A stretch of 60,445 nt of DNA from a virus (Duplodnaviria; Caudoviricetes). The stretch lies in the IMG/VR virus record IMGVR_UViG_3300036985_010229, positions 1-60,445 of that record. One strand, given 5' to 3'. The notes below the pieces were generated by a model. It worked only from the letters and a program-made list of their open reading frames with translations. It made no database searches and was not told the DNA's origin. Positions 1 through 60,445 of the stretch are shown here, in pieces. Within the stretch, counting starts at the first letter, position 1. The number at the start of each line of letters is the position of its first letter. The translations under genes were made by a program, and so were the position numbers.

Positions 1-318
1 CTAGAGCACCGGATCCTTCACGAACAGGTCGTAATCCTTGTAGGCGAACGTCGCCGTCTCGACCATGCCCAGGAAGACGACCCGGATCCTGACCCCTGGC
101 TGGACGACGCCCGTCATGAAGAGGGTGTCTGCCACGGTCCCAGTCAGGAAGTACGTCTCGTCGGAGTTGTGTTTGGAGATGATGTACTTCCGGTAAGGGC
201 CGTGCTGACCTTCAGCGTCCTTGGTCCCGAGGTAGATGCCCTCCAGGACTTCTCCGGGCTCTACCTTCCAGGGCTTCGGGGCACGGACCTTCCGCCAACC
301 GCCATTGGGATCGCTCAT
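1..318 (-). CDS. small beta-rich protein, possible OB-fold ssDNA-binding protein
   Basis: Complete 105-aa ORF preceded by GGCGTAAG. The GEVLEGIYLG...GVRIRVVFLG...YKDY pattern resembles small viral OB-fold proteins. Confidence 0.45.
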   Translation of the reverse strand: MSDPNGGWRKVRAPKPWKVEPGEVLEGIYLGTKDAEGQHGPYRKYIISKHNSDETYFLTGTVADTLFMTGVVQPGVRIRVVFLGMVETATFAYKDYDLFVKDPVL

Positions 319-335
319 GCCTCTCTTACGCCCTG

Positions 336-2942
336 TCAGGCCGAGGCGACGAGCAGCGAGATCAGGTCGGTGATAATCGCGGGGACGCCGCCCCCGAGGA
401 CCACGAGCCCGCCAGCGTAGGCGTTGGGGCCGTCCGTGGGCTTGTTCGTCGCTGACATGAGCCCAGAGACGATCCCGTCCATGCCGTCGCCGACGAGGAC
501 GAGGCCCACAGCGTCGGGGATCTCAATCGAGAGTGGGATCTCCAGGTAGACCTCGATACTGCGAATGACCTCTTGGATCTCGCGGACGCGCTGCTCCAGC
601 ATGGAAATGAAGTTCAGGATCAGGTCGGCCCCGCCCTGTACCCCTGCGCCGATTGCTCCAGCGAAGTCGGCGATCTGCGTCGCGAGCCCAGTCATGCTGG
701 ACACGGTCCCGACAGATTGGAACGGGCGGATTGCGAGCCACCCACCCAGAGTGGAGTCGCCGACCGACATACCCAGCACCTGCTGGGCAGCAGCGTAGAC
801 CTCCGGTGTGAGCAGGTCGCGGGCGTACCACCCTGCGTCTGAGGCGATCGTGCTTTCTGAGGTGGTCGTCCCAGAGCCAAGTGACACCACGATCGGAGCA
901 GCCTCGCTGGCGTTCACCATTTCTGGAATGCCTGACCCAAACCCGGCCTGCGGGTAGGTGCCTAGCACGCCGAGATTGACGCACCTTTCGTGTGAGTCCA
1001 GCGGATTGGTGACATACCCAGGCAGCGACTCAGTGTTCTTGGCCACGTACATGGTCATTTCGGAACCACCGTCTGTTGACGTGGTCGGGGCAAGGCTCGC
1101 AAGGATCGTGGACCCAATGCTTGCGTCCCCAGCCGCCCCCGCCACTGTGGTGTCCGACCACTTCCATTGCGTGAGCCCGGTAAGAACTCCCGCAATCTGA
1201 GTCAGGACGTTCTGCGGAGGGTTGCCCCTCTGCTGAATGATCTGGTCAGCGAGCACGCCGATCTTGGACCTCAGGTCCATGCCGAACGACTCAGGCTGCG
1301 CAGCCTGTGAGAAGTAGTCCTGCGGGTTCGGGAGGATACTCGGGAGGAGCGTCTGCGCGAGCGTCTCTAGCCCCGTCGGCGTGTAGCTCGACGTGTCGAG
1401 GCCAGCGTTCGGCGGAGGATTGAGCGCCGGGGCAGGGAGCACAATGTCCGAGCGGGAAATGATCATGACGGCCAAGGCCGTCTGAAGCGCCGAGAGGTAG
1501 GTATCCGCCTCAGCCGTCGGGAACGTGACCTCGACGATCGGAGAAGGCTGGCTCCGGTCGGCGACGTTGACGGGCGTCCCCGTCGAGGTCACCGGGTTGA
1601 TCTGGATACTTGCTGGGGTCTGCTGCTGGACCACGTTCCACTTGAACGTGTCCTTCGCCGTGACCCGGTTGCTGCATGACAGCACCCGGACGTACACGGT
1701 CGTCGCCTGCACCGCATGGTCGAAGTCTGGAGTCCCGTCGGGGAGGAATCCCGTCTGCCACGGAAGGTCAGTCTGCGACAACTCGAACGAGTACGACCCA
1801 CCCACCAGCGACTGCGCCAGAATGTCCGCGTGGGGGACGTAGAACGTCCGCTGATTGAAGACGCGGTCGTCACCCGTCGGTGCCTGAAGCGCGTTCGTCT
1901 GAATGACCTGCGTCGAGGTCAGGTCGGTGAGGAAGAACGCCGGGCGAGCACCCGTCTTGACCGACCCGTCAGAGTTGAAGGACTCCGACCACTGGACGCC
2001 CTCGCCGAGAACCACGGAGTCCATGCCCCCGAAGATCTGAAGCGGGTTGCCTGTGTCAGCCTCCTGGTAGAGGCCGGTCGTGTACGACGACGGTGTGGTG
2101 TCAGAACCCTCTGCGGGGACACCCACCACGCCGCCTGTGCCAGCAGGGGCGGGGGACAGGTACCCGACGTACAGACCCTGCGGGAAGACCGAGACCTCGA
2201 CTAGGAATCCGTCCGGTGGGAGCGGGGGAGCCGGAAGAGTCCCGTCGCTCGACGGGCTCGGTGAGAGCCCCCACCGGAGGATCGTGCTGGTCCTCCCCGA
2301 GACCCTGGACACCGAGGCTCTGAAGTCCGCGATCGAGTCAGTAGGAGTCCCGCCTGAAGTGGTGCGTGTCGCCCCTTGAGCGAAGTTCGCCTGAAGGCTC
2401 GAAGGGACTGGGAGGCTGGTCTGGTTGACGTTGCTGATCCCGAAGAACCGAGAGAACCCTGAGATCAGTTGGTTGACCGAGTCCAACTGGCTGGTGTCGG
2501 TCAGCCGGTTCACGAACGAAATGTCCGCGCCCGTGTAGAGGAACAACCCCACCACGGTCGTCGAAGGGGAGAGGTTCGGGCGACTCAGGTCGCTGCGGCT
2601 CGTGAGCCGCGTGAGCATTCGAGATTGGTACGCCGAGTAGCCGCCGCGAAGCTGCTCCCGTGTCGTGTCGCCGAGCAAGTACCAGTCGCCGTTGGCGTAG
2701 AATCCGGCTTGCCTGAAGTCGAGCAGTATGTTCTGAAGCGACGTGACCAGACCCTGAATGATCGCCCGCACCGGATTGAGCAAGCTCGACACGAAGCTCT
2801 TGATCACGTTCAGGACCGTGAGGGCAATGTCGAGGGCGGTAATGACAATGTCAAAGACGCTCTGGACGATCGCAGCGGCGTCGTTGATCTCGGGAATGTC
2901 GAGGCGGATTTGCAGCCCGCCCCATTGTCCTGTCGTTGGCAT
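336..2942 (-). CDS. putative virion structural protein (868 aa)
   Basis: Long ORF with helical amphipathic termini and a Ser/Thr/Gly/Pro-rich beta core; lies in the same operon as the giant structural gene. Confidence 0.55.
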   Translation of the reverse strand: MPTTGQWGGLQIRLDIPEINDAAAIVQSVFDIVITALDIALTVLNVIKSFVSSLLNPVRAIIQGLVTSLQNILLDFRQAGFYANGDWYLLGDTTREQLRGGYSAYQSRMLTRLTSRSDLSRPNLSPSTTVVGLFLYTGADISFVNRLTDTSQLDSVNQLISGFSRFFGISNVNQTSLPVPSSLQANFAQGATRTTSGGTPTDSIADFRASVSRVSGRTSTILRWGLSPSPSSDGTLPAPPLPPDGFLVEVSVFPQGLYVGYLSPAPAGTGGVVGVPAEGSDTTPSSYTTGLYQEADTGNPLQIFGGMDSVVLGEGVQWSESFNSDGSVKTGARPAFFLTDLTSTQVIQTNALQAPTGDDRVFNQRTFYVPHADILAQSLVGGSYSFELSQTDLPWQTGFLPDGTPDFDHAVQATTVYVRVLSCSNRVTAKDTFKWNVVQQQTPASIQINPVTSTGTPVNVADRSQPSPIVEVTFPTAEADTYLSALQTALAVMIISRSDIVLPAPALNPPPNAGLDTSSYTPTGLETLAQTLLPSILPNPQDYFSQAAQPESFGMDLRSKIGVLADQIIQQRGNPPQNVLTQIAGVLTGLTQWKWSDTTVAGAAGDASIGSTILASLAPTTSTDGGSEMTMYVAKNTESLPGYVTNPLDSHERCVNLGVLGTYPQAGFGSGIPEMVNASEAAPIVVSLGSGTTTSESTIASDAGWYARDLLTPEVYAAAQQVLGMSVGDSTLGGWLAIRPFQSVGTVSSMTGLATQIADFAGAIGAGVQGGADLILNFISMLEQRVREIQEVIRSIEVYLEIPLSIEIPDAVGLVLVGDGMDGIVSGLMSATNKPTDGPNAYAGGLVVLGGGVPAIITDLISLLVASA

Positions 2943-3176
2943 TCAGTGTCCCCCACCGCGCTTGCGACGAGCCATTTGCTCCTGAAGCGAGCGGATCTGC
3001 TCCTCGTCGCTCTGCACCTGAGCTTGGAGGAGTTCCTTGACTTTCGAGAGGGCCTCACGCTGCTTCTGAATGAGCGGAAGCTGGCTGAGATCGGCGGCCT
3101 TCGACTTCGCCCATGCGGGCTGGTCGGGGTCGAGCCCGAGGTCACGGAGCTTCTGCTTGAGTTCGTCCGGGGTCAT
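2943..3176 (-). CDS. small coiled-coil protein
   Basis: 77 aa with a heptad-rich Q/E/K helix; abuts its neighbours. Confidence 0.7.
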   Translation of the reverse strand: MTPDELKQKLRDLGLDPDQPAWAKSKAADLSQLPLIQKQREALSKVKELLQAQVQSDEEQIRSLQEQMARRKRGGGH

Positions 3177-3183
3177 GGTGCGG

Positions 3184-4053
3184 TCAGTACGGCCCTACGC
3201 CGTTCGGGTCCCACTCTACAGGAATCGGCTTGCCGTCGCCCCAGGTACGAGCCGTCTCTGTCTTGAGCCCGAGGACGGGGACAGCATAGCCAAGGACGAC
3301 TTCCCTCCAGAGGGCTTCGCCTGGGTCACTTCGACGAGCCGCACTCGACTGCCGGTGAGCCCAAATGTACTCGACGACCATGCCTTGGGCGCGGCCCTGA
3401 TCGACCACGAACTTCACGGCGTTGCGAGCCGCCTGGATCAGCCGCTCTGTGGGCATGGTGCAGCCGGGGGACACGAGGCCGGGGTACTTGCCCTCGCACT
3501 CGACGCCGATTGAAACGTCGTTCGCTGTGTTCGCCTGGTTGACGTACCACTCCAGAGGATTGGGCCACACGGCATGGCCGCAATCCAGGCTCGCCCCCTG
3601 GCCGTCGAATGCGATCAGGTGACACGCCACGTTCAGCGAACGCTTGTGCAGGGCGAGGTGCTTGTCTCCGCCAGCAGCGTCGATCTGTGCCTGGCTCACC
3701 CCATACCAAACGTCGGTCTGGTGCAGCATGACCCCGTGGACTGTGGCAGGGGCGCGAACCACCACCTTGCCGTCCGACCCGATCTTGAACTTGCTCGGGT
3801 CCGCCGGAGGGTTCGTCTGCATGGACGTGAGGTTGTACACGTCCACGCGCTCCTGCGCGGTGAGGGCGTCGATCACCCCCTGCGGAACGGGCGGGGTCCA
3901 CGTCAGCTTGTGGTCCTTGGCGTAGGCCCGCAGAGCGTTCCACGTCTCGTCGCCAAGCTGACCGTCCGCCCCGTACTTCGGGAGCGGATAGCCGCTGGCA
4001 ATGAGGGTCTGTTGGACCTTCTTGACCTGCTCACCCTTGTCACCGTAGTTCAT
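3184..4053 (-). CDS. endolysin: N-terminal peptidoglycan-binding domain + N-acetylmuramoyl-L-alanine amidase (Amidase_2 type)
   Basis: GDKGEQVKKVQ..L...GY....ADGQLGDETWNALRAY fits PG_binding_1. VMLHQT, SIGVECEG and HRQ....RSDPG are Zn-amidase motifs. Confidence 0.85.
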   Translation of the reverse strand: MNYGDKGEQVKKVQQTLIASGYPLPKYGADGQLGDETWNALRAYAKDHKLTWTPPVPQGVIDALTAQERVDVYNLTSMQTNPPADPSKFKIGSDGKVVVRAPATVHGVMLHQTDVWYGVSQAQIDAAGGDKHLALHKRSLNVACHLIAFDGQGASLDCGHAVWPNPLEWYVNQANTANDVSIGVECEGKYPGLVSPGCTMPTERLIQAARNAVKFVVDQGRAQGMVVEYIWAHRQSSAARRSDPGEALWREVVLGYAVPVLGLKTETARTWGDGKPIPVEWDPNGVGPY

Positions 4054-7000
4054 GGCGTCTGCGTTCCCTTCACCATAGCGAGGAGCCGTTCTTGTTCAGC
4101 GTGGCGTCGTGGAAGCTCTCGCCCGAATCGGCGGATCGCTTCGATCGTCCCAGTCACACGGTCGGTCCTCAGGGTGAGCCACGCCCAACGAGAGTCCCTG
4201 AGCTTGTCGCGCTGCTGGAGGGCTTCTTCGATCCGGTCGGGCAGCACGGGGCGGCCCACACCGTTCGCGAAGTCACTGTACGGGGGGTCTAGGGGAGCAA
4301 AGGGCGGCGTCAGGTAGTCGAGCCGGAAGTCGAGTCCCCAGAACCGGCGGTCGAGGATCGAGAGGCAGTCGCTCGTGTTGGCGAACGGGCTGACGAAGAT
4401 TCGACCTTCGAGGCTCGTGAGGTAGGCGTCGAACAGCACGCCCAACCCGTCCGAGGGGTCCGAGGGATCACCGAGGTCGGCGATATGCTGGTCCCGCTGG
4501 AACACGAAGTAGGTGCCGCTCTTGTTCGCCTCGAACAGCCCCTGGAGTTCTTCGATCCAGGAGAGCATTCGCTCCCTCGTCGAGAGAATCAGTTCGACCG
4601 TCTCTTCGGTGAGGAACCCAGTCGGGCGGATCACCTTGTACGAGAACGGAGCGACCGAGAGCCAGTCTCCCTTGAACGAGTTGGTCCCGTCGCAGAAGGC
4701 CGTGGGTCGCAGGTCCATTTGCCCCTCAAGGCCGTTCCCGGCACCTGAAAGATTGGACCCGTGGACCGTGGGGTACTCAGCGTAGGACGAGTCGAACACC
4801 ACGTCGGGCGAGTTCCGGTCCGCAGCGAGGGTCCCACCGAGGGGCACCACCTCCAGGCTGGTCGCCGTGGCGCTCAGGACCTTGTAGTAGCCCCGGTTGT
4901 CGTCTGTGCGGGACGGGCTTCCCGGCACATAGACGGGCGCTCCACGCGGCAGAACCCCGTCGTCGCCGAACGGGCGGGTTCCCTTCTCAGGCGTCACGGG
5001 GAAGCCTGTGGGGCCGCGCAGCGCCCCGGCTGGGTCGATCACCAGCACGTCGCCTGGCAAGATCCCCAGCGCAGCGAAGTTCACCGAGGGGTCCGTGTCC
5101 GAGAGCTTGTTGATCGACTGGTCGTAGGCGACTTGCGGGTCTGCGTCCGGCAAGTAGGTGACCTTGCCGCCTGTCTGCCCGACGAGGTCAGCCCTGCGGT
5201 CGAGGAGGAGCCTGTCCACCGTGAGGTCGAGAAGCTCCTCGCACGACTGCTCGTGCGGGATTGGGGCCGTCCTCAGGTAGACCTCGAACCGGGTCCCAGG
5301 CGTGACTCCTGTGAGGGCGTTCTTCGAGATCGTGAGGGTCTTACCGTCTGTCTCGACGGTCAGAATCTCAGCCTCAGCCACCACTGCTCCGAGGGCGTCG
5401 AGGAACCGCACCTGGTCGCCAGACTTGATCCCAATGTTGGGGTCGGTGAAGTCGCCCAACTGCGTCGCCGTCCCGCCCGCGAGGGGTGTCGGGTAGAGGA
5501 GGGTGTTCACAGGCTCCGCGACCAGAGCGCCTGCGCTTCCTGTCGAGGAGAACGTCTGGACGAGGCCACGTCGGATCTCGTAGACGAACCTGAGCCTCAG
5601 GAAGGCCGTCACTAGGTCATTGAGGAGCGGGTGGAACCGGCGAATGCGACGCACTTCGACCTGGGCGAACTCCAGGTACGAGCCGCCCGCTGGCCCCGCC
5701 CCCAAGTACGAGGTGGCGTCCCGTGAGCCAACCTCTGCTGCCGTGAGCGAGTGAGTGGCGTCCACGACGTTCACACGCGGCAGGCCAAGATCGTTTCCAG
5801 ACACGGGGAACGACGGCTCGACGAAGATACCGTGCCGAGCGTGGTACTCCAGGTCCCACACGTCTCCGGGCAGCAAGCACGCGGGTCCTGCCCCGTGGAC
5901 TCCGGGCCAGTTGAAGTTGGTCAGGTCGAGCGCCCCAGGAATGTCGTCGTAGACCGGCTGGTCCAACTGAAGGAACGTAGTCGAGGGGACCTTCACCTTC
6001 GAGTAGACCGCGACCTGCCCAGGGGCCGGAGGCACACCGACGAGATTGAACGCGCTCGCGTCGTAGACGACCGGCGGCCCGACTCGTGTGGCAGTGACCT
6101 TCCTGAACCCGAAGAAGTACTCTGTTCCGGCTGGGGGTGTCGGCCAGAACGTGAGTCCAGGGAGATTCGAGGGCACCTCTGCGTCGTGAGCGACGACTGG
6201 CACCACCGTCATGCCGGAGACGGCCAGACCGGCAACAGCCGCTGCCTGGAACTGTGCAAGCGTGAGGACACCACCTACGCCGTCTTGGAAGGCCGAGAGG
6301 CCGAGAAAGCGGCTTCCGACCGTGTCAAGAGACGTGTACGCCGCCGACACGGCGCTGGAGGCGAGGCCCACAGCGGTTGCGTCGAGGACCACATACACAC
6401 GCCCGCTTGGCGGGAACGCGAACGGGACTGCAACCGGGGCAGCGTTCAAGTCCTGGAGCAGGGTCAGTGGCACGAGCGACGTGACGGTGAGGTCTGGCCC
6501 GAGCGAGTTGAAGCTGACCACCGTCGGGAAGGTGAAGTCGAGCCAGTCGCCAACCGACCCGAGCGTCGTGGACAGGTCGAGTTGGTGCCCTGGAAGGAAC
6601 CCAGGTGTCTCTGTGACCGCAGCCCTGACGAGGTACGTCCCGACCTTGCCAGAGCCAAAAGGCGTGGCGGGGGTAGTCGTTGGATCAACGAACCCCTTGA
6701 CGACGGCAATGTCGCCCGGCTGAACAAGGCTCAGGCTGCCAGCGAAGTCATTCGGGGTCGTGAAGTTGTTCTCGACGGTGAACCTGTACGGGGCTCCGGC
6801 CCCGAGTAGCTCACCGACGACCATGAGCCCGTTGTAGATTGGGCCAGCCTCGTCCTGGCGGGACGAGGGGATCGCAGTGAAGGTGACTCCCGTAGCTTCG
6901 ATCGGGAGATTCCCCCGCCCCTCGAAGCCGAGCACCCGTAGCGAGCCAGAGTTCGCGGCCCATGTCCCCACCCCGTTGACCGAGGGTGTGAGCCACGAGC

Positions 7001-10000
7001 GGGCAGGGAACGTGAAGGGCAAACCAGCGTTGACGGTCGCGACGTTGTTGACCTGGTTGTCCCTCATGACGAAGGACGAGATCACTGTGTTGTAGGTCTC
7101 GGACGAGAACCTGTACGTCGCAAGTCCGCACTCCATGGGGGAGCCAGTGGGGCTCGACGGGTGAATGAACCCACGCGGCAAGGCCGTCCTGAAATCGATC
7201 CTGTCCTTGAACGTCACCCGGTCTACGTCGATCGAACCCGTCTGCGACATGAGGCAGAGGACGCTGATCGAGAAGTCGTGGAACCCGCCCGTCGTCGTGA
7301 CGCCCGGCGGACCGACCACCGGGTTGTACGGGGCGAAGTCGAAGAACACGTTGGGGGCAGCGGTCTTGATCACCACCTTGTCGGGCAGGAAGTAGAACCC
7401 GCCAGGCACGATTGGTACGAACGTCGCCCCACCGTCTCCAGACACCTCGAAGGGGCAGAGAAGAATGTTGGCACCGCCACCGAGCTTCTCGACAATGACG
7501 GTGCTGCCCACGGCGAACTGCCCTGTGGCCTTGTCGATCAGCCCGAGGGTGAACCGGCTGCCCTTTCCATTGAGGGCAAACACGTCATTCAATCCGCCAA
7601 CGGGAACAGGCAGCAGACCACCACCCACGCCGTCGTCGAGGACAATGTTGGCCGAGCCCACCGAGGACACGTCGAACGTCGTCTCGATCGGAGCGAGCGT
7701 TGTGTTCTCCTGGACGACGAGGCCCGTCGCATACGCCGGGTAGCCGACCCACGAGATCGCGTGGTTGAGGAAGTAGTCGAGGAGGGTCCCCTCTTTGACT
7801 GCCGACACGAACCGGGGGAGGTCCACCTGATTGGGGGAGCCGTTGGAGATCGCCGCGATCGAGTGGATACCTGTGGCCCCGAGCGGGAACCCAGCCAGTC
7901 CTGGCGTGCCTGTCGTGGGCGCTTGGATCAGCAGCAGGTCGTAGGGCTCGACGTTGCCCACGCCTGCGTGTCCGGGCGGCGGGGGGTAGGCACCCGAGGT
8001 CGTCTTGCGGGAGAGGTCCTCGAACAGCGAGAGTGTCGCAAGAAGCGCGGGGCTTGTGGAGACAGTCCCGTCTGCGCCGAGGGTTTCGTCGGGGTACACG
8101 GCTTCGGTCGTGTACAGGTGGACCTGCGGTGGGTTCGCAGGAGGCGGGCTGGGGCTATCTACGCGAACCAGGTCTGTGATCAGAGCCGCCGTGTCACTCA
8201 GGACCTCAAGCTCACTCAGAGGTGCCCCGTAGTAGGGCAGCGAGTAGTCGCCGGAGTCGAGGGTCTTCCCGCCTTCGAGAGCAGGGAACTTCGTCGGGAG
8301 CCGTGAGCCATTCTGGAACGAGACCTGGGCTTCGAGGGTCGAGAGAGGTGCCGGAGGACGCTGGCCAGTGATCTCCTTCAGCCCGAACAGCGTCGGGTCC
8401 GAGAAGGACGGCAGCGTTGCGTCAGTGATCTCCCCGGTGCGGGGCGTGAAGTTGAAGTCCGTGCCTGTGCGGTATCCAGGGAGTGCTGTCGTGAACGTCT
8501 GGAGTTCAGCGACCGTCGGCGGGTCCGAGGTTGCCGGGAGGCTTGCCCCAGAGACAGGCACCACGAACAGAGTGTCGCCGCGCACTGGGCTGATCGGAAC
8601 GCCAGAGGACGCCCCTGTGAGCGAGATCAGGAGCGCAGCGTTTAGGATCGGAACGTCAGCCCCGACGAGGTCCTTGCTCTTGAGGGTGACGACGCACCCC
8701 TTGAGTACCTGCTCGACGAACACGCCTGCATACCTGGAGGACGGGGGGAGCGTGGGGACCGGAATGAGCGTCCCGAGGTAGCCAAGCTCAGAGGCATTCC
8801 CCTCCGGGTAGCCGAGCGCAAGCTGTGCGCCTGCGTTGAACGGAGGCGTGTGGAGTTCAGGGTCGCCCGTGAGCAGGTCGTTGAACCCTGTGGGGATTGG
8901 GCCGACGCTCTGCGAGGCGAGCTTCGAGGTGTCTGGGAGGCCAGTGTCCGAGAGGATCGGGAAGTCCACCAGCGGCAGCGGCGTTGCAATGAAGCAGGGG
9001 CGACCTGCCGAGAGCGGGTCCACTTCGGGGAAGCCCGTCGCCGAGTAGGCCCAAACGCGAGCACGGGGAAGTCGGTCCCTCGCTTGAACGCCGAGGACGT
9101 TCTGGATCTGACCGAGGACTGGGTTCTCCAGTGCGCCGATCGTCGAGCCCGTCGTCGAGCGCATTGAGAAGGACGACCCGAACAGGAACCCGAGTGGGTC
9201 GAGCCCGAACTTCCCAGCCGAGTAGACGCCGGGGTTGCCTGTGGACTCGTTGCCGTCGAGCCCAGGTCCGAGGGTCGTGAACCCTGTCGTGCGCTCCGGG
9301 AACAGCCGCGAGAACGGATTGGCTTCGCTCAGCGGTGCGTAGAGCCCCGAGGCTGTGACGCGGAAGTAGAGGAACCCGGCGAGCTTGCGCTGGACGCGAG
9401 TGCGGGTGAGGAGCACTACGTCGTCCACGTCGTTCTTGACGAGGACACCCTGGTAGCCCGTGAGGGCGCTGAACCCAGACGGGTCTTGGTACGAGCCGAC
9501 AGGCCGACCGTTCGAGTCGGTGGTCGTGTCGAGGGGGTTCGTGATCGGGTCTGTCGCCACGAGGCGGATCGTGGGGAGTCCCTGCCGGGCTGAGAGCCAC
9601 ACGTCGAACCACAGCACCCGAGGATTGAGTGCCCCAGTGATCGCGTCCTCGTAGCCAGGCGGGACCCACGGGTCGTTCTTACCGACGTAGAGCCGTAGCT
9701 TGCCGTCACGCTCACCGACGAGCGAGCCGTCGAGGGTCTCCTCGATCTGCTCGAACGACGAGACGACCGCGTTGTAGAAGCCGAGGAACGCCCGAGCCAC
9801 GCGGTCCCGATCGACGAGGTTCTGACTCTCCGAGACGAGGCCAACACGCCCGTAGTCGGCGTTGGACTTGCTCGCCCCGGTCGAGATCGTGGGGCCGTTC
9901 GACGGCTCCTGAATGGTGGCCTGCTTCTGGAGTTCCAGCGACACCTCGCCCACATACGTTTGGAACGGGACCGCCCGAACGTAGTAGGCGTCAGGGCTCT

Positions 10001-13000
10001 CGAACGTGTAGGTGCCTTGGAGCACGCCGCCCAGACGCCCGTTCCGAGCCGAGGGCGGGTCAACGTACAGGAAGCTCGACGAAAGGCGGGGGTACTGGAC
10101 CTGTCCCTTGTCCACGAAGGGACCGATCTGCTGGGTGTCGGTCCGAGCGAAGACGAGCCTGTGATTGGCCGCAAGGCCAGGCTGACGAGGGCCAATGAAC
10201 GCGAGGTTCCCGTTGCCCGCCGTGAAGTTGAAGTCCTGCCCCGAGGTGAGCGTCCGGCCAGGCAGAGCGTTCCCGGTCGAGTCCACCTCCCCGAAGAGGA
10301 CGACCTCGAAGGGCTCCGTGGGGAGAAAGCCGCTGGTCCCGAGGAACTGGGCTGCGCCCTCCGGGTAGACCGGGCGTGCCGAGATCCGAACCGCCGTGTT
10401 GGGCATGGTCGCCGACCACGAGAAGCTCTCTTGGAACGGCGTCCCCACCGTGACCGTCGTGGCCCTGCCGTCTGTCGAGAAGTTCGCCTTCACGATCGCA
10501 AACGGCTTTCCGAACACCTCCAGGAGGTGCCCGGCCACTGCGTACTTGGTGAGGTCACCCTCGAACTTGACCTCGACCTGCCCCTTGGGGACCGGCTCGA
10601 ACCGTGGGGTCACGGCGAGGTTGAACGCCTGGGCCAGCGTCGGCAAGAAGCCAGCGTCCGAGCCCACCACAGTCACTGGGGCAGTCCCGAACGGATCGAC
10701 CGTGATCGCCACAGGGCGGTCGGTCAGGAGGGAGAGCGCGTTCGTCCCAGGGTCAAGTGAGCCTGCACCCTGCGGGGTGGACGGGAAGACCGTGACCAGC
10801 GTTGTGTCGCTCGCTGCGTCGTAGGCTGCACTCTTGACGTAGGTCGTGAACGCTCCGACTCGAAGCGCCTTGCCCACGAGGAGGTCGCTCGTGCGGTCTG
10901 TGTCGAGGAGGAACTGTGTCTGTCCCTTGTCGAGTCGGAACGGAGGCCGCCACACTGGGGCCGCCGACACCGTGTAGGCCGTCTCGCCGCCGAACGCCTC
11001 GAAGACGGCGTAGGAGATCGTGACCTTCGTTGTCGAGAGCACCTCAGCCGAGAAGGAGACAGTGTTCCGGCTGAAGTCCACCGAGCAGCCACGGGGGACG
11101 CCGTAGGTCTGCTGCTTCGAGCCTGTGTAGACGACGGGGTCCACAAGCTGATCGACCGTGCGGCCCGTCGGGTTGAACGAGTAGAGTTGGCTCGAAATCC
11201 GAGTCATGACCTCCGCTCGAATGTAGAGCGGGAGGAACTCCTTGACCTGCACGGGGTTGCCGTTGCTGTCGAGGTAGAGCGTGCCTGTGTTGGGCACGGC
11301 CCTGTAGTAGGTCGCCTCGACCAACTGACCTGCACGGATAGGATTGGCGAGGAACGTGAAGGCACCCAAGATCGGGTTCGCCGTCACGTCGTCTGTGCCT
11401 TCGGTGGAAAGCTGCTCCACGAAGTAGACGGGCTTGCCTGCGCCAGCCGCGAGGTCTACCGACGAGAGCGCAATGACCCCGGTGTTGGGGTCGATCTCAG
11501 CCTGCCCGGAGAGCAAATCCACCGCAGGCAGGAGCGTCTCGACGTAGGTGACAGTCGCCGACTGGTACTCGTCGAGGATCGCTGTGCTGAACTTCACCTC
11601 TCCGGTCGAGGTGAGGTACTCGACGTTTGCAGGATTGGTCGAGAACACCGCCACCGGGAGGAGCCCAACACCCTGGACGAACTCCTGCGTGCCGACCCTC
11701 AGATTGAACGACCCCGACGTGAACCTTGCGCCGGTCGTGGGAACGAACAGCACGCCGTTCGCTGTGGCACCCAACACGGCCTGCGTGAGCACCCCGAGCG
11801 GCAGGTCTGTGCCGGTCTGGCCGATCCGAGCGAAGATCGGGCGGCCTCGCTCAATGTCCTTGGCGGAGTCCGCCGGGGAGAGCGTGCTGCCTGCTGTGCC
11901 GAGCGACGCGAGCACTCGGATCTCGAAGGGCTCCGAGGCCAAGTGATTGAACCCACGGTAGACCACGTCCGCCACGGTCGTCGGGTCGATCGTGCCAGGA
12001 GAAGCTCCCTTGTAGACCTCGTAAGAGACGTTCTGCCCGCCGTCCCCGACCAAGAAGCTGGGGCTGACCTGCACCGAGGTCGCCGACGGGATCGCGACCA
12101 CCGAGTAGGAGCCCTGGGCGTTGCCTGAAATGACCTTCAGGCGGTCGCCAGCCGTGACCGTCGCGAAGCTCGCATTGAGGTCCGTGAGCACGTCGGTGCC
12201 CGCTGTGAAGTGGCCTCTTGAGCCCGAGAGGTTGAGCGCGCCCACCCTCGAAATGAGGATCGCCTCACCGGTCGCTCCGCCCTTCGGGAAGAGGAAGTCC
12301 ACCCCCGGTTCGAGGTACACGAAGGGGCCGCCTTCGGAGAGCCGCAGGAACCCGTTGAGTGGTGCGATCAGGCTGTCAGGAACGAGCCCAGCGGCTTCGA
12401 GATTGAGCCCAGCCACCGGAGCGAGAACCTGGCCTGTGCTGCCGCCCGAGGTCAGCCAGGCAAACTTCTTCTCCTCGAAGAGGTACTGCACGTCCGCCCA
12501 GGGCATGAGCGGGGAGTTCACGACAGGCGCGACGCCGGGAGCACCCGCCGCCGACAGCGCGAAGAACACCCCCTCGTCGTAGCCAGCCACGTCCTCGCGG
12601 GGCGGGTAGTCGAGGAACTGGAAGGAGGTGGGGGAGATCCCTTCCGTGAGCGTGCGGTCCGTGAGCCTGTACTTGTCGCGGTAGTCAGGGAGTCCCTGCG
12701 AACCGTCGAGGTCACGAGGCGACCGGTAGAACCCAAACTCTCCACCATAGTCGGGGAGCCAGTTGTGGTCGGTCGCCGACTGGTCGCCCGGCGGAGACGC
12801 CAACCACCCAGGCATGAACCCAAGCGCCCTGCACCCCGAGAGGTCGAGCACACCGCCTGTGCCGAACCCGACGCTGACGAACCCTGTCACCGGGTCAGTG
12901 TGGGCGAGCACAACGCGCCCTGAGAGGGCGTAGGAGGAGCCTGGAGCCGAGGCCAGCACGACCGCCGCGTTGAGGCTTGCAGCGACCTGGGGGGCTGTGT

Positions 13001-14993
13001 AGGAGCCCGCCCCGAGGCTGCTGGCGAGCCAGAGGACTGACGTGCCCCCGAGCATGAAGCTGAGCGTCTCGGTCCCGTCGAGGACGAACGTGTCCTGGAG
13101 CCGCGAGAAGAGCCGAGCCCGCTCTGCGTAGCTGGACGGGACGAACTCGCCCTGCCTGAAATAGATCGGCTTCCCGGTGAGTTGCTTGCGAGGAACGCTC
13201 CCGAACAGCACGAGAGAGCCCGCCCCGACGCGCTTCTGCAAGGCGACGTAGGCCACGTCTCCAGGAACCCTGAACGGGTCAGTCGGTAGCTCGTCCTCGA
13301 ACGACACCGGAATGACGTTCGTGACGGCCCGACCCTCCGTGAAGAGGATCGTGTCACCAATGCCGGAGGAGAGCTTCCGGACGAGGCCCGAGTTGCCCGG
13401 ACGAGGGCTGACCGCACCCGCGACGGGGGGATTGCCGAGCCCGTCTGGCACTTGAAGAATCCCGGACAACCCGAGGGCTGGCAGCGTCTCTGCGTCAGGG
13501 ACGAAGACCTCTTGGGCGGGGTTGTAGCTCGTGACGGGCGTGCCACCCGAGTCCACGAGGAGCACCGGAGCCTTCACCGGCTGCGGGTAGAGATTGAGCG
13601 ACACCCCGTCGTACCGAACGACGGCACCCAAGTAGAGCTTGTCGAACCCAGGATTGGGCACGGCCCGAGTGCCTGGGTCCGCCTTGGAAACGTCAGTTGT
13701 CGAGAGCTTGAGGCGTCCTGTCGAGAGGGCAAAACCGCACTCCCCTTCGAGCACGGTTGCCGCCGCAAGGTCGGACTCCGTGTCAAAGGGAAGTGCAGTG
13801 AGTGGCTGCCGGTTCCCCAAGCGGACGATCGGGCGCTCGCCGGGGCCAGGCACGGGGGCGAGGAACAGTGCCCTTGTCTTCGCTTCGAGGAGCGAGCCCA
13901 CGACGCCCAGGGACTTCTCGGCGAAGGTCTGCGGGACGTACCAAACGTCGAGCCCCTCGTAGGTCTGAATGAAGGCCGGGTTCCAGACGATCTTCCCGGC
14001 CCCCGAGCCAACAACCCCCGCGAGAGAGGGCGAGACGCTCGTGAAGTTGTAGCTCGCGTTCGCCAGGTCGTCCGGAACGACCAGGACGCCCGAGTAGTCG
14101 CCGACCGTCCGGCTGACGACCGGGTAGCTGGCAGCGTCCGGGGCAGGTCCGAGGCGGACCATTGCGTAGGAGTCCCCCGCGTCCGAGCCCGGAAGAAGTG
14201 CGCCCACCTGAGTTGTCGGCCTAGGGTTGAGCGTGTAGCTCCGTCCGTCCGAGGAGAGCTTCCCGAGTGTGGCAGGAGCACCACCCCGGTAGGGCTCCCA
14301 CTTCTGGGCCGCACCGTTCCAGCCGAACCGGCGGGAGTACGGGTCGTTGCGGGTCCACCAGAAGCGGGCCGCCGACACCCAGTAGGAGATCGCCGTGACC
14401 CGGTCCCCACGCGCCTGGGAGAACGCCGGGTCCGTCGGGGAGACCGGCTGCGTCGCCAAGAGCGTGTTCGCCGTCGGCAGGAGCTTGATCGCCCCCGAGC
14501 CCGACACGAACGAGAAGTCTCCGCCCGCCAGCGTCAGCACGAAGGGCGTGGCCGGGCTGTCCCCTCGAACGACCGTGAGGGAGACGACCCCGGCGAGGTC
14601 ACGCCCGCCGTTGTCAGTGACGACGACCCGAGGCGAGCCGTCCGTAGATTGGCCTGTGGGCGAGCCTGCGTCGAAGACGGCGAGGCTGCCCTGTGGGATC
14701 GTCCCAGCACCGTCAGCCGTAGCCCAAGCTGGACCCTCAAGGGTGGTCAGCGTGCCGGTGTTCGCCGCCCAGACCAGGAACTCTTGCTCGCCCCCGAGCG
14801 GGGACTCCAGGACGGCGACTCGGTACTGGTCACCACGAGCCTCGACGAGAGCAGGTCCGCCCGCCGGGTACAGACCAGCGGTGGGCGCGACAACGTCACG
14901 GGCGACGCCGGAGTCAGCCGGTGCGCTCGTGTTCGCGTTCGAGGGCGAGGTCTTCGCTCCCCGCAGCGTGTATCCGTTGAAGAATTCAGCCAC
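4050..14993 (-). CDS. giant virion structural protein (3647 aa), probable baseplate/tail component
   Basis: Uninterrupted 10.9-kb ORF, beta-strand/Gly/Pro-rich. Recurring GD.L.I...G.Y.V modules and D...TGE(V/I)-type motifs are typical of large phage tail/baseplate proteins. Confidence 0.65.
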   Translation of the reverse strand: MAEFFNGYTLRGAKTSPSNANTSAPADSGVARDVVAPTAGLYPAGGPALVEARGDQYRVAVLESPLGGEQEFLVWAANTGTLTTLEGPAWATADGAGTIPQGSLAVFDAGSPTGQSTDGSPRVVVTDNGGRDLAGVVSLTVVRGDSPATPFVLTLAGGDFSFVSGSGAIKLLPTANTLLATQPVSPTDPAFSQARGDRVTAISYWVSAARFWWTRNDPYSRRFGWNGAAQKWEPYRGGAPATLGKLSSDGRSYTLNPRPTTQVGALLPGSDAGDSYAMVRLGPAPDAASYPVVSRTVGDYSGVLVVPDDLANASYNFTSVSPSLAGVVGSGAGKIVWNPAFIQTYEGLDVWYVPQTFAEKSLGVVGSLLEAKTRALFLAPVPGPGERPIVRLGNRQPLTALPFDTESDLAAATVLEGECGFALSTGRLKLSTTDVSKADPGTRAVPNPGFDKLYLGAVVRYDGVSLNLYPQPVKAPVLLVDSGGTPVTSYNPAQEVFVPDAETLPALGLSGILQVPDGLGNPPVAGAVSPRPGNSGLVRKLSSGIGDTILFTEGRAVTNVIPVSFEDELPTDPFRVPGDVAYVALQKRVGAGSLVLFGSVPRKQLTGKPIYFRQGEFVPSSYAERARLFSRLQDTFVLDGTETLSFMLGGTSVLWLASSLGAGSYTAPQVAASLNAAVVLASAPGSSYALSGRVVLAHTDPVTGFVSVGFGTGGVLDLSGCRALGFMPGWLASPPGDQSATDHNWLPDYGGEFGFYRSPRDLDGSQGLPDYRDKYRLTDRTLTEGISPTSFQFLDYPPREDVAGYDEGVFFALSAAGAPGVAPVVNSPLMPWADVQYLFEEKKFAWLTSGGSTGQVLAPVAGLNLEAAGLVPDSLIAPLNGFLRLSEGGPFVYLEPGVDFLFPKGGATGEAILISRVGALNLSGSRGHFTAGTDVLTDLNASFATVTAGDRLKVISGNAQGSYSVVAIPSATSVQVSPSFLVGDGGQNVSYEVYKGASPGTIDPTTVADVVYRGFNHLASEPFEIRVLASLGTAGSTLSPADSAKDIERGRPIFARIGQTGTDLPLGVLTQAVLGATANGVLFVPTTGARFTSGSFNLRVGTQEFVQGVGLLPVAVFSTNPANVEYLTSTGEVKFSTAILDEYQSATVTYVETLLPAVDLLSGQAEIDPNTGVIALSSVDLAAGAGKPVYFVEQLSTEGTDDVTANPILGAFTFLANPIRAGQLVEATYYRAVPNTGTLYLDSNGNPVQVKEFLPLYIRAEVMTRISSQLYSFNPTGRTVDQLVDPVVYTGSKQQTYGVPRGCSVDFSRNTVSFSAEVLSTTKVTISYAVFEAFGGETAYTVSAAPVWRPPFRLDKGQTQFLLDTDRTSDLLVGKALRVGAFTTYVKSAAYDAASDTTLVTVFPSTPQGAGSLDPGTNALSLLTDRPVAITVDPFGTAPVTVVGSDAGFLPTLAQAFNLAVTPRFEPVPKGQVEVKFEGDLTKYAVAGHLLEVFGKPFAIVKANFSTDGRATTVTVGTPFQESFSWSATMPNTAVRISARPVYPEGAAQFLGTSGFLPTEPFEVVLFGEVDSTGNALPGRTLTSGQDFNFTAGNGNLAFIGPRQPGLAANHRLVFARTDTQQIGPFVDKGQVQYPRLSSSFLYVDPPSARNGRLGGVLQGTYTFESPDAYYVRAVPFQTYVGEVSLELQKQATIQEPSNGPTISTGASKSNADYGRVGLVSESQNLVDRDRVARAFLGFYNAVVSSFEQIEETLDGSLVGERDGKLRLYVGKNDPWVPPGYEDAITGALNPRVLWFDVWLSARQGLPTIRLVATDPITNPLDTTTDSNGRPVGSYQDPSGFSALTGYQGVLVKNDVDDVVLLTRTRVQRKLAGFLYFRVTASGLYAPLSEANPFSRLFPERTTGFTTLGPGLDGNESTGNPGVYSAGKFGLDPLGFLFGSSFSMRSTTGSTIGALENPVLGQIQNVLGVQARDRLPRARVWAYSATGFPEVDPLSAGRPCFIATPLPLVDFPILSDTGLPDTSKLASQSVGPIPTGFNDLLTGDPELHTPPFNAGAQLALGYPEGNASELGYLGTLIPVPTLPPSSRYAGVFVEQVLKGCVVTLKSKDLVGADVPILNAALLISLTGASSGVPISPVRGDTLFVVPVSGASLPATSDPPTVAELQTFTTALPGYRTGTDFNFTPRTGEITDATLPSFSDPTLFGLKEITGQRPPAPLSTLEAQVSFQNGSRLPTKFPALEGGKTLDSGDYSLPYYGAPLSELEVLSDTAALITDLVRVDSPSPPPANPPQVHLYTTEAVYPDETLGADGTVSTSPALLATLSLFEDLSRKTTSGAYPPPPGHAGVGNVEPYDLLLIQAPTTGTPGLAGFPLGATGIHSIAAISNGSPNQVDLPRFVSAVKEGTLLDYFLNHAISWVGYPAYATGLVVQENTTLAPIETTFDVSSVGSANIVLDDGVGGGLLPVPVGGLNDVFALNGKGSRFTLGLIDKATGQFAVGSTVIVEKLGGGANILLCPFEVSGDGGATFVPIVPGGFYFLPDKVVIKTAAPNVFFDFAPYNPVVGPPGVTTTGGFHDFSISVLCLMSQTGSIDVDRVTFKDRIDFRTALPRGFIHPSSPTGSPMECGLATYRFSSETYNTVISSFVMRDNQVNNVATVNAGLPFTFPARSWLTPSVNGVGTWAANSGSLRVLGFEGRGNLPIEATGVTFTAIPSSRQDEAGPIYNGLMVVGELLGAGAPYRFTVENNFTTPNDFAGSLSLVQPGDIAVVKGFVDPTTTPATPFGSGKVGTYLVRAAVTETPGFLPGHQLDLSTTLGSVGDWLDFTFPTVVSFNSLGPDLTVTSLVPLTLLQDLNAAPVAVPFAFPPSGRVYVVLDATAVGLASSAVSAAYTSLDTVGSRFLGLSAFQDGVGGVLTLAQFQAAAVAGLAVSGMTVVPVVAHDAEVPSNLPGLTFWPTPPAGTEYFFGFRKVTATRVGPPVVYDASAFNLVGVPPAPGQVAVYSKVKVPSTTFLQLDQPVYDDIPGALDLTNFNWPGVHGAGPACLLPGDVWDLEYHARHGIFVEPSFPVSGNDLGLPRVNVVDATHSLTAAEVGSRDATSYLGAGPAGGSYLEFAQVEVRRIRRFHPLLNDLVTAFLRLRFVYEIRRGLVQTFSSTGSAGALVAEPVNTLLYPTPLAGGTATQLGDFTDPNIGIKSGDQVRFLDALGAVVAEAEILTVETDGKTLTISKNALTGVTPGTRFEVYLRTAPIPHEQSCEELLDLTVDRLLLDRRADLVGQTGGKVTYLPDADPQVAYDQSINKLSDTDPSVNFAALGILPGDVLVIDPAGALRGPTGFPVTPEKGTRPFGDDGVLPRGAPVYVPGSPSRTDDNRGYYKVLSATATSLEVVPLGGTLAADRNSPDVVFDSSYAEYPTVHGSNLSGAGNGLEGQMDLRPTAFCDGTNSFKGDWLSVAPFSYKVIRPTGFLTEETVELILSTRERMLSWIEELQGLFEANKSGTYFVFQRDQHIADLGDPSDPSDGLGVLFDAYLTSLEGRIFVSPFANTSDCLSILDRRFWGLDFRLDYLTPPFAPLDPPYSDFANGVGRPVLPDRIEEALQQRDKLRDSRWAWLTLRTDRVTGTIEAIRRFGRELPRRHAEQERLLAMVKGTQTP

Positions 14994-14999
14994 TTTGGA

Positions 15000-15599
15000 T
15001 CAGACGACGAAGGAGGTTGAGGTTCCGGTGCTCGACCCAGGACCGAGCGGCCCCGCAGGAGCTACGATACCGGAACCGAGCGTCACCCCTGTCTGAATGA
15101 TAGCCGCGACACCGGCTGCGATCGACGTGTAGAACGCGGGCAGGCTCGCGCCGGACCCCCCCAGAGCACCCGTGGTTCCGAGGTGGGCTAGCTGAAGGGC
15201 CGAGACCAGGGACGGGGTACTCACGCTCGCGACGAATGAGAGGTCAGTTCCGGACGCGACCCCTACGGAGACACCCTGGTAGAGCATTGCCCCGCTCAGT
15301 GAGGAGAGCAGGCCCGTGCCGATCGCAGTCCCAACCTGCGGGGTGGTTGCACCGATCAGCCCGCCCGCCGTCATTTGGGCCACGACCAGGCTTGGCGATC
15401 CCGTGAATGTCAGCGTCCCCGTCACCGTTCCGGAGCCAATGACCCCGGTGGTGACGCCTTGGATCAGAATGCTCCCAGGCAGGACAGCCCAAGAGGCGAC
15501 GGCGTTTCCGATCGCGTCGCACAAGAGCGCCCAGGTCTGCCCCCCCGAGAACGAGGCAGCCCCTCGAATGGCCTGGGAGATTGCAGCGGCTGGGACCAT
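15000..15599 (-). CDS. Gly/Ala-rich putative virion protein
   Basis: 199 aa directly upstream of the giant gene; the AIGNAV...GVTTGVIGSGTVTGTL pattern is seen in small baseplate-associated proteins. Confidence 0.5.
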   Translation of the reverse strand: MVPAAAISQAIRGAASFSGGQTWALLCDAIGNAVASWAVLPGSILIQGVTTGVIGSGTVTGTLTFTGSPSLVVAQMTAGGLIGATTPQVGTAIGTGLLSSLSGAMLYQGVSVGVASGTDLSFVASVSTPSLVSALQLAHLGTTGALGGSGASLPAFYTSIAAGVAAIIQTGVTLGSGIVAPAGPLGPGSSTGTSTSFVV

Positions 15600-15600
15600 G

Positions 15601-15951
15601 TCAGAACAGCAGCAGCTTGTCGTTCATTCCACCCAGGAAGATCACCGCTGTGTTGTTGACCGGGTCGAAGGACGCTTCGATCCAGACCTCACCAGCGCCC
15701 TGCTGTGACACTGTGATCCCCATGGTGTCGAGGGACTCTCGAAGCCGCCGGGCCTCAGCGACGAGATTGGACGGGTCGTCCACACGCATGACGACGTGCG
15801 GGAAGTCGAGCACGCCGTCGGTGTCACCCTCAGCGAGCTTCGTCACCCCGTCACCTGAATCGCAGGTCTGGAATCCCCAATGACGCAGCAGGGCGACCGT
15901 CTGGGCGATTCCTGGGTCCAGGTTCTGCATGGTAGCCATGCTGTCCGTCAC
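15601..15951 (-). CDS. hypothetical phage protein
   Basis: 116-aa ORF with an LDPGI...V.LL...GF.TC.SGDG motif; tight packing. Confidence 0.65.
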   Translation of the reverse strand: MTDSMATMQNLDPGIAQTVALLRHWGFQTCDSGDGVTKLAEGDTDGVLDFPHVVMRVDDPSNLVAEARRLRESLDTMGITVSQQGAGEVWIEASFDPVNNTAVIFLGGMNDKLLLF

Positions 15952-15970
15952 TTAGAGGAGGGAAAGCGGG

Positions 15971-16201
15971 TCAGCCCTCGTCGTCGTCCGGCTCGTCCTC
16001 TCCGTCGTCGTCGAGGTCCTCGTCGAGATCGTCCACGTCGTCCACGGTGGTCTCCTCGACCGTCTCCTCCTTGGAGATCTCGATCAAGATCCGGGCATAC
16101 GCCTGGACCCACTTCTTGACGCTGCGGGAACCCTCAGGAAGCCGCTCGACCGCGTCGGGGCTGCGCGTCTCGATCCACTCCTCAATCTCTTCTCTCGTCA
16201 T
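15971..16201 (-). CDS. small protein with highly acidic C-terminal tail
   Basis: 76 aa; about the last 30 residues are mostly D/E. Confidence 0.65.
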   Translation of the reverse strand: MTREEIEEWIETRSPDAVERLPEGSRSVKKWVQAYARILIEISKEETVEETTVDDVDDLDEDLDDDGEDEPDDDEG

Positions 16202-16233
16202 GGCTTCGGTCCTGTGGTTTCTGGGTCAGAGGC

Positions 16234-18471
16234 TCAATCGTCGAATCCAAATAGGCTGTTCATGCTCACCGGAGCTTCTTCAGGCAGGTCAGCCTGAACA
16301 GGAGCAGCCCAGGGGTTCCTTACGCCGCCACGGGACTTGAGTTCGTGGTGCGTGATCCTAGACCGAGTGATCTCGACGTAGCTGGGGTCAAGCTCGATCC
16401 CGACGTAGCGCATACCCTCCAGGACCGCCGCACACCCAGTGCTGCCGCTGCCGTTGAACGGGTCCAGCACAACCCCACCAGGTTGCGTGACTAGGCGGAC
16501 CAGCCACCGCATGAGTTCGATCGGCTTGACCGTCGGGTGGTTGTTCTCAGGCAGTCCTTCGAGTCCCTCGTGACGCTCAGAACGACTCGTCTTCGGGACG
16601 TACCTGAAGGGCGCGTCCTCCGCCGTGTACTGGAACTGAGGGAAGAACCGTGAGGCTCCGCCTGAGTCTCCAGGCCCAAAGTCGTTGGTTACAGGACCAT
16701 GCCCATACATTCCCCCGCCGCCCTTCGAGTCCCCTATATTCCCACGCGCCCGCAGATCATCACCACCCTGCTCGTCGAGCGCCTTCACCGGGCACCCGTC
16801 GGCGCACTCCCAGTCGGTCACTGTCTCGGTGCCGTCTTCGTCCCCAATGCGAGCAGGAACGGCCTCTGCACGATCCCCCGTGCCGTCACGGTAGTGCGAC
16901 CAGAGCTTGCCTGAGCCCTCAGAGTTGGCCTTCACCTTCTTGGTGCCTACCTGCTTGCAATCGGGCGTGTGGCAGAGCACGAGGTTGGAGGGCCACCTCC
17001 CCATGGGTTGCTCGAAGCCACCCGCCCCGCCGTGCTTGTAGCGCCAGTTCTCTGCGCCGTCGTGCCGACCCTTGCGCTTCTCGGACGGGTGGTCGTGGTA
17101 GGGCATAGCCGCTGCGTCTGGGCAGTTCGGGTCAATGCACTGGTACGAGTCTTCGTCCTCACCTTTCGACTTGTACGCTCCGCCGTTCAGGTTCTCCGAC
17201 GTTTCGACGCGGCACCCGTCGATGTTGATCGCCCCGGTGCCGTGTTGCTGGACAGTCTGGGCGACGGTGCCTGACAGAGGCTTCCTGTACATGAGCACCG
17301 GCTCATGAGCGGGCTTGAGCGCGGTGCCCCAACCCTCCCAGGCTTGCGCTTCTTCGGTGCGGGCCTCGTAGGGCGGGACGGCGTTGCTGGTGAGCTTCTC
17401 GTCGGCGTACTTGCCGCCTGGCAGGTGCGTCGAAGCTGTCGGGATTGCCCTGCCCCGGTCAGGTAGCCCCTCGCCCTTGTCGATCGAGAGGGCGACGTTC
17501 TTCGACTTGGGGAAGCCGCTTCCGAAGTGCCAGCCGAGCACGCCCTCGACGCGGATCTCGTCACGGCAGTCGAACCCGGCGAGCCGGATCGCAACGCCCA
17601 TGAGGTCCTGCGTGCGGGTCCCCGCGAATGCGAGGAGGTGGCCTCCAGGCTTGAGCACACGGAAGCACTCACGCCAGATCTCTGGCCCCGGCACGAACGA
17701 GTCCCAGCCCTTCCCCATGAAGCCTGTCCCCTTGGGCAGGTACGGCTTGCCGTCGAGCCACGCCCGGAGGGCACCGAGTACGTCCTCTGCGCTGTGGTTC
17801 GAGAGCCCGTAGGGCGGGTCACAGACTACTGAGTCCACGCTCGCGTCAGGCAGCGTCTTGAGCACTTCGAGGCTGTCCCCGTTGTGCAGTACCCAGCGGG
17901 TCGTCTCGTCAGGGAGTGGGGTCACGTCGGCGCTCTCGGTGCTGGTTGCGTCATGGGGTTTCTGGAAGAGCAGGATTGGCTCATGAGAGGGCTTGAGTAG
18001 GGTGCCCCAACCGCTCCACCGTTTTGCAGCGTCGGTGGCAGGGGCAGTGACAGCGAATTCCAAGTCCTTGTGTCTCCCAATGAAGTCGGGATCGTGCTCG
18101 CCTGCGGCGACTGTTCCTCCGAGCGACGAGAGCTTGGTCCCGATCACCTCTCGCTCGGCCTCGATCCGCTCGACAAGCGAATCGACCCACGGGGGGACCT
18201 CTCTGCACAATGGACGGACCACCCTCCACATTGCTGCCGTCGGGATCGCAGGTTGCCCGTCGTTGAAGTAGTGAACGGCGAAGTTGCTGTTGGGTGAGAT
18301 CAGCCCTTGCGACCGGAGCACACCGTCGATCTGCTTCGCCTTCAACCCGGTTGTTCGCATCCACGCTGTGAACTTGTGCAGCCTGCCGCCTTCCCCGTTC
18401 ACCCTGTCGAGAGCCTTGCTCACGTCGAGTGACTTGGGGAACCCCGTAGAGTAGAGCCAGGACAGGGTCAC
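16234..18471 (-). CDS. site-specific amino-DNA methyltransferase (N6A/N4C, beta class) with an extra partial MTase segment at the N-terminus
   Basis: GDSLEVLKTLPDASVDSVVCDPPY, HPTVKPIELMRWL, VLDPFNGSGSTG. The start is uncertain: GTG at 18471 was chosen to avoid overlapping the GIY-YIG gene, but the frame is open to 18603. Confidence 0.9.
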   Translation of the reverse strand: MTLSWLYSTGFPKSLDVSKALDRVNGEGGRLHKFTAWMRTTGLKAKQIDGVLRSQGLISPNSNFAVHYFNDGQPAIPTAAMWRVVRPLCREVPPWVDSLVERIEAEREVIGTKLSSLGGTVAAGEHDPDFIGRHKDLEFAVTAPATDAAKRWSGWGTLLKPSHEPILLFQKPHDATSTESADVTPLPDETTRWVLHNGDSLEVLKTLPDASVDSVVCDPPYGLSNHSAEDVLGALRAWLDGKPYLPKGTGFMGKGWDSFVPGPEIWRECFRVLKPGGHLLAFAGTRTQDLMGVAIRLAGFDCRDEIRVEGVLGWHFGSGFPKSKNVALSIDKGEGLPDRGRAIPTASTHLPGGKYADEKLTSNAVPPYEARTEEAQAWEGWGTALKPAHEPVLMYRKPLSGTVAQTVQQHGTGAINIDGCRVETSENLNGGAYKSKGEDEDSYQCIDPNCPDAAAMPYHDHPSEKRKGRHDGAENWRYKHGGAGGFEQPMGRWPSNLVLCHTPDCKQVGTKKVKANSEGSGKLWSHYRDGTGDRAEAVPARIGDEDGTETVTDWECADGCPVKALDEQGGDDLRARGNIGDSKGGGGMYGHGPVTNDFGPGDSGGASRFFPQFQYTAEDAPFRYVPKTSRSERHEGLEGLPENNHPTVKPIELMRWLVRLVTQPGGVVLDPFNGSGSTGCAAVLEGMRYVGIELDPSYVEITRSRITHHELKSRGGVRNPWAAPVQADLPEEAPVSMNSLFGFDD

Positions 18472-18492
18472 ACTTCGACCTGAGACTTCAGC

Positions 18493-18762
18493 ATGGTTGA
18501 GAATCCCTGGTGCGTGTACGTTCTTCGAGGCACCCGAGCCAGCGGGAAGCCAGTCTACTACGTTGGCTGCACGAACGACCTCGAACGGCGCGTTCGGCAG
18601 CACAACGGGGAGATCTCAGGCGGGGCCAGGTTCACGAGAGCACACCGCCCGTGGACGCTGTGCGTCAGCTTTGGACCGTACACAGGACGAGGCGAGGCCC
18701 AGCGAGTCGAGCGTTCCGTGAAGAAACTCTCAGGCGAGGCTCGGACCCGCTACCGCTCGTAG
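18493..18762 (+). CDS. GIY-YIG nuclease (small SLX1/YhbQ-like)
   Basis: VYVL...YYVGCTNDLERRVRQHNG...GARFTR..RPW...EA.R.E..VKKL. Confidence 0.85.
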   Translation: MVENPWCVYVLRGTRASGKPVYYVGCTNDLERRVRQHNGEISGGARFTRAHRPWTLCVSFGPYTGRGEAQRVERSVKKLSGEARTRYRS

Positions 18763-18932
18763 CCACAGTGCGGGCAGCGACGAGCGTTGTTTGCGATCCC
18801 GTTCCCGCAGCTAGGGCAGGGCACCTGTGCAGCATTGAGGGCGTTCAATGCCGCAGCACCGCACGCGAAGACGACGAATCCGAAACCAGCACAGCAGCAC
18901 AGACCGAACAGCCACGACATGGAGTCCCCCAT
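18750..18932 (-). CDS. small membrane protein with C-terminal zinc ribbon
   Basis: Hydrophobic N-terminus, then CPSCG...CPHCG; TGATG coupling to the upstream lipoprotein gene. Confidence 0.6.
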   Translation of the reverse strand: MGDSMSWLFGLCCCAGFGFVVFACGAAALNALNAAQVPCPSCGNGIANNARRCPHCGYER

Positions 18933-20191
18933 CAGAACTCCACGGCAGTACCCGTGCAGGTACCGGACGTGCAAGTGACGCGAACGAGCCGGTGGTCGGC
19001 AGCCCGAATCGAGTACTGAGTGGACCGTGCAGCCTGAAGGACAAGCACGTCCTTGCCGACTGGGTCGCAGGCGTCGCCGCACCGGACATAGGCCGCGTAA
19101 TCGACGGTGATCCCGAGGTAGTACTCGGAGTCGTTGACGAGCACAGAGGCACTACGCTCGTACTCCTCGTTCTCGATCTCCTCTGCCGTGGGCCGCCGAG
19201 TGTCCACCTGTCGGAAGGCACGGGTGGGCCGGACGCCGAGCAGGAGGGTCCAGTTGGAGTTCCCAGAGGCGATCTCCTCTGCCCGCGCCTTCAGCACGTC
19301 GTCCGTGTACTGAGCCCGGAGGTTCCACAGAGGGACGTTGACCTCGAAGGTGGGGTCGTCGCACATTCTTTCGGAGGGGCACGCCGTACACTGGCCAAAC
19401 ACGCACCGCGACCGCTCGCACCCCTCAATGCAGCCGCTGAAGAGGCCCGGCTGGCAGTCTTCGCTCGTGTCGCATTCCCCGCAAGAGCCTCCAGGGACTG
19501 TCTCACACTCCTGCTCCTTGGTGACCCTTGGCGGGGAGGAGCCCACGAAGACAGAGGCGTTTCCTACCTCGCAAGAGATCGACAGCCGGGAGACTGCTCC
19601 GGTGAACGTCGGCGTGCAGGTCTCGCCAATGCCCCACGAGTGGTAGCGGGTAGCCTTCAGACGATTGGTGATCGTCGCCCGCTCAGACGCGCTGAGTTCG
19701 GAGGTCTCCTCCTGCACTGCGACCGGACCGAGGAAGAGGGAGAACGGGTTGTCGTCGGAGTAGTAGGAGAAGCTGCTGGGCCAGTTGTCCGTGGCCGCAA
19801 TGATCCCAGCCTCTGACGCGGGGATACAGAGGTTGTCCGTGTTCGCCACCGCAACCAGCCCTGCCGGGACGGCGTGGTAGTCGCAGAGGATCGGGTACGA
19901 GACCCGACCGTCGGTGAGCGTCACCCCAGGAGTCGGGGCTGGGACCGACTCTGCCGGGGAGGGGGCAGCCTGTGCGCCCACCTCTGTCTTGGCTTCCAGA
20001 GCGGCTGCGTACCTCGCTGCCGCAGCCTCTGCCTCGCTCTGAGCCTGGGCGGCAGCCTGGGCGGCACGGGCTTGGGCGGCACGAGCCTCGTCTGCCTCCC
20101 CTGAACAACCGAACAGAACCAGAACCAGACACGTCAAAGCACGGAGATTGGGAATCATGGGCACTGTTCCTTTGGGGGCTGCCTTCACCAC
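18932..20191 (-). CDS. Cys-rich lipoprotein
   Basis: Lipobox-like LVLVLFGC, an Ala-rich linker and a Cys-rich segment (CGECDTSEDC...C...C...C..C); may start at Met 20158. Confidence 0.65.
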   Translation of the reverse strand: MVKAAPKGTVPMIPNLRALTCLVLVLFGCSGEADEARAAQARAAQAAAQAQSEAEAAAARYAAALEAKTEVGAQAAPSPAESVPAPTPGVTLTDGRVSYPILCDYHAVPAGLVAVANTDNLCIPASEAGIIAATDNWPSSFSYYSDDNPFSLFLGPVAVQEETSELSASERATITNRLKATRYHSWGIGETCTPTFTGAVSRLSISCEVGNASVFVGSSPPRVTKEQECETVPGGSCGECDTSEDCQPGLFSGCIEGCERSRCVFGQCTACPSERMCDDPTFEVNVPLWNLRAQYTDDVLKARAEEIASGNSNWTLLLGVRPTRAFRQVDTRRPTAEEIENEEYERSASVLVNDSEYYLGITVDYAAYVRCGDACDPVGKDVLVLQAARSTQYSIRAADHRLVRVTCTSGTCTGTAVEF

Positions 20192-20574
20192 TCGAAGTAC
20201 GTCAGTTCCGCGAAGCTGAGCTTGAACGTCTCGCCTTGCGGGAGGTTCTCGATCACGAGGCGGAGCTTCTCGACTTCCTTGCGCTCCTTCTGCACCTCCG
20301 AGACCTCGCCCCGGACCTTCGCCGCGAGGCCGACGTTCAGATTGAGGTCGCCTGCGCCGTTGCTGGTGCCGTCGGAGATCGCCTGGAGCGACATGAGCAC
20401 GTCGCCTGCGTCCTTGAGGCCCATTTCCTTCGCCGCGTCTCGGATACGCCCCTCGCGCTCCTTGATCTTCGCCGCCACGCGATCACGAAGGGCGACTGCC
20501 CGCTCGACGATCTCCTTCCCCGTCTTCGGGAAGTTCAGGCTCTCGAAGTCCCCGTAGTACCCTGGTCGTGCCAT
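20185..20574 (-). CDS. coiled-coil hypothetical protein
   Basis: 129-aa ORF with an SD-like GGAG upstream. Confidence 0.7.
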   Translation of the reverse strand: MARPGYYGDFESLNFPKTGKEIVERAVALRDRVAAKIKEREGRIRDAAKEMGLKDAGDVLMSLQAISDGTSNGAGDLNLNVGLAAKVRGEVSEVQKERKEVEKLRLVIENLPQGETFKLSFAELTYFEW

Positions 20575-20593
20575 GCCAATCTCCCTCTCGCCC

Positions 20594-20791
20594 TCAATCG
20601 GGCATTTCGGCGATCATTTCCGAGGTCACCGCTGACTCGTAGTCGAGCAGCATTACGCCCAGCACCTGCTTGTCGGTGTGGACTTTCCCAATCTCCCAGG
20701 AATCCTGAGGTGGTTTCACTCGAAGCAGCAGTTCCCCGTCCCTCAGGAGGTAGTCCGCAATGCGTCGAGCGTGCTGTTCAGAGAGCTTCAT
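20594..20791 (-). CDS. hypothetical protein
   Basis: MKLSEQ... start forms an ATGA overlap with the upstream stop. Confidence 0.55.
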   Translation of the reverse strand: MKLSEQHARRIADYLLRDGELLLRVKPPQDSWEIGKVHTDKQVLGVMLLDYESAVTSEMIAEMPD

Positions 20792-21405
20792 TTGGACCGA
20801 GCCTTCCTGGGTTTGAGCCGGACAGGCTCTACCCACCCACGGCGCTTTCCAGGCGGGGTCGTGTAGGCCGCCTCGCCCCACCCGTGGCGAATCCGCCAGA
20901 GGAGGGTGGCGTACTTGATCCGCAGGAGCCTCGCCCAGGCACGCTTGGTCCTGGACACCCCTTGGACCTTGACCATGTGGTCGGCGTGGCTCTTGAGCCC
21001 GAGGTTCTGCTGCGAGATCGTCTGCCACTCGCACTCGCCCGGACCGTAGTCGCTGAACGGGGTCAATCTCCCGAGGGTCTTCCCTGGGGGTCGTGGTCCC
21101 ATGTCTGCGAGGAAGTTCTCGAACTTCCGCCACCGAGCAGCAACACGGATCCCCTGCGCCCCGTAGTGCTCGTAGGAGCGGTGGTTCTTGCAGTGACACC
21201 GCTGAACCATGGCCCGCCAGGTCGTGTAGGTGGGCGACTCAAGCCTCCCGTCCTCACGGACCGCACGGTGACCATGCCTCAACCCAGACGACACCCTCTT
21301 GTGGAGGGGGGCACTGGGGTCAGCGGTCGGTGGGTCACACGCTCGGGTCGCTGTCGTAGGGGAGCGTCGCGTCATGGACCCGGTCCCCCAAACCCTTGAG
21401 CCCAA
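20788..21405 (-). CDS. HNH-endonuclease-like protein, apparently degenerate active site
   Basis: TY.TW.AM.QRC....H.SY..YG..GI.V..RW..F..FL.DMG.RP.G.TL matches a common phage HNH-like family; the true start is probably downstream of 21405. Confidence 0.7.
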   Translation of the reverse strand: MGSRVWGTGSMTRRSPTTATRACDPPTADPSAPLHKRVSSGLRHGHRAVREDGRLESPTYTTWRAMVQRCHCKNHRSYEHYGAQGIRVAARWRKFENFLADMGPRPPGKTLGRLTPFSDYGPGECEWQTISQQNLGLKSHADHMVKVQGVSRTKRAWARLLRIKYATLLWRIRHGWGEAAYTTPPGKRRGWVEPVRLKPRKARSK

Positions 21406-21496
21406 GCTGGAAGCAGATCTCCGAGAGCGGGTGGGCCACCATGTTGTGGACCGTCCATTGGAACCGCTTCGGGAGGGCGCTGACGAGGTTTCTCAT
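21335..21496 (-). CDS. small conserved phage protein
   Basis: WTVHNMVAHPLSE....HDAT motif; ATGA overlap. Confidence 0.6.
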   Translation of the reverse strand: MRNLVSALPKRFQWTVHNMVAHPLSEICFQLGLKGLGDRVHDATLPYDSDPSV

Positions 21497-22065
21497 GGTG
21501 TGACCGTACCGAGGTGCCCCTGTAGACGGGCGACGCCAATCGTCCCGCAGTAGCGAGCGGTCGGAGCCCCCGGAATGACCCAGTCCTTCGAGGCGGTCGG
21601 GACAGTCATTTCCAGCACAGCGTACCCGTGCGCTTGGAGCCACTCAGCGTCTGCGACACCCTCAGCCAGTTCATAGGACGACCACACGATCCACGGAGGT
21701 TGAAGAAGATTGAGCGTGCTCTCCCAGGTCGGGGTGGGCGTGTCAGCCCTCGTGTACCCGACGTGGCGGGTCGCTGGGAGGGTGAATCCAGGCTGGAGCA
21801 TGATTGCAGGCAGCCCGACAGGGGCACCCTGCTCCGAGCGGAGTCCAACGACCTTGGGTCTTCGGCACTCCCCGAGCAGCCTCAGGGAGGGGTCAATGAC
21901 GTAGACCTCGCGGACGCTCTCGTCCTTGAGCACACGGTAGGAGTCTGCGTGGACGTGGGTGCCTGCCCCGAGGTCGTAGATCTGCTTGGGACGGAAGACG
22001 TGCTTCCGCAGCCGTCGGATCAGCATGGACCGAGCGAGCGGCCTCCACGGGTGTTCTTCGCTCAT
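21493..22065 (-). CDS. putative SAM-dependent methyltransferase-like protein
   Basis: IYDLGAG motif I followed by a VYVID acidic strand. Confidence 0.45.
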   Translation of the reverse strand: MSEEHPWRPLARSMLIRRLRKHVFRPKQIYDLGAGTHVHADSYRVLKDESVREVYVIDPSLRLLGECRRPKVVGLRSEQGAPVGLPAIMLQPGFTLPATRHVGYTRADTPTPTWESTLNLLQPPWIVWSSYELAEGVADAEWLQAHGYAVLEMTVPTASKDWVIPGAPTARYCGTIGVARLQGHLGTVTP

Positions 22066-22066
22066 T

Positions 22067-22270
22067 TCAGAAGCACCACATATCATGGGCCATTGCGTTC
22101 GCCCCGCAGCGGGAGCAACTTGCACTGTCCGAGTTTTCAGTCGTGTGGCCTGGACCGTCCCAGACGTGCTCGCACGGCCCGTTGGGGCACTCGCACTTGC
22201 ACTTATGGGTCGAGATTCCGCAGAAGAACACCTGAACCACTGGCTTCGATTCGTCGGTCATGGTCGCCAA
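22067..22270 (-). CDS. small Cys/His-rich zinc-binding protein
   Basis: CKCECP.GPCEH.WDG...CSRCG. Confidence 0.6.
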   Translation of the reverse strand: MATMTDESKPVVQVFFCGISTHKCKCECPNGPCEHVWDGPGHTTENSDSASCSRCGANAMAHDMWCF

Positions 22271-22780
22271 TCACAGCGGGAACTTCAGCCCCATGTCGCG
22301 CATGGTGAGCAGCGCCTCTGCGTTGCCACGAGCGTCGTCCAACGGGTCGTGCGTGTGCCTCGTTCGGCGGAGGTGCTTGAAGTTCTGGAACGTGTCCTTG
22401 ACCATGCCCTTGTAGAGCGAGCCGAGGTTGGTCGAGGAGTGTCCGAACGGGCACGAGCCCATGAAGTGGTGGAAGTACCAGCAGACGAACATCCAGTCGA
22501 ACCCGTTGTTGTCCGAGACGAACATTGGGCGCTTGGTGAGGTTCAGCCAGTTCGCGAAGGCTCGCATTGCGGCCTCAGGCTCCATGAACGTGAGGGTCTG
22601 CTCGCGTGTGTGTCCGCTGACAGCGAGCGCCTCCGGGACCCACTTCTCGGAGATCGGCCTGAGTTGGATCTTGAACTGCTGTGTGAAGCCCGGCTCGACC
22701 ATGACTGCCCCCAACTCGATCATTGAGTAGTCGCCAGGAATCGGGCCGTCGGCCTCAATGTCCACCATGACGTAGGTCAC
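22271..22780 (-). CDS. DEDDh 3'-5' exo(ribo)nuclease (DUF5051/RNase AS-like)
   Basis: VDIEADGPIPG.YSM..LGA, NGFDWMF, HDPLDDA; GTGA overlap start. Confidence 0.85.
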   Translation of the reverse strand: MTYVMVDIEADGPIPGDYSMIELGAVMVEPGFTQQFKIQLRPISEKWVPEALAVSGHTREQTLTFMEPEAAMRAFANWLNLTKRPMFVSDNNGFDWMFVCWYFHHFMGSCPFGHSSTNLGSLYKGMVKDTFQNFKHLRRTRHTHDPLDDARGNAEALLTMRDMGLKFPL

Positions 22781-23058
22781 CGGAGCCACACACATTCCCA
22801 GCCGCTCTTCGCTGGATAGAAGGTCTCGTGAATAGAGGCAAACACCTCGCCCGTTGCGAGGTTCCGCCCAACGCTCTTGATCCACTCTTCGGTCGCAGCG
22901 ACACAGAGGTCCATGTCACTGTCCGGGTTGAAGCGCCCCTTCGGGATCTTGTACCACCCCTCCGGCGTCTTCTCGAACGAGGACACGTCCATGGCCTCTC
23001 CCCGATTGAGGAGCGACTTCATTTCGAGGTTGGCCAGGTGCGTGTACTTGTCGGTCAC
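22777..23058 (-). CDS. hypothetical protein
   Basis: 93 aa, translationally coupled. Confidence 0.65.
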   Translation of the reverse strand: MTDKYTHLANLEMKSLLNRGEAMDVSSFEKTPEGWYKIPKGRFNPDSDMDLCVAATEEWIKSVGRNLATGEVFASIHETFYPAKSGWECVWLR

Positions 23059-23312
23059 TTGCCGTCCATGAGCGCAGTGCGTGCGGCGTCGTAGCGGTTT
23101 TCTGCTCCCTGGCGCAGAACGTCTCTTGCATTCGGATAGAGCCCGCTCGAACGAAGTCCGTCCGCCGCGTCGATCACCCTCCGCTGCCGCTCGACGAGAG
23201 CGCGGAGGGCGTCAATCTCGTGGGGCAACGTGTTCTCGTCGCGGACGGCGCGCTCTCGAATCATGCGCTCCCACTCCGGGGTCATTGTCAGCGGCCCGAC
23301 TGGCGCGGTCAT
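23055..23312 (-). CDS. hypothetical protein
   Basis: 85 aa, coupled overlaps at both ends. Confidence 0.6.
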   Translation of the reverse strand: MTAPVGPLTMTPEWERMIRERAVRDENTLPHEIDALRALVERQRRVIDAADGLRSSGLYPNARDVLRQGAENRYDAARTALMDGK

Positions 23313-23782
23313 GTTGCACTCCGGTGTGCTGCCCGTGCGGTGAGATAGGCACCCTGCTTCTCCAGCAAGGTGCAGTAGCAGGACGCCCTCATGTCCTCAC
23401 CTGCTGCGGTACCAGCAACGTGCCGGGGACACCATGCTGGGGTGGCCGCGAGGAGTTCGTCTGCGGCGTCGAGTGCCACAGAGGCCAGGACGAGTTGGGT
23501 CCGCACCTTCGCGAGGTCGGCCCGCACCAGGTCGGACGAGGAGAGCAGTGCGTCGAGGGACTCATTCACGGCCTTCGGGTCGAGGTCGCGGTCGGTGTTC
23601 CGCGCTTCGGGGGCAGCAGCAACGAGTCGGACGAGCTTCGTGAGCAGCGAGTACACGTCCGGGGTGACAAGCTCACCCCGGACGTGAAGCTCTCCCTCAG
23701 CCGAGATCGTGATCACGTTGAGGGGATTGGGCTCCCCTCGAATCACGAACTTGGGCTCTGGTGCGGTGTCGCTCACCCGCAA
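23309..23782 (-). CDS. hypothetical protein
   Basis: About 157 aa, coupled. Confidence 0.55.
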   Translation of the reverse strand: MRVSDTAPEPKFVIRGEPNPLNVITISAEGELHVRGELVTPDVYSLLTKLVRLVAAAPEARNTDRDLDPKAVNESLDALLSSSDLVRADLAKVRTQLVLASVALDAADELLAATPAWCPRHVAGTAAGEDMRASCYCTLLEKQGAYLTARAAHRSAT

Positions 23783-24333
23783 CCTGCGTTCGACGCCGAC
23801 CCACCGTCGGGTCCACCGCCGATCTCGTAGACCGGCTTGGACGGGGGGAGACCGTCAGGGTCTGCTTCGACCACGGGGTCAGTCTCGACCGCCGAGTAGG
23901 AGTACGAGCCCCTCTTGCCGTGGCGGGTGAGCTTCCCGGTCGTGAACAGCTTGTAGAGGGCACCCTGGATCGACTTCTCGATCATGCCGGGGGACGCCTG
24001 CTTGACGCGGGTGATCAGGACCGCCTCCGACATGACGGCGGAGGGGTTCTCCTCGAACGTCTCGCGGACGATCCGCTCGGTCAGTTGGGAGACGCCCACG
24101 GCACGGGGCCGGGCGAGGCTCTCCTCCAGCGGGACGCCGAGCGCCGTGAGCATGGTGGCGAGCCGCTTGATCTGGTCCTCGATCACCGTCACCTCCTTGG
24201 TGAGGGACTCGATCGAGGCGAGGATCGTGGTGCGTCGTTCCGAGAGGTCTGCGTAGCCGATCCTGGCGTTGGCGACCATCTCGTCGAAGTTGAATGCGCG
24301 GTCGTTGTCTTCGTTGTCGTCGGAAGATTGCAT
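23773..24333 (-). CDS. coiled-coil + winged-helix-like DNA-binding protein
   Basis: Heptad helix, then SIQGALYKL...GKL.R.G.RG.Y.Y; GGCGTAA precedes the start. Confidence 0.55.
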   Translation of the reverse strand: MQSSDDNEDNDRAFNFDEMVANARIGYADLSERRTTILASIESLTKEVTVIEDQIKRLATMLTALGVPLEESLARPRAVGVSQLTERIVRETFEENPSAVMSEAVLITRVKQASPGMIEKSIQGALYKLFTTGKLTRHGKRGSYSYSAVETDPVVEADPDGLPPSKPVYEIGGGPDGGSASNAGCG

Positions 24334-24340
24334 GGGATCT

Positions 24341-24691
24341 TTACGCCTTCGAGGGACGCTTCGTGCCCTGCTTCTTCCCGAACTGCTTCGAGATTGCGTA
24401 GTTCGCCAGCACGGTGATTGCTGACTCCACACCGGACACGACCGCAAGGGCGAGCCGCAGTTCCGGGTTGAGGCAGATCTCTCCGTTGGTGAAGCTGAGC
24501 GGAATGCTCACGACCTCCCGCACTTGGTTCATGCGCGTCGGGGTCCGGACGAGTGTGTTCGTCTGGACACGAACGAACACCCCAGGTCCTGTGCCCCTGA
24601 GCTTGTTGTGGTCGAAGGGCATGACGCCCAACAGGGTGGGAGCAAGGTGCTTCGTCCGGGGCCGAGCCTTGGGCTTGGTCTTCGTGGTCAT
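24341..24691 (-). CDS. hypothetical protein
   Basis: 116 aa downstream of the bipartite promoter at 24711-24736. Confidence 0.65.
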   Translation of the reverse strand: MTTKTKPKARPRTKHLAPTLLGVMPFDHNKLRGTGPGVFVRVQTNTLVRTPTRMNQVREVVSIPLSFTNGEICLNPELRLALAVVSGVESAITVLANYAISKQFGKKQGTKRPSKA

Positions 24692-24710
24692 GGGTGTCCT
24701 CTCACTCCGG

Positions 24711-24736
24711 AAGCGATTGAGCCCAGGCCGTTTTCA
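24711..24736 (-). promoter_or_regulatory. bipartite promoter motif TGAAAA-N15-CGCTT
   Basis: One of 14 copies with an identical 15-nt spacer. Confidence 0.75.
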
Positions 24737-24933
24737 CGATTCACCCAGGAACGCACGGCACCGCCGCTCCCGCTCGTCATGGCGGAGGTGTCTGAAGGCC
24801 GTGACTCCGGACACCATGTGCTCTGGGATCTCCTCGTGGGGCAGGCCCTCACACGAGAGGCTCTCGACCAAGCTGTGGCTCGTCGGGTTCTTCACCGACG
24901 CCACGCGCCACCGGAGCACTGCGTCGTGGCGGC

Positions 24934-25149
24934 TCACGACCCACCCGGCGGGTACACCAGGACCATGTGGATCTCGATCTCCCCGGTCTTGGTCCACCGC
25001 CGCGAGGTGACCTGGTGCTCCCCGGTGTGGAGGTCGATCCAATCCCCCACCAGCGGCGGAGACGTGAAGTACATTTCCGCACGCTTTGCGTGGGCGACCT
25101 GACCGAGGTGGTTGTACTCCTCGATAACGATTGGGAACATGGTCAGCAT
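24934..25149 (-). CDS. hypothetical protein
   Basis: 71 aa; GGCGTAAG lies 7 nt before the ATG. Confidence 0.55.
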   Translation of the reverse strand: MLTMFPIVIEEYNHLGQVAHAKRAEMYFTSPPLVGDWIDLHTGEHQVTSRRWTKTGEIEIHMVLVYPPGGS

Positions 25150-25156
25150 GAGGCTC

Positions 25157-25426
25157 TTACGCCTCAGGGTCCTCGTCCTCTGCAATCTCTTCTTGGACAG
25201 GGGGCGGGTTCTGCACCTGGAACCCGCACTCGGGACACGGAGTGCAACACTCCCGCTGGTGGTAGATTGAAGGCCGGGCGTGGCAAACACACCGGCAAGG
25301 GGCGTCATGCTCGTGCCTACCCAGCGGGCAGTTCAGCAGGCTGACGGTCTTCTTGGTCGGGGCCTCGCTGTCGAAGAAGGTGTGTACGGGGACCTTCTTC
25401 GTGATCTCGTCGTCGTCGGAACTCAT
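25157..25426 (-). CDS. Cys-rich small protein
   Basis: CRCVCH...CC.PCPECG. Confidence 0.55.
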   Translation of the reverse strand: MSSDDDEITKKVPVHTFFDSEAPTKKTVSLLNCPLGRHEHDAPCRCVCHARPSIYHQRECCTPCPECGFQVQNPPPVQEEIAEDEDPEA

Positions 25427-25430
25427 TGGG

Positions 25431-25631
25431 TCAACCGCTCTTGACCACGTCTGCCACCGACTGCGGTACGACAGGGCAGGCACCCCGGTCACAGACCCAG
25501 TAGGTCATGTGCCCGCAACTGTGGCAGTTCTGAATGACGGGCAGGCTGCGGAGCTTATCTAGCTCGACGGTCAGCCGCTCGATCTCCTTGGCCATTCTCA
25601 CAACCTTCGCGTCATAGTCTTCAGCAGTCAT
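25431..25631 (-). CDS. coiled-coil + Cys-cluster small protein
   Basis: LPVIQNCHSCG..C...C. Confidence 0.55.
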   Translation of the reverse strand: MTAEDYDAKVVRMAKEIERLTVELDKLRSLPVIQNCHSCGHMTYWVCDRGACPVVPQSVADVVKSG

Positions 25632-25663
25632 GTCCAGTGAGCCCTATAGGCTCGGCAACCTGG

Positions 25664-26518
25664 TCAGGGCTCGTCGATCCCGAACAGGCTCTCCATGCTC
25701 ACCGGGGACTGGTCCTCAGCAGGCTCCGCGTCGCCGTCGTAGCAGCCGCAGTCGGGGGCAATGACATCTCTTGCCTGTAGGGCGCACGCCTCTCCCAGCA
25801 GGAGCCCACGCCACGAGAAGCTACGGCCCAGCCCATACGAGGTGGTCAGATTGGGGAGCGCGTTTTTCTCGATCTGGATCGCACGCTTCAGGTACTCCGG
25901 GTACTTGCGGCCCATTTCAATGATCTCCGACTTCTTCGTCGAAGGACAGTGGAAGCAGGACGACTTGCCCGGCAACGGCAGCCCGGCCTTCTCAATCACG
26001 TCCACGCACTCGTCTCGGGCCATGTCCCAATCGGTGAGCGGGGCCGTCCAACGAACAGCGCCAACCCCCTTCCCTTCGGGCTGGGGGTTCTTCGCGAGCA
26101 TTCGCTGGGCTCGTGACGGCTCACCAGCGTCGTAGCCGATCCACCGTTCGAGCACCTCACCACGACCCCAAGCAGCCTGAACGAGCGGGTGGTTCCGAAT
26201 GAACTGGTCGATCGGCTGCTTCCACTTCGAGGTGCAGCCCGAGTACCCGTAAGCCTTCGAGGGAAGCTCGCCACGACGCAGGCAGTCCTGCTCGATCGTC
26301 ACGAACTCGCCACCCTTTCGGATCCAACGCACCACGTCGATCTCAGGGAACCCACGCGCCACCAACCACCCGGTGAACAGCTTGAGGTACTCGTAGGTGT
26401 GGGGGAGTTCGTCCCCGGTGTCCGAGAACACGATCACGTCAGGGCGGATACCCCTGTTGTGAGCCTCGACGAGCAGCGCCGTGCTGTTCGTCCCGCCGCC
26501 GTAGCTGACAATGATCAT
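25664..26518 (-). CDS. PAPS-reductase-family (PP-loop adenine nucleotide alpha hydrolase) protein, probably DNA-modification related
   Basis: VSYGGGTNSTA PP-loop, FSDTG.E.P.TY, CT.KWK, IGYDA.E..R, PL.DW...R..C, KSSCFHCP. Confidence 0.85.
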   Translation of the reverse strand: MIIVSYGGGTNSTALLVEAHNRGIRPDVIVFSDTGDELPHTYEYLKLFTGWLVARGFPEIDVVRWIRKGGEFVTIEQDCLRRGELPSKAYGYSGCTSKWKQPIDQFIRNHPLVQAAWGRGEVLERWIGYDAGEPSRAQRMLAKNPQPEGKGVGAVRWTAPLTDWDMARDECVDVIEKAGLPLPGKSSCFHCPSTKKSEIIEMGRKYPEYLKRAIQIEKNALPNLTTSYGLGRSFSWRGLLLGEACALQARDVIAPDCGCYDGDAEPAEDQSPVSMESLFGIDEP

Positions 26519-26700
26519 TGCTGTGTCCCATACCCCGGTGAGTCTTCTAAGGCCGCCTCTGCCTTCTGAAGCCGCTCCCGTAGAGCGTCAATCTCAGCAA
26601 GCAGGGCCTTCAGCCGGACGCCCTCTGACCACCGCTCACGCTTGAGAGCGTGAGCGCGAGCCTCTGCTTCGACCTCTGGAGTGATCGCGATCGGTCCCAT
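26515..26700 (-). CDS. hypothetical protein
   Basis: 61 aa with an LLAEIDALR helix; ATGA overlap. Confidence 0.5.
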   Translation of the reverse strand: MGPIAITPEVEAEARAHALKRERWSEGVRLKALLAEIDALRERLQKAEAALEDSPGYGTQQ

Positions 26701-26708
26701 GCCCCACT

Positions 26709-27029
26709 CTACTGGTGGGTCAGCCTGACAGGCTCTTCCATGCCGACCCACTCCATGAAGGTCGTGCCCTTGTGCTGCCAGATCCGAAGCTGGATCTTCC
26801 CTTCGGCTTCGAGCCAACCCTCGTCGGTGTCGCAGGACTCGCACGAGAAGTTGATCCGAAGATCGTCCCGACGGTCCGCAATCCTACCGAAGTGGGTCTT
26901 GAGCCCGCCCTTGTTGACGGTGACGATCGTGCTGTCAGGCTCGTCCTCCTCACGGCGGAAGCCGACCTCGACGCGGATCTGGTGAAGGTTGTCCGACCCG
27001 CAGCGGGGGCAGGAGAGATACTGGAGCAT
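26709..27029 (-). CDS. zinc-ribbon protein
   Basis: CPRCGSDNLHQ...F.CESC. Confidence 0.65.
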   Translation of the reverse strand: MLQYLSCPRCGSDNLHQIRVEVGFRREEDEPDSTIVTVNKGGLKTHFGRIADRRDDLRINFSCESCDTDEGWLEAEGKIQLRIWQHKGTTFMEWVGMEEPVRLTHQ

Positions 27030-27037
27030 GAGCTACC

Positions 27038-29488
27038 TCAGGTTGGGGAGAGCGTCTGGAGCCGGGGCACCAATCCCAGGGCCGAGTACTGGATCCCCGT
27101 TAGAGGGTCGAGGTCGTTGCCACAGAGAATCCCCCCGTCCGGCGCACCGGGGGACACGAGCTTTACGCCCGTCGTGCCTGAAATGGTCACGGACCCTGTC
27201 ACCGCCCTCAAGGTCGCGTCAGTCTGAGCCGAGACGGTGCTCGACCCGGCGCTCACCGTCGTCGAAGAATCTCCGGCAATGAGGGTCATGTCGTGGCCGT
27301 CCACCGAGTCGATCGACAGGGTGTTGTTCCCGGCCTTCGCCTTCCACTGACCCAGTGCTGTCTCGAACAGGAAGTCCCCGACCAGCAGGCTCGTCGTGTG
27401 GTCTCCAGGGCCAGACCATTCTTCGAGCCGGTCGCCGTAGGTCATCTTGTAGTGGTCGGTCGTCCCACCCGCGTTGCCCGTAGCCGGGGTCGCGTTGATC
27501 TGAAAGACGTTGCTGGGGCCGTTCGCCGGGTTGGAGTCGTTCGGGCCAGAGACCTGGACCTGCATTGAGCCAGAGGCCGAGATCGCAACCTGCTGGGCGT
27601 TCAGGCTCGCACGCTGCCCCGAGGACAGATTGAGCGAACTCTCCGCCCGAATGTCGATCTGCGTGGCGTTCGTCAGCGCCATGCGGGGCGAGTTCAGAAC
27701 GAGCGACCCCTCACTCCGAAGGGTGACGTTGCTCGTGCCGTGGACCAAGACCGACGGAGCGAACCCACCGCTCGTGCTCGCAGGGTCGGCGTCCGCAGCA
27801 GCCGAGGCTCCAGCGATCGTGCCCCCGCCGAAGATTGAGACAGCCCCAGCCGCTGACGTGAGCGAGACGCCCACGTTGCCCGGACCGGGGGCCGCCGTGA
27901 TCGCAACGCCGCCGCCCGAGGTGATCCCGATCCCTCCTCCAGAGGCCACCTGAAGGTCGCCCCGAAGAGCCACCTCACCCGAGACGCCCGGCCCGGCCAG
28001 GTACGCCTTGAGCCGAGCGTCCTTCGTGAAGCACACGAAGCTCGCTGGCCCAGGACCAAAGGCAGGCGTGACCTTCAGCAAGGTCGCTGCGTGGTCCCGC
28101 ATTCGCGAACTGATCCCCGACACCAGACCTGGGGAGACACCCCCGCCCGTGTCGAAGACGACAGGGCGCAAGGGCACCCCATAGAGCGCCCTGCCGGTCA
28201 GGGAGAAGGCATCGTTGCCTACGACCGAACCAAGCACCCACTCGACGAACGGAGAGGCCGTGGAGCCGCCTAGAGGGTTGCCTGCCGTCGGCACCTGATT
28301 GGGCAGCCGTTCAGCGTCGAAGCCGTCCGTCTGCTCGGTGACGGGAAGTAGCCCACGAGTCGAGTGAGTGACCTCGACCCGGTACTCAGAGAGTGACTCC
28401 GGCGTCGGGTCCGACTCGAACGTGGAGGCGACCGCATTGGCGGTCCCAGTGACGGGAAGGTCCCCGCCAGGAAGCAAACCCACCCGGTAGAGCGCCTTGC
28501 CCCCGTAGACGACCTGGGGGGTTGTGCGGCTCTCGACCCGGAACCCGGCGTTGTCTACGAACGTGCCCCACTGAAGGAAGTCGAACGGGTCGATCCGATT
28601 CGACAGGGTGGTCCCGACCGACTCCTCGAAGGCCGACTTGGGCGTGCCGGGGCTGCCACGCAAGAAGATCAGGCCGGGGGTCAAGAACCCAATCGGGAAC
28701 GGGGAGGTCCCCAACGAGGAGGACGGGACAGGGTTGGACTCGGCGTCCACTTGGGGGATCGGCGAGTCCCAGTAGGTGCCGTCCGAGAACAACTCCGACG
28801 GGAGCAGCCGGGCTTCACGCTGGACCGGCCCGGAGTAGACCCTGGTGCCCGCCTGCGCATGAAACTCGACGATCGACCGAACGACGAACGCAGAGTCCTC
28901 GTCCCGCAGGCGAAGCTCGCTACCCCGCCGATTGGTGAGCAGCACGCTCCGGTCGAGCACGAGATCAGAGCCACCCGACGACGTGGCCAGCACGTCGCCA
29001 GGCCCAACGTGCCGGAGCTTGAACCTGACCCGCTCAGCCAGACCCGTGGCGACTGCGCGCTCTTTCGGGGTGTCGAGCCCTTCGCCGGGGCTGTACCGAG
29101 AGAAGGGCAGCCACTCTTGGCCCATCCACGGGGCCGGGGGCACCCACCCGACAATGATTGGGGTCCGGACGCTCGCCGTGCCGCTCGACTCTCGGGCTGC
29201 CCAGCCGACGAGGCACAGGTCACCGCGTTCTGGGATTGCACCGAAGAAGTGCCGCCGCCCGCCGCCGGGGAGCGTGAGGTCCACGCCCGTGTACTCGAAA
29301 ATGTCGCTCTCGCCTGTGAGGATCACGAGGGTGCATTTGAACTCCTCGTATTGGATCTCCTTCACGCGAGCGACGCTGAAGGCAAGCTGCGCCCAGTTGA
29401 TCGAGGGGTTGGTGGCGTCGTTGTCCCCGCCCCGCATTCCCGCCCGCATTTCGCCCGGCGAAATGTGGCTCCTAGGTGACTCAGCCAT
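27038..29488 (-). CDS. baseplate central spike-like protein (gp5/GpV/VgrG-like)
   Basis: N-terminal OB-fold-like ARV..I....C....P..GD.CLVGW; the C-terminal third has Gly/Ser/Thr-rich beta-helix-like repeats (GIGITSGGGVAITA, SVTISGTTGVKL). Confidence 0.65.
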   Translation of the reverse strand: MAESPRSHISPGEMRAGMRGGDNDATNPSINWAQLAFSVARVKEIQYEEFKCTLVILTGESDIFEYTGVDLTLPGGGRRHFFGAIPERGDLCLVGWAARESSGTASVRTPIIVGWVPPAPWMGQEWLPFSRYSPGEGLDTPKERAVATGLAERVRFKLRHVGPGDVLATSSGGSDLVLDRSVLLTNRRGSELRLRDEDSAFVVRSIVEFHAQAGTRVYSGPVQREARLLPSELFSDGTYWDSPIPQVDAESNPVPSSSLGTSPFPIGFLTPGLIFLRGSPGTPKSAFEESVGTTLSNRIDPFDFLQWGTFVDNAGFRVESRTTPQVVYGGKALYRVGLLPGGDLPVTGTANAVASTFESDPTPESLSEYRVEVTHSTRGLLPVTEQTDGFDAERLPNQVPTAGNPLGGSTASPFVEWVLGSVVGNDAFSLTGRALYGVPLRPVVFDTGGGVSPGLVSGISSRMRDHAATLLKVTPAFGPGPASFVCFTKDARLKAYLAGPGVSGEVALRGDLQVASGGGIGITSGGGVAITAAPGPGNVGVSLTSAAGAVSIFGGGTIAGASAAADADPASTSGGFAPSVLVHGTSNVTLRSEGSLVLNSPRMALTNATQIDIRAESSLNLSSGQRASLNAQQVAISASGSMQVQVSGPNDSNPANGPSNVFQINATPATGNAGGTTDHYKMTYGDRLEEWSGPGDHTTSLLVGDFLFETALGQWKAKAGNNTLSIDSVDGHDMTLIAGDSSTTVSAGSSTVSAQTDATLRAVTGSVTISGTTGVKLVSPGAPDGGILCGNDLDPLTGIQYSALGLVPRLQTLSPT

Positions 29489-29536
29489 GTGGGTTCCTCA
29501 GTCTGGTCAGACCATACGGAGGAAACCACCCACCAG

Positions 29537-30004
29537 CTAGACCTGGGTCGGAACGGCCTGCTCCCCAACGGTCGGGTCGAACCAGACGTAGGGCATTCCG
29601 CCGGGAAGAATGTCCCAGAGTTCACGGGGCGCGCAGAACCCGGCCATTCCAAGGGCTCCGGCGAGGGTCACGAAGCTGTCGAGGGTTGGGTGCTCCGCCC
29701 ACTGGTCGCCGTTGCGGTCCATGCAGAGATTGAGGAACGTGTAGCCCCCACCACCGCCCATGAGGAACTCGTCGGTGACGGTCTCTCGAATGAGCGTCCG
29801 GACCTTCTCCCGGTTCGCTTCGAGGCGCACCGGGTCGAACCCAAACACCTGCATGATCCCATCGAAGAGGACGGCTCCTTCAGGGACCTCGCCGGGCTTC
29901 AACGTGGCCAAGAACTCGTCCCGGTAGAGCGAGTCCTCGACGAGCTTGTGAACCTGCGCTGCCTTCGATTCAGCCACCTCAACCCCCAGAGCTTTCCCGA
30001 GCAC
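29537..30004 (-). CDS. conserved hypothetical phage protein
   Basis: GGG.TFLN.CMD.NG.QW ... LPGGMPY motif. Confidence 0.65.
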   Translation of the reverse strand: MLGKALGVEVAESKAAQVHKLVEDSLYRDEFLATLKPGEVPEGAVLFDGIMQVFGFDPVRLEANREKVRTLIRETVTDEFLMGGGGGYTFLNLCMDRNGDQWAEHPTLDSFVTLAGALGMAGFCAPRELWDILPGGMPYVWFDPTVGEQAVPTQV

Positions 30005-30163
30005 GGGCGAGTCTCACAGCGTATGCAGCCCTGCATACCGCCTGACACGCCAAGTCGTAGGCATTCAAGCCACCGTGGTCGGCGGCTTCCAGCATGGCGA
30101 TCCCAGCCTCGACCAAGAGGCGCTCGGCCTGCTCAACTTCGCTGGGTTCGGCACTTGATTGGG

Positions 30164-30436
30164 TCACCAGAGGTTCTCCGAGTAGAGCGTGTCGGAGTCA
30201 CCACCGCAGCGGCGAATGATCTGCCCTGCCGCCTTCGCAATGACGTGCGCCTCCATTCGGCCCACGAAGCGCCCGGTGTCCGTGACGAACCCCTGGACGC
30301 ACCGCTCCTCACTCCTGGGATTGAACGCTTCTCCCATGACCGCAAACACTGAGTGGTGCCGCCCCGGAGGTGGCACCGAGTAGACCGTCCCGTTAGGGTG
30401 CCGGATCGCCACCGCTGCGATCCGCTCGGTCACCAC
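30164..30436 (-). CDS. conserved hypothetical phage protein (paralog A)
   Basis: PGRH...QGF.T..GRFV.R.EA..IA..AGQI......LYSENLW. Confidence 0.75.
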   Translation of the reverse strand: MVTERIAAVAIRHPNGTVYSVPPPGRHHSVFAVMGEAFNPRSEERCVQGFVTDTGRFVGRMEAHVIAKAAGQIIRRCGGDSDTLYSENLW

Positions 30437-30693
30437 ACGTCCTCCGACCGCAGCTTGCCCACAGGCAGGTCGATCTGACCGGACAGGTACGCGATCTTGG
30501 CAGCTTCCTCGCGGGTCACGAACTGCCCGGCGTTCGTCAGGAAGCCCTCGACGGCGGAGGAGAGGGGGAAAACACGACGCTTCCCCCCGTCCTCGTTGCG
30601 GACGTAGGACTCAATGATGTTGACGTGACGGCCTGGGGCGTCCACCGAAAACACCTCACCGCGAACCAGGATTGCAGCTTTCTCGATTCTCAT
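30430..30693 (-). CDS. conserved hypothetical phage protein (paralog B)
   Basis: PGRH...EGFLT..GQFV.R.EA..IA..SGQI......L.SEDVW. Confidence 0.75.
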   Translation of the reverse strand: MRIEKAAILVRGEVFSVDAPGRHVNIIESYVRNEDGGKRRVFPLSSAVEGFLTNAGQFVTREEAAKIAYLSGQIDLPVGKLRSEDVW

Positions 30694-30744
30694 TGAAGAC
30701 CCACGAATCCCTCGACCTTACCCATAGTCTGGTTGTGCCTTTCG

Positions 30745-31011
30745 CTAGCCCAGATCAGGCTCCGGCCAGCCCTTCTCTTCTCGGAACCACTTGTTGATCG
30801 GTGCGTCGGTCAGGCTCTTGGCGCTGAGCTTGTGGCCCAAGGGGGCGAGCCGGGTCTTGAGACACCCCCAGTGCATATGCCCGTTGCGCTCTCGACCCTG
30901 GGCTGTGGCAAGACACCACAGGCCGTCACGGACCATGTAGTAGTCCAAGACGGGGGTGCCACAGTGGACGCACTGTGGCACCTCGAAGACCTCTTTCTCG
31001 AAGTTTGCCAT
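30745..31011 (-). CDS. small zinc-binding phage protein
   Basis: C.HCG....YYMV.D.LW...H..CL..RL......LTDAPIN. Confidence 0.7.
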   Translation of the reverse strand: MANFEKEVFEVPQCVHCGTPVLDYYMVRDGLWCLATAQGRERNGHMHWGCLKTRLAPLGHKLSAKSLTDAPINKWFREEKGWPEPDLG

Positions 31012-31012
31012 T

Positions 31013-31435
31013 TTAGAAGCTCGGGTCGCGGTAGGTGCGACGGTTGCCGAAGCTCAGGGTGCCGCCGGGCGACTTCGCGGACTGCCCGACGAGCTTCCAC
31101 TGGCCGTTCGCCCGGAGGCTGAACTTGTGGACCGCACCGTTGGGGTCGCGCTCGTAGGTGTAGGTCTGCGACTCGGAGAGCCCGTTGGCGTCGGTGCGGG
31201 TCGCCTTGTCCTCCTGGACGGTGACGAGCTTGCCGTTCGCGGACACCTCGACGACGGTGCAGGCGTGGGTGTCGGTCCACACGCGGTAGGTCGCGCCCTT
31301 GCCGACGAACGAGGGGCGTGCGATCCGGTGCTGAATGCACGACGAGAAGCCTTCGTCGCCGGGTCCCTGATTGGTGCCACACTGCGAGCAGTAGGTCAGG
31401 GCGAAGCGGGGGGTCGTGGCGGTCTGGGTGTCCAT
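31013..31435 (-). CDS. hypothetical protein
   Basis: Strong GAGGAG SD and a bipartite promoter upstream; VG.GAT...WTD..A.TV..V ... YRDPSF. Confidence 0.7.
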   Translation of the reverse strand: MDTQTATTPRFALTYCSQCGTNQGPGDEGFSSCIQHRIARPSFVGKGATYRVWTDTHACTVVEVSANGKLVTVQEDKATRTDANGLSESQTYTYERDPNGAVHKFSLRANGQWKLVGQSAKSPGGTLSFGNRRTYRDPSF

Positions 31436-31454
31436 GTTCGTCTCCTCACCCCAT

Positions 31455-31480
31455 AAGCGAACGGCGAGGAGCCTTTTACA
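31455..31480 (-). promoter_or_regulatory. bipartite promoter TGTAAA-N15-CGCTT
   Basis: Motif copy followed by an SD and ATG. Confidence 0.8.
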
Positions 31481-31970
31481 TGATCCGCTCAGCAAGATCG
31501 TCAAGTACGTCCGCCACGCCGCTTTCCCCAGGGCAGTCGGGGCAGCGGAGGCTGCGCTCGTAGTAGCCCGCACACGAGGGCTTGCCCTCGTTGATCAGCG
31601 GGTGGTTCGGGGCTCGCCGCGACGCACACTGTTCGAGGAGGCTGGTACGCAGCGCCGCTGCTGCCTCAACAAGAGCCTCACGCTGAACACGGCGGTCGTA
31701 CTGCTGCGCGAGGTCCGTGAAGCTCACAGCGAGGGCTGCGTGAAGAACCTCGGAGCACCGCGCCACCGTGTGTTGGAGCCCAGCCCTGTCGGCATGGGGG
31801 TCAGACACGGAGGCGTCGAGAGCGTCCCGCGCAATCTGATACGCGAGCGCAGCCTCCTTCAATCGAGCGAAAGCGCCGAGAAGGGTGTTGCGCTCCCCCC
31901 TGAAGTGCTCGACGAGACTCCGGGCCTCTTCGAGTTCACGTTGGCGTGTGGCAGTCTCTCGTTGAGTCAT
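31476..31970 (-). CDS. hypothetical protein
   Basis: AGGAG SD before MTQRE... Confidence 0.55.
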   Translation of the reverse strand: MTQRETATRQRELEEARSLVEHFRGERNTLLGAFARLKEAALAYQIARDALDASVSDPHADRAGLQHTVARCSEVLHAALAVSFTDLAQQYDRRVQREALVEAAAALRTSLLEQCASRRAPNHPLINEGKPSCAGYYERSLRCPDCPGESGVADVLDDLAERIM

Positions 31971-32112
31971 CTCCTGCCCCCCGCATAGGATTCTCAGACG
32001 GCAGAGCGAGAGCCTCTGCCGCCCGCTGGTGACTCTCGCGCTCCATGTCTTGCGGGTCCGCAAGGTACATGAGTTCGCGCAGCGCACGCTCAATCTTCTC
32101 AGCGCGGGTCAT
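31936..32112 (-). CDS. small protein (MTRAEKIE module)
   Basis: 58-aa ORF absent from the supplied track; N-terminus similar to 56498-57196. Confidence 0.45.
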   Translation of the reverse strand: MTRAEKIERALRELMYLADPQDMERESHQRAAEALALPSENPMRGAGDDSTRDCHTPT

Positions 32113-32341
32113 GTGCCCCCAAAGCTGCCCGCAGCAGACAGTACACGCACTTGCCGCACGGCTCCATGCCGGTGACTACCACCATGCTCCCGTGCCCGGC
32201 GTCCGGGTAGATACAGGGGAACTTTTCGAGCACGGCCTCTGCCGCAGCCTCAATCTTCGAGGCTCGGGTCGGCTGGCTCTCGTGTGCCGTCCTAGGAAGG
32301 GTCGAGCGGAAGGCTCGGGCTGCGATTCGCTTGGGCTTCAT
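32099..32341 (-). CDS. small Cys-containing protein
   Basis: TRASKIEAAA...CGKCVYCLLRAAL; GGCGTAAG upstream. Confidence 0.55.
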   Translation of the reverse strand: MKPKRIAARAFRSTLPRTAHESQPTRASKIEAAAEAVLEKFPCIYPDAGHGSMVVVTGMEPCGKCVYCLLRAALGAHDPR

Positions 32342-32356
32342 GTCCTGCCTTACGCC

Positions 32357-32956
32357 CTACCCAGGCCAACGGTAGAGCCGATTCTGTCGCTCGCACTGCT
32401 CACGAGCCCACGACCCCTTCCACGAGACGCGGCGGGCGAAGCGGCGGTGGAGGGCCTTCATTTCGGGGACGTTGTCGGCGCAGATATTGTCCCAAATGTC
32501 GAACCAAGCGGCGTCCCACCTCTCGCCCTTGGGCGGCTGCCACGAGAGAATGTCAGCCTGAATGACGGTGACGCGACCGGGGAACTGCGAGGTCAGCCAC
32601 GGGGCGACCAGCTTGATCACGTCGGGCGACTGCTCGACGATCGTGACGTGCGTGACTTCGGGCTTCATGAGCATGGCGCGGGCGACCATGCCGATCCCGA
32701 GTCCGGCCACGAGGCAGCGGCCCTTCGCCTGGAAGATCGCACCACGGTGGTCGCGGATCTCGTCCGGCGTGTCGCTCATGATCACCTGACCGTTGCGCGT
32801 GAGCGAGGTGTACGTCCCTGCGGGGACGCCGCGACCCCCGCTGAAGAGAGCACGCATTCGCTCCAACTTCGCGGCCTCCTCAGAGACGGTGAAGCGAGAG
32901 ACCTTCCACGATCCTGAGACGCCTTCGGGGAGATCGACCTGGTACGGGTGGTTCAT
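32357..32956 (-). CDS. spermidine-synthase-like class I SAM-binding protein
   Basis: MSDTP.E, GRCLVAGLGIGM, VTIVEQSPDVI, D.AWFDIW. Confidence 0.75.
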   Translation of the reverse strand: MNHPYQVDLPEGVSGSWKVSRFTVSEEAAKLERMRALFSGGRGVPAGTYTSLTRNGQVIMSDTPDEIRDHRGAIFQAKGRCLVAGLGIGMVARAMLMKPEVTHVTIVEQSPDVIKLVAPWLTSQFPGRVTVIQADILSWQPPKGERWDAAWFDIWDNICADNVPEMKALHRRFARRVSWKGSWAREQCERQNRLYRWPG

Positions 32957-32971
32957 GGTTCCTCACCCCTG

Positions 32972-32997
32972 AAGCGAACGGGGGGACCCCTTTTACA
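32972..32997 (-). promoter_or_regulatory. bipartite promoter TGTAAA-N15-CGCTT
   Basis: Motif copy followed by GGTGAGG SD and ATG. Confidence 0.8.
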
Positions 32998-33223
32998 CGT
33001 TTCCCTGTTCGCCCTTGCTCTTTTCGATCCCCTCGCGGACGGCTTCTTCCACGAGAGCCAGCAGCCGCTTGCCGCCCGCCGAGTTCATGTCGAGGACGGG
33101 GTACTCAGCCCGCCACGTCTTGACAGCGAGCAGGGCGATCTTCCGTGGGTCCGCCACATAGTCGCTCGCCAGCATGGACTTGGTTCCGTCTTCGACCGAC
33201 AGATTGACGACGCCTACTCGCAT
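32993..33223 (-). CDS. hypothetical protein
   Basis: 76 aa, GAGGAG SD. Confidence 0.6.
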   Translation of the reverse strand: MRVGVVNLSVEDGTKSMLASDYVADPRKIALLAVKTWRAEYPVLDMNSAGGKRLLALVEEAVREGIEKSKGEQGNV

Positions 33224-33231
33224 GGTGCTCC

Positions 33232-33468
33232 TCAGGAAGGTGGCTCGGACGTGCCTTCGTGTGCGGCCCAGCAGCCGTAGTCCTTACACCCGACGAGAGG
33301 GCAGAGCGCCCCGTGTGCCGCCGGGACAAGCTCAGGGGATTGCATTGCGAAGCGGGCAAGCGCGACCGCGTTGGTCATGCGAATGATCCGCTCACGACCC
33401 CCCAGGCTCGGGCCGCCCATGAGGTAGAACGAGCCGAACTCCTTTCGGTACAGGGGATACTCGGTCAT
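33232..33468 (-). CDS. hypothetical protein
   Basis: MTEYPLY..., 78 aa. Confidence 0.5.
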   Translation of the reverse strand: MTEYPLYRKEFGSFYLMGGPSLGGRERIIRMTNAVALARFAMQSPELVPAAHGALCPLVGCKDYGCWAAHEGTSEPPS

Positions 33469-33470
33469 GG

Positions 33471-33659
33471 TCAGTTCGTCTCGGGTGAAGGGATCAGGAT
33501 CTGGTCCGTGTCCGAGTTGTACCCGACCCACTGTGCCCGCCGGTAGGCTTCGCTCTGCTCGGTGGTGAGCAGCTTGAGTGCCGCCCGCGCCCCGTTCATA
33601 ACGTCGTGCGGCACGTTCCGAGAGACTCCACCGTCTCTGTTTTTCAGGGTGACAATCAT
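33471..33659 (-). CDS. hypothetical protein
   Basis: 62 aa, ATGA overlap. Confidence 0.5.
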   Translation of the reverse strand: MIVTLKNRDGGVSRNVPHDVMNGARAALKLLTTEQSEAYRRAQWVGYNSDTDQILIPSPETN

Positions 33660-34312
33660 GAGACAGTCCTGCTCTCCTTGAGGAGTGTGTCGAGCCGCTG
33701 AAGTGCTGCGTGTGCGAAGACCATTGTGGTCGAGACGATCTTGCCTGAGGGGACACTCTCCCCGTCGCCGTTGAGCGCCTCGTAGACCTCTCGCCGGACT
33801 TCCTCGTGAGTGGAGTCCCCGACCATGTCCAGGGCGTGCTCCAGGGCTTCGCGGAGGTCCCGCTTCTTGGAGTCCACTGCGCCGTCCTCGTCCACCTCGC
33901 CCTCAGACGCCTGCTTGATCAGGTCTTGGATCTCTTCGCTGAGGGTGTCGTCGTCGTGGGTGTAGTACACGGTGTCCGCCGTGTTGGACCCGATCAGGGC
34001 CTTCTCCACGAAGTAGTGGTCGTCGGGGCGACCACGGACGGCCATCCAGTGGACGGTCGCGAGCGCGTTGTCCTCCGCCGAGAGCTTCTCGTTGGCGTGG
34101 AAGTAGGCGAAGATCACGGGGGAAATGTCCCCGTGAACGAGGAGCTTCCGGCCTGCGAGGACGATCACCTCGAACCAGAAGGTCGAGGTGCCCGGCTGCT
34201 TGACGAGCCAACGCCCGTGGCTCGACTCGACGATCTGGTGCTTCGCAAACGAGTTGCGAGCGTCTTCCATTTGGTCCGTGACGCGCTGCTTGGTGCTGCG
34301 AGTGGGCTTCAT
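33656..34312 (-). CDS. conserved hypothetical phage protein
   Basis: 218 aa; F..H......W....PGTS.FWF.V......L.V.GD. Confidence 0.7.
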   Translation of the reverse strand: MKPTRSTKQRVTDQMEDARNSFAKHQIVESSHGRWLVKQPGTSTFWFEVIVLAGRKLLVHGDISPVIFAYFHANEKLSAEDNALATVHWMAVRGRPDDHYFVEKALIGSNTADTVYYTHDDDTLSEEIQDLIKQASEGEVDEDGAVDSKKRDLREALEHALDMVGDSTHEEVRREVYEALNGDGESVPSGKIVSTTMVFAHAALQRLDTLLKESRTVS

Positions 34313-34319
34313 GCGTGCC

Positions 34320-34733
34320 TCAGTTCAGGGTGGCCCGGCGTGCGCGGTACCGCGCAATCACGGCGTGCATTTCCGCGAACATTTCGTCCACGGTCGAGGC
34401 GGGCATTGACGGGTCCACCACGAGCACTGACGTGCCGACAACGTCCCCGCCGGGGTTGACCGCACACTGGTAGAGCACGGACGCGACCGGGCTGACCTTC
34501 CGGCCCTTGAGGCGACCTTCCTCGTCGAGCCAGAGGCTCCCGAGTCCGGGGAGCACCACCAGTTCCACGCAGTCGCAGTCACACAGCCGGTAGAGGGCTT
34601 CGAGCTTGGGCTCGAACCCGGTGTCCTCGTAGTGGTCGAAGAGCGTCTCAGTCTCCTCCGCCGAGAGGCGACGAGGCGACTCGCTGCCCTCAGGGAAGAC
34701 GTAGACCGCGACAGGCTTGGTGGTCATGTACAT
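34320..34733 (-). CDS. DUF3846-like protein
   Basis: LEALY.L..CDCVELV....LWLDEEGRLK......AS......DVVG..VLV. Confidence 0.7.
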   Translation of the reverse strand: MYMTTKPVAVYVFPEGSESPRRLSAEETETLFDHYEDTGFEPKLEALYRLCDCDCVELVVLPGLGSLWLDEEGRLKGRKVSPVASVLYQCAVNPGGDVVGTSVLVVDPSMPASTVDEMFAEMHAVIARYRARRATLN

Positions 34734-34738
34734 GGCGA

Positions 34739-34981
34739 TCAGGCTCCGTAGAATTCCGAGTTGGGGTGCCGCACGAGGAAGGTTGCGACTTCGAGCTTGT
34801 GATCGAGACGTTGGCCAGGCCCGAAACCTGACTGACGATCGAACCACGCGAAGTACCGGACCATGCGTTCGCAGTTCCCCGAGCCGCTCAGAATGCTCTC
34901 CGTCTCGACGGAGGGCGTCTGGAAGAGGCTGCAACGAGCCCCCTTTTTCCCAGGGGTTGCGAGGTGGAGATTGGTGCTCAT
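34739..34981 (-). CDS. hypothetical protein
   Basis: 80 aa, GGCGTAAG upstream. Confidence 0.6.
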   Translation of the reverse strand: MSTNLHLATPGKKGARCSLFQTPSVETESILSGSGNCERMVRYFAWFDRQSGFGPGQRLDHKLEVATFLVRHPNSEFYGA

Positions 34982-35024
34982 GGTCAGTCCTGCTTACGCC
35001 TTGCTGCTGATTGGGCTGTCTCTT

Positions 35025-35119
35025 AGCGCCGGAGCGTGGACTCGAACCACCAGGTTTGACCCTGCCCTCCCAACCCTTGCGGGCCACCACCTGGTGCTTT
35101 CTGGAGGGTACCGACACCC
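35025..35119 (-). ncRNA. putative structured small RNA (terminal stem, pseudoknot, GNRA hairpin, T-loop arm); tRNA/Y-RNA-like but not a canonical tRNA
   Basis: Intergenic and starts right after the promoter at 35123-35148. Pairings: GGTGTCGG/CCGGCGCT, CCCTCC/GGAGGG, CACCAGGT/ACCTGGTG, GGCCC-GCAA-GGGTT, GTGG-TTCGAGT-CCAC. Confidence 0.6.
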
Positions 35120-35122
35120 ATG

Positions 35123-35148
35123 AAGCGAACGGGGGGAGCCCTTTTACA
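35123..35148 (-). promoter_or_regulatory. bipartite promoter TGTAAA-N15-CGCTT
   Basis: Motif copy upstream of the structured RNA. Confidence 0.8.
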
Positions 35149-35165
35149 CGATTCGTCGGGGTCTT

Positions 35166-35798
35166 TCAGATCTTCGGCGGCTGCCGCCGAACGGAACTCT
35201 TGACCTTCACGTTGAGCTTCGTCTTGTTCGCGTAGGTGTGGCAGGGGACAATGTTGAACCCGAGCATTCGCTCCGCCGCAGCAACGACGAACTTGAGGGG
35301 CTGGTGGACCGAGCTACGCTCGATCTCGATTGGGACGCCCACAGAGCGGGTGAGCACACGCCCCCTGCTGTCCGGGAGGTAGTGCCACCCGTCCTCACGC
35401 AACGCCTTGTCCTTTGCAAACCATGCGTCCACGTCGGACTGGTTGAGCACCTTGAACTCGCGGCACCAACCACCGCCCCACGCACCGCCCCACGCGCAGT
35501 AGGAGGTCGTGCCCCGGTCGATCCCCGCGTCGATTGCACGGCTCAGAATGGTCGGGCCAGTGTCTGACCTGTCCGAAGCGAAGATCGCCTCGATACGGTG
35601 TGGGTAGCACTCACCATGGTGAGTGTCGATCACCACGTCTCCGACGCGGATCGTGTCTCCCGCCCCGACACACTCGGTCAGGGTGCCCGGTGCGGTCGCG
35701 TGAATGATCGTGGAGCCGATCTGAAGGCTCCCGACGCCCAGGAACCCCATGTTCTCTGCAATGGCGTCTACGAGCGCCTGCTCTTCCTTGCTGGTCAT
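35166..35798 (-). CDS. hypothetical protein
   Basis: 210 aa, coupled. Confidence 0.65.
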   Translation of the reverse strand: MTSKEEQALVDAIAENMGFLGVGSLQIGSTIIHATAPGTLTECVGAGDTIRVGDVVIDTHHGECYPHRIEAIFASDRSDTGPTILSRAIDAGIDRGTTSYCAWGGAWGGGWCREFKVLNQSDVDAWFAKDKALREDGWHYLPDSRGRVLTRSVGVPIEIERSSVHQPLKFVVAAAERMLGFNIVPCHTYANKTKLNVKVKSSVRRQPPKI

Positions 35799-35974
35799 TC
35801 GTGTCTCCTGTGGAGCTTCTCGTCTTGGACCGCGTCATATGCGCGTTCGGCCTGCTCACGACTCGTGTTGATCCCCTCACGAGCCTGCGTTGCTTGGATC
35901 ACGGACACCACCAGCCTTCGGCGGAGGTCCGGGTCTCGGAGGATCTCCTTCACGTCTACCCGTCTGCCGGTCAT
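35795..35974 (-). CDS. hypothetical protein
   Basis: 59-aa ORF MTGRRVDVKEILRDPDLRR..., GGAG SD, ATGA overlap. Confidence 0.55.
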   Translation of the reverse strand: MTGRRVDVKEILRDPDLRRRLVVSVIQATQAREGINTSREQAERAYDAVQDEKLHRRHE

Positions 35975-36018
35975 TGGTGTCTCCGTGTCTCAGCTTTCAA
36001 GGTGCTGAGCTACCTGTC

Positions 36019-36228
36019 TCACCCGTCAGTCTCCGTGAATCGGATCTTGAGGCGCTCGCCGGACTCGACGATCTCCCCGGACGCCCACCAGGAACGCTTC
36101 CCCTTGATACGCCGTGCGCCCGCCGTGCTGACCTTGAAGTGCCCCACGAGGGACTGAGGCGTGAGGATTTCGAGGTCGTAGACCTTGCCGGGCTCGACCA
36201 CGAACGTCACCGAACGCGGGGCAGCCAT
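36019..36228 (-). CDS. hypothetical protein
   Basis: GGAGG SD, 69 aa. Confidence 0.55.
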   Translation of the reverse strand: MAAPRSVTFVVEPGKVYDLEILTPQSLVGHFKVSTAGARRIKGKRSWWASGEIVESGERLKIRFTETDG

Positions 36229-36393
36229 GTCACCACCTCCGGGCATTGGAGACGCCGGGCCAACCGGCCCCAATGTTCCCGCCGTTGCACGAGCGGGCCT
36301 CCGCGTCGCGGTTGCTGTTGAGGAAGATTGCGGTGTGCTCCGCCGCCTTGTCCCCGAGCCGCCCGAGCAGGATCAGCGTGTCGATTGAGAGCC

Positions 36394-36585
36394 TCACCGG
36401 ACCACCTCGTGGGAGCACTCGGCTCCGCAGTTGCGGCACTGGAAGTGGGTGCGGTTGCCGAGCGTCCCGAGCACGCCGACCGGCCCGCCACACAGAGCGC
36501 AGGGCTCCGGCTCTTCGGGGAAGTACTCAAGGCAGAGGTCTTCCTCGCCCGCGAACATCTCTTCCCGTGCTGCTTGATGGTTCAT
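36394..36585 (-). CDS. zinc-ribbon protein
   Basis: C.LCGG....LG.LG...HF.CRNCG; variant promoter upstream. Confidence 0.65.
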   Translation of the reverse strand: MNHQAAREEMFAGEEDLCLEYFPEEPEPCALCGGPVGVLGTLGNRTHFQCRNCGAECSHEVVR

Positions 36586-36609
36586 GGTGTCTCGTCTCCC
36601 TCGTCTTAG

Positions 36610-36635
36610 TAACGGGGTAGGGGGCGAAGATTACA
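36610..36635 (-). promoter_or_regulatory. variant bipartite promoter TGTAAT-N15-CGTTA
   Basis: Same 15-nt spacer; intergenic. Confidence 0.55.
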
Positions 36636-36656
36636 CGCTTCAATTACTCTTTTGTC

Positions 36657-36962
36657 TCACCAATCGCTCTTCGCGAGGGCAGATACATCTACCGTTCGCT
36701 CAATCTTCGGCCACCCGCGACCGGAGATAACCACCCGATCTCCCTCACGAGATTCAACCGTAACCCGGTCGTACCGTCCAATCTCAATGGCTGTGACCCC
36801 AGGAACACACCAGTCGGTCGGCAGATTGAGGCAGGGGCACACACGCTGACATGACGAACAGAGCATGCGCCAGCACCCGTTGCGACACTTGCGTCGTGGC
36901 TCCCTCATGCTCGGAACCTCGCACACCTGGCAGCTTTTCCGCTTGTTGCTTCCAAGTCTCAT
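36657..36962 (-). CDS. Cys-rich hypothetical protein
   Basis: CQVC...CRNGC...CSSC..CPC. Confidence 0.45.
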   Translation of the reverse strand: MRLGSNKRKSCQVCEVPSMREPRRKCRNGCWRMLCSSCQRVCPCLNLPTDWCVPGVTAIEIGRYDRVTVESREGDRVVISGRGWPKIERTVDVSALAKSDW

Positions 36963-36972
36963 GGCTGCGCGA

Positions 36973-37281
36973 TCACCCCTTCTGACCCGCGAAGCCGTTG
37001 ATTTGCTCCCAGCCCGATCCGCCGTGCATCGGGCTAGACCCAGGGCCGAACCACCGGTCGTTGCTCGACGTGGTGAAGCCACGAGTGCGCTTCTCGAACG
37101 CCCTGGGGGCGAGCTTGAGGCCGTAGCTCTCCAGGTCCGCCCGGACCTTGTTCCGCGACCGCTGGAGCCCGTAGGCAAGCTCCCCGAGGTCCTCGTGCGT
37201 GAACTGGTCCTGCTCTTCGTCCATGACGTACTGGACGAAGGACTCGATCGACTCGTACTCAGGGGCCGTCGGGGTGCTCAT
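36973..37281 (-). CDS. hypothetical protein (probably leaderless mRNA)
   Basis: ATG is 7 nt downstream of the CGCTT box; no SD. Confidence 0.65.
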   Translation of the reverse strand: MSTPTAPEYESIESFVQYVMDEEQDQFTHEDLGELAYGLQRSRNKVRADLESYGLKLAPRAFEKRTRGFTTSSNDRWFGPGSSPMHGGSGWEQINGFAGQKG

Positions 37282-37288
37282 ACCCTCT

Positions 37289-37368
37289 AAGCGAACGAGG
37301 GCACGAGCTTTACACGATTCAGTCGATTCCTGCGACCTATCATGTAAAAGCCAGTGCCCCATTCGCTT
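37289..37368. promoter_or_regulatory. divergent pair of bipartite promoters
   Basis: Minus copy at 37289-37314 and plus copy at 37343-37368, both TGTAAA-N15-CGCTT. Confidence 0.8.
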
Positions 37369-37387
37369 CATGGGTGAGGAAGACGAC

Positions 37388-37636
37388 ATGACCACCAAGG
37401 CCAACCGCACGAACGAGCTTCTCCAGACCCTCCACACGGAGGGTTGGACCAACGAGCAGTTCTGGGAGGCCCATGTCCTCCTCTCGACAATCTCCAATGA
37501 GGAGATGTTCGACCACATTCCCTTCCGCTCACTCCTCGTCTACTGGACGGAGGAGGAGGGCAAGCGGATCGAGTACGGCGAGCACGAGGGGTGCTCCCCC
37601 GAGCTAGTGGCGCAGTTTCGCGCCCTCTGGTCGTGA
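37388..37636 (+). CDS. hypothetical protein
   Basis: 82 aa with GAGG SD and its own promoter. Confidence 0.65.
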   Translation: MTTKANRTNELLQTLHTEGWTNEQFWEAHVLLSTISNEEMFDHIPFRSLLVYWTEEEGKRIEYGEHEGCSPELVAQFRALWS

Positions 37637-37649
37637 GCCCCTCAGGGGG

Positions 37650-38819
37650 CTACCCCTTGATACACAAAACCTGCTTCAGTTCGTGCTTGACCTCGACCAG
37701 GTCGCGCTGGTTCTCCATGACCCGGTCAATGTTCTTGTAGGCGCTGGGGATCTCGTCGAGAACACCCCCGTCCTTGCGGCACTCGACGCCAGCCGTCTGC
37801 TCTTCGAGGTCGTCCCTCGTGAACCGACGCTTGGCCTCGCCACGGGACATTCGGCGGCCTGCCCCATGCGAGGCAGAGCAGAAGCTCTCAGCGCAGCCGA
37901 GCCCGCTCACGATATAGCTCTTGGTGCCCATGGAGCCGGGAATGATCCCCAACTCTCCGAGCCGGGCCGAGATCGCACCCTTGCGGGTCACGAACAGGTC
38001 GTCCCCGAAGTGCGTCTCCTCAGAGACGTAGTTGTGGTGACACGCGATCACCGGGTCGTACTCGATCTGCGGGAAGTGGTCGAGCAGCACGTCCTTGAGG
38101 AGCGAGACCATGACCTGGCGGTTCTCAGCCGCGTACCGCTGCGCCCAGAACAGGTCGTGCCTGTAGTCCTGCATTTCCTTCGTGCCAGCGAGGAACACGG
38201 CGAGGTCTCGGTCCACCAGGACCTGGTTGTGTTCGAGCTTCTTCGCAGCCGAGATATGGATCTCAGCGAGGGTCTTCCCAATGTTCCGGGAGCCCGAGTG
38301 GAGCATGACCCACACCCGCCTCTCGGTATCTATGCAGACCTCAATGAAGTGGTTGCCGCCGCCGAGCGTCCCCATTTGGATCTGCGCCTTCGACAGGTCC
38401 GACTGCACCTTCGGGTGCAGGTTCTTGAACTCCTCCCACAGCCTGCTCTTGCGAGAGTAGGGGCTCATTCCCTTGCTGTGCCCGTTGTGGGCGACAGGGA
38501 CAGCCGCCTCGAAGTCGTTGCGGAGCGCGAGGAGCGAGTGGGGCAGGTCGTGCGAGCGGAGATTGGTGCGGATCGCAGCCATGCCGCAGCCAATGTCCAC
38601 GCCGACCGCAGCCGGGGACACAGCGCCCTTCATGGCGACGACGCTTCCGACCGTCGCTCCGATCCCGTAGTGAACGTCGGGCATGACCGCGACGTGGTGT
38701 GCGACCCACGGCAGCGAGGCCGTGTTGCGAAGCTGCGTCAACGCCGCCGACTCGACCTCCTCAAGGGGGGACCAGATCTTGACCGGGACGTGCGACGAAC
38801 TGATTTCGGAGATTGACAT
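37650..38819 (-). CDS. rtcB: RNA-splicing/repair ligase RtcB
   Basis: MPDVH.G.GATVG, VGVDIGCG, GTLGGGNHF, HSGSR, HHNY, GIIPGSMG, SHGAGR, DEIP.AYK, C-terminal KG. Confidence 0.95.
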   Translation of the reverse strand: MSISEISSSHVPVKIWSPLEEVESAALTQLRNTASLPWVAHHVAVMPDVHYGIGATVGSVVAMKGAVSPAAVGVDIGCGMAAIRTNLRSHDLPHSLLALRNDFEAAVPVAHNGHSKGMSPYSRKSRLWEEFKNLHPKVQSDLSKAQIQMGTLGGGNHFIEVCIDTERRVWVMLHSGSRNIGKTLAEIHISAAKKLEHNQVLVDRDLAVFLAGTKEMQDYRHDLFWAQRYAAENRQVMVSLLKDVLLDHFPQIEYDPVIACHHNYVSEETHFGDDLFVTRKGAISARLGELGIIPGSMGTKSYIVSGLGCAESFCSASHGAGRRMSRGEAKRRFTRDDLEEQTAGVECRKDGGVLDEIPSAYKNIDRVMENQRDLVEVKHELKQVLCIKG

Positions 38820-38837
38820 GAGCCACCTGGAGAGCCC

Positions 38838-39458
38838 TTACGCCTTTCGGCGGAAGGCGAACTTCATGCTCTTGTCGCTCACGTCGAGCTTCTCCAGCGT
38901 CCAGTAGGTCGCGAAGGACGAGCGGATCTCGTCCTCTGTGTGCCAGCGGAACGCCGTCACGTCGAGGTCCCAGGGCATGGCCTGAAGGTGGAAGACCCTC
39001 GCCCCGAAGAACCCCGACGCCTCGACGTACCTGCGCCCGCCGAACGTGTACGAGCGGAGAGACCACTTTGGCTTCACGAAGGCGTTGCAGACAAAGATTG
39101 CGCCTGGGGCCGTCGCCTCGTGAAGTGCCCTGGCCGTCCGGTACAGATTGAGGTAGCCGAGCGCCTGCCGACAGACGACGAAGTTCCACCCGTGATAGCG
39201 GTACGTCTGGTCGAGGTCTTCGGCCCGTCCCCTGAGGGTGGGCACTCTCGGGTCAGGGCACCGGGGGTTCAGGTCGTAGAGGGTCGGGCTCCCGCCCATT
39301 GCGAGGGCCGCACGCGAGACGGCACCCGTGCCCCCACAGAGGTCGAGGAGGGTGTGCTGCTGTGGGTCGTAGCCGCCCCACAGCAGCAACTCGCCGGGCT
39401 TCACCAGCCACCGGGCGTAGAGCGTCTCGTAGCTGTCCGTGGTGCAGTCGAGCATCAC
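38838..39458 (-). CDS. class I SAM-dependent methyltransferase
   Basis: LLDLCGGTG motif I, LYDLN, GRAEDL, VVCRQALGY, PG..FV. Confidence 0.75.
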   Translation of the reverse strand: MMLDCTTDSYETLYARWLVKPGELLLWGGYDPQQHTLLDLCGGTGAVSRAALAMGGSPTLYDLNPRCPDPRVPTLRGRAEDLDQTYRYHGWNFVVCRQALGYLNLYRTARALHEATAPGAIFVCNAFVKPKWSLRSYTFGGRRYVEASGFFGARVFHLQAMPWDLDVTAFRWHTEDEIRSSFATYWTLEKLDVSDKSMKFAFRRKA

Positions 39459-39763
39459 TCCTCCGACGAGGTTGTGGTGTTGCCCAATTGGGCACCAGCG
39501 TTACGGCAGATCAGGGAGACGAGAAGGTCGGCGTTGTCAACGTGGAGGGGGCTGCACCCTCGTCCGTTGAGCCTCTTCTCAAGAAGGTCCTCGAAGGTGA
39601 TTGGGAAGGGAATGTTCAGCCCCATCTCCTGCGCCATTTGCTGGATCCGTCGTGCCGCTTGGTGGCTTTGGCAGACGATGTAACCGCCCTGCTCTGCACA
39701 GAGACGGATGAGGGCAATGGTCTTCCCGCCGCCACGAGGGCCTGTGATGTTTGCCATTTTCAA
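39455..39763 (-). CDS. minimal P-loop NTPase-like protein
   Basis: ITGPRGGGKT Walker A; LHVDNAD resembles Walker B. Confidence 0.6.
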   Translation of the reverse strand: MKMANITGPRGGGKTIALIRLCAEQGGYIVCQSHQAARRIQQMAQEMGLNIPFPITFEDLLEKRLNGRGCSPLHVDNADLLVSLICRNAGAQLGNTTTSSEE

Positions 39764-39768
39764 CCTAC

Positions 39769-40935
39769 TCAGGGCGCGAGCGTGAAGACGCAGCCGTGGC
39801 CTTCGAGGTTGAAGGGAATGTCGAGGTCCGGGAGATCTCGGTCGTTGTCACGGACCGAGCCTGGGGGGGCGTAGGGGAGCGTGACGAACTGCCTGGGCTC
39901 TTCGTGTAGGTGGACGACTGCGACCTCCCCGTACTTCGCCAGCACGCTCAGGAGCAGTGGTGCGTTGAGGGTCGCCTTCTGACCGTCGAGCGTCTGAACG
40001 ACGTGCCTCACGCGGTCCACCCCGGTCACGATCACGGCGTCCTTCGAGGCGAACAGGGTGCCCTTCTCACGAGGGCTGACCAGCACGCTCCGGTCGTCGA
40101 TCCGAACGGCGACCGACCCGAACACCCGGTCCTGGCCGTCAGGCCGCTTCATGAATCGGTCCCGATAGCAAGTGCAAACGTGGTCGAAGAGCTTCTTTGC
40201 CGATTCGAGCCTGTCCTCGTCCACAATGATTGGGCTGGGCTGGCTCTCCGTCCGGTAGAACTTGTCGTCGATCACGGACCTCAACTCCGAGTACATGGCC
40301 CCGAAGCTCTCGGTGACCTTCTGCCGACCGTCCGGGTACACGAGCGTCTTGACCTTCAGATCGGAGAGGTCGTTCGCGACCACGACGTTGCAGTGGCCCT
40401 TGAGGAGCGTGTGGTACGCCGCCTTGAGCAGGTCCTCACGCGACGCCCCCGCTGTCATCTTGCACCCGATCAGTGTCAGCTTCGGATTGAGCTTCCGCAT
40501 TCGGTCGATCACTCGGGGGGCGAGGTAGAACGGAATGTTGATCACGTCCCCTTCCTCGTAGCCCTCGGTCGCCATCTTCCCCTTGATCGGGCTCTGCGGG
40601 ATCCAGTTGACGACCGCCGCCGCCATGACCGCCGCGTCCACCTGGGGCGCGAGCGCGTAGCAGTGCTCGGCATACGACTCGTAGCCGTTCTGGTAGAGCA
40701 CCTCGAACGTCGGGAACTCCCCAGGCACATAGCGGACCGGGGGGGTCTCCCGCACCGTCTTCTCCAGGGACGCCTTGTCGAAGGTGTCCGGCAGGAGCAG
40801 CGTGACGTGGTAGCCTTGGCTCAGCAGCCAGCAGGCGAACTTCGTCGCCCAGATCCCACGGATCCGATTGCCGACGAGCTTGTTGTCATCCAACCGGCCA
40901 TACACGGTTCCGGCGGTGACGAGTACGCGCTTCAT
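39769..40935 (-). CDS. CoaB/DFP-like (phosphopantothenoylcysteine-synthetase fold) domain fused to a class II aldolase-like domain
   Basis: N-terminal part: RVLVTAG.....D....GN...G, DAAVMAAAV.NW.P.....GK, LIG.K, VVANDL. C-terminal part: FGSVAVR, LNAPL, VVHLH, Y..PGS, LEGHG. Confidence 0.7.
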   Translation of the reverse strand: MKRVLVTAGTVYGRLDDNKLVGNRIRGIWATKFACWLLSQGYHVTLLLPDTFDKASLEKTVRETPPVRYVPGEFPTFEVLYQNGYESYAEHCYALAPQVDAAVMAAAVVNWIPQSPIKGKMATEGYEEGDVINIPFYLAPRVIDRMRKLNPKLTLIGCKMTAGASREDLLKAAYHTLLKGHCNVVVANDLSDLKVKTLVYPDGRQKVTESFGAMYSELRSVIDDKFYRTESQPSPIIVDEDRLESAKKLFDHVCTCYRDRFMKRPDGQDRVFGSVAVRIDDRSVLVSPREKGTLFASKDAVIVTGVDRVRHVVQTLDGQKATLNAPLLLSVLAKYGEVAVVHLHEEPRQFVTLPYAPPGSVRDNDRDLPDLDIPFNLEGHGCVFTLAP

Positions 40936-41117
40936 GCCTCACCCTTGCGAGTGAGAGGGAGGTCGTAGAGCGCCGAGATCGCGAGGAGGATCAGCGTCAC
41001 GTCGTCCGCGTCGAACGGCTTGAGGATCACGAGAGCGTCCCGAAGGCCGTCTTCGATCTGCGGCTGGGGGTCAGTCTCCACCTCGCCTGTTTCCACGTTC
41101 CGGTAGACCATTTTCAC
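40932..41117 (-). CDS. hypothetical protein
   Basis: 61 aa, coupled. Confidence 0.5.
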   Translation of the reverse strand: MKMVYRNVETGEVETDPQPQIEDGLRDALVILKPFDADDVTLILLAISALYDLPLTRKGEA

Positions 41118-41356
41118 CGACTCCTTGTGTAGACTTCGTAGACGCTGCTCACGTCCATGCAGCAGGCGTTTCCCATTCGTGGGTCGCCCTCCGAGAGCAC
41201 CTCGTACATGACGTTGATCCGCTCCCTGCCACTACTGCCGTTGATTGGGATCACAGCAGAGACACCTGTGATCTTCGCCTTCAGGAGCTTCCCGTAGTAC
41301 GGGAGGAACGCGAGGTCGCCGACCTTCAGGTCGCGTGCTTTGGTCTTGACTCGCAC
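41114..41356 (-). CDS. hypothetical protein
   Basis: 80 aa with a KARDLKVGD beta motif. Confidence 0.55.
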   Translation of the reverse strand: MRVKTKARDLKVGDLAFLPYYGKLLKAKITGVSAVIPINGSSGRERINVMYEVLSEGDPRMGNACCMDVSSVYEVYTRSR

Positions 41357-41357
41357 C

Positions 41358-41843
41358 TCAGTAGCCCACCTTCTCCATGGATTCGAGCGTCAGCTTGAGG
41401 AACAGGAAGGCCCGGTGGTACTTCTCGACTCGCTCGAAGTCCTTCGGTCGAATGCCCTTGAGCCGCGTAATGTCGCTGTTATCGCGGAGGTCTTCGAGCT
41501 TGACCCGAGCAGCGTCCTTGTTGGTTGAGATCCGCCGAACGTAGGCGTCGTAGGGCTCGCCCTTGTCGTGGGTGAGCAGCGAGAGCGCCGACAGGACCCT
41601 CGGAGAGAAGCCCTCAGCCTTCAAGGTGTCGAGGGTCACGGCACCGTTGGAGTCCTCCACACAGTCGTGGAGGATCGCAATGCACATGAGATCCTCGTCG
41701 GTCGTCCTGAGGCGCATCATCAGGCGAATCGGGTGCAGGATATAGGCGTTGCCGCCCATGTCCCTCTGGCTCTTGTGGGTGAGGGCCGCGATAGCGATAG
41801 CCCGTCCCAGCGTCGTCCCGTTCGTGGTGTCCTGGAAGCTCAT
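41358..41843 (-). CDS. HD-domain protein, RelA/SpoT-hydrolase (small alarmone hydrolase/Mesh1)-like
   Basis: H..Q.D.GG.AYI.HP, AILHDCVED, LLTH, VKLEDL.DN. Confidence 0.85.
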   Translation of the reverse strand: MSFQDTTNGTTLGRAIAIAALTHKSQRDMGGNAYILHPIRLMMRLRTTDEDLMCIAILHDCVEDSNGAVTLDTLKAEGFSPRVLSALSLLTHDKGEPYDAYVRRISTNKDAARVKLEDLRDNSDITRLKGIRPKDFERVEKYHRAFLFLKLTLESMEKVGY

Positions 41844-41863
41844 GGTGTCGCCCTTCACTCTGG

Positions 41864-41889
41864 AAGCGATTGGGACGGTGCCCTTTACA
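41864..41889 (-). promoter_or_regulatory. bipartite promoter TGTAAA-N15-CGCTT
   Basis: Motif copy heading the HD-CoaB-MTase-RtcB run. Confidence 0.8.
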
Positions 41890-42211
41890 CGTTTCCGTTC
41901 TCTTGCTTCACGCGGGCCAGCAGTCTGATCCCGAGCAGGACGCTCCCCAGGTCCGGGAAGCTATCGTGCATTGCCTGCGTGTGCGGGTCAGCCTCCGCGT
42001 TGAGGCTCCACATGAGGATCTCGGTGAGCGGCACACCCTCCTCGACCTTCCTGTTGTCGGACAGGCGGACCAACTCGTAGGTGACGACGGTGCCTCCGGC
42101 ACGGAGCCCGACCTTGCCGAGCTTCCACCCGTACTTGCCGAGCACCTTGTCGAGAGTCTTCCGGTTCTGGGACTGCTGTTCGAGCACCGGGTCGCCCTGG
42201 GTGTCACTCAT
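41885..42211 (-). CDS. hypothetical protein
   Basis: MSDTQG..., ATGA overlap. Confidence 0.55.
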   Translation of the reverse strand: MSDTQGDPVLEQQSQNRKTLDKVLGKYGWKLGKVGLRAGGTVVTYELVRLSDNRKVEEGVPLTEILMWSLNAEADPHTQAMHDSFPDLGSVLLGIRLLARVKQENGNV

Positions 42212-42402
42212 GGGTGTGCCTTCCTTTTCGCTCGCCGGGCCTTCTCGGCGCGGACCCACGCCTGGGCGCGTTCGAGGTCCTCGTGTCTGGTTTCCGGTAT
42301 GTCGTCGGAGGCGGTCTTGCCGTCGATTGCGACAGAGAGCACCACGTCGATTGCGTCGAGCGCCCTCTCCGTGAGCACCCCGTGAGTCGCCTTCAGAGTC
42401 AC
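42208..42402 (-). CDS. hypothetical protein
   Basis: 64 aa, coupled; an intragenic TGTAAG-N15-CGCTT copy lies upstream at 42454-42479. Confidence 0.55.
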   Translation of the reverse strand: MTLKATHGVLTERALDAIDVVLSVAIDGKTASDDIPETRHEDLERAQAWVRAEKARRAKRKAHP

Positions 42403-42680
42403 GTCGGCCTCGGCATGGCCATTCCGCTTCGAGGGTTCACGGGGGGCTTGGGGAAGCGCACGAGCATGAGCCTCTTACACCGCTCACAGGTCACCCGCTC
42501 CCGCTCGCGGTAGGTCACGAGGCGCTGCACCGGGGTCCTGCCACAGAGCGCGTCGGGGATCGCGTCCATGCGGAGCCCGCCGTGCTCGACTCTGAGGACG
42601 TGGACCTTCCGGCGCTTGAAGTGGTAGGTGTCCACGTCGCGCTTCGGGTCGAGCTTCAGGTGAACGGGCTGGTGCTTCAC
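42399..42680 (-). CDS. hypothetical zinc-binding protein
   Basis: VH...ALCG...VTCERC. Confidence 0.55.
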   Translation of the reverse strand: MKHQPVHLKLDPKRDVDTYHFKRRKVHVLRVEHGGLRMDAIPDALCGRTPVQRLVTYRERERVTCERCKRLMLVRFPKPPVNPRSGMAMPRPT

Positions 42681-43213
42681 GGCTTCTCCTGGTCCACGAG
42701 AGCGTGCGTGCTCCAGAAGACGATTGACTCCGCGAACTGCTGAGCCGTGAAGTCGCCCTTGGTTCCGCCTTCCAGGACCAGGAAGTTCCTGGCCATGGTC
42801 ATGGGATCCATGGGTTCCTCAATCTCGGACTCCCTCGCGTTGATTGAGACGATCTCCCAATCTGCGTCGGACGTGGCCTCGTCGCCCAGGACCTCCTTGG
42901 AGTAGAGCACCACGAAGACGTGCTTCGCCTGAACCTTCTCACCCTTCGCACGCACGCTCAGGAAGCGCGCCTCTGGCTCCCGACGTGCCTCGAACGTCGC
43001 TCGAAGCTCTGTCTGCGAGGTCACGCTCACGACGTTCGCCCGGAACTTCTCTGGAGGCACCGGCACGAGCAGCACGCCCGGCTTGTACCCCTGCCACCCC
43101 TTGTTGAGGTAGGCCGTGACAAGTGCGACGAGGTAGTTCTCGCTCCCCACGAAGTGGGAGTACGGGGACTCTGGCGTCTGCCTGCGAACGAAGTCATTGA
43201 GTGCGACAGTCAT
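42677..43213 (-). CDS. DUF3228-like protein
   Basis: F..RQ, GY.PG, VVLYSKE, WEIVSI, E.PM.P.TM.RN.L...GG. Confidence 0.7.
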   Translation of the reverse strand: MTVALNDFVRRQTPESPYSHFVGSENYLVALVTAYLNKGWQGYKPGVLLVPVPPEKFRANVVSVTSQTELRATFEARREPEARFLSVRAKGEKVQAKHVFVVLYSKEVLGDEATSDADWEIVSINARESEIEEPMDPMTMARNFLVLEGGTKGDFTAQQFAESIVFWSTHALVDQEKP

Positions 43214-43216
43214 GGT

Positions 43217-43537
43217 CTAGTACCGATCCCTATCCGCCAGAGGTCCCTGGCCCAACTCGCTGAACGAGGTCAGGTCGTTGACACACTCGGTCCCCGGCTT
43301 GAACTTCAGGGGCACGGTCTTGGTCCCCGGCTTGAACTTCAGAGGTGCGTTCAGGAGCTTCACGAAGTTCGTGTACGTCTCGCGCACGTCAGGGTGGTCG
43401 TCCATGTGGAGCCCCTGCCTGAGCACCGCCGCGAGGAACGCACGCTGGGTCTCCTTCAAGTCTCGGGCGTACTTCCGCCCCGCCTTGATTTGGGCCTGCT
43501 GTTCCTTGAGCAGAGCACGTTCGATTGCGGTGGGCAT
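43217..43537 (-). CDS. hypothetical protein with internal PLKFKPGT duplication
   Basis: 106 aa, GGCGTAAGGAG upstream. Confidence 0.6.
   Translation of the reverse strand: MPTAIERALLKEQQAQIKAGRKYARDLKETQRAFLAAVLRQGLHMDDHPDVRETYTNFVKLLNAPLKFKPGTKTVPLKFKPGTECVNDLTSFSELGQGPLADRDRY
43289..43342. repeat. 21-bp direct repeat, 33-bp period
   Basis: GGTCCCCGGCTTGAACTTCAG at 43289-43309 and 43322-43342. Confidence 0.9.
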
Positions 43538-43553
43538 GAGTCTCCTTACGCCT

Positions 43554-43778
43554 CTACTCGTCGGCGAACTTGCTGTGCCCTGCGGCGTACTCGTCGAGGT
43601 AGTCGAGCATGACCTTCTCGGGGTCGCCTCGGAGCAGGCCGATCCAGACCTCAGCCCCGCGCTGCCACTCGGTCGGGCGCTCCTGGTCGGTCTTGGTGAG
43701 CACCTTGCTCGCGATCTTCTCGTAGTAGACGAGCACCTTGCGGGCTGCCATTCGCTCTGCCTTCGTTGGGGCTGCCAT
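43554..43778 (-). CDS. hypothetical protein
   Basis: GAGGAG SD, TAATG coupling. Confidence 0.6.
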   Translation of the reverse strand: MAAPTKAERMAARKVLVYYEKIASKVLTKTDQERPTEWQRGAEVWIGLLRGDPEKVMLDYLDEYAAGHSKFADE

Positions 43779-44011
43779 TACTCCTCGCTTTCCTGTTGCC
43801 ACGTTTCACCACTGTCTGCTGACACGAGCGGAGGGGTTCCCTGGGGAGCCCGACGGGACACCCCGGCGGGCAGGTCGTCGCTCCCTCGCAGGTTCCAGGC
43901 CGAGACCTTGAACACGATCTTGTGCAGGCACCCGCCGACCGCTTGGTCGCACAGGCCGCAGCACCGGACTTTTTCCTGGAGGGGACGAGCACTTGTCCGG
44001 TAGGGGTTCAT
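43778..44011 (-). CDS. small Cys-containing protein
   Basis: MNPYRT...CCGLC...C. Confidence 0.45.
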   Translation of the reverse strand: MNPYRTSARPLQEKVRCCGLCDQAVGGCLHKIVFKVSAWNLRGSDDLPAGVSRRAPQGTPPLVSADSGETWQQESEE

Positions 44012-44352
44012 GCCCGCCTCTTCGCCTGTTCCTCCGCCCACGCCCTCTCTTCGAGGTCAGCAGCGGCGAGGACTTCACCCAGACGAGCCTGACACCCCAG
44101 ACAGTTCACGACCTCACCGCTCCGAATGCCGACCCACACCTCGGTCACCGGCCAGCGAGTCTCCGACAGCCAGTGCGTCTCTCGAAGGCGACCGCAGATC
44201 GGGTCGCCCTTAGCGTAGGCGTGAACCAGGGTGTCAGGGTTCAACTCCAGGAGGATCTTGACGATCTCGGCGTCTGCACCCTTGGGCTTGCCGAGCCCAC
44301 GGCTCTTGTCCACGAGCTTTCGGACCATGCGGTATGCGTTCTCGACGCTCAT
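44008..44352 (-). CDS. hypothetical zinc-binding protein
   Basis: VH...PICG...VNCLGC. Confidence 0.55.
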   Translation of the reverse strand: MSVENAYRMVRKLVDKSRGLGKPKGADAEIVKILLELNPDTLVHAYAKGDPICGRLRETHWLSETRWPVTEVWVGIRSGEVVNCLGCQARLGEVLAAADLEERAWAEEQAKRRA

Positions 44353-44633
44353 GAGATTGAGTCCTCCCCCTCGATCTTGACCTGCTCCAAGTGGAGCACG
44401 AGCTTGCCGTCGAGCGCGGCGAACCAGAACTTCGCAGGGGCCTCGTTGATCACCCGCTTCCGGTGCGTCGCGCACGGACCCCACTCGACCTGGAGCCCCT
44501 CTGGCAGCGTGCCGTTGAGGTCTTGGGCGAGCGCGAGGTAGCAGGCACTCACGTCGAGGACTTCGTCACCCGTCACGGTGTCGGTGACAGTGGCGTCTAT
44601 GATCGCGTCGTGGATCTCGTGTCCGGCATTCAT
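44349..44633 (-). CDS. hypothetical protein
   Basis: GGAGG SD, 94 aa. Confidence 0.55.
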   Translation of the reverse strand: MNAGHEIHDAIIDATVTDTVTGDEVLDVSACYLALAQDLNGTLPEGLQVEWGPCATHRKRVINEAPAKFWFAALDGKLVLHLEQVKIEGEDSIS

Positions 44634-44635
44634 GG

Positions 44636-44839
44636 TCAGTCCTCCATTGCGGAGTCGAACCCGCAGATACAACCCTCGTTACGCGGATCAGCGTCACACG
44701 GGGCCGTGTGCATTGCGTCGAGGTTCGTGTCGGCGTTGGGGCCGTTCGACGTGACGGCCTTGATCGCCTCACGCAGTCGGTCCCGCTGCTTCCGCAGGAT
44801 CTCGATCTCCAGCTTGAGCCATGACTCTTCGTGTTCCAT
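44636..44839 (-). CDS. hypothetical protein
   Basis: 67 aa, H...C......C.CG; promoter upstream. Confidence 0.6.
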   Translation of the reverse strand: MEHEESWLKLEIEILRKQRDRLREAIKAVTSNGPNADTNLDAMHTAPCDADPRNEGCICGFDSAMED

Positions 44840-44858
44840 GCCGAACCTTCCACCCGTG

Positions 44859-44951
44859 AAGCGATTGGGGAGGGTGCCCTTACACGATTGAGGTCACGAA
44901 AAGATTCGTGTATCATGTAAAAGCTCCTTCCCCGTCCGCTTATGGCGTAAG
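44859..44951. promoter_or_regulatory. divergent pair of bipartite promoters plus GGCGTAAG
   Basis: Minus TGTAAG-N15-CGCTT at 44859-44884; plus TGTAAA-N15-CGCTT at 44916-44941; GGCGTAAG at 44944-44951. Confidence 0.8.
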
Positions 44952-44961
44952 GAGATAGAGC

Positions 44962-45243
44962 ATGACCCCCCAGCTACACGTCAGGACCGGCCAGGACTCT
45001 TCGGGCGACACTCACGTCGAGGTGTTCGTCCCGGAAGGCTTCAGCGAGGGCACCTACGTCGCTGGGTGGATCCTCAAGGACGCAAAGCTCGCTGCACGGC
45101 TTGCACGGGCGTGCGAGGCGGGCGTCGTCCTGACGGGGATCACCGTCTTCAAGACCTCAACCGGGAAGACGATCCCGATCGCAGCCCGCAACAACGTGAT
45201 CGGACGCACGGCGAACGCCGACCTCAAACGGCTCGGATTCTGA
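44962..45243 (+). CDS. hypothetical protein
   Basis: 93 aa, TAAGGAG SD. Confidence 0.7.
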   Translation: MTPQLHVRTGQDSSGDTHVEVFVPEGFSEGTYVAGWILKDAKLAARLARACEAGVVLTGITVFKTSTGKTIPIAARNNVIGRTANADLKRLGF

Positions 45244-45261
45244 ACGAGAGGGACACCCTGC

Positions 45262-45474
45262 GTGTGCAAGAAACGTGACCTGAAGGACATTCTTGACTGG
45301 GTGAGATCAGAGGGTTGGACCGTCCTCTACACAGGTGGAGGCCACCTGAAACTTCAGCCGCCCCAAGGGGGCGGCGGACCTATCTTCTGCGGCTCCACGC
45401 CGAGCGACCCGAGATCGCTCCTCAATCTGAAGGCTCACCTGAAACGAGCGGGCCTCAAACGCTCAGGGAAGTAG
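45262..45474 (+). CDS. HicA-like (dsRBD-fold) mRNA-interferase family protein
   Basis: L..IL......GW.V..TGGGHLKL..P.G...(I/V)....TPSD.R...N...L.R.G. Confidence 0.7.
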   Translation: MCKKRDLKDILDWVRSEGWTVLYTGGGHLKLQPPQGGGGPIFCGSTPSDPRSLLNLKAHLKRAGLKRSGK

Positions 45475-45475
45475 C

Positions 45476-46009
45476 TCAGGCTTCTTCGATCGGGCGCTTG
45501 ACGGGCCGCAGTGGGGCGTGAACCAGCTTGGTGGACGCCATGTCCTGGTTGAAGGCGTCGTTCTCGACTGACGCAATCGCGTCAGCCTCGGCGACGATCC
45601 CCCGGAGCCTCAGGGCGAGCAGAATGCACTGGTTGATCGAGAGCAGGATCCCCAAGTGCATTGAGGGAATCGTGTAGTAGGAGCCCTCCCCAATCCTCTC
45701 GGGCTTGCGCTCTGCCCGTGCAGCAAGAATGTCCAGGTAGTCACCCACGTCCCTCGCCGGGACCGTGAGGATCAGGCCGTCGATCGGGTCGAGCCTGTAG
45801 ATCTTGCGGTTGACCTGAGCGATCCCACCCAGGTCGAGCCACGCGCTGCCCTGGGGCTTGCACTCCATTTTCGCGACGACCATGCCGGGCTGAACCGTCG
45901 CAGCCCAAACTGCTTCGAGCGCAGGCACCACGGACTCCTCGCAGACCGTCCTAGGAGGCGCGTGCGTCGAGGTGTCGTCGAACAAGGGATTGAGAAACAC
46001 CCAGGTCAT
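45476..46009 (-). CDS. hypothetical protein
   Basis: 177 aa, GAGGTG SD. Confidence 0.65.
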   Translation of the reverse strand: MTWVFLNPLFDDTSTHAPPRTVCEESVVPALEAVWAATVQPGMVVAKMECKPQGSAWLDLGGIAQVNRKIYRLDPIDGLILTVPARDVGDYLDILAARAERKPERIGEGSYYTIPSMHLGILLSINQCILLALRLRGIVAEADAIASVENDAFNQDMASTKLVHAPLRPVKRPIEEA

Positions 46010-46019
46010 GGCTCACCTC

Positions 46020-46457
46020 TCATGAGAGTCTGTCCGCGTAGTGGTAGACCTCACGCGGATTGAAGTCCTCGGCAACCGGGTGCCCTCGGTACGCCCGTCG
46101 AGGCCAGAGCGTGCTGTCCTTGGGGAGGCAGACACCCCCCAGGAGAGGGCCAACCTCTCGGTTCAAGACCTGCCCCACATGACGGTCCTGATTGAACCCG
46201 ACAGACCCCTTGACGTGCCGACAGGCCCGGAGCACTTCCTCGGTCCGCTTGAAGGTCAGGAGCTTCTTCCCGCACGCCTGGCAGGTCGCGTCGTGCCCAA
46301 GAGAGGCGGGGATCTGCACATAGACGCCCGGCCAATCCCTGAAGTCCCAGTGGCGCGACACGACCCAGACGTGCCCACCGTGCTTCTTGCACCGGGCCTC
46401 CAGGTGGTCGTAGACCGCCCGCTTGATTGAGGTGAGAAGATTCGTCCAGAGGCTCAT
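46020..46457 (-). CDS. hypothetical protein
   Basis: C..HGGH.W...C..CG. Confidence 0.55.
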   Translation of the reverse strand: MSLWTNLLTSIKRAVYDHLEARCKKHGGHVWVVSRHWDFRDWPGVYVQIPASLGHDATCQACGKKLLTFKRTEEVLRACRHVKGSVGFNQDRHVGQVLNREVGPLLGGVCLPKDSTLWPRRAYRGHPVAEDFNPREVYHYADRLS

Positions 46458-46461
46458 GGGC

Positions 46462-46584
46462 TCATTCCTTGCGGGTTGCCTTTTCCACGACCTCAAGCAG
46501 CCTTCGTGAGACCCACAACCAGCCCCACCCACCCATGAACCCCGCGAACAGCAGCGCGAACACGACGACGCAGAAATAGGTCAT
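46462..46584 (-). CDS. small membrane protein (40 aa)
   Basis: MTYFCVVVFALLFAGFMGGWGWLW..., ATGA overlap. Confidence 0.45.
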   Translation of the reverse strand: MTYFCVVVFALLFAGFMGGWGWLWVSRRLLEVVEKATRKE

Positions 46585-47042
46585 GGCTTCTCCCTGCACG
46601 CCTCGCGCAGCAGTTGAGCGATCCCAGGCGCACCACCCATCTCGGACGTGTGCGCCACCGCCAGCACCGCCGCTCGTAGGTTGCGCAGTGTGGCAAGCTC
46701 ATCGAGTATCTGGTGCCGAAAGGAGGCTGCCTCGGCCTCGTGCAACTTCGCCTTCACGTCGCGCAGTTCGGCGCGGAGGGCGCTCATCTCTCTGGACATG
46801 CGTTCTGCCGTGCCAATGACTGCGCCCCAAGAATCGCCCGGCTCCGGCTCATGATCGAGCACGTTTTCGACGAAAGCTATTATGTTGCGAAGATGGAGGT
46901 TATCTGCGCGCATCCTATCTCGCTCGCCCTCCGCATCGCACAGGGCACTGCGCAGGCCACAGGCTTCAACATTGCCGCAGCACCAGCCGGATTCGGCCTT
47001 GGTTCTGGCCCCGTCGATGCCGCACTTCTCGCACGCCCTCAT
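46581..47042 (-). CDS. Zn-finger + coiled-coil protein
   Basis: CEKCG...WCC....C; C-terminal LRAAVL...LREAC.EKP module. Confidence 0.55.
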   Translation of the reverse strand: MRACEKCGIDGARTKAESGWCCGNVEACGLRSALCDAEGERDRMRADNLHLRNIIAFVENVLDHEPEPGDSWGAVIGTAERMSREMSALRAELRDVKAKLHEAEAASFRHQILDELATLRNLRAAVLAVAHTSEMGGAPGIAQLLREACREKP

Positions 47043-47176
47043 CGCGCCCTCCACGCCGCCCTGCGCTCTGCGCAAGCCCATGATGAAGTGCATGCTCGGT
47101 AGGCCGTCCCGTGATCGAGCACCAGATGCACCAGCGTCCACGCGCCGCACAGCCCGCATCGTCCACACGTCGTCAT
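47039..47176 (-). CDS. small Cys-rich protein (45 aa)
   Basis: MTTCGRCGLCG...C....C; ATGA overlaps at both ends. Confidence 0.45.
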   Translation of the reverse strand: MTTCGRCGLCGAWTLVHLVLDHGTAYRACTSSWACAERRAAWRAR

Positions 47177-47427
47177 TTCGTCTTCTCCAATAGGGTGCAG
47201 CCCTCCTCGACGTACCCTTCCTCGTCAGGGAACCGCACAGCGTCAGGGTGGGTCTTCAGGTAGGCCGCTCGTCGCTCGTCGGACCGTCGGTTGCCCTCGG
47301 CCACGCTAGCGTCCCACTCGGGCGTGCCATAACGAGGACCTCCAGGAAATCCAAGCCTCGCCATGATGCCCTCGATCCCGTCCGCCAGAATGCTGCTCGG
47401 GTCTTTGGGGCTGCCTTCAGTGCTCAT
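47173..47427 (-). CDS. hypothetical protein
   Basis: GAGGAG SD, 84 aa. Confidence 0.55.
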   Translation of the reverse strand: MSTEGSPKDPSSILADGIEGIMARLGFPGGPRYGTPEWDASVAEGNRRSDERRAAYLKTHPDAVRFPDEEGYVEEGCTLLEKTK

Positions 47428-47600
47428 TGGCTCCTCAATCTGTGCGTCGAGACAGCGTCCCGACTGCCTGTGTGCCACCCCGCCCGCGATTGGGGTGAGC
47501 ACGCCTGGGGCAGACAGCTTTGCGCATAGACTATCCCAAACACGAACCACACGAGGCGGCTCGGTGGAGAGGGACAGTCGCAGGGACGGTCACTCACCGA

Positions 47601-48038
47601 TCACCCTCGCAGTGGGCACCAATCAGGTGGTGCCTCACATAGATTGACCAGGGCTTTGGCTTCGCGGTGTCGGCACTCTGCAAAGCCAGGAAGGGCACTG
47701 TCACACCCAAGACAGTAACCACACGCGCCGCACGTCTGGATCACCGGCAGCCGTAGTTGCGACCGCCCACGCGCCTCCGCAGCGGCAATGGCCCCACGTA
47801 GGACCTCCAGAGCGTTGCTCGGCACGACCCCACCAGTCGAGCGTTGTGGCTCGACCTCGACACCACACACCTCGTCGATCGCATGGGAGAGGGCGTTGCG
47901 CTGATCGGCCAACGGCTCCCAGGCGCGAAGTGCCTCTGCAAGCTCAGCACGCAGCCCGTCCACGTCGGCGAGGGTCGCAACGGCGTAGGCACCTCCCTTG
48001 TGGTGCTCGACGAGCTTCGCGTAGCGTTCGGGTGTCAC
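47601..48038 (-). CDS. coiled-coil + Cys-cluster protein
   Basis: LPVIQTCGACGYC...C...PPDWCPL. Confidence 0.55.
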   Translation of the reverse strand: MTPERYAKLVEHHKGGAYAVATLADVDGLRAELAEALRAWEPLADQRNALSHAIDEVCGVEVEPQRSTGGVVPSNALEVLRGAIAAAEARGRSQLRLPVIQTCGACGYCLGCDSALPGFAECRHREAKALVNLCEAPPDWCPLRG

Positions 48039-48304
48039 GGCACTTCCTCGGTCCACTCGAAGGCCATGCCCGGCCACGCGCCCCAATCCTTGGGATCCTC
48101 TGGTGCGAGGTCGGGCGCAGACGAGTCATTCGACTTCGTCCGAAGGTGCTCCAGCGTGTACTTGGGGTTGGCCTTCGCCGGGAAGTCGGAGGGGATCTTC
48201 TCCTTGTCCTGGAGGTGCTTCTGCACGATCTTCAGCACCTCACCACGGGTCAGTACGATTCGGACTCTCACGGGCTTCCTTTCGGCGGGGGTTCGGTAGG
48301 GCAT
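48035..48304 (-). CDS. hypothetical protein
   Basis: 89 aa, coupled. Confidence 0.55.
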   Translation of the reverse strand: MPYRTPAERKPVRVRIVLTRGEVLKIVQKHLQDKEKIPSDFPAKANPKYTLEHLRTKSNDSSAPDLAPEDPKDWGAWPGMAFEWTEEVP

Positions 48305-48313
48305 GGGCGACCT

Positions 48314-49081
48314 TCAGAGCTTGGGAAACTCGCGAACTCGAAGAGCCTCGGGCCACTCCTCCATGTCGCCGCCTGCGCTGTCCTTCACGGGGAAGGGCGC
48401 TCCGTCCTTCACGGGGAACGACCCCAACTGCTTCACGAACGGGGCTGCCCCGTCCCGACGGCAGATCGAGATCGCGTCGCTGGCCCACCTCAGGTCGAAC
48501 TCACGACCTGGCGCGCTCTCGCCGCCAATGATCACCCAGTCGATCCCGACAGCAGAGCACTTGATACTCGGGTGCTCCAGTGAGCCGACAGCAGGCTCGT
48601 AGGAGACGAACTTCACCCGTGCAGGCACCTCACGCAGGACGCTGACTCGCTTGTCCCACCAGAAGGCGTCCTCGGCGCTCACTCCGAGCCACACGTTGGG
48701 GTAGCCGTCACCCCAATCTGCCGGGAGGTGCGAAGCGATCCGCCCATGCCGCTTGGTCAAGATCTGGAAGATCAGGTCTGGGCACTGCTTGATAATCCCC
48801 CACGCCTCGTCCCGCCATTCGTCGGCCTCCGCAATGAAGAAGTCGGTCCACGACGCGAGGAACACCATGCGCTCGGTGCCACCCGCAGCAGCCTCACGCT
48901 GCCACCGGAGCGGACGATTGAACGTCTTCGCGGACGACCGAACGACGACCTCGGGGTTCTGCCCGAAGCGCGCCTTGTCGCGGTACATATAGCAGTTGTC
49001 GCAGCCGGGCGAGACCTTCTGACAACCCTGCCAGGGGTTGTACGTCTTCGCCGTCCAAGCAATGCCAGTCGTGTCTCCCAT
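48314..49081 (-). CDS. DUF5131 (phage Gp37/Gp68) radical-SAM-like protein
   Basis: T.I.WT..T.NPW.GC.KVSPGC.NCY, FQILTKR, NVWLGVS.E, FVS.EP, IDWVI.GGES, F.KQLG, REFP. Confidence 0.9.
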   Translation of the reverse strand: MGDTTGIAWTAKTYNPWQGCQKVSPGCDNCYMYRDKARFGQNPEVVVRSSAKTFNRPLRWQREAAAGGTERMVFLASWTDFFIAEADEWRDEAWGIIKQCPDLIFQILTKRHGRIASHLPADWGDGYPNVWLGVSAEDAFWWDKRVSVLREVPARVKFVSYEPAVGSLEHPSIKCSAVGIDWVIIGGESAPGREFDLRWASDAISICRRDGAAPFVKQLGSFPVKDGAPFPVKDSAGGDMEEWPEALRVREFPKL

Positions 49082-49088
49082 GGACCCC

Positions 49089-49769
49089 TTACGCTTTCTG
49101 GTTGGCCGCGACGGTCGCTCGAAGTTCGTCCCGCTCAGCCTCTACGAGCGCGAGTTCCTGGTGCAGACGCTCTACCGCGAGACGGGCTTCGTCTCGGGCC
49201 TTCTCGACGGCGTGCTCGTACTTGCCGATCGAGAGGGTCAGGTTCCAATCTTCGTCGGCCCACGAGATTGCGACGGTCATGCGGTTCCGCTTGTCGGGCG
49301 GGCCGTGCTGTAGTTCATTGCGAAGCAGCAGGGTTGCCTGCTCGACGACCCATGTCGCCATGTCCTGGACAGCAGGGCGCTCGGGGAGACTCTTCCACCG
49401 GGGCGTGGTGTGGGCGTCCTTGGGTCTGAAGGGGCGGAGGAAGTCCTCCAACTTGGACAGCGTCTCCACCAGAGCGTCACGCTCCTGAGTCACGGACTCC
49501 AGCTTGGCGTCGTGCTCCTGCATTTCGAGTTCGACCTCACGCTTGACCATGCGCTCACGCCAGTCAGCGGTCGCAGACAGGGCCTCGTCACGCTCCTTCT
49601 CGGCAGTCGCGAGAGACAGGCGTGCCTTGGCGCTCTCGGCGCGCTCGACAACGAGGGCAGCCTTGAGGTCGAGCACTGCACGCGAAAGCGGGTCAGGCTC
49701 CGGCGCGTCCTCACACGCCTGGTGGACGAGTTCGTCGATCTCGGCTTCACGCTTGGGAGTCAGTTCCAC
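49089..49769 (-). CDS. coiled-coil protein
   Basis: Long heptad repeats; start uncertain. Confidence 0.6.
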   Translation of the reverse strand: MELTPKREAEIDELVHQACEDAPEPDPLSRAVLDLKAALVVERAESAKARLSLATAEKERDEALSATADWRERMVKREVELEMQEHDAKLESVTQERDALVETLSKLEDFLRPFRPKDAHTTPRWKSLPERPAVQDMATWVVEQATLLLRNELQHGPPDKRNRMTVAISWADEDWNLTLSIGKYEHAVEKARDEARLAVERLHQELALVEAERDELRATVAANQKA

Positions 49770-50194
49770 AGCTTCACCCACCTCTGCTTGTCCGCGTCCC
49801 ACCGGCACTCACGAGCGAGTCGGTTGAGGTCTTCGGTCGCTCCCGGCGTCCCCGCAGGCACCGCCACCCACCCTACTTGCGGAGGGCTCAGTCCAGGGCC
49901 GAACACAGCCCAGAAGCCGTACTCCCTGCACTCAGCGGTGCCTGGGTACTCGCCGGTCCACCGGATCCGACGCGAGTCCCACTCAGCGTCCCACTTTTCC
50001 TCCATGGCCTTCGTGGGGCCGGTGGCGTAGACGTTGGGGTGCTCGACCTCCAGCGTGTCGGGGTCCATGCCGTTGACGACGTAGATACACGGGCAACTCA
50101 TGGCCTGTCCGCCGCAACGGGGACACCGCTCCATGTCGCAGCCGCCGAAGTGGTGATCGCCGGGCTTCGTTCCGCAGTCGCCGCAGTTCCTCAC
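49760..50194 (-). CDS. Cys-rich conserved phage protein
   Basis: CGDCG..PG..H..GCD.ERCP.CGGQ..SC.C ... WTG.YPG..EC.E.G.W ... EDLNRL. Confidence 0.7.
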   Translation of the reverse strand: MRNCGDCGTKPGDHHFGGCDMERCPRCGGQAMSCPCIYVVNGMDPDTLEVEHPNVYATGPTKAMEEKWDAEWDSRRIRWTGEYPGTAECREYGFWAVFGPGLSPPQVGWVAVPAGTPGATEDLNRLARECRWDADKQRWVKLWN

Positions 50195-50448
50195 AGGGTC
50201 CTCCCTCGCTCGACGCAGTTCAGGGCTGCTCGGTCGTAGTTGGCGTGTGCGATCCTCAAGGTGTTGGCTGCCCGACGCCACGAGAGCCACGGCTCGGGAG
50301 CGTCATGCTCCCCCCAGCCCTCGTCGGGGCCACGACCGCACTCACGGTCCCGCCGCTCGCGTGCTTCCCGCTCCCTCGTCCGAGAGATCTGTAGCTCGTC
50401 GGAGCAAGCCGTGAGCGTGATCAGGAGGTCTTCGTTGGAGGTGTCCAT
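50191..50448 (-). CDS. hypothetical protein
   Basis: 85 aa, GGCGTAAG upstream. Confidence 0.55.
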   Translation of the reverse strand: MDTSNEDLLITLTACSDELQISRTREREARERRDRECGRGPDEGWGEHDAPEPWLSWRRAANTLRIAHANYDRAALNCVERGRTL

Positions 50449-50457
50449 GCCCGACCC

Positions 50458-50805
50458 TTACGCCTCGCGAGGGCCGCAGAGCTTCCGCCAACCGGCGTTC
50501 TGGCGCTTGATTGCGAGCACGTCGTCCTTGCGGAGACCTCGGATCATGGGGGGCTGCACGGTGTAGCCGTCACCCACGTCCACATGAGCGAGCGTCAGCG
50601 GGCTCGCCTTCGTGACGACGTAGTGGGCGTAGCCGTCGGCCACGTTCCACTTGCAGTGGACGCCGACGATCTCACCCTCCGGGAGTGCCGCCTCAGCGTC
50701 GTCGATCTGCTTCCAGAAGGCGCGCTCGGCCTGGATCGAGGTGTCAAGGTCCGACCAGTTGATCTTCGGGGCAGCGGCGAACGGCTTGGGTGCGAGCTTG
50801 GCCAT
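50458..50805 (-). CDS. conserved hypothetical phage protein
   Basis: VADGYA.Y.V......L.H...GDGY; promoter and SD upstream. Confidence 0.7.
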   Translation of the reverse strand: MAKLAPKPFAAAPKINWSDLDTSIQAERAFWKQIDDAEAALPEGEIVGVHCKWNVADGYAHYVVTKASPLTLAHVDVGDGYTVQPPMIRGLRKDDVLAIKRQNAGWRKLCGPREA

Positions 50806-50823
50806 GTTGTCTCCTCGCCATTG

Positions 50824-50849
50824 AAGCGATTGGGAGACACCACTTTTCA
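50824..50849 (-). promoter_or_regulatory. bipartite promoter TGAAAA-N15-CGCTT
   Basis: Motif copy. Confidence 0.8.
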
Positions 50850-50865
50850 CGATTGGGTCAGCGAA

Positions 50866-51320
50866 TCACTTGAGCAGACTCAGGACGTGCTCGACAGCCG
50901 AGTTGATCCCCTCGACCGACCGCTCGAACCAGAAGACCTCGCCCTTCTCGCTGCCCTTGAAGACGACGAGCTTCACGGGCGCGACCACCCGGCCCCACTC
51001 CAGTTCCACGGTGAGTGTGGTGCCGTCGGACAGGCTCTCCACGGACGTGTGGCAGACCCGCTCGTCCTTCTCCGTGAAGTGCGGGCACCACCCCTCATAG
51101 CAGTAGCCATGCGAGAACCACCCCTTGCTCCCCCCCAGCCGCCCCTCAGCGACGTGTTCCTCGACTCGGAGGTAGACAGGATCGGTCGCCTTGTACTCGG
51201 CCCAGGCGGCGTCACGGGCGGCCTGCCAAACCTTCTGCTCTTCCCGTCGGACCTGCTCGTCCGGAGCGACCCAGGACGCCTCCCGTTGTCGGTGCTCAAG
51301 ATCGGCAGGGGGAGAGTCAC
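50866..51320 (-). CDS. hypothetical protein
   Basis: Open frame in the 50866 ORF; the start is uncertain and 51320 is approximate. Confidence 0.4.
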
Positions 51321-51979
51321 ACGAGGGGGTCCGTATCGGATTGAAAGGCTTGGACCTCTTCGCGAGTCGCGATCCGCCAGACGATCGCAAGGGACTTCTT
51401 GCGAGTCAGGCGGCGCTCCTCAGTCTGCTTGACCAGACCTCGGGTCACGAGCCTCGGGCGCTGAGCGGTGACGGTGTTGAGCTTGATCCCGGTCGCGACG
51501 CTGATCTCGTCGTCGGTGGCAGGCCCAAGGTCGAGGTAGTTGAGGATCTGGTGGTCGAGCGGTCCGAGCGGGCCGAGCTTGTGCGGCTTGCCCTTTGGCC
51601 TCGGGGGCGCAGGCACCGGGTTGTCCACATACACGAGCACTCGGGCCGTCGAAGCGCCGTCGGTCACGCGACGCTCTCCCTTATCGATCACCCAGCCCTT
51701 GCGCTCCAAGGAATGCAGACGGGCCGACGCTCGATTGTGGTCCCAACCAAGTCGAGCCATGAGTTCTCTGACGGTCAGCCCCTGAGCCCCCGCCTGCCGG
51801 TACTGCTCGCGGGCTTGCTGTTCGAGGGCCGTCACACGACCCTTGAGAGCCTCCCCTGCGAGGCGGCTAGTCTCTTGGGGAGCGACGGTAATCACCTCAC
51901 CGCCCGGCCCACGCATTGGCCCCTTGGCTGGCGCTGCTGGCTCCTCGTCGAAGAACCAGTCGAGGTCGGGATCAGCCAT
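51317..51979 (-). CDS. tandem winged helix-turn-helix DNA-binding protein
   Basis: Two repeats: GLT..EL...LG...N.ASARL..LE.KG.V...GERR.T, and AT..EI....G...NTV...R..LV..GLV.....R.T. Confidence 0.75.
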   Translation of the reverse strand: MADPDLDWFFDEEPAAPAKGPMRGPGGEVITVAPQETSRLAGEALKGRVTALEQQAREQYRQAGAQGLTVRELMARLGWDHNRASARLHSLERKGWVIDKGERRVTDGASTARVLVYVDNPVPAPPRPKGKPHKLGPLGPLDHQILNYLDLGPATDDEISVATGIKLNTVTAQRPRLVTRGLVKQTEERRLTRKKSLAIVWRIATREEVQAFQSDTDPLV

Positions 51980-52229
51980 TATCACCCCCACACTGCTGTT
52001 GGATCAGGCTCACGAGGAGTGGGGCAGTCTCTGCGTCGATCACGAACGACGACTCCCACTCTTGACCGTTGACACGGAGAATGACCCCGACCCGGAACCT
52101 ACCTGGGCGACTTGGAATGGGCTCGCACAGGAGGCGGCTCGTTCCACTGAGGTCGGTCCCGAGATTGATCGCCCGTCCGAGCGCCTCTGCGTTCCAGAGT
52201 GGTCCCACATAGCCTGGGTCTTGAGTCAT
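51972..52229 (-). CDS. hypothetical protein
   Basis: GCGTAAGGGGAG upstream. Confidence 0.55.
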   Translation of the reverse strand: MTQDPGYVGPLWNAEALGRAINLGTDLSGTSRLLCEPIPSRPGRFRVGVILRVNGQEWESSFVIDAETAPLLVSLIQQQCGGDNG

Positions 52230-52236
52230 GCTCCCC

Positions 52237-52464
52237 TTACGCTCCTCGGCTGATCCGGCGAATGACCTCGACAGCGAACTTCCGGCCTGCCTCGTCGGCG
52301 TCGGCACGGACGATCTTCGTCAGGGCTATGGTCGTGTACATGAGCGCGGTGCCCAGCCCCTTCGCGGTCGGCTCCCGCAAGGCGGACGCCGCAGACGCAA
52401 GGTCAGCCGTGGCCTCGTGAATGAGCACCGTCCTGTGACTGACGAAGATCCCGTGCTTGCCCAT
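52237..52464 (-). CDS. hypothetical protein
   Basis: 75 aa, GGCGTAAG upstream. Confidence 0.55.
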   Translation of the reverse strand: MGKHGIFVSHRTVLIHEATADLASAASALREPTAKGLGTALMYTTIALTKIVRADADEAGRKFAVEVIRRISRGA

Positions 52465-52479
52465 GCCACCCCTTACGCC

Positions 52480-53715
52480 CTACCAGGAGGAGAGGTGGAC
52501 GGTGAGCCCGTTCTGAGCGGCCCACTGAGAGAGCACGTTGGCTTCGGGGCCAGTCGCTTTGCGGTTCATCATGCCGCGAGTCTGCACGATCATTTTCGAG
52601 GCGTTGCGGACCTCGACCGTGAGCGCGTGCCAGTTCCCGGAGTTGTCCTCGCGGGTCATGCTCCAGATCGAGGTCATGCCGCTCTCGATCGAGCGGTTGT
52701 ACGAGTAGACGCAGTGCCGGTTGTTGCGGCCTTCGCGGGCAAGCTCGATACCCGTGAGGATCTCGCTGATACGCCAGATCTCGACGAGTCGGCCTCCCCT
52801 CGGGTTCTCCCGCGTGTAGTCGAACTCCCCTGGCGCGAAGCCGGAGGGGTTGAAGACGTGGCCGACCTTGCCCTTCGCTGCCTGAAGCTCCCCGTGCCAC
52901 TCGGCCATTGACTCCAGCAGCGCGTTGGCCGACCGCCCCTTCATTGAGAAGGTCGGCTCGACACCCCGGCGGTACCGAATGAAGTCCACGAGAGGGCCGA
53001 CCTCTGCCCGGTCGAGCATGGGATTCCGGGCGAGGAACTCCAGGACCGACGCCCAGAAGATCTCACTCCTCTCTGACTCGATCTCACTCCCCACAGACGT
53101 GCCCAACCACGCCCGCCACAGGCTCTCGTCGCCGCCACAGGTGCGGACCTGCACTCGACGCACGGCCTGAAGGAACGTGACCTCCGACGACGAGGTCAGC
53201 ACCTCGTGACACATTTTCCGAGTCAGTGGCACCGGCAGCCCACCGGTCTTGACCTCCTCGTAGAAGGACGCCCCACTCGCGACACTCACCACCACGTCCA
53301 CCAGGCGCTTACGGAGCCCCACGTTGCCCTCAAAGAACACCGACCACACGAAGGGGGGCGTCTTGAACTTGGCGAATAGGTGCTCGGCCAGGGACCGGAA
53401 GAGCGTCTCCCGACCCTTGCCACGGGGTTCCCAATCTTCGAGAGGGCGAAGCCAGCGGTGGCGAAGATTGTGGAACTCGCCGACCGCCTTGGCGTAGTCG
53501 GGGCTGTCCAGGAGGCGGGGCGCGAGCTTCGCAACCAGGTTGCCGGACTGCGTCAGGGTGGCCTGCTTGTCCCTGTAGGTGCGGAGCGTGCGCTCAGCGA
53601 CCTGAGCCTTCGTCTCAGCGTCCTTCTTGAGCTTGGCGCGGTACGCGGCCCGCTGAGCGGACCGTTCCTCGGCCTTCTTGCGAGCCTCTGCTCGCTCTGC
53701 TGCTGTACTCGACAT
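52480..53715 (-). CDS. PcfJ-domain protein
   Basis: C-terminal EL..EG....HCV.SY......SIWS.....TVEV......Q.RG..N. Confidence 0.8.
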   Translation of the reverse strand: MSSTAAERAEARKKAEERSAQRAAYRAKLKKDAETKAQVAERTLRTYRDKQATLTQSGNLVAKLAPRLLDSPDYAKAVGEFHNLRHRWLRPLEDWEPRGKGRETLFRSLAEHLFAKFKTPPFVWSVFFEGNVGLRKRLVDVVVSVASGASFYEEVKTGGLPVPLTRKMCHEVLTSSSEVTFLQAVRRVQVRTCGGDESLWRAWLGTSVGSEIESERSEIFWASVLEFLARNPMLDRAEVGPLVDFIRYRRGVEPTFSMKGRSANALLESMAEWHGELQAAKGKVGHVFNPSGFAPGEFDYTRENPRGGRLVEIWRISEILTGIELAREGRNNRHCVYSYNRSIESGMTSIWSMTREDNSGNWHALTVEVRNASKMIVQTRGMMNRKATGPEANVLSQWAAQNGLTVHLSSW

Positions 53716-53722
53716 GGGTCAC

Positions 53723-54001
53723 CTAGTCACGATCTCTTACGCCGCTGCCGCCGCAGGAGCCACACCGAAGGGCTGCGTCCTCGCCGCCGCCTGAGCCGCC
53801 GCAGGACGGGCACTCGCCGTCGTCCTCTTCGGTACACTCGACCTCGATAATCTCCGTGGAGTAGGCGACGCCCTCGTTGGTGTCTGCGATCTCGGAGGGG
53901 TCCTGCCCTTCCACGTCCTCACGCGCCTCGTCCTCGTCCTCTGCCTCGACGGAGACGGTGTACTGGCGGGTGATCAGGATCGTCACGTCGTACTTGTTCA
54001 T
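53723..54001 (-). CDS. acidic small protein with DnaJ-type zinc-finger motif
   Basis: KYDV.I......V.VEAE.E.EA, then CPSCGGSG...CGSCGGSG. Confidence 0.65.
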   Translation of the reverse strand: MNKYDVTILITRQYTVSVEAEDEDEAREDVEGQDPSEIADTNEGVAYSTEIIEVECTEEDDGECPSCGGSGGGEDAALRCGSCGGSGVRDRD

Positions 54002-54043
54002 GGGAGGGGCTCCAGCGGGTTGAGCGACCTATCTGCACCCATG

Positions 54044-54069
54044 AAGCGATTGGGACGGTGCCCTTTTCA
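54044..54069 (-). promoter_or_regulatory. bipartite promoter TGAAAA-N15-CGCTT
   Basis: Motif copy; its spacer is nearly identical to the copy at 41864. Confidence 0.8.
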
Positions 54070-54082
54070 CGATTTGAGAGAG

Positions 54083-54382
54083 TCAGATCGTGTCAATGTT
54101 ACGTCCGCAGATCAGACAGCGCCGGTCGTAGTAGGGGTAGGCGTCGTGGTCGTTGAAGACCGGGTGGGGGCAAGACTCGACCAGGAGCCTGAGCCGGGTC
54201 TTGGCGTCCTCGTAGGCTTGCTTGAGGCTTTCGACCTCGGCCTCGGTCGTTGAGATATGGTCCTTGAACTCCCTGCACGGGAGGACAGTGACCGGGGTTG
54301 GCTGCCCTACTACCAACTCCCCGCCCCTCGGGTATTGGGGACCGAGCGTGTAGCCAATGATCGGTGAGGGCGGCTTGGGCAT
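54083..54382 (-). CDS. small zinc-binding protein
   Basis: CPH......C.ICG. Confidence 0.55.
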   Translation of the reverse strand: MPKPPSPIIGYTLGPQYPRGGELVVGQPTPVTVLPCREFKDHISTTEAEVESLKQAYEDAKTRLRLLVESCPHPVFNDHDAYPYYDRRCLICGRNIDTI

Positions 54383-54384
54383 GG

Positions 54385-54759
54385 TCAGTCGATCCTGTAG
54401 TCAGGGCCGATCGGGACGAGCGTGACGAACTTCGGGAGAGGACTCCCGCCGCACAGGGTCATTCTCGTGTCCTCCCGCTGGAGGATCGCAGACCACCCCT
54501 CGTGAGCGAGCTTCCATGCAGCACGAGCCTCAGGGTCCATTTCCCCGTTGGCGTCCGTGGGCGGACGTGGCGGGCAGGACACCTCCCGGTAGAGCACGCC
54601 CAGGAACTGGCAGTCATAGATTGAGAGGGAGGTTGGACCTTCTTCGATCTCGGCCTGCTTGCCCTCAGGCAGCTTGAACTCGCCCCACAGCCCCGCCTCC
54701 CCGCTAGGAGACGGCGGGGCTTGGAGGAAGATCGTCGGCCCACCGAATGACCCACTCAT
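54385..54759 (-). CDS. hypothetical protein
   Basis: 124 aa, tight packing. Confidence 0.55.
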   Translation of the reverse strand: MSGSFGGPTIFLQAPPSPSGEAGLWGEFKLPEGKQAEIEEGPTSLSIYDCQFLGVLYREVSCPPRPPTDANGEMDPEARAAWKLAHEGWSAILQREDTRMTLCGGSPLPKFVTLVPIGPDYRID

Positions 54760-55323
54760 TCAGTTCAGGTCCTGCGACGTGGGGGGCGGCTTCACAGCGG
54801 CCAGGGCGCTCTCCAGGTCCGAGAAGAACTGAACGGCCCAGGAGGTGGGGTCGCCGAGAACACCGCCCTCCACAGCACGCTCGGCAAGGTACTCGGCGAA
54901 CGTGGGGTGAGCCTCCTTGAGCACTTCGAGCACTTCCCCCCAGGCGAAGTTCATGTCGATCGTGTCCTGCTCGTACACCCAATCGGACCGGTCGAGGGCC
55001 AGCGCGAGCGTGTACGACAGAGCCACAGCCACCGAGCACTGGGCGATCGGCGAAGTCTGATTGAGCATGACGTGGACGTGGTGGTCCTCCTGGCAGAACT
55101 TCACGAGGAAGTAGTTTGCGTCCTCGCCGACGTGCCCCAACTCGAAGAAGAGTTGGGTCGTCCGGAGTTGCGTCGTGCGCCCGTCCTCCAGGGAGGACAC
55201 GACCCCGTAGGGGGTGTTGCCGCCCCAAAAGACGCCGGGTGAGTCACCCATGTCTTCGAGCAGTTCACCCTCGTCGTTCAGGTCGTCTCCCGAGAAATCA
55301 CTCCAGTCCTTGGGCTTGCTCAT
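54760..55323 (-). CDS. acidic hypothetical protein
   Basis: MSKPKDW..., ATGA overlap. Confidence 0.6.
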   Translation of the reverse strand: MSKPKDWSDFSGDDLNDEGELLEDMGDSPGVFWGGNTPYGVVSSLEDGRTTQLRTTQLFFELGHVGEDANYFLVKFCQEDHHVHVMLNQTSPIAQCSVAVALSYTLALALDRSDWVYEQDTIDMNFAWGEVLEVLKEAHPTFAEYLAERAVEGGVLGDPTSWAVQFFSDLESALAAVKPPPTSQDLN

Positions 55324-55835
55324 AGGCTCTCTTTCACGATCTCGTGGCCGACCACTCGCAGCCCCTGTGCTTGAAGCTGCTTCTCCCAAAAGGACTTCAT
55401 ACCGATCCTGTTGAGGTCCGAGAACAGCCCGAGTGACACGGCGTGGTCCGTGAGCGCAGCGAACACCTGACGCATTGGGTGGTCCGAAGCCACGAACTGC
55501 TCCTTGCGGTGGAGGATCGGGGGGTTCCCCTCGCCGTAGTTACGCACCACGACGGCTCCCGAACCCATGTCCACCGTCCACGCCCGACGAAGCGCCGGGA
55601 ACCCCTCTTCGAGGAAGTTCGGGTACGAGAGCAGCGACACCTTCGTGCCGTCCTTCGCGAACTTCAGGAGGTCATGCTCCGGGTTGCCCGCAAGCTCGAC
55701 AGCCCGTGCGACGGCTTGCTGAGCTTCGACCGGCAGGAGCGACAGCGCCGACTTGTGGACGTACACAGCGTCAGGGAGCTTTTTCCCGAGCTTGAACTGT
55801 GCGACCGCGAGACTCAGTGGATTGCGATTGGCCAT
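55320..55835 (-). CDS. stand-alone non-catalytic domain of the DNA phosphorothioation-associated putative methyltransferase family
   Basis: GKKLPDAVYVH.SAL, VSLL.YP.F....FP.L..AW.VD, NPPILHRKE.F+...HP....FA.LT......GL......IG....W...L...G. Confidence 0.75.
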   Translation of the reverse strand: MANRNPLSLAVAQFKLGKKLPDAVYVHKSALSLLPVEAQQAVARAVELAGNPEHDLLKFAKDGTKVSLLSYPNFLEEGFPALRRAWTVDMGSGAVVVRNYGEGNPPILHRKEQFVASDHPMRQVFAALTDHAVSLGLFSDLNRIGMKSFWEKQLQAQGLRVVGHEIVKESL

Positions 55836-55861
55836 GATTCACCCCCACCCCTTCACCTAGT

Positions 55862-55887
55862 AAGCGTGTGGGAGGCTCCCATTTACA
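55862..55887 (-). promoter_or_regulatory. bipartite promoter TGTAAA-N15-CGCTT
   Basis: Motif copy. Confidence 0.8.
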
Positions 55888-55905
55888 TGATTCGAGGTGA
55901 TCAAT

Positions 55906-56079
55906 CTACGTCTGCAACTCAGGACGCCGCAGGTCCACGGAGTCGTAGTAGGGCACCTCTACGACACGGCCCTGCCCGCGTCGGAGGTCCGGCTTGTCGC
56001 AAGGCCCGTCGTGCCCGAGCGGCTGACGGCAGAAGAGGTTCCAGCGACGACGATCAGCGACGACCTTCCCGCAGTTCAT
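55906..56079 (-). CDS. small Cys/His protein (57 aa)
   Basis: MNCG...C.QP.GHDGPC. Confidence 0.45.
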   Translation of the reverse strand: MNCGKVVADRRRWNLFCRQPLGHDGPCDKPDLRRGQGRVVEVPYYDSVDLRRPELQT

Positions 56080-56088
56080 GGGGACACC

Positions 56089-56268
56089 CTACTGAACCTG
56101 GCGGGCTCTGGCCCGAGCAACCCGAGCCTTCTCAGCCTGAAGCCACTTGAGGTGCTTCAGGGCGCACTCGTCACAGACCCGCCGGAGAGTGATCGACCCA
56201 CCGAAGTCCGTGGCAAGGTGGGTGACCATGACGCCCTCGGCCCAGCACTCGTCGCACTCGTTGGTCAT
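56089..56268 (-). CDS. small zinc-finger protein
   Basis: CDEC...VCDECA. Confidence 0.5.
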   Translation of the reverse strand: MTNECDECWAEGVMVTHLATDFGGSITLRRVCDECALKHLKWLQAEKARVARARARQVQ

Positions 56269-56501
56269 GGCTTCTCGCACGCCTTGCGCAGTTCGCGTGC
56301 AGCGTCATGCAGGAACGGGACGTGAACGACGGTGGCGACCTCGCCGACCGTCTCCATGCGCTGCACCACAACCAGCACCGCTGCTCTCAGGTCACGTAGC
56401 TCAGCACGGAGAGCGGTCGGGTCTGCGGACATTCCGGTGCGGTCGTGCGCTGGGCACCCGGCAACGAAATCGTCATGTGGCCCGCACCAGCACACCGTCA
56501 T
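56265..56501 (-). CDS. hypothetical protein
   Basis: C.C......GCP.H; LRAAVL...LRKACEKP module. Confidence 0.5.
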   Translation of the reverse strand: MTVCWCGPHDDFVAGCPAHDRTGMSADPTALRAELRDLRAAVLVVVQRMETVGEVATVVHVPFLHDAARELRKACEKP

Positions 56502-57196
56502 GGCTGCCTCTGCTGGCAGCCCTTCGCACAGACCCCACACCCCCGGCCTCGGCAGTTGGGGTCGGAGCACCGGCTGCACCCGTACCCCTGACAGAGGCTG
56601 CAAGGCTGCTTCGACTTGCGCGAACCGGCCTTCTCAGCCTTGTTGGCGAGGGAGCGAACGGCCTGGACGATCTCCAACCAGAGGTTCTTGTGCGGCTGCT
56701 TCACCTTGAAGCGAAGCTCAATCAGGTCCGCCGCGTCACGGAGAGCCTCGACTGCGCCCGCTCCCGCCTCAGGGACGGGGGCAGGACCCGCAGCGTCGAG
56801 CACCAGGCTCACCTCGGTGCCGTCAGGCGAGGGCGGGCGCTCAGCGCCCTCACGGGCCAGCACGAAACCTCGGGTCAGCCCCAGGAACGCGACACCACTC
56901 GCCCACTCGTCGAGGCTCGGAGACGCCTGCTCGACAGGGGGCTTGCCGCCCCCTCCTTGCTTGGGGTAGAGACCAGACTGGTAGAGGATCGTGCCGTCGG
57001 GCAGGTCAGGCTCCGCACGAGCGAGGGCGACCACGTTCCGCAGGAAGGTCGTGTCTGCTACGGGGTCGGGCGGCAGGGACAGAGCCCGGTCCAGGTTGCA
57101 CCAGGCACACGCCCCGCAGTTGGGCTCGGTGAGGCACCCCTCAGGGCCGCCTCGGATCTTGCGAGCGGCCTTCTCAATCTGTTCGGCGCGTGTCAT
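56498..57196 (-). CDS. mosaic Cys-rich protein
   Basis: MTRAEQIE...CGACAWC; C-terminal CSLCQG.GC..C...C.G.GC..C. Confidence 0.55.
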   Translation of the reverse strand: MTRAEQIEKAARKIRGGPEGCLTEPNCGACAWCNLDRALSLPPDPVADTTFLRNVVALARAEPDLPDGTILYQSGLYPKQGGGGKPPVEQASPSLDEWASGVAFLGLTRGFVLAREGAERPPSPDGTEVSLVLDAAGPAPVPEAGAGAVEALRDAADLIELRFKVKQPHKNLWLEIVQAVRSLANKAEKAGSRKSKQPCSLCQGYGCSRCSDPNCRGRGCGVCAKGCQQRQP

Positions 57197-57396
57197 GAGT
57201 CGATCCCGTCCACCCACCACGAGTGCTTGCACTCAGGGTTCTGGCAGTCGTACTTGTAGTCCTCGTACCCGCCGCACGACGACTCCCACACCCGACAGGC
57301 GACCGTCTTCTACTTGCACTTGGAGCAGACGTAGAGGTGGCCGCTAGGCGGCTGGAACACCCCAGCGGAGTCAGGCATGGGACCAGTGTGAGTCAT
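57193..57396 (-). pseudogene. small zinc-ribbon gene with in-frame TAG (pseudogene or readthrough)
   Basis: MTHTG...CSKCK*KTVACRVWESSCGGYEDYKYDC....C.HSWWVDGIDS. TAG at 57310-57312; GGCGTAAGG upstream; ATGA overlap downstream. Confidence 0.6.
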
Positions 57397-57411
57397 GGCT
57401 TCCTTACGCCC

Positions 57412-57639
57412 TCACCAGGAGCCTGGACCCCGCTTGCCACGGCGTGCGGTGCCCCCACCCATGTTCATGTCCCCGACGTGGGTGACCGGCCCAGCGACCT
57501 TCTTCACGGTCTTGTGGGGCACGATCTGCCCCCGCTCCGGGCCGAACTCCTTGCGGTAGCCGGTCACCCCGCAGTCACAGGTGAAACGGCCCATTTCCAT
57601 AGGCATGGGCTTCCAATCATGGGTGTGGTCAGTGGTCAT
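57412..57639 (-). CDS. hypothetical protein
   Basis: H.HDW......F.C.CG. Confidence 0.5.
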   Translation of the reverse strand: MTTDHTHDWKPMPMEMGRFTCDCGVTGYRKEFGPERGQIVPHKTVKKVAGPVTHVGDMNMGGGTARRGKRGPGSW

Positions 57640-57698
57640 GCTCAGTCATGTGTGCCACGACGCCCTGAGTTGCACCCGGTAGGAGCGGCCTGCCCCCC

Positions 57699-58016
57699 TC
57701 AGAGGGGGAAGTAGTGCTCCAGCAGCACGAGAAGGGGCCGCTTCTTGCCCGAGAGGTACGCTCGGATCCGGGGGACGAGCGTGCCCCTCTCCCACTCGGA
57801 CTCGAACGAGTAGGGCTTCCCGTCGCCGGGCCGGAAGAGCCCCAAGCTGGGGTTCTCCTGCTTCACGTCCTCGTCCTCGTAGGAGATCGCGAGGCACAGC
57901 CCCTCAGGGTGCAGGACGAACCGGTTGATCGCGTAGAGCAGCCCCGTCTCCAGCAGGAGCTTCTCAAGCTCAGCCTTCGGAACGGGGACGAGCTTACGGG
58001 CAGGGTCACCACTCAT
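57699..58016 (-). CDS. hypothetical protein
   Basis: GLL..INR..LHP.GL.LA motif. Confidence 0.6.
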   Translation of the reverse strand: MSGDPARKLVPVPKAELEKLLLETGLLYAINRFVLHPEGLCLAISYEDEDVKQENPSLGLFRPGDGKPYSFESEWERGTLVPRIRAYLSGKKRPLLVLLEHYFPL

Positions 58017-58447
58017 GGCTCACCCGCGAGGTGACGGTCGAGGTTGACAAGGGCTTGCTTGCCGTCGCCCAATCGAATGTAGAGGACGACCTGGGCCAAC
58101 GACTCAGGTAGTCCCCACGCCGAACACACGGCCTCGACCTCGAACTTGCGAGGCGGGCCGTCGTAGTCGTTCAAGTACCCGGCACGGACGTTCTGCCGGT
58201 GGTCGGAGTTGCGGTCCAAGTACCAGCGAGCCTTGGCAAGGTCTTGCTTCTCGGTGCCCTTGTGAGGAGCCCGCAGGAGGTACTTGAGGGCGTTGCCGTG
58301 GCAGAAGCCGAGACCCCAATCCTCGATCACCTTGATCGTCTCGTACTTGGCGGTGCCGTCGGCCCCGATCTCCCCGCCCTGATTGTAGTGGGACGGGTGG
58401 TTGACTAGCTCAGGTCGGTGGTCTTCGTCTTTGCGCATGACGGTCAT
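58013..58447 (-). CDS. DUF3310 (T7 Gp1.7/SaV-like) protein
   Basis: VNHPSHY, ETI.VIE..GLGF..GNALKYL.RA..KG...QDL.KARWYL. Confidence 0.85.
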   Translation of the reverse strand: MTVMRKDEDHRPELVNHPSHYNQGGEIGADGTAKYETIKVIEDWGLGFCHGNALKYLLRAPHKGTEKQDLAKARWYLDRNSDHRQNVRAGYLNDYDGPPRKFEVEAVCSAWGLPESLAQVVLYIRLGDGKQALVNLDRHLAGEP

Positions 58448-58458
58448 GGTCCTCAACC

Positions 58459-58908
58459 CTACGCCTTGACCTGGGCAGGCGGTTCCTCGACCGACGGAAG
58501 GGGCTCAGGGAGCCCGGCTCGGGGCTTGCGGAGGTCGTCCACAGGGACAGTCCAGAAGCCGGAACTGTGGGTCTGGCTGTTCTCGAACCTCAGCACGACC
58601 TCGTCCCTACCCCCGGTGTCGTCGAAGTCGAAGACCATGGCGAGCGTGAAGACGCCGTTCCCTAGGTCTGCCTCGGTGCGGTCGCCGATCCTCCAGAGGG
58701 TGCGCTTCTCGGGTGGGAGCACCTCCGCCGGGAGCACCTTCGCCGGAGAGGGCGTCATGAGCCTCTCAGAGGCAAGCGCCTGAAGCTCCTGGCGTTCTTT
58801 CTCCCAGGCGGCACGGGAGGTCCGGAGCATATGGAACTGGACCCAGGACAGGGTGGGGAGCAGGACAGCTACCAGAGCCCAGCAGACGTAGACGAGCGTG
58901 TCGTTCAT
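58459..58908 (-). CDS. membrane-anchored protein
   Basis: N-terminal transmembrane helix. Confidence 0.6.
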   Translation of the reverse strand: MNDTLVYVCWALVAVLLPTLSWVQFHMLRTSRAAWEKERQELQALASERLMTPSPAKVLPAEVLPPEKRTLWRIGDRTEADLGNGVFTLAMVFDFDDTGGRDEVVLRFENSQTHSSGFWTVPVDDLRKPRAGLPEPLPSVEEPPAQVKA

Positions 58909-59156
58909 GGAGCTTTCCCTTCGGTGACGATAGATCGGGCTTGCTCAGCAAGCCTGCGACGGGCTTCCTCGATCAGGGGCTTGGCGTCCTGGTAGTGCAG
59001 GTCGGTGAAGCCGTTCCCGGCGAACCTACCGGGGTGCCCGGCCAACTCCAGCAGGCGGTTGACGTGGTCCACATGAAAGAGCGCCCGCTCAGTCTGCGAG
59101 TGAAGCTCGACGTAGTCGAGCAGTGCCTCGTCGGTCCAATCGGGAGGAGTAGCCAT
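58905..59156 (-). CDS. hypothetical protein
   Basis: LL.YV..HS.TERALFH..H..RL..LAG; GGCGTAAGG upstream. Confidence 0.65.
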   Translation of the reverse strand: MATPPDWTDEALLDYVELHSQTERALFHVDHVNRLLELAGHPGRFAGNGFTDLHYQDAKPLIEEARRRLAEQARSIVTEGKAP

Positions 59157-59204
59157 GGTCCCAACCTTACGCCCGGAAGACCCAGCCTGAGCGTAACCTA
59201 GGGC

Positions 59205-59996
59205 ATGACCCTCGAAGACCACCGAACCACTGAGCACTTCATGGTCGAGCGGTACTCCTTCTACGAGGACCCGGACTCCGGGCAGACGCTCAGGTTCGCG
59301 GAGGTAGCACCCCCAGACCCCCACGAGCACGAGGGCCAAATCTGCGGGTGTACACGGGCTGTCGCGACCAAGCCCTCAACCATCCACCGAGAGGTGAAGC
59401 AGCGGTTGAGCTTCGTCTCCCCTGGGTTCGAGTTCCCGATCAACACGGGGCAGGTCACCTTCGGCAGGCTCGGTGACCCAGCAGGTCACGCCTACTTCTG
59501 GTTCAGGCTCCCGAAGGAGCCGAGTATCCAGATTGAGATCACGCTGCCGGGCTACGGGCGGAGCGACCACTTCTTCGCGACGCTCATGAAGGGCAACCAG
59601 TGTGATTCTTCTCAGTTGTTCAACGGGCACAGCCCGAGCCGGGTGTACGACTTCTCGAAGATCGACCCGGACGCGCTCTACTTGTACTCGTGTGGGGTCG
59701 GCGGGCGGGAGGCGCTCAGGTTCTTCGAGACCCCTGGGGAGGTCGCCCTCTGGAACGGTGCCTTCGAGCAGGTCAAGATCGCGCAGGAGCGCGTCCGCCT
59801 CCTCAGCGAAGATTGCATGAGCCCAGCAGACTGGCTCCGTGTCCAGCTAGAGCAGGACCCCCTGCTCAGAGAAGCCACTCTTGCCACGCGGGAGCTACTC
59901 GCCCCGGTCGCAGCCAATCTCAGGGACACCGAACTCTTCAAGTTGGGCGACGAGGTCCGCAAGCGCACCAGCCCAGGGTGGGCACCCACCCCCTAG
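59205..59996 (+). CDS. hypothetical protein
   Basis: 263-aa ORF with coding-like GC3; divergent from 59156; GCGTAA upstream. Confidence 0.7.
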   Translation: MTLEDHRTTEHFMVERYSFYEDPDSGQTLRFAEVAPPDPHEHEGQICGCTRAVATKPSTIHREVKQRLSFVSPGFEFPINTGQVTFGRLGDPAGHAYFWFRLPKEPSIQIEITLPGYGRSDHFFATLMKGNQCDSSQLFNGHSPSRVYDFSKIDPDALYLYSCGVGGREALRFFETPGEVALWNGAFEQVKIAQERVRLLSEDCMSPADWLRVQLEQDPLLREATLATRELLAPVAANLRDTELFKLGDEVRKRTSPGWAPTP

Positions 59997-60250
59997 AAGG
60001 CGGGCCGACAGCAGGACGGAGCGAGCCCAGTCCGGGCTAGCTCCTCCTCTAGGTCGAGCAGCAGGGTGAGCGCAGCTACGTCGTCACCCTCCCCCGTGAG
60101 CAGCACCACCCAGGTCTGCCTGAGTTCCACGGCTAGCTGCCGAACCCGAGCAGTCTCAGGGGACGCCTGGACCTCCCGCAAGACGGCCTCGGCGAACCGC
60201 ACCGGGTCGTGGTCGTAATCCCGCAGGTCGAGCTTGGACGGCGTGCTCAT
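59993..60250 (-). CDS. hypothetical protein
   Basis: MSTPSKL..., convergent with the 59205 gene. Confidence 0.4.
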   Translation of the reverse strand: MSTPSKLDLRDYDHDPVRFAEAVLREVQASPETARVRQLAVELRQTWVVLLTGEGDDVAALTLLLDLEEELARTGLAPSCCRPAF

Positions 60251-60445
60251 GCTCAGGAGCAGCCCAACAGAGAAGCTACCCAGTACTTGTTGCTGGCTGT
60301 TCTGGCTAGCTGACTGGGCTAGCCAGGCCATAGGTGTGCTCAGGCTGAGTCCAGCCTGAAACACACCCGCCAGGCACCCGAGCACCCGCAATCCTGACCC
60401 CAATCTGCTCAATCCACCCAATCGTGTCCCATTTTCGGGGATTGG

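Follow-up and report, generated by a model that had tools for sequence, protein, structure and literature searches.

A C-terminal peptide tag on two unrelated phage enzymes resembles the clamp-binding tails of phage DNA polymerases

The window (the whole stretch of phage DNA that was analysed, 60,445 nucleotides) encodes on its minus strand a DNA methyltransferase and a PP-loop enzyme that end in nearly the same short peptide. The genes and their features are as follows:

16234..18603, minus strand: N6/N4-type DNA methyltransferase (PF01555, 97.6 bits; phrog_67, E 1.7e-72)
16237..16272, minus strand: C-terminal tag PVSMNSLFGFDD of the methyltransferase (ORF translation and six-frame regex; motif in 27/27 relatives)
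16273..16308, minus strand: flexible linker AAPVQADLPEEA, which joins the catalytic domain, ending in GGVRNPW, to the tag (comparison of relatives' tails)
25493..26708, minus strand: lineage-specific block with the PP-loop enzyme gene (missing in the syntenic relative L238)
25664..26518, minus strand: predicted PP-loop ATPase of the PAPS-reductase/TtuA/DndC superfamily, 284 aa (phrog_424, E 4.2e-32; AlphaFold and Foldseek)
25667..25705, minus strand: C-terminal tag PVSMESLFGIDEP of the PP-loop enzyme (ORF translation and six-frame regex; in the model a short helix at SLFG, the rest of the tail disordered)
25706..25732, minus strand: acidic linker DAEPAEDQS, appended past the family's usual end CGCYDG (relatives' ends; low pLDDT)

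The PF01555 score of the methyltransferase passes the gathering cut-off (97.6 bits against 26.7), and the CcrM-type adenine methyltransferases of NCBIfam gave weak matches to it, far under their own cut-offs. Counted from the first GTG the protein is 789 aa long; its own database cluster, P0121, has 745 aa, a form that would begin at 18471. Its C-terminal end is ...ADLPEEAPVSMNSLFGFDD, with the stop codon at 16234-16236, and that of the PP-loop enzyme is ...AEPAEDQSPVSMESLFGIDEP, with the stop codon at 25664-25666. A Pro/Glu/Ala-rich stretch precedes each tag, and the form that the two tags take is SM[NE]SLFG[FI]D.

The first-pass annotation had claimed the same tail on these two enzymes, and translation, a six-frame regex and shuffles all confirmed it. 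Across the whole 60,445-base record the pattern [SA][MLIV].[SDE]LFG matched only these two tag sites, 3-4 residues before the stop, and M.SLFG, expected 0.07 times in the window ORFs of 100 aa or more, is present twice, both times at the C-terminus and never internally. When 102 candidate proteins were compared over their 20 C-terminal residues, the two tags (9/11 identities) came top of 5151 tail pairs, the second-best being an Arg/Ala-rich pair with 7. Shuffling the tails 200 times gave a maximum of 6 in 118 rounds, 7 in 79 and 8 in 3, and never 9. Both tags are present, and their likeness is beyond chance. Two further methyltransferase-like genes of the window (32357-32956 and 38838-39458) do not carry the tag. 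A published description of the shared tag was not found in the literature.

The catalytic folds are unrelated, as had been proposed: the PF01555 (N6_N4_Mtase) domain stands against a PP-loop ATPase fold, recognised through phrog_424 and Foldseek. The narrower naming of the second enzyme as a PAPS reductase held at the level of the superfamily only, since PF01507 scores 12.2 bits, under its cut-off of 22.5, and covers just the N-terminal PP-loop, where SYGGGTNS aligns with the PP-loop region of the model. A profile search of the PDB turned up no solved structure with significant sequence similarity (1sur at E 0.59). The AlphaFold model (pLDDT 88) matched APS/PAPS reductases, TtuA, LarE and GMP synthase in Foldseek with a probability of 1.00, at TM scores of only 0.32-0.43 on the query, and on this model the enzyme belongs to the PP-loop ATP pyrophosphatase (adenine nucleotide alpha-hydrolase) superfamily. 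Because TtuA and LarE are [4Fe-4S] proteins, the invariant cysteines of the predicted enzyme (Cys95, Cys188, Cys191 and Cys259) would be compatible with an Fe-S cluster. DndC, SspD and BrxP, PAPS-reductase-domain proteins that act in DNA phosphorothioation by sulfur insertion (PMC12914056), are members of the same superfamily. The window enzyme differs from the DndC type in that PF01507 stays under its cut-off and Pfam and PHROGs found no DndD/SspC-type ATPase partner adjoining the gene.

The flexible linker described before each tag is borne out by the Pro/Glu/Ala-rich composition of both and, in the PP-loop enzyme, by residues 261-284, a block modelled at pLDDT 45-54; within it residues 275-278, the SLFG of the tag, form a four-residue helix according to DSSP. 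Most of the 120 best relatives of this enzyme have CGC[YFHW]DG at most a few residues from their end, and a tail of the window type was found in 0 of the 119 other sequences among them. Other tails do occur: P0018 has ...CGCYDGEQLDLFDS..., P0115 ends in ...HDQGDLF and P0082 in ...HDGDLFA. A canonical QLDLF stands at the tag site in one of the relatives. The gene itself is missing from contig L238, which has the same gene order as the window and 58-90% protein identity; there a gap of about 250 nt, which holds no such gene, separates the homologues of 26709-27029 and 25157-25492. Together with the usual stop of the relatives at CGCYDG, this absence suggests an acquired gene that wears a resident tag.

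Conservation of the motif could be followed in the methyltransferases. Among the best 120 matches, 27 have the junction GG[VI]xxP[WF], and in all 27 the tail runs 21-30 residues past the junction and ends in P-x-[ST]-[LMI]-[DE]-[DS]-L-F-G-F followed by 0-4 extra, mostly acidic residues. With F as position 0, the columns are L at -1 (27/27), F at 0 (26/27), [DS] at -2 (27/27), [LMI] at -4 (27/27), [ST] at -5 (25/27), G at +1 (21/27) and F at +2 (24/27); position -3 is D, E, N, A or P in 27/27, the window tags having N or E there. The linker of the same proteins is rich in Pro, Glu, Thr and Ala, variable and unconserved in sequence. The tag thus sits at the extreme C-terminus behind a freely varying linker in every one of these relatives, as it does behind a tail predicted to be disordered in the PP-loop enzyme. 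By this comparison the methyltransferase tail is a conserved short linear motif, always C-terminal, which the clade has carried for a long time. The tag had been called phage-specific; in the narrow sense it is not, being a family-wide feature of this methyltransferase clade.

The tag resembles the tails by which phage polymerases bind their clamps. The RB69-like polymerase ends in ASLFDMFDF, P-HM2 gp43 in NLDFLFA, and the polymerases of Melnitz and Mosig in TLEDFFG and SLEAFFG. Compared by eye and unscored, the pattern S-h-x-D-[LM]-F-x-F of the RB69-type tail (SLFDMFDF) coincides with the tag at each position, and [ST][LMI][DE][DS]LFGF is likewise, by eye, a hydrophobic-acidic motif with the h-x-x-a-a spacing of such tails. 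The PIP core has the spacing h-x-x-a-a, and that of the tag fits this general form. To the extent of this reading the tag matches known clamp-binding tails. In phages of the T4/RB69 type the C-terminal tails of the polymerase gp43, gp55 and gp33 bind the sliding clamp gp45, and an 11-mer of the RB69 polymerase was co-crystallised with its clamp (PMC2988020; PMC6212786); the second of these sources names the LDFLF motif, which is that of T4 ligase. Like the window tag, these tails are hydrophobic-acidic, lie at the extreme C-terminus behind a variable, dispensable linker, and are common to several unrelated proteins of one phage. The carriers differ, being polymerase and transcription factors in T4/RB69 and DNA-modifying enzymes here. 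Pfam and PHROGs found no T4-like core genes in the window.

A scan of IMG/VR for the exact variant LDDLFGF matched at least 118 stretches. Among the loci listed there were 122 matches, several of them the same place in overlapping loci; 94 were internal, most of these being the terminase motif GGGLDDLFGF. Among those listed, the C-terminal matches on identifiable proteins fell on PF01555 methyltransferases (L125/L143, L196 and L197), on both a D12-class methyltransferase and an unknown 599-aa protein of one 105-kb contig (L161), and, as ELDDLFGF, on a fragment of a T4-like family-B polymerase (L155).

Neither Pfam nor PHROGs found replication genes in the window. With no clamp, clamp loader, polymerase or ligase in the 60-kb fragment, a proteome-wide check of the tag was feasible only on a relative, and we took the 485-kb LR745208.1, which shares with the window phage a giant protein (48% over 3733 aa), 868-aa and 816-aa proteins and RtcB. 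Its tags read xLD[LM]F. The pattern S[IV]L[DG][ML]F occurs five times in 281,540 ORF residues, always within 6 residues of a C-terminus and never internally, on three methyltransferase paralogues, a 1230-aa methyltransferase-like protein and an unknown 288-aa protein; a fifth methyltransferase ends in GTVLDLLEG. Since most of the tagged proteins are methyltransferases, part of this spread may be inheritance through gene duplication. A 230-aa protein of the same phage has the tag-like end ASELFGLFSDK. LR745208.1 also encodes a clamp loader (PF13177, 64 bits; phrog_5846, E 4.8e-46), which leads us to expect that a clamp is used, and the tag has multiplied in a relative that has this loader. In the IMG/VR fragments G006 and G007 about 4.5 kb separate the tagged methyltransferase from that clamp loader. 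No sliding clamp was recognised in LR745208.1 with PF00712, PF02767, PF02768, PF09116, PF02916 and PF00705, nor in fragments G001-G003, G006 and G007 with three to four of these six models; the gp45-type clamp and family-B polymerase known in the T4/RB69 type were not found in LR745208.1. The only polymerase found there, of family A with inteins, ends in ...GGTIPNVELE and has no tag; the window phage's own polymerase lies outside the fragment. The DnaB-like helicase ends in ...DDVGDLFT, a partial fit with Gly instead of Leu at -3.

The expectation that a regex would find the tag across the replication proteins of the phage was therefore answered in part: the window has only its two tagged proteins, and LR745208.1 has tagged methyltransferases but an untagged polymerase and a helicase that fits partly, while outside this relative LDDLFGF does close a T4-like polymerase. 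The proposal of a clamp-ligand-type docking tag that brings DNA-modifying enzymes to a common hub is supported in part. It gains from the conservation in 27/27 relatives, the T4/RB69 match, that polymerase, and the tags on five or more proteins of LR745208.1, which encodes a clamp loader; a clamp as the hub loses by the untagged family-A polymerase of LR745208.1 and the lack of a recognised clamp.

We consider it moderately probable that the tag is a clamp- or replisome-docking motif that couples DNA modification to replication. Such a motif would consist of a linker of variable length and sequence, presumably disordered, and, at the extreme C-terminus, an amphipathic peptide of hydrophobic and acidic character. 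Its most likely receptor would be a DNA sliding clamp, encoded either by this very large phage or by its host, with the peptide inserted in the clamp's hydrophobic pocket. The precedents would be the T4/RB69 polymerase, gp33 and gp55 on gp45, and Dnmt1 on PCNA. With a clamp as the probable receptor, the tagged enzymes would be carried along phage DNA that has just been replicated and modify it immediately, replication-coupled modification being the purpose that we infer for the tag. The PP-loop enzyme would be a recent acquisition given the resident tag, which implies work on DNA or at the fork, and from its tag it may act on DNA. That two unrelated enzymes have the same tail suggests a link between DNA modification and DNA copying.

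Other clamp systems offer partial parallels. The bacterial beta-clamp-binding motif is a QL[S/D]LF pentapeptide or QLxLxL hexapeptide. Like the tag, it has a terminal L-F pair after S or D, at a protein end and behind a flexible stretch, and the tag keeps [S/D]-L-F at its last three positions ([DS] 27/27, L 27/27, F 26/27). The Gln at -4 or -5 was found in 0/27 tags. The hydrophobic residue that the pentapeptide has at -3 is missing in 27/27 and present in the LR745208.1 tags (ILD[ML]F); the window tag has its hydrophobic residue one position farther from the L-F pair. Forms with the Gln occur at the tag site in one relative of the PP-loop enzyme (QLDLF) and in 11 further, more distant methyltransferases among the best 120, with Q..[LM]F or Q.[LM]F in their last 11 residues. 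Taken with the ends of P0115 and P0082, these forms suggest convergence. MuC of phage Mu is a recent phage client of the bacterial beta clamp (10.1101/2025.01.04.631326). The role that we propose is closest to the coupling of Dnmt1 to PCNA, in which a DNA methyltransferase, held on the sliding clamp, methylates newly replicated DNA (review PMC9690074). The two systems differ in domain of life, enzyme family and motif position, and the tag, unlike that of Dnmt1, is common to a set of enzymes that includes a non-methyltransferase. The PCNA-binding motif of Dnmt1 is N-terminal.

Docking on a replisome component other than the clamp, most likely on the phage family-A DNA polymerase in the manner of the T7 tails, or else on a helicase or an SSB-like hub, is in our judgement unlikely; its outcome would still be modification at the fork. 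The untagged polymerase and the failure of six Pfam models to recognise a clamp in LR745208.1 fit it, as do the acidic linkers before the tags and the acidic residues that often come last. To our knowledge clamps are not usually bound by replicative polymerases of family A, and we know of no helicases that are clamp ligands, so that the partial tag on the DnaB-like helicase points to another hub; that match, however, is incomplete at -3. The clamp loader of LR745208.1 and the exact LDDLFGF on a family-B polymerase also speak for a clamp. In T7 the SSB gp2.5 and the helicase-primase gp4 bind the DNA polymerase through acidic C-terminal tails with a critical aromatic residue (PMC12339929), organising a replisome around a family-A polymerase, the family found in LR745208.1. 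Such tails, which end in a single Phe, act mainly by electrostatics, whereas the tag has four ordered hydrophobic positions and an RB69-type, clamp-ligand-like pattern.

Clearly less probable is a signal for sorting or turnover, either a C-terminal degron that times the lifetime of the enzymes or a target for a phage compartment or the virion. Degrons and sorting signals also lie at the extreme C-terminus behind flexible linkers, a localisation signal would also account for the fact that every carrier has to encounter phage DNA, and the tag-like ends of the 288-aa and 230-aa proteins of LR745208.1 fit as well. However, the tag matched no known degron or sorting signal, it tolerates 0-4 mostly acidic residues past its hydrophobic core, unlike those degrons that are read from a free C-terminus, and this explanation does not account for the likeness to polymerase clamp tails and the QLDLF at the same site.

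Very improbable is a functionless by-product of recombination, in which the newly acquired neighbour recently received a copy of the methyltransferase gene's 3' end: the PVSM codons of the two tags are identical (12/12 nt) and the PP-loop gene is a recent insertion whose relatives lack the tail, but the motif is kept in 27/27 methyltransferase relatives while the linker drifts freely, and an origin by copying would not exclude function. The similarity at the DNA level spans only the roughly 45 nt that encode the tag and ends at its edges, and three of the four SLFG codons differ synonymously (CTA/CTG for L, TTT/TTC for F and GGA/GGG for G), which argues for selection on the peptide.

The first-pass annotation had reported that two unrelated enzymes end in the same peptide tag, and both tails were located exactly as described, on the N6/N4-type DNA methyltransferase (PF01555; 16234-18603, minus strand) and on the 284-aa PAPS-reductase-like PP-loop enzyme (25664-26518, minus strand). 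The sharing of the tail is real and non-random. Residues 560-789 of the methyltransferase were queried against a collection of 5.8 billion proteins, and we inspected the best 120 matches. In 27 of these the catalytic domain ends in the junction GG[VI]xxP[WF], and in every one of the 27 there follow 21-30 further residues that comprise an unconserved linker rich in Pro, Glu, Thr and Ala and then the motif P-x-[ST]-[LMI]-[DE]-[DS]-L-F-G-F, with 0-4 more, mainly acidic, residues after it. Eleven other, more distant methyltransferases among the best 120 have ends of the form Q..[LM]F or Q.[LM]F. As a background measure, [LMIV].[DSE]LF ends were present in 7 of 2163 ORFs near metagenomic relatives, five of the seven being methyltransferases. 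In L238, the nearest relative with conserved synteny (58-90% protein identity), the variant is AGMDSLFNFDE. As a short linear motif, the tail is conserved, C-terminal and of the clamp-ligand type.

DNA-level searches were less productive. The full tag pattern had no matches in a scan of IMG/VR DNA, and the pattern LFGFD[DE]-TGA had eight, all in short ORFs of 15-64 residues. For the methyltransferase alignment (A1), the best 80 IMG/VR loci were remote, and nearly all of them lacked the tag; against genome contigs the same alignment recovered varied bacterial and prophage methyltransferases, a few with Q..LF-like tails, and gave no clue to the host.

The 60,445-base record, which is the entire assembly for this sequence, has a G+C content of 64%, and a GC3-based gene call places nearly all of its genes on the minus strand. 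Annotation with Pfam and PHROGs, from which the 3647-aa protein was left out, together with that single ORF, gave the following features:

3184-4053, endolysin
4050-14993, minus strand, 3647-aa protein (single ORF)
22271-22885, minus strand, RNase T/DnaQ-like exonuclease (PF00929)
within the window, RtcB
within the window, HNH nuclease and GIY-YIG nuclease
within the window, several methyltransferase-like genes
within the window, DUF5131 protein

With the 3647-aa protein set aside, the same annotation found no polymerase, clamp, capsid or terminase in the window. The record is a piece of a far larger phage: the methyltransferase cluster is also found on contigs of 142,934 nt (JGI) and 176,827 nt (Logan), and LR745208.1, a related uncultured phage of 485,034 bp, has homologues of the giant protein (48% identity over 3733 aa), of an 868-aa and an 816-aa protein, and of RtcB. 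The giant ORF, which adjoins the endolysin and the 868-aa protein, probably encodes a structural protein. An exact 45-mer from the right end of the window had no match among metagenome contigs.

We found similar tails on other proteins. In IMG/VR, DNA encoding LDDLFGF corresponds to an internal terminase motif in most of the matches listed. Among those same matches the peptide is C-terminal in PF01555 methyltransferases (L125/L143, L196 and L197), and, on one 105-kb contig, in a D12-class methyltransferase and a 599-aa protein of no assigned function that lie 2 kb apart; a T4-like family-B polymerase fragment, also among the matches listed, ends in ELDDLFGF. In LR745208.1 the pattern S[IV]L[DG][ML]F, a regular expression derived from the very LR745208.1 tails that it matches, has five occurrences, every one at a C-terminus and none inside a protein. 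The proteins so tagged are three paralogous methyltransferases, a 1230-aa methyltransferase-like protein that holds LAGLIDADG inserts, and a 288-aa protein of no assigned function. Looser versions in that genome are carried by a fifth methyltransferase (GTVLDLLEG), a DnaB-like helicase (DDVGDLFT) and a 230-aa protein (ASELFGLFSDK). The tag marks DNA-modifying enzymes within a clade of very large phages. The ASELFGLFSDK end is that of a conserved protein, roughly 200 aa long, whose long acidic tail is rich in Lys and Glu (LR745208.1 L429:3540-4232, minus strand; IMG/VR fragment G006 L230:7557-8228, plus strand); its G006 version ends in ASIFGLFETK. Neither Pfam nor PHROGs matches this protein, which might be one more client of the tag's putative receptor, or hub.

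To compare the tag with known clamp-binding tails, we examined how T4-type polymerases end in annotated phage genomes. A Mosigvirus polymerase ends in ASLFDMFDF, the RB69-like form, and other ends were NLDFLFA (P-HM2), TLEDFFG (Melnitz) and SLEAFFG (Mosig). With the final aromatic pair as the anchor for aligning the RB69-like S-L-F-D-M-F-D-F and [ST]-[LMI]-[DE]-[DS]-L-F-G-F, the two agree at the Ser/Thr, at the first hydrophobic position and at the acidic/Ser site, and both have the [LM]-F pair and the last Phe. The bacterial beta-clamp pentapeptide is a poorer fit, with Gln in none of the 27 tags and the hydrophobic residue displaced by one position. The clamp-binding tails of T4/RB69-type phages are described as interchangeable, and the RB69 clamp has been crystallised with the last 11 polymerase residues (PMC2988020); LDFLF is described as a gp45-interaction motif (PMC6212786). 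The clamp-ligand motifs cited in the first-pass annotation are therefore sound. A parallel arrangement is found in Melnitz-3, a Methylophilales phage (MZ577098.1; L407:3909-4895), where a Tet/JBP-family oxygenase (PF12851) lies beside a C5-cytosine methyltransferase and ends in SGNLNDFLGE, resembling the TTLEDFFG tail of the same phage's gp43. The phage group of Melnitz-3 uses the gp45 clamp. The oxygenase is a further case of a DNA-modifying enzyme whose tail looks like that of a polymerase.

Replication-coupled modification via a clamp is the best-supported mechanism, and we consider it reasonably probable. A clamp loader gene is present in LR745208.1, and in two IMG/VR fragments (G006 and G007) a tagged methyltransferase and the clamp loader lie a few kb apart, within a conserved block that also contains a primase-like gene; the loader and the nearby tagged methyltransferase argue that a clamp is in use. 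The main rival, which we regard as unlikely, is that the hub is a replisome component other than the clamp. None of six Pfam clamp models matched LR745208.1, nor did three to four of them match the IMG/VR fragments G001-G003, G006 and G007. By analogy with T7, in which acidic tails are described as docking on the polymerase (PMC12339929), the receptor could be the polymerase or helicase itself. The only polymerase detected in LR745208.1 is a family-A enzyme that bears inteins and lacks the tag, and PF00136 and PF07733 had no match in that genome or in the IMG/VR fragments. If the receptor is a clamp, candidates are a divergent one encoded by the phage and the host's own beta clamp, loaded on phage DNA; the host clamp as the only hub is weakened as a candidate because of the missing Gln, the shifted spacing, a genome of at least 177 kb and the clamp loader in a relative.

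Several neighbours of the clamp loader deserve mention. A conserved 394-aa protein was considered as a clamp and set aside, since its repetitive Gly/Val/Thr-rich consensus appears, by eye, beta-helix-like rather than clamp-like; a 196-aa neighbour has a helical-looking sequence. Just after the clamp-loader gene in G006 (L229:11778-12401, plus strand) is a 207-aa protein with sigma-70 region 4 (PF04545, 35.7 bits) and, ahead of that domain, the acidic/hydrophobic stretch EEDSLSFFGSVFTEPDEDD, an arrangement that recalls T4 clamp-dependent late transcription. Separately, intein or LAGLIDADG homing-endonuclease insertions are present in three proteins of LR745208.1 (L423, L428; 284690-296670, 392525-396217), namely the family-A polymerase, the DnaB-like helicase and a methyltransferase-like protein.

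The PP-loop enzyme appears to be a newer carrier of the tag. Among the best 120 of 771 family matches, most have a conserved CGC[YFHW]DG within a few residues of the end, some bear other short extensions, and the 22-residue extension bearing the tag is confined to the window's protein. At the same point, relative P0018 has EQLDLFDS, which contains the textbook beta-clamp pentapeptide, and P0115 and P0082 have the LF tails QGDLF and GDLFA. Because the gene is absent from L238, where its flanking genes are adjacent, it was gained by the window lineage and bears the resident tag. Identical PVSM codons hint that the tag may have been copied from the methyltransferase gene, and synonymous differences elsewhere in it show that the peptide has been maintained since.

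A model built with a 46-sequence alignment is confident as far as roughly residue 260 (pLDDT 88), and Foldseek returned PP-loop ATPases with modest TM-scores: APS/PAPS reductases, the [4Fe-4S] sulfurtransferase TtuA, LarE and GMP synthase. Four cysteines are invariant across the family; the enzyme scores below the PF01507 cut-off and has no sequence match among solved structures. The PAPS-reductase-domain proteins DndC, SspD and BrxP are described as inserting sulfur into the DNA backbone (PMC12914056), which by analogy makes a role on DNA plausible for this enzyme as well. The tag is the sole direct hint to such a role, and no partner ATPase was seen among the gene's neighbours in the window.

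Phages must modify their own DNA ahead of host restriction enzymes, and if the tag holds methyltransferases and other modifying enzymes at the clamp or the fork, it would explain the quick protection of long genomes in very large phages and be a prokaryotic-virus counterpart of Dnmt1-PCNA. Dnmt1 is the only methyltransferase mentioned in a 2022 clamp review (PMC9690074), and a full-text literature search, supplementary files excluded, found no paper on clamp-type tails on phage DNA methyltransferases. More tentatively, and with considerable doubt, very large phages may fit each acquired DNA-modifying enzyme with their lineage's clamp-docking tail, as a plug-in tool-belt that includes a DndC/TtuA-like PP-loop enzyme, rich in cysteine, performing replication-coupled, possibly sulfur-based modification of phage DNA. 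Were this so, the tag would predict that an enzyme without an assigned substrate acts on nascent DNA, and would be a handle for finding the clamp of these phages. It offers a sequence-only rule for assigning action on nascent DNA to enzymes such as the Cys-rich PP-loop enzyme, and a bait peptide for the hub.

Other window genes merit brief comment. The GIY-YIG nuclease ORF (18493-18762, plus strand; PF01541, E 2e-11) lies antisense to the methyltransferase ORF and overlaps the region annotated as its start; taking 18471 as the real start (745-aa form) leaves it without overlap. The methyltransferase-like genes at 32357-32956 and 38838-39458 (both minus strand; phrog_15480; PF13489) are without the tag and may act on substrates other than DNA. 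The exonuclease at 22271-22885 ends in MGLKFPL, as do its counterparts in the relatives L238 and L240; this end, hydrophobic and unlike the tag, bears a loose likeness to hexapeptide beta-clamp motifs. Immediately downstream of the methyltransferase, a 76-aa protein (15971-16201, minus strand) with the very acidic end ...DDVDDLDEDLDDDGEDEPDDDEG is kept in L238 and L240 (86% over 51 aa); DNA mimicry or anti-restriction is a possible role for it.

What the first reader, a model, noticed from the sequence alone, without database searches (positions are those of the whole stretch)
35025..35148. Promoter-driven ~95-nt pseudoknotted RNA with a tRNA T-loop, 2.5 kb from RtcB
Seen: the 34982-35165 gap has no credible ORF, yet a perfect bipartite promoter (35123-35148) points into it. 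On the minus strand the RNA has an 8-bp end-to-end stem (GGTGTCGG 35118-35111 / CCGGCGCT 35032-35025). Two helices cross as a pseudoknot: CCCTCC 35108-35103 / GGAGGG 35070-35065 and CACCAGGT 35096-35089 / ACCTGGTG 35055-35048. It also has a GNRA hairpin (GGCCC-GCAA-GGGTT) and a T-arm (GTGG-TTCGAGT-CCAC) that competes for 3 nt with the second helix. There is no anticodon arm and no CCA. Known: bacterial and phage Y RNAs (YrlA) are tRNA mimics linked to RtcB/Ro60, and HDV-like theta ribozymes accompany phage tRNAs. The helix order P1-P2-P3-P1'-P2' is HDV-like, but the conserved HDV L3 is absent. Inference: a possibly new tRNA-mimic, decoy or catalytic RNA working with the phage RNA-repair genes.
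Basis: partly seen in the sequence, partly recalled or inferred. Interest (0 to 1): 0.82.

Follow-up and report, generated by a model that had tools for sequence, protein, structure and literature searches.

The report
Orphan tRNA-like small RNA in phage
Behind one copy of a repeated phage promoter lies a roughly 94-base non-coding stretch that can fold like a tRNA without an anticodon; it is probably a small tRNA-mimic RNA, but it matches no known family and the proposed pseudoknot or ribozyme is not supported.

Summary
The sequence features are at the stated coordinates. The gap is non-coding by codon statistics. The "promoter" is not a sigma-70 consensus. It is one of 12 copies of a phage-specific bipartite motif, and at least eight copies are followed by SD plus start; this copy runs into the RNA instead.

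The RNA (35118 to 35025, minus strand) has a nested cloverleaf-like minimum-energy fold:
- an 8-bp terminal stem followed by UA
- a 6-bp helix enclosing a GG-loop hairpin and a GCAA-capped hairpin
- a variable-arm-like hairpin
- a T arm

The fold is no better than shuffles (z -1.33). The 8-bp crossing helix has pair probability 0.01 and comes from two CCWGG quasi-palindromes. ARAGORN and Rfam give nothing (tRNA-Sec 12 bits against a cut-off of 47; no tRNA, tmRNA or HDV match), and no homolog was found.

Support for a real element:
- In other metagenomes homology breaks at the RNA 3' end, and the replaced bases keep the terminal stem paired.
- A distant relative (G001) has the same promoter. 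Its only promoter copy followed by a T-loop RNA drives a strongly structured RNA that shares UCCAGAAAGC. G001 also encodes Ro60 and a YrlA-like RNA.

Verdict: a plausible new tRNA-mimic small RNA whose function is only inferred. The HDV-like reading and the RtcB link are unsupported.

The parts
35115..35154 (-). Copy of the 12-member phage promoter-like motif (gAATCrTGwAAA, spacer, TCGCTTcanGGGTG). Its 3' GGGTG overlaps the first bases of the RNA.
   Evidence: Repeat family D1 (10 copies) plus D12 (2 copies on the + strand). Alignment A1 has invariant columns. At least 8 other copies are followed by SD plus start within about 27 nt. The same motif occurs 15 times in G001. It is not a sigma-70 match.
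35025..35118 (-). Predicted small RNA, about 94 nt, with a nested cloverleaf-like fold.
   Evidence: MFE and centroid are identical at -43.3 kcal/mol. Helix pair probabilities are 0.81-1.0, apart from the outermost G.U of the GCAA hairpin at 0.02. No coding potential in any frame. No Rfam or ARAGORN match.
35111..35118 (-). 5' strand of the terminal (acceptor-like) stem, followed by UA (35110-35109).
35025..35032 (-). 3' strand of the terminal stem. Homology with other strains ends at 35028.
   Evidence: an X2 44-kb contig replaces 34765-35027 with 767 other letters. In an X3 contig the letters after 35028 differ but keep or improve the last three pairs (U.G to U-A, G-C kept, G.U to G-C) and add two more.
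35096..35105 (-). 10-mer UCCAGAAAGC, shared with the promoter-driven Y-like RNA of relative G001.
   Evidence: In G001 it sits in the 5' strand of the long terminal stem. Here it spans the end of P2 and the junction.
35065..35108 (-). Helix P2 (CCCUCC 35108-35103 / GGAGGG 35070-35065), enclosing two hairpins.
   Evidence: pair probability 0.95-0.99.
35085..35096 (-). Hairpin CACC-AGGU-GGUG (D-arm-like, GG in a 4-nt loop).
Evidence: 0.87-0.89.
35072..35085 (-). GCAA-capped hairpin (GGCCC-GCAA-GGGUU). It takes the place of an anticodon arm but has no anticodon loop.
35051..35064 (-). Hairpin CAGG-GUCAAA-CCUG, like the long variable arm of a type II tRNA.
   Evidence: With the T arm it matches 27 of 30 bases of a Ser-type tRNA region of cluster M mycobacteriophages (E 0.2, weak).
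35036..35050 (-). T arm GUGG-UUCGAGU-CCAC, followed by 3 unpaired bases GCU (35035-35033).
   Evidence: It is 95% identical over 20-21 nt to the T arm of the YrlA-like element of G001.
34765..35027 (-). Downstream cassette (spacer plus 80-aa ORF 34739-34981) that is swapped out in another strain.
   Evidence: table 5. The ORF has a weak coding score of 0.161 and no family match.
37650..38819 (-). RtcB RNA ligase gene (context only).
   Evidence: Pfam PF01139 4.3e-122 and phrog_1075 1.6e-136.

Best explanation
This is a real small non-coding RNA gene of a GC-rich, probably very large, phage.

Inferred steps:
- Transcription starts at about G35118-35116, from one copy of the phage's own repeated promoter motif. 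The start site is inferred from the motif's position relative to the SD in other copies.
- The first roughly 94 nt fold into a nested tRNA-shaped structure: an 8-bp acceptor-like stem, UA, a D-like GG hairpin and a GCAA-capped stub clamped by an extra 6-bp helix, a type-II-like variable hairpin, and a T arm.
- The RNA has no anticodon loop and no CCA, so it cannot decode.
- There is no terminator, so transcription reads on into a swappable downstream cassette. The RNA would have to be cut out by tRNA-type 3' processing.
- Its most likely role is a tRNA mimic that works by being bound. Either it is a Y-RNA-like partner of a Ro60-type or other tRNA-recognising protein, or it is a decoy for tRNA-directed host enzymes.

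Shown here: the sequence features, the promoter family, the absence of coding potential, the module boundary at the 3' end, and the parallel RNA in a relative.

Not shown: transcription, processing, the three-dimensional shape, and any partner.
For: 1. Dedicated promoter copy with no gene behind it. There are 12 copies in the window. In the regex scan 7 of 10 copies have SD plus start within 27 nt, and this one has a T-loop RNA instead.
2. All three frames of 35025-35121 score as non-coding: -0.086, -0.228 and -0.29, against 0.376 +/- 0.194 for genes.
3. T arm, UA after the stem, a variable-arm-like hairpin and a GG hairpin occur in tRNA order. The MFE equals the centroid, and helix probabilities are 0.81-1.0.
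4. The relative G001 shares the promoter (15 copies). Its only copy followed by a T-loop RNA drives a 158-nt RNA with z -7.06 that carries the same 10-mer UCCAGAAAGC shortly after the promoter. That RNA has a 93% homolog with one compensatory pair change.
5. G001 also has a Ro60-like gene (vWA_Ro60 2.1e-18, TROVE 1.1e-5) and a YrlA-architecture RNA. That RNA's T arm is the best G001 match to ours.
6. In DNA contigs of other sediment samples, 35028-35154 has 0 differences. The homology break lies at 35028, and the replaced bases preserve the terminal stem (variant fold -47.5 with a 10-bp stem).
Against: - No homolog of this RNA was found in any collection searched, so there is no covariation test. 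This covers.
- The fold is not more stable than shuffles (z -1.33).
- The T-loop word occurs once more in the window, apparently inside an ORF.
- The stem-preserving change has about a 1-in-8 chance for three bases.
- A shared 10-mer between two RNAs of this size has roughly a 1-in-100 chance anywhere; this is my estimate.
- The 0 differences over 91 nt are uninformative, because flanking divergence is only about 1%.
- There is no expression evidence. The one RNA run (X7) has a single 250-nt contig, at 35505-35745 inside the upstream ORF, and none over the RNA.
- No TROVE gene lies in the 60-kb window.
- The RNA has no CGAA or GNCGAA motif.
- Three unpaired bases lie between the T stem and the terminal stem, which a tRNA does not have.
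Confidence: 0.5

Rival explanations
1. Relic or recombination scar. A remnant of a type II tRNA or of a G001-type Y-like RNA was left behind a promoter. It is transcribed only as the 5' leader of whatever cassette follows and has no function of its own.
For: - Partial likeness only: the 3' half resembles a Ser-type variable arm plus T arm. The 5' part shares just a 10-mer with the G001 RNA, and the alignment is otherwise poor.
- ARAGORN gives a distorted parse only at an 80% threshold.
- The fold is no better than shuffles.
- There is an internal near-duplication, CC(A/U)GGUGGU, 40 nt apart.
- A mosaic joint lies at its edge.
Against: - A promoter copy is kept in front of it with no SD or start, unlike at least 8 other copies.
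- The terminal stem is preserved across the mosaic joint.
- The module is kept intact while the downstream cassette is exchanged.
- A relative has a parallel promoter-plus-RNA arrangement.
Confidence: 0.25
2. Cis-acting leader. The structured, tRNA-like 5' end acts on its own transcript, as an RNase P or RNase Z processing site, a 5' stabiliser, or a promoter-proximal element that modifies RNA polymerase.
For: - No terminator lies after the RNA: 0 terminator-like sites in 34000-36500.
- An SD-like AGGA and the ATG of the 80-aa ORF follow 43 nt after the stem.
- The element sits directly at the predicted transcript start.
Against: - The downstream cassette differs between strains while the RNA stays the same. 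It is therefore not tied to one gene.
- Only 1 of 12 promoters has it.
- The G001 counterpart is a closed, long-stemmed RNA typical of a stand-alone RNA.
Confidence: 0.15
3. Self-cleaving HDV-like or otherwise pseudoknotted catalytic RNA.
For: - The two crossing complements exist (6 and 8 bp).
- A C directly follows the 3' strand of the 6-bp helix, where HDV-like ribozymes place the catalytic C at the first position of J4/2. That feature is taken from passages of PMC10879173.
Against: - No ribozyme family matches at E<=10.
- The crossing helix has probability 0.01, and the nested fold is at least about 4 kcal/mol better even with no pseudoknot penalty.
- The crossing helix destroys the T arm.
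- The candidate P3 has a 4-nt GCAA loop, so no L3 or P1.1 can form.
- Theta ribozymes sit 3' of tRNAs, and the window has no tRNA.
- The 8-nt complement follows from two CCWGG quasi-palindromes.
Confidence: 0.02
4. A 32-residue leaderless micro-protein, encoded from ATG 35121 to TAA 35022.
For: The ORF spans exactly the module. It stays open, two codons longer, in the variant 3' end.
Against: - The codon score of -0.086 is about 2.4 sd below the gene mean.
- The peptide is Gly-rich and of low complexity, and there is no SD.
- The ATG lies inside the promoter motif, upstream of the inferred start site. The same ATG is present in only some of the 12 copies.
Confidence: 0.03

Closest known systems
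Bacterial and phage Y RNAs (YrlA, YrlB, D. radiodurans Yrn1, Thermus phage phiLo Yrl1/2)
   Same: - A small RNA whose 5' and 3' ends pair, and which contains a tRNA-like T arm but no anticodon.
- Per passages of PMC4201824, Yrn1 has its arms in the normal tRNA order, as here, and YrlB has only a possible T arm.
- A relative phage with the same promoter motif has Ro60 and Y-like RNAs.
   Different: - No TROVE gene in the 60-kb window.
- No GNCGAAN0-1G or CGAA motif.
- The arm order is not V-T-AS-D.
- The terminal stem is short (8 bp).
- No sequence homology apart from the 10-mer shared with the second Y-like RNA of G001 and the T-arm match to its YrlA-like element.
- I did not verify that Rfam 15 holds a YrlA model. 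The supplementary tables of PMC4201824 that list phage YrlAs could not be seen.
Type II tRNAs (Ser, Leu, Sec) of large phages
   Same: - Terminal stem, UA at positions 8-9, a long-variable-arm-like hairpin directly before a T arm with a UUCGAGU loop.
- 27 of 30 bases match a cluster M mycobacteriophage Ser-type tRNA region.
   Different: - No anticodon loop: a GCAA tetraloop sits in its place.
- An extra 6-bp clamp helix.
- A 4-bp T stem and an 8-bp terminal stem, with 3 unpaired bases between them.
- No CCA or discriminator context.
- ARAGORN finds 0; the Rfam tRNA model gives no match and tRNA-Sec gives 12.0 bits against a cut-off of 47.
HDV-like / theta ribozymes
   Same: The order of the helix strands can be written as a crossing pair with a hairpin between them.
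   Different: - No CM match.
- No L3 or P1.1.
- Not placed 3' of a tRNA.
- The pseudoknot is energetically disfavoured.
tRNA-like domain of tmRNA
   Same: Acceptor-like stem plus T arm, without an anticodon.
   Different: - Only 94 nt.
- No tag reading frame and no pseudoknot ring.
- ARAGORN tmRNA search is negative even at an 80% threshold.

Membership tests
tRNA (Rfam RF00005 / ARAGORN) | Cloverleaf with a 7-nt anticodon loop on a 5-bp stem, recognised by tRNA models | tested here: not met
   ARAGORN finds 0 genes in the window. It finds none at default, with introns, or at a 90% threshold, and only a mismatched parse at 80%. Rfam gives no tRNA match at E<=10; tRNA-Sec scores 12.0 bits against 47.
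tRNA (Rfam RF00005 / ARAGORN) | T arm with a UUCRANY-type loop closed by G-C pairs | tested here: met
   GUGG-UUCGAGU-CCAC at 35050-35036. The stem is 4 bp, not 5.
YrlA-type Y RNA | Encoded next to a Ro60 (TROVE) gene (PMC4201824, passages) | tested here: not met
   PF05731 has no match in the 60-kb window. The record is estimated to be only 11% complete, so the rest of the genome is untested.
YrlA-type Y RNA | GNCGAAN0-1G (CGAA) motif near the 5' end | tested here: not met
   Read directly from the sequence: there is no CGAA. The nearest stretches are GUCGGUA and CCAGAAAG.
YrlA-type Y RNA | Stem-loops in the order V, T, AS (closed acceptor-like), D between the paired ends | tested here: not met
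   The order here is D-like, GCAA stub, V-like, T. The G001 element L057:1461-1603 does show T, AS, D.
Y RNA in general | Binds a Ro60 protein | not testable with these tools
   Needs pull-down or EMSA with the lineage's Ro60-like protein (G001, L060:634-2373).
HDV-like / theta ribozyme | Nested double pseudoknot with P1, P1.1, P2, P3/L3 (PMC10879173, passages; the role of L3 and P1.1 is recalled) | tested here: not met
   No Rfam ribozyme match. The hairpin between the strands has a 4-nt loop. The crossing helix has probability 0.01.
HDV-like / theta ribozyme | Catalytic C at the first position of J4/2 | tested here: inconclusive
   A C (35064) follows GGAGGG. That is a 1-in-4 event and carries no weight without the rest of the core.
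HDV-like / theta ribozyme | Sits directly 3' of a tRNA gene | tested here: not met
   0 tRNA genes in the window. A promoter lies upstream instead.
tmRNA | tRNA-like domain plus a tag-encoding reading frame | tested here: not met
   ARAGORN -m finds none at an 80% threshold. Rfam gives no tmRNA match.

The most novel reading that the evidence does not exclude
This RNA and the promoter-driven 158-nt RNA of relative G001 are two architectures of one undescribed family of phage tRNA-mimic RNAs in a GC-rich lineage of very large phages. In this reading the conserved single-stranded word UCCAGAAAGC, rather than CGAA, is the recognition site for the lineage's Ro60-like protein or another protein. 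The anticodon-less tRNA body recruits or diverts host tRNA-handling enzymes during infection.
Probability: 0.2. Interest if true: 0.7.

Novelty: new variant of a known kind. Interest (0 to 1): 0.45.

Why it matters
tRNA mimics such as Y RNAs and the tmRNA tRNA-like domain show how viruses and cells reuse the tRNA shape to recruit or mislead RNA-handling proteins. A promoter-driven, anticodon-less tRNA-shaped RNA with no match in Rfam, in a lineage whose relative carries Ro60, Y-like RNAs, 37 tRNAs and a tmRNA, would widen the set of phage tRNA mimics. It would also offer a compact test object of about 94 nt with a defined promoter and a defined 3' edge.

The present evidence is one sequence plus strain variants. 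The finding is a lead, not a result.

Tried and rejected
**Homolog searches that found nothing for this RNA**
- blastn 'near' and 'distant' against 50,697 phage records. Only a 30-nt variable-arm/T-arm match appeared, E 0.2.
- Relatives of the two flanking proteins in IMG/VR: none.
- 45 RtcB loci plus other loci, searched with a single-sequence covariance model. Over 55 sources and 620,983 bases, only the window itself matched (126.9 bits). The next hit was 20.5 bits, an ordinary type II tRNA.
- The model against G001, G002 and G003: no match in G001 or G002, 15.6 bits in G003. Against Myxococcus phage Mx1: 17.6 bits.
- Exact 24-mer in IMG/VR: 0 matches.
- Pattern TCCAGAAAGC-N40-70-GGTTCGANTCC. 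IMG/VR gave 3 stretches, of which only G001 is real. By blastn of all fetched loci they gave only a homolog of the G001 RNA (L082) and none of ours; the rows I read were ordinary tRNAs, tmRNAs or coding matches.
- 401 Myxococcota genomes: 15 short matches. The 8 for which loci were fetched all lie in what look like coding stretches. One of the 15 is in the unpublished genome G200, and only the count rests on it.
- Earlier findings of this scan: nothing.

**Promoter scans for more relatives**
Two IMG/VR scans gave 8 and 21 stretches. Only G001 is a true relative. Mx1 lacks the motif.

**Synteny**
The flanking proteins have no homolog in G001. Only 7 G001 ORFs (11 segments) match the window, at 35-69% identity.

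**Expression**
The RNA run X7 holds only a 250-nt contig inside the upstream ORF and nothing over the RNA. These are contigs, so absence proves nothing.

**Not attempted**
Covariation analysis was not possible, because no homolog alignment exists.

**Rejected readings**
- sigma-70 promoter
- intron-containing tRNA
- tRNA-Sec
- micro-protein

Full report
**What is in the sequence**

- an 8-pair terminal stem, with three G.U pairs
- CCCUCC/GGAGGG
- the perfect 8-nt complement CACCAGGU/ACCUGGUG
- a GCAA-capped hairpin
- a GUGG-UUCGAGU-CCAC T arm

No CCA follows the stem. RtcB lies at 37650-38819 (Pfam 4.3e-122).

The gap is non-coding. A 32-codon ORF from ATG 35121 to TAA 35022 overlies the RNA. 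Its codon log-likelihood is -0.086 per codon and the other two frames score -0.228 and -0.29. For comparison, 329 in-frame gene windows score 0.376 +/- 0.194. The long GTG-started ORF 34320-35117 is non-coding in its N-terminal extension (-0.365).

**The promoter**

A sigma-70 scan finds nothing at 35123-35148. The site is one of 12 copies of a 40-nt two-block motif: gAATCrTGwAAA, about 14-15 variable bases, then TCGCTTcanGGGTG. Ten copies are on the minus strand and two on the plus strand. All point the same way as the ORF that follows.
- A 26-nt core recurs at 32964-32989 with two mismatches. None of 100 shuffles gave two matches.
- In a regex scan, 7 of 10 window copies have an SD plus start codon within 27 nt. 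The copy at 33003, which the regex missed, does too.
- The copy at 35154-35115 runs straight into the RNA.
- The layout recalls promoters of ECF-type sigma factors. That resemblance is recalled and was not tested.
- The transcription start near 35118-35116 is inferred from where the SD begins in the other copies.

**Fold**

The minimum-energy and centroid structures are the same nested, cloverleaf-like fold at -43.3 kcal/mol:
- terminal stem, then UA
- a 6-bp helix (P2) enclosing CACC-AGGU-GGUG and GCCC-GCAA-GGGU
- a CAGG-GUCAAA-CCUG hairpin
- the T arm
- three unpaired bases, then the 3' strand of the terminal stem

Helix pair probabilities are 0.81-1.0. The energy is not unusual, however: z is -1.33, and 20 of 200 shuffles fold as well.

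The crossing 8-bp helix has pair probability 0.01.
- The structure that contains it, without P2, is -30.6 kcal/mol.
- Adding P2's increment of about -9 with no pseudoknot penalty still falls short of -43.3.
- Forming it removes two hairpins and three of the four T-stem pairs.
- The complementarity comes from two near-identical quasi-palindromes, CACCAGGUG and AACCUGGUG, both CCWGG cores. Each pairs locally in the nested fold.

**Known families**

- ARAGORN finds no tRNA or tmRNA in the window. It finds none in the region at default settings, with introns, or at a 90% threshold. At 80% it gives a parse with several mismatches.
- Rfam 15 gives nothing at gathering scores. At E<=10 it gives only chance alignments. 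The best tRNA-clan hit is tRNA-Sec at 12.0 bits against a cut-off of 47. There is no HDV, twister, hammerhead or tmRNA match.
- The 3' part (variable-arm-like hairpin plus T arm) matches 27 of 30 bases of a Ser-type tRNA region in cluster M mycobacteriophages. The E-value is 0.2, so this is weak on its own.
- The T-loop word GGTTCGANTCC occurs exactly twice in the window. With one mismatch allowed it occurs 7 times against 7.04 expected. It is notable only because it falls in this gap.

**Relatives**

- Neither flanking protein has a relative in IMG/VR.
- A covariance model of the single sequence found no homolog in 55 sources, including 45 RtcB loci.
- Scanning IMG/VR for the promoter motif found one true relative: the 199-kb contig G001, estimated 45% complete.
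- G001 shares only a few proteins with the window, at 35-69% identity. It has 15 copies of the promoter motif, 12 of them followed by SD plus start.
- G001 also has 37 tRNAs and a tmRNA, and a 579-aa Ro60-like protein (vWA_Ro60 2.1e-18, TROVE 1.1e-5).
- Inside its tRNA array lies an RNA with the YrlA architecture (z -3.25):
  - paired ends, with GGCGAA near the 5' end
  - a T arm
  - a closed 8-bp acceptor-like hairpin
  - a D arm

  Its T arm is the best G001 match to our T arm, at 95% over 20-21 nt.
- Exactly one G001 promoter copy is followed by a T-loop RNA. That RNA is 158 nt, with a terminal stem of about 28 bp, a T arm and a GG hairpin (z -7.06). A 93% homolog in a metagenome contig shows one compensatory G-C to C-G change.
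- That RNA and ours share the 10-mer UCCAGAAAGC shortly after the promoter. In G001 the word is paired in the long stem; here it is largely unpaired. The rest of the two RNAs does not align convincingly.

**Strain variation**

DNA contigs from other sediment samples hold the locus.
- In a 44-kb contig of run X2 the sequence is colinear on both sides, but 34765-35027 is replaced by 767 other letters. The joint lies three bases inside the 3' strand of the terminal stem.
- In a 754-nt contig of X3, 35028-35154 (promoter plus RNA) has no differences and the downstream letters differ. Those new letters turn U.G into U-A, keep G-C, turn G.U into G-C, and add two further pairs (variant fold -47.5 kcal/mol).
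- Three random bases would pair about one time in eight, so this is mild support.
- The X3 contig also differs upstream of the promoter. Identical promoter copies can mislead an assembler, so I do not count that.
- The absence of differences inside the RNA is uninformative at roughly 1% flanking divergence.
- The single RNA-library contig lies inside the upstream ORF and says nothing about the RNA.

**Interpretation**

The best reading is a real, promoter-driven, non-decoding tRNA mimic. It rests on five points:
- a promoter copy kept without a gene
- the lack of coding potential
- tRNA-ordered arms with a T arm
- a module edge that coincides with the predicted 3' end and preserves the stem
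- a parallel promoter-plus-T-loop RNA in a relative that carries Ro60 and Y-like RNAs

According to passages of PMC4201824, bacterial Y RNAs include forms with the arms in normal tRNA order (Yrn1) and forms with only a T arm (YrlB). The same passages say Ro60 contacts mainly the 5' strand. Passages of PMC12135203 show that phage Ro60 binds phage Y-like RNAs identified by a CGAA motif.

This RNA fails the YrlA tests made here. It has no CGAA, the arm order is different, and no TROVE gene lies in the 60 kb. I therefore do not file it as a Y RNA. The Ro60-partner idea is one of two sub-hypotheses; the other is a decoy for tRNA-directed enzymes.

The window's other genes include the following (81 ORFs scanned):
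- RtcB
- HD-type phosphohydrolases
- nucleotide kinases
- an RNase T-like exonuclease
- several methyltransferases

This is compatible with RNA repair, but it does not link any of them to this RNA.

**Limits**

- There is one sequence and no covariation.
- There is no expression data.
- The supplementary tables of PMC4201824 that list phage YrlAs could not be seen.
- I did not verify that Rfam holds a YrlA model.

**Score**

Interest is 0.45. This is a credible orphan tRNA-like RNA in an under-sampled phage lineage. It is worth a Northern blot and a few enzyme assays. It is not the pseudoknotted ribozyme or RtcB partner that was proposed.

Noticed in passing
window 24703-24742, 31447-31486, 32964-33003, 35115-35154, 37281-37320, 41856-41895, 44851-44890, 50816-50855, 54036-54075, 55854-55893 (minus); 37338-37380, 44911-44953 (plus): Twelve copies of a two-block phage promoter-like motif. 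Two pairs are arranged divergently (37281-37380 and 44851-44953). The same motif occurs 15 times in the distant relative G001. It is not sigma-70-like, and no sigma factor gene was seen among the Pfam families matched at E<=1e-4 by 81 ORFs of the window.
   Followed up: partly
L052:5551-5708 (G001) and L082:1661-1825: A promoter-driven 158-nt RNA with a terminal stem of about 28 bp, a T arm and a GG hairpin (z -7.06). The metagenome homolog shows one compensatory pair change. It looks like a second Y-like RNA of a Ro60-encoding phage and has no Rfam match.
   Followed up: partly
L057:1461-1603 and L060:634-2373 (G001): An RNA with YrlA architecture (T arm, closed 8-bp acceptor-like hairpin with a GAAA loop, canonical D arm, GGCGAA near the 5' end) sits inside an array of 37 tRNAs. 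It is about 4.5 kb from a Ro60-like gene whose product is 46% identical to a Myxococcus phage Mx1 protein. G001 also encodes a tmRNA.
   Followed up: partly
window 34765-35027: The 80-aa ORF cassette downstream of the RNA is replaced by 767 unrelated bases in another strain (run X2). This is a mosaic joint at the edge of the RNA.
   Followed up: partly
window 4050-14993 (minus): A single open reading frame of 3647 codons with gene-like third-position GC content (0.82).
   Followed up: no
window 54001-54075 and 37281-37320 (minus): Two further promoter copies lack the usual SD plus start within 27 nt. One has a leader of about 35-40 nt before its ATG, and the other has an ATG 8 nt after the motif.
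   Followed up: no
window 43286-43351: Two tandem copies of a 33-nt unit, 85% identical, apparently inside an ORF.
   Followed up: no
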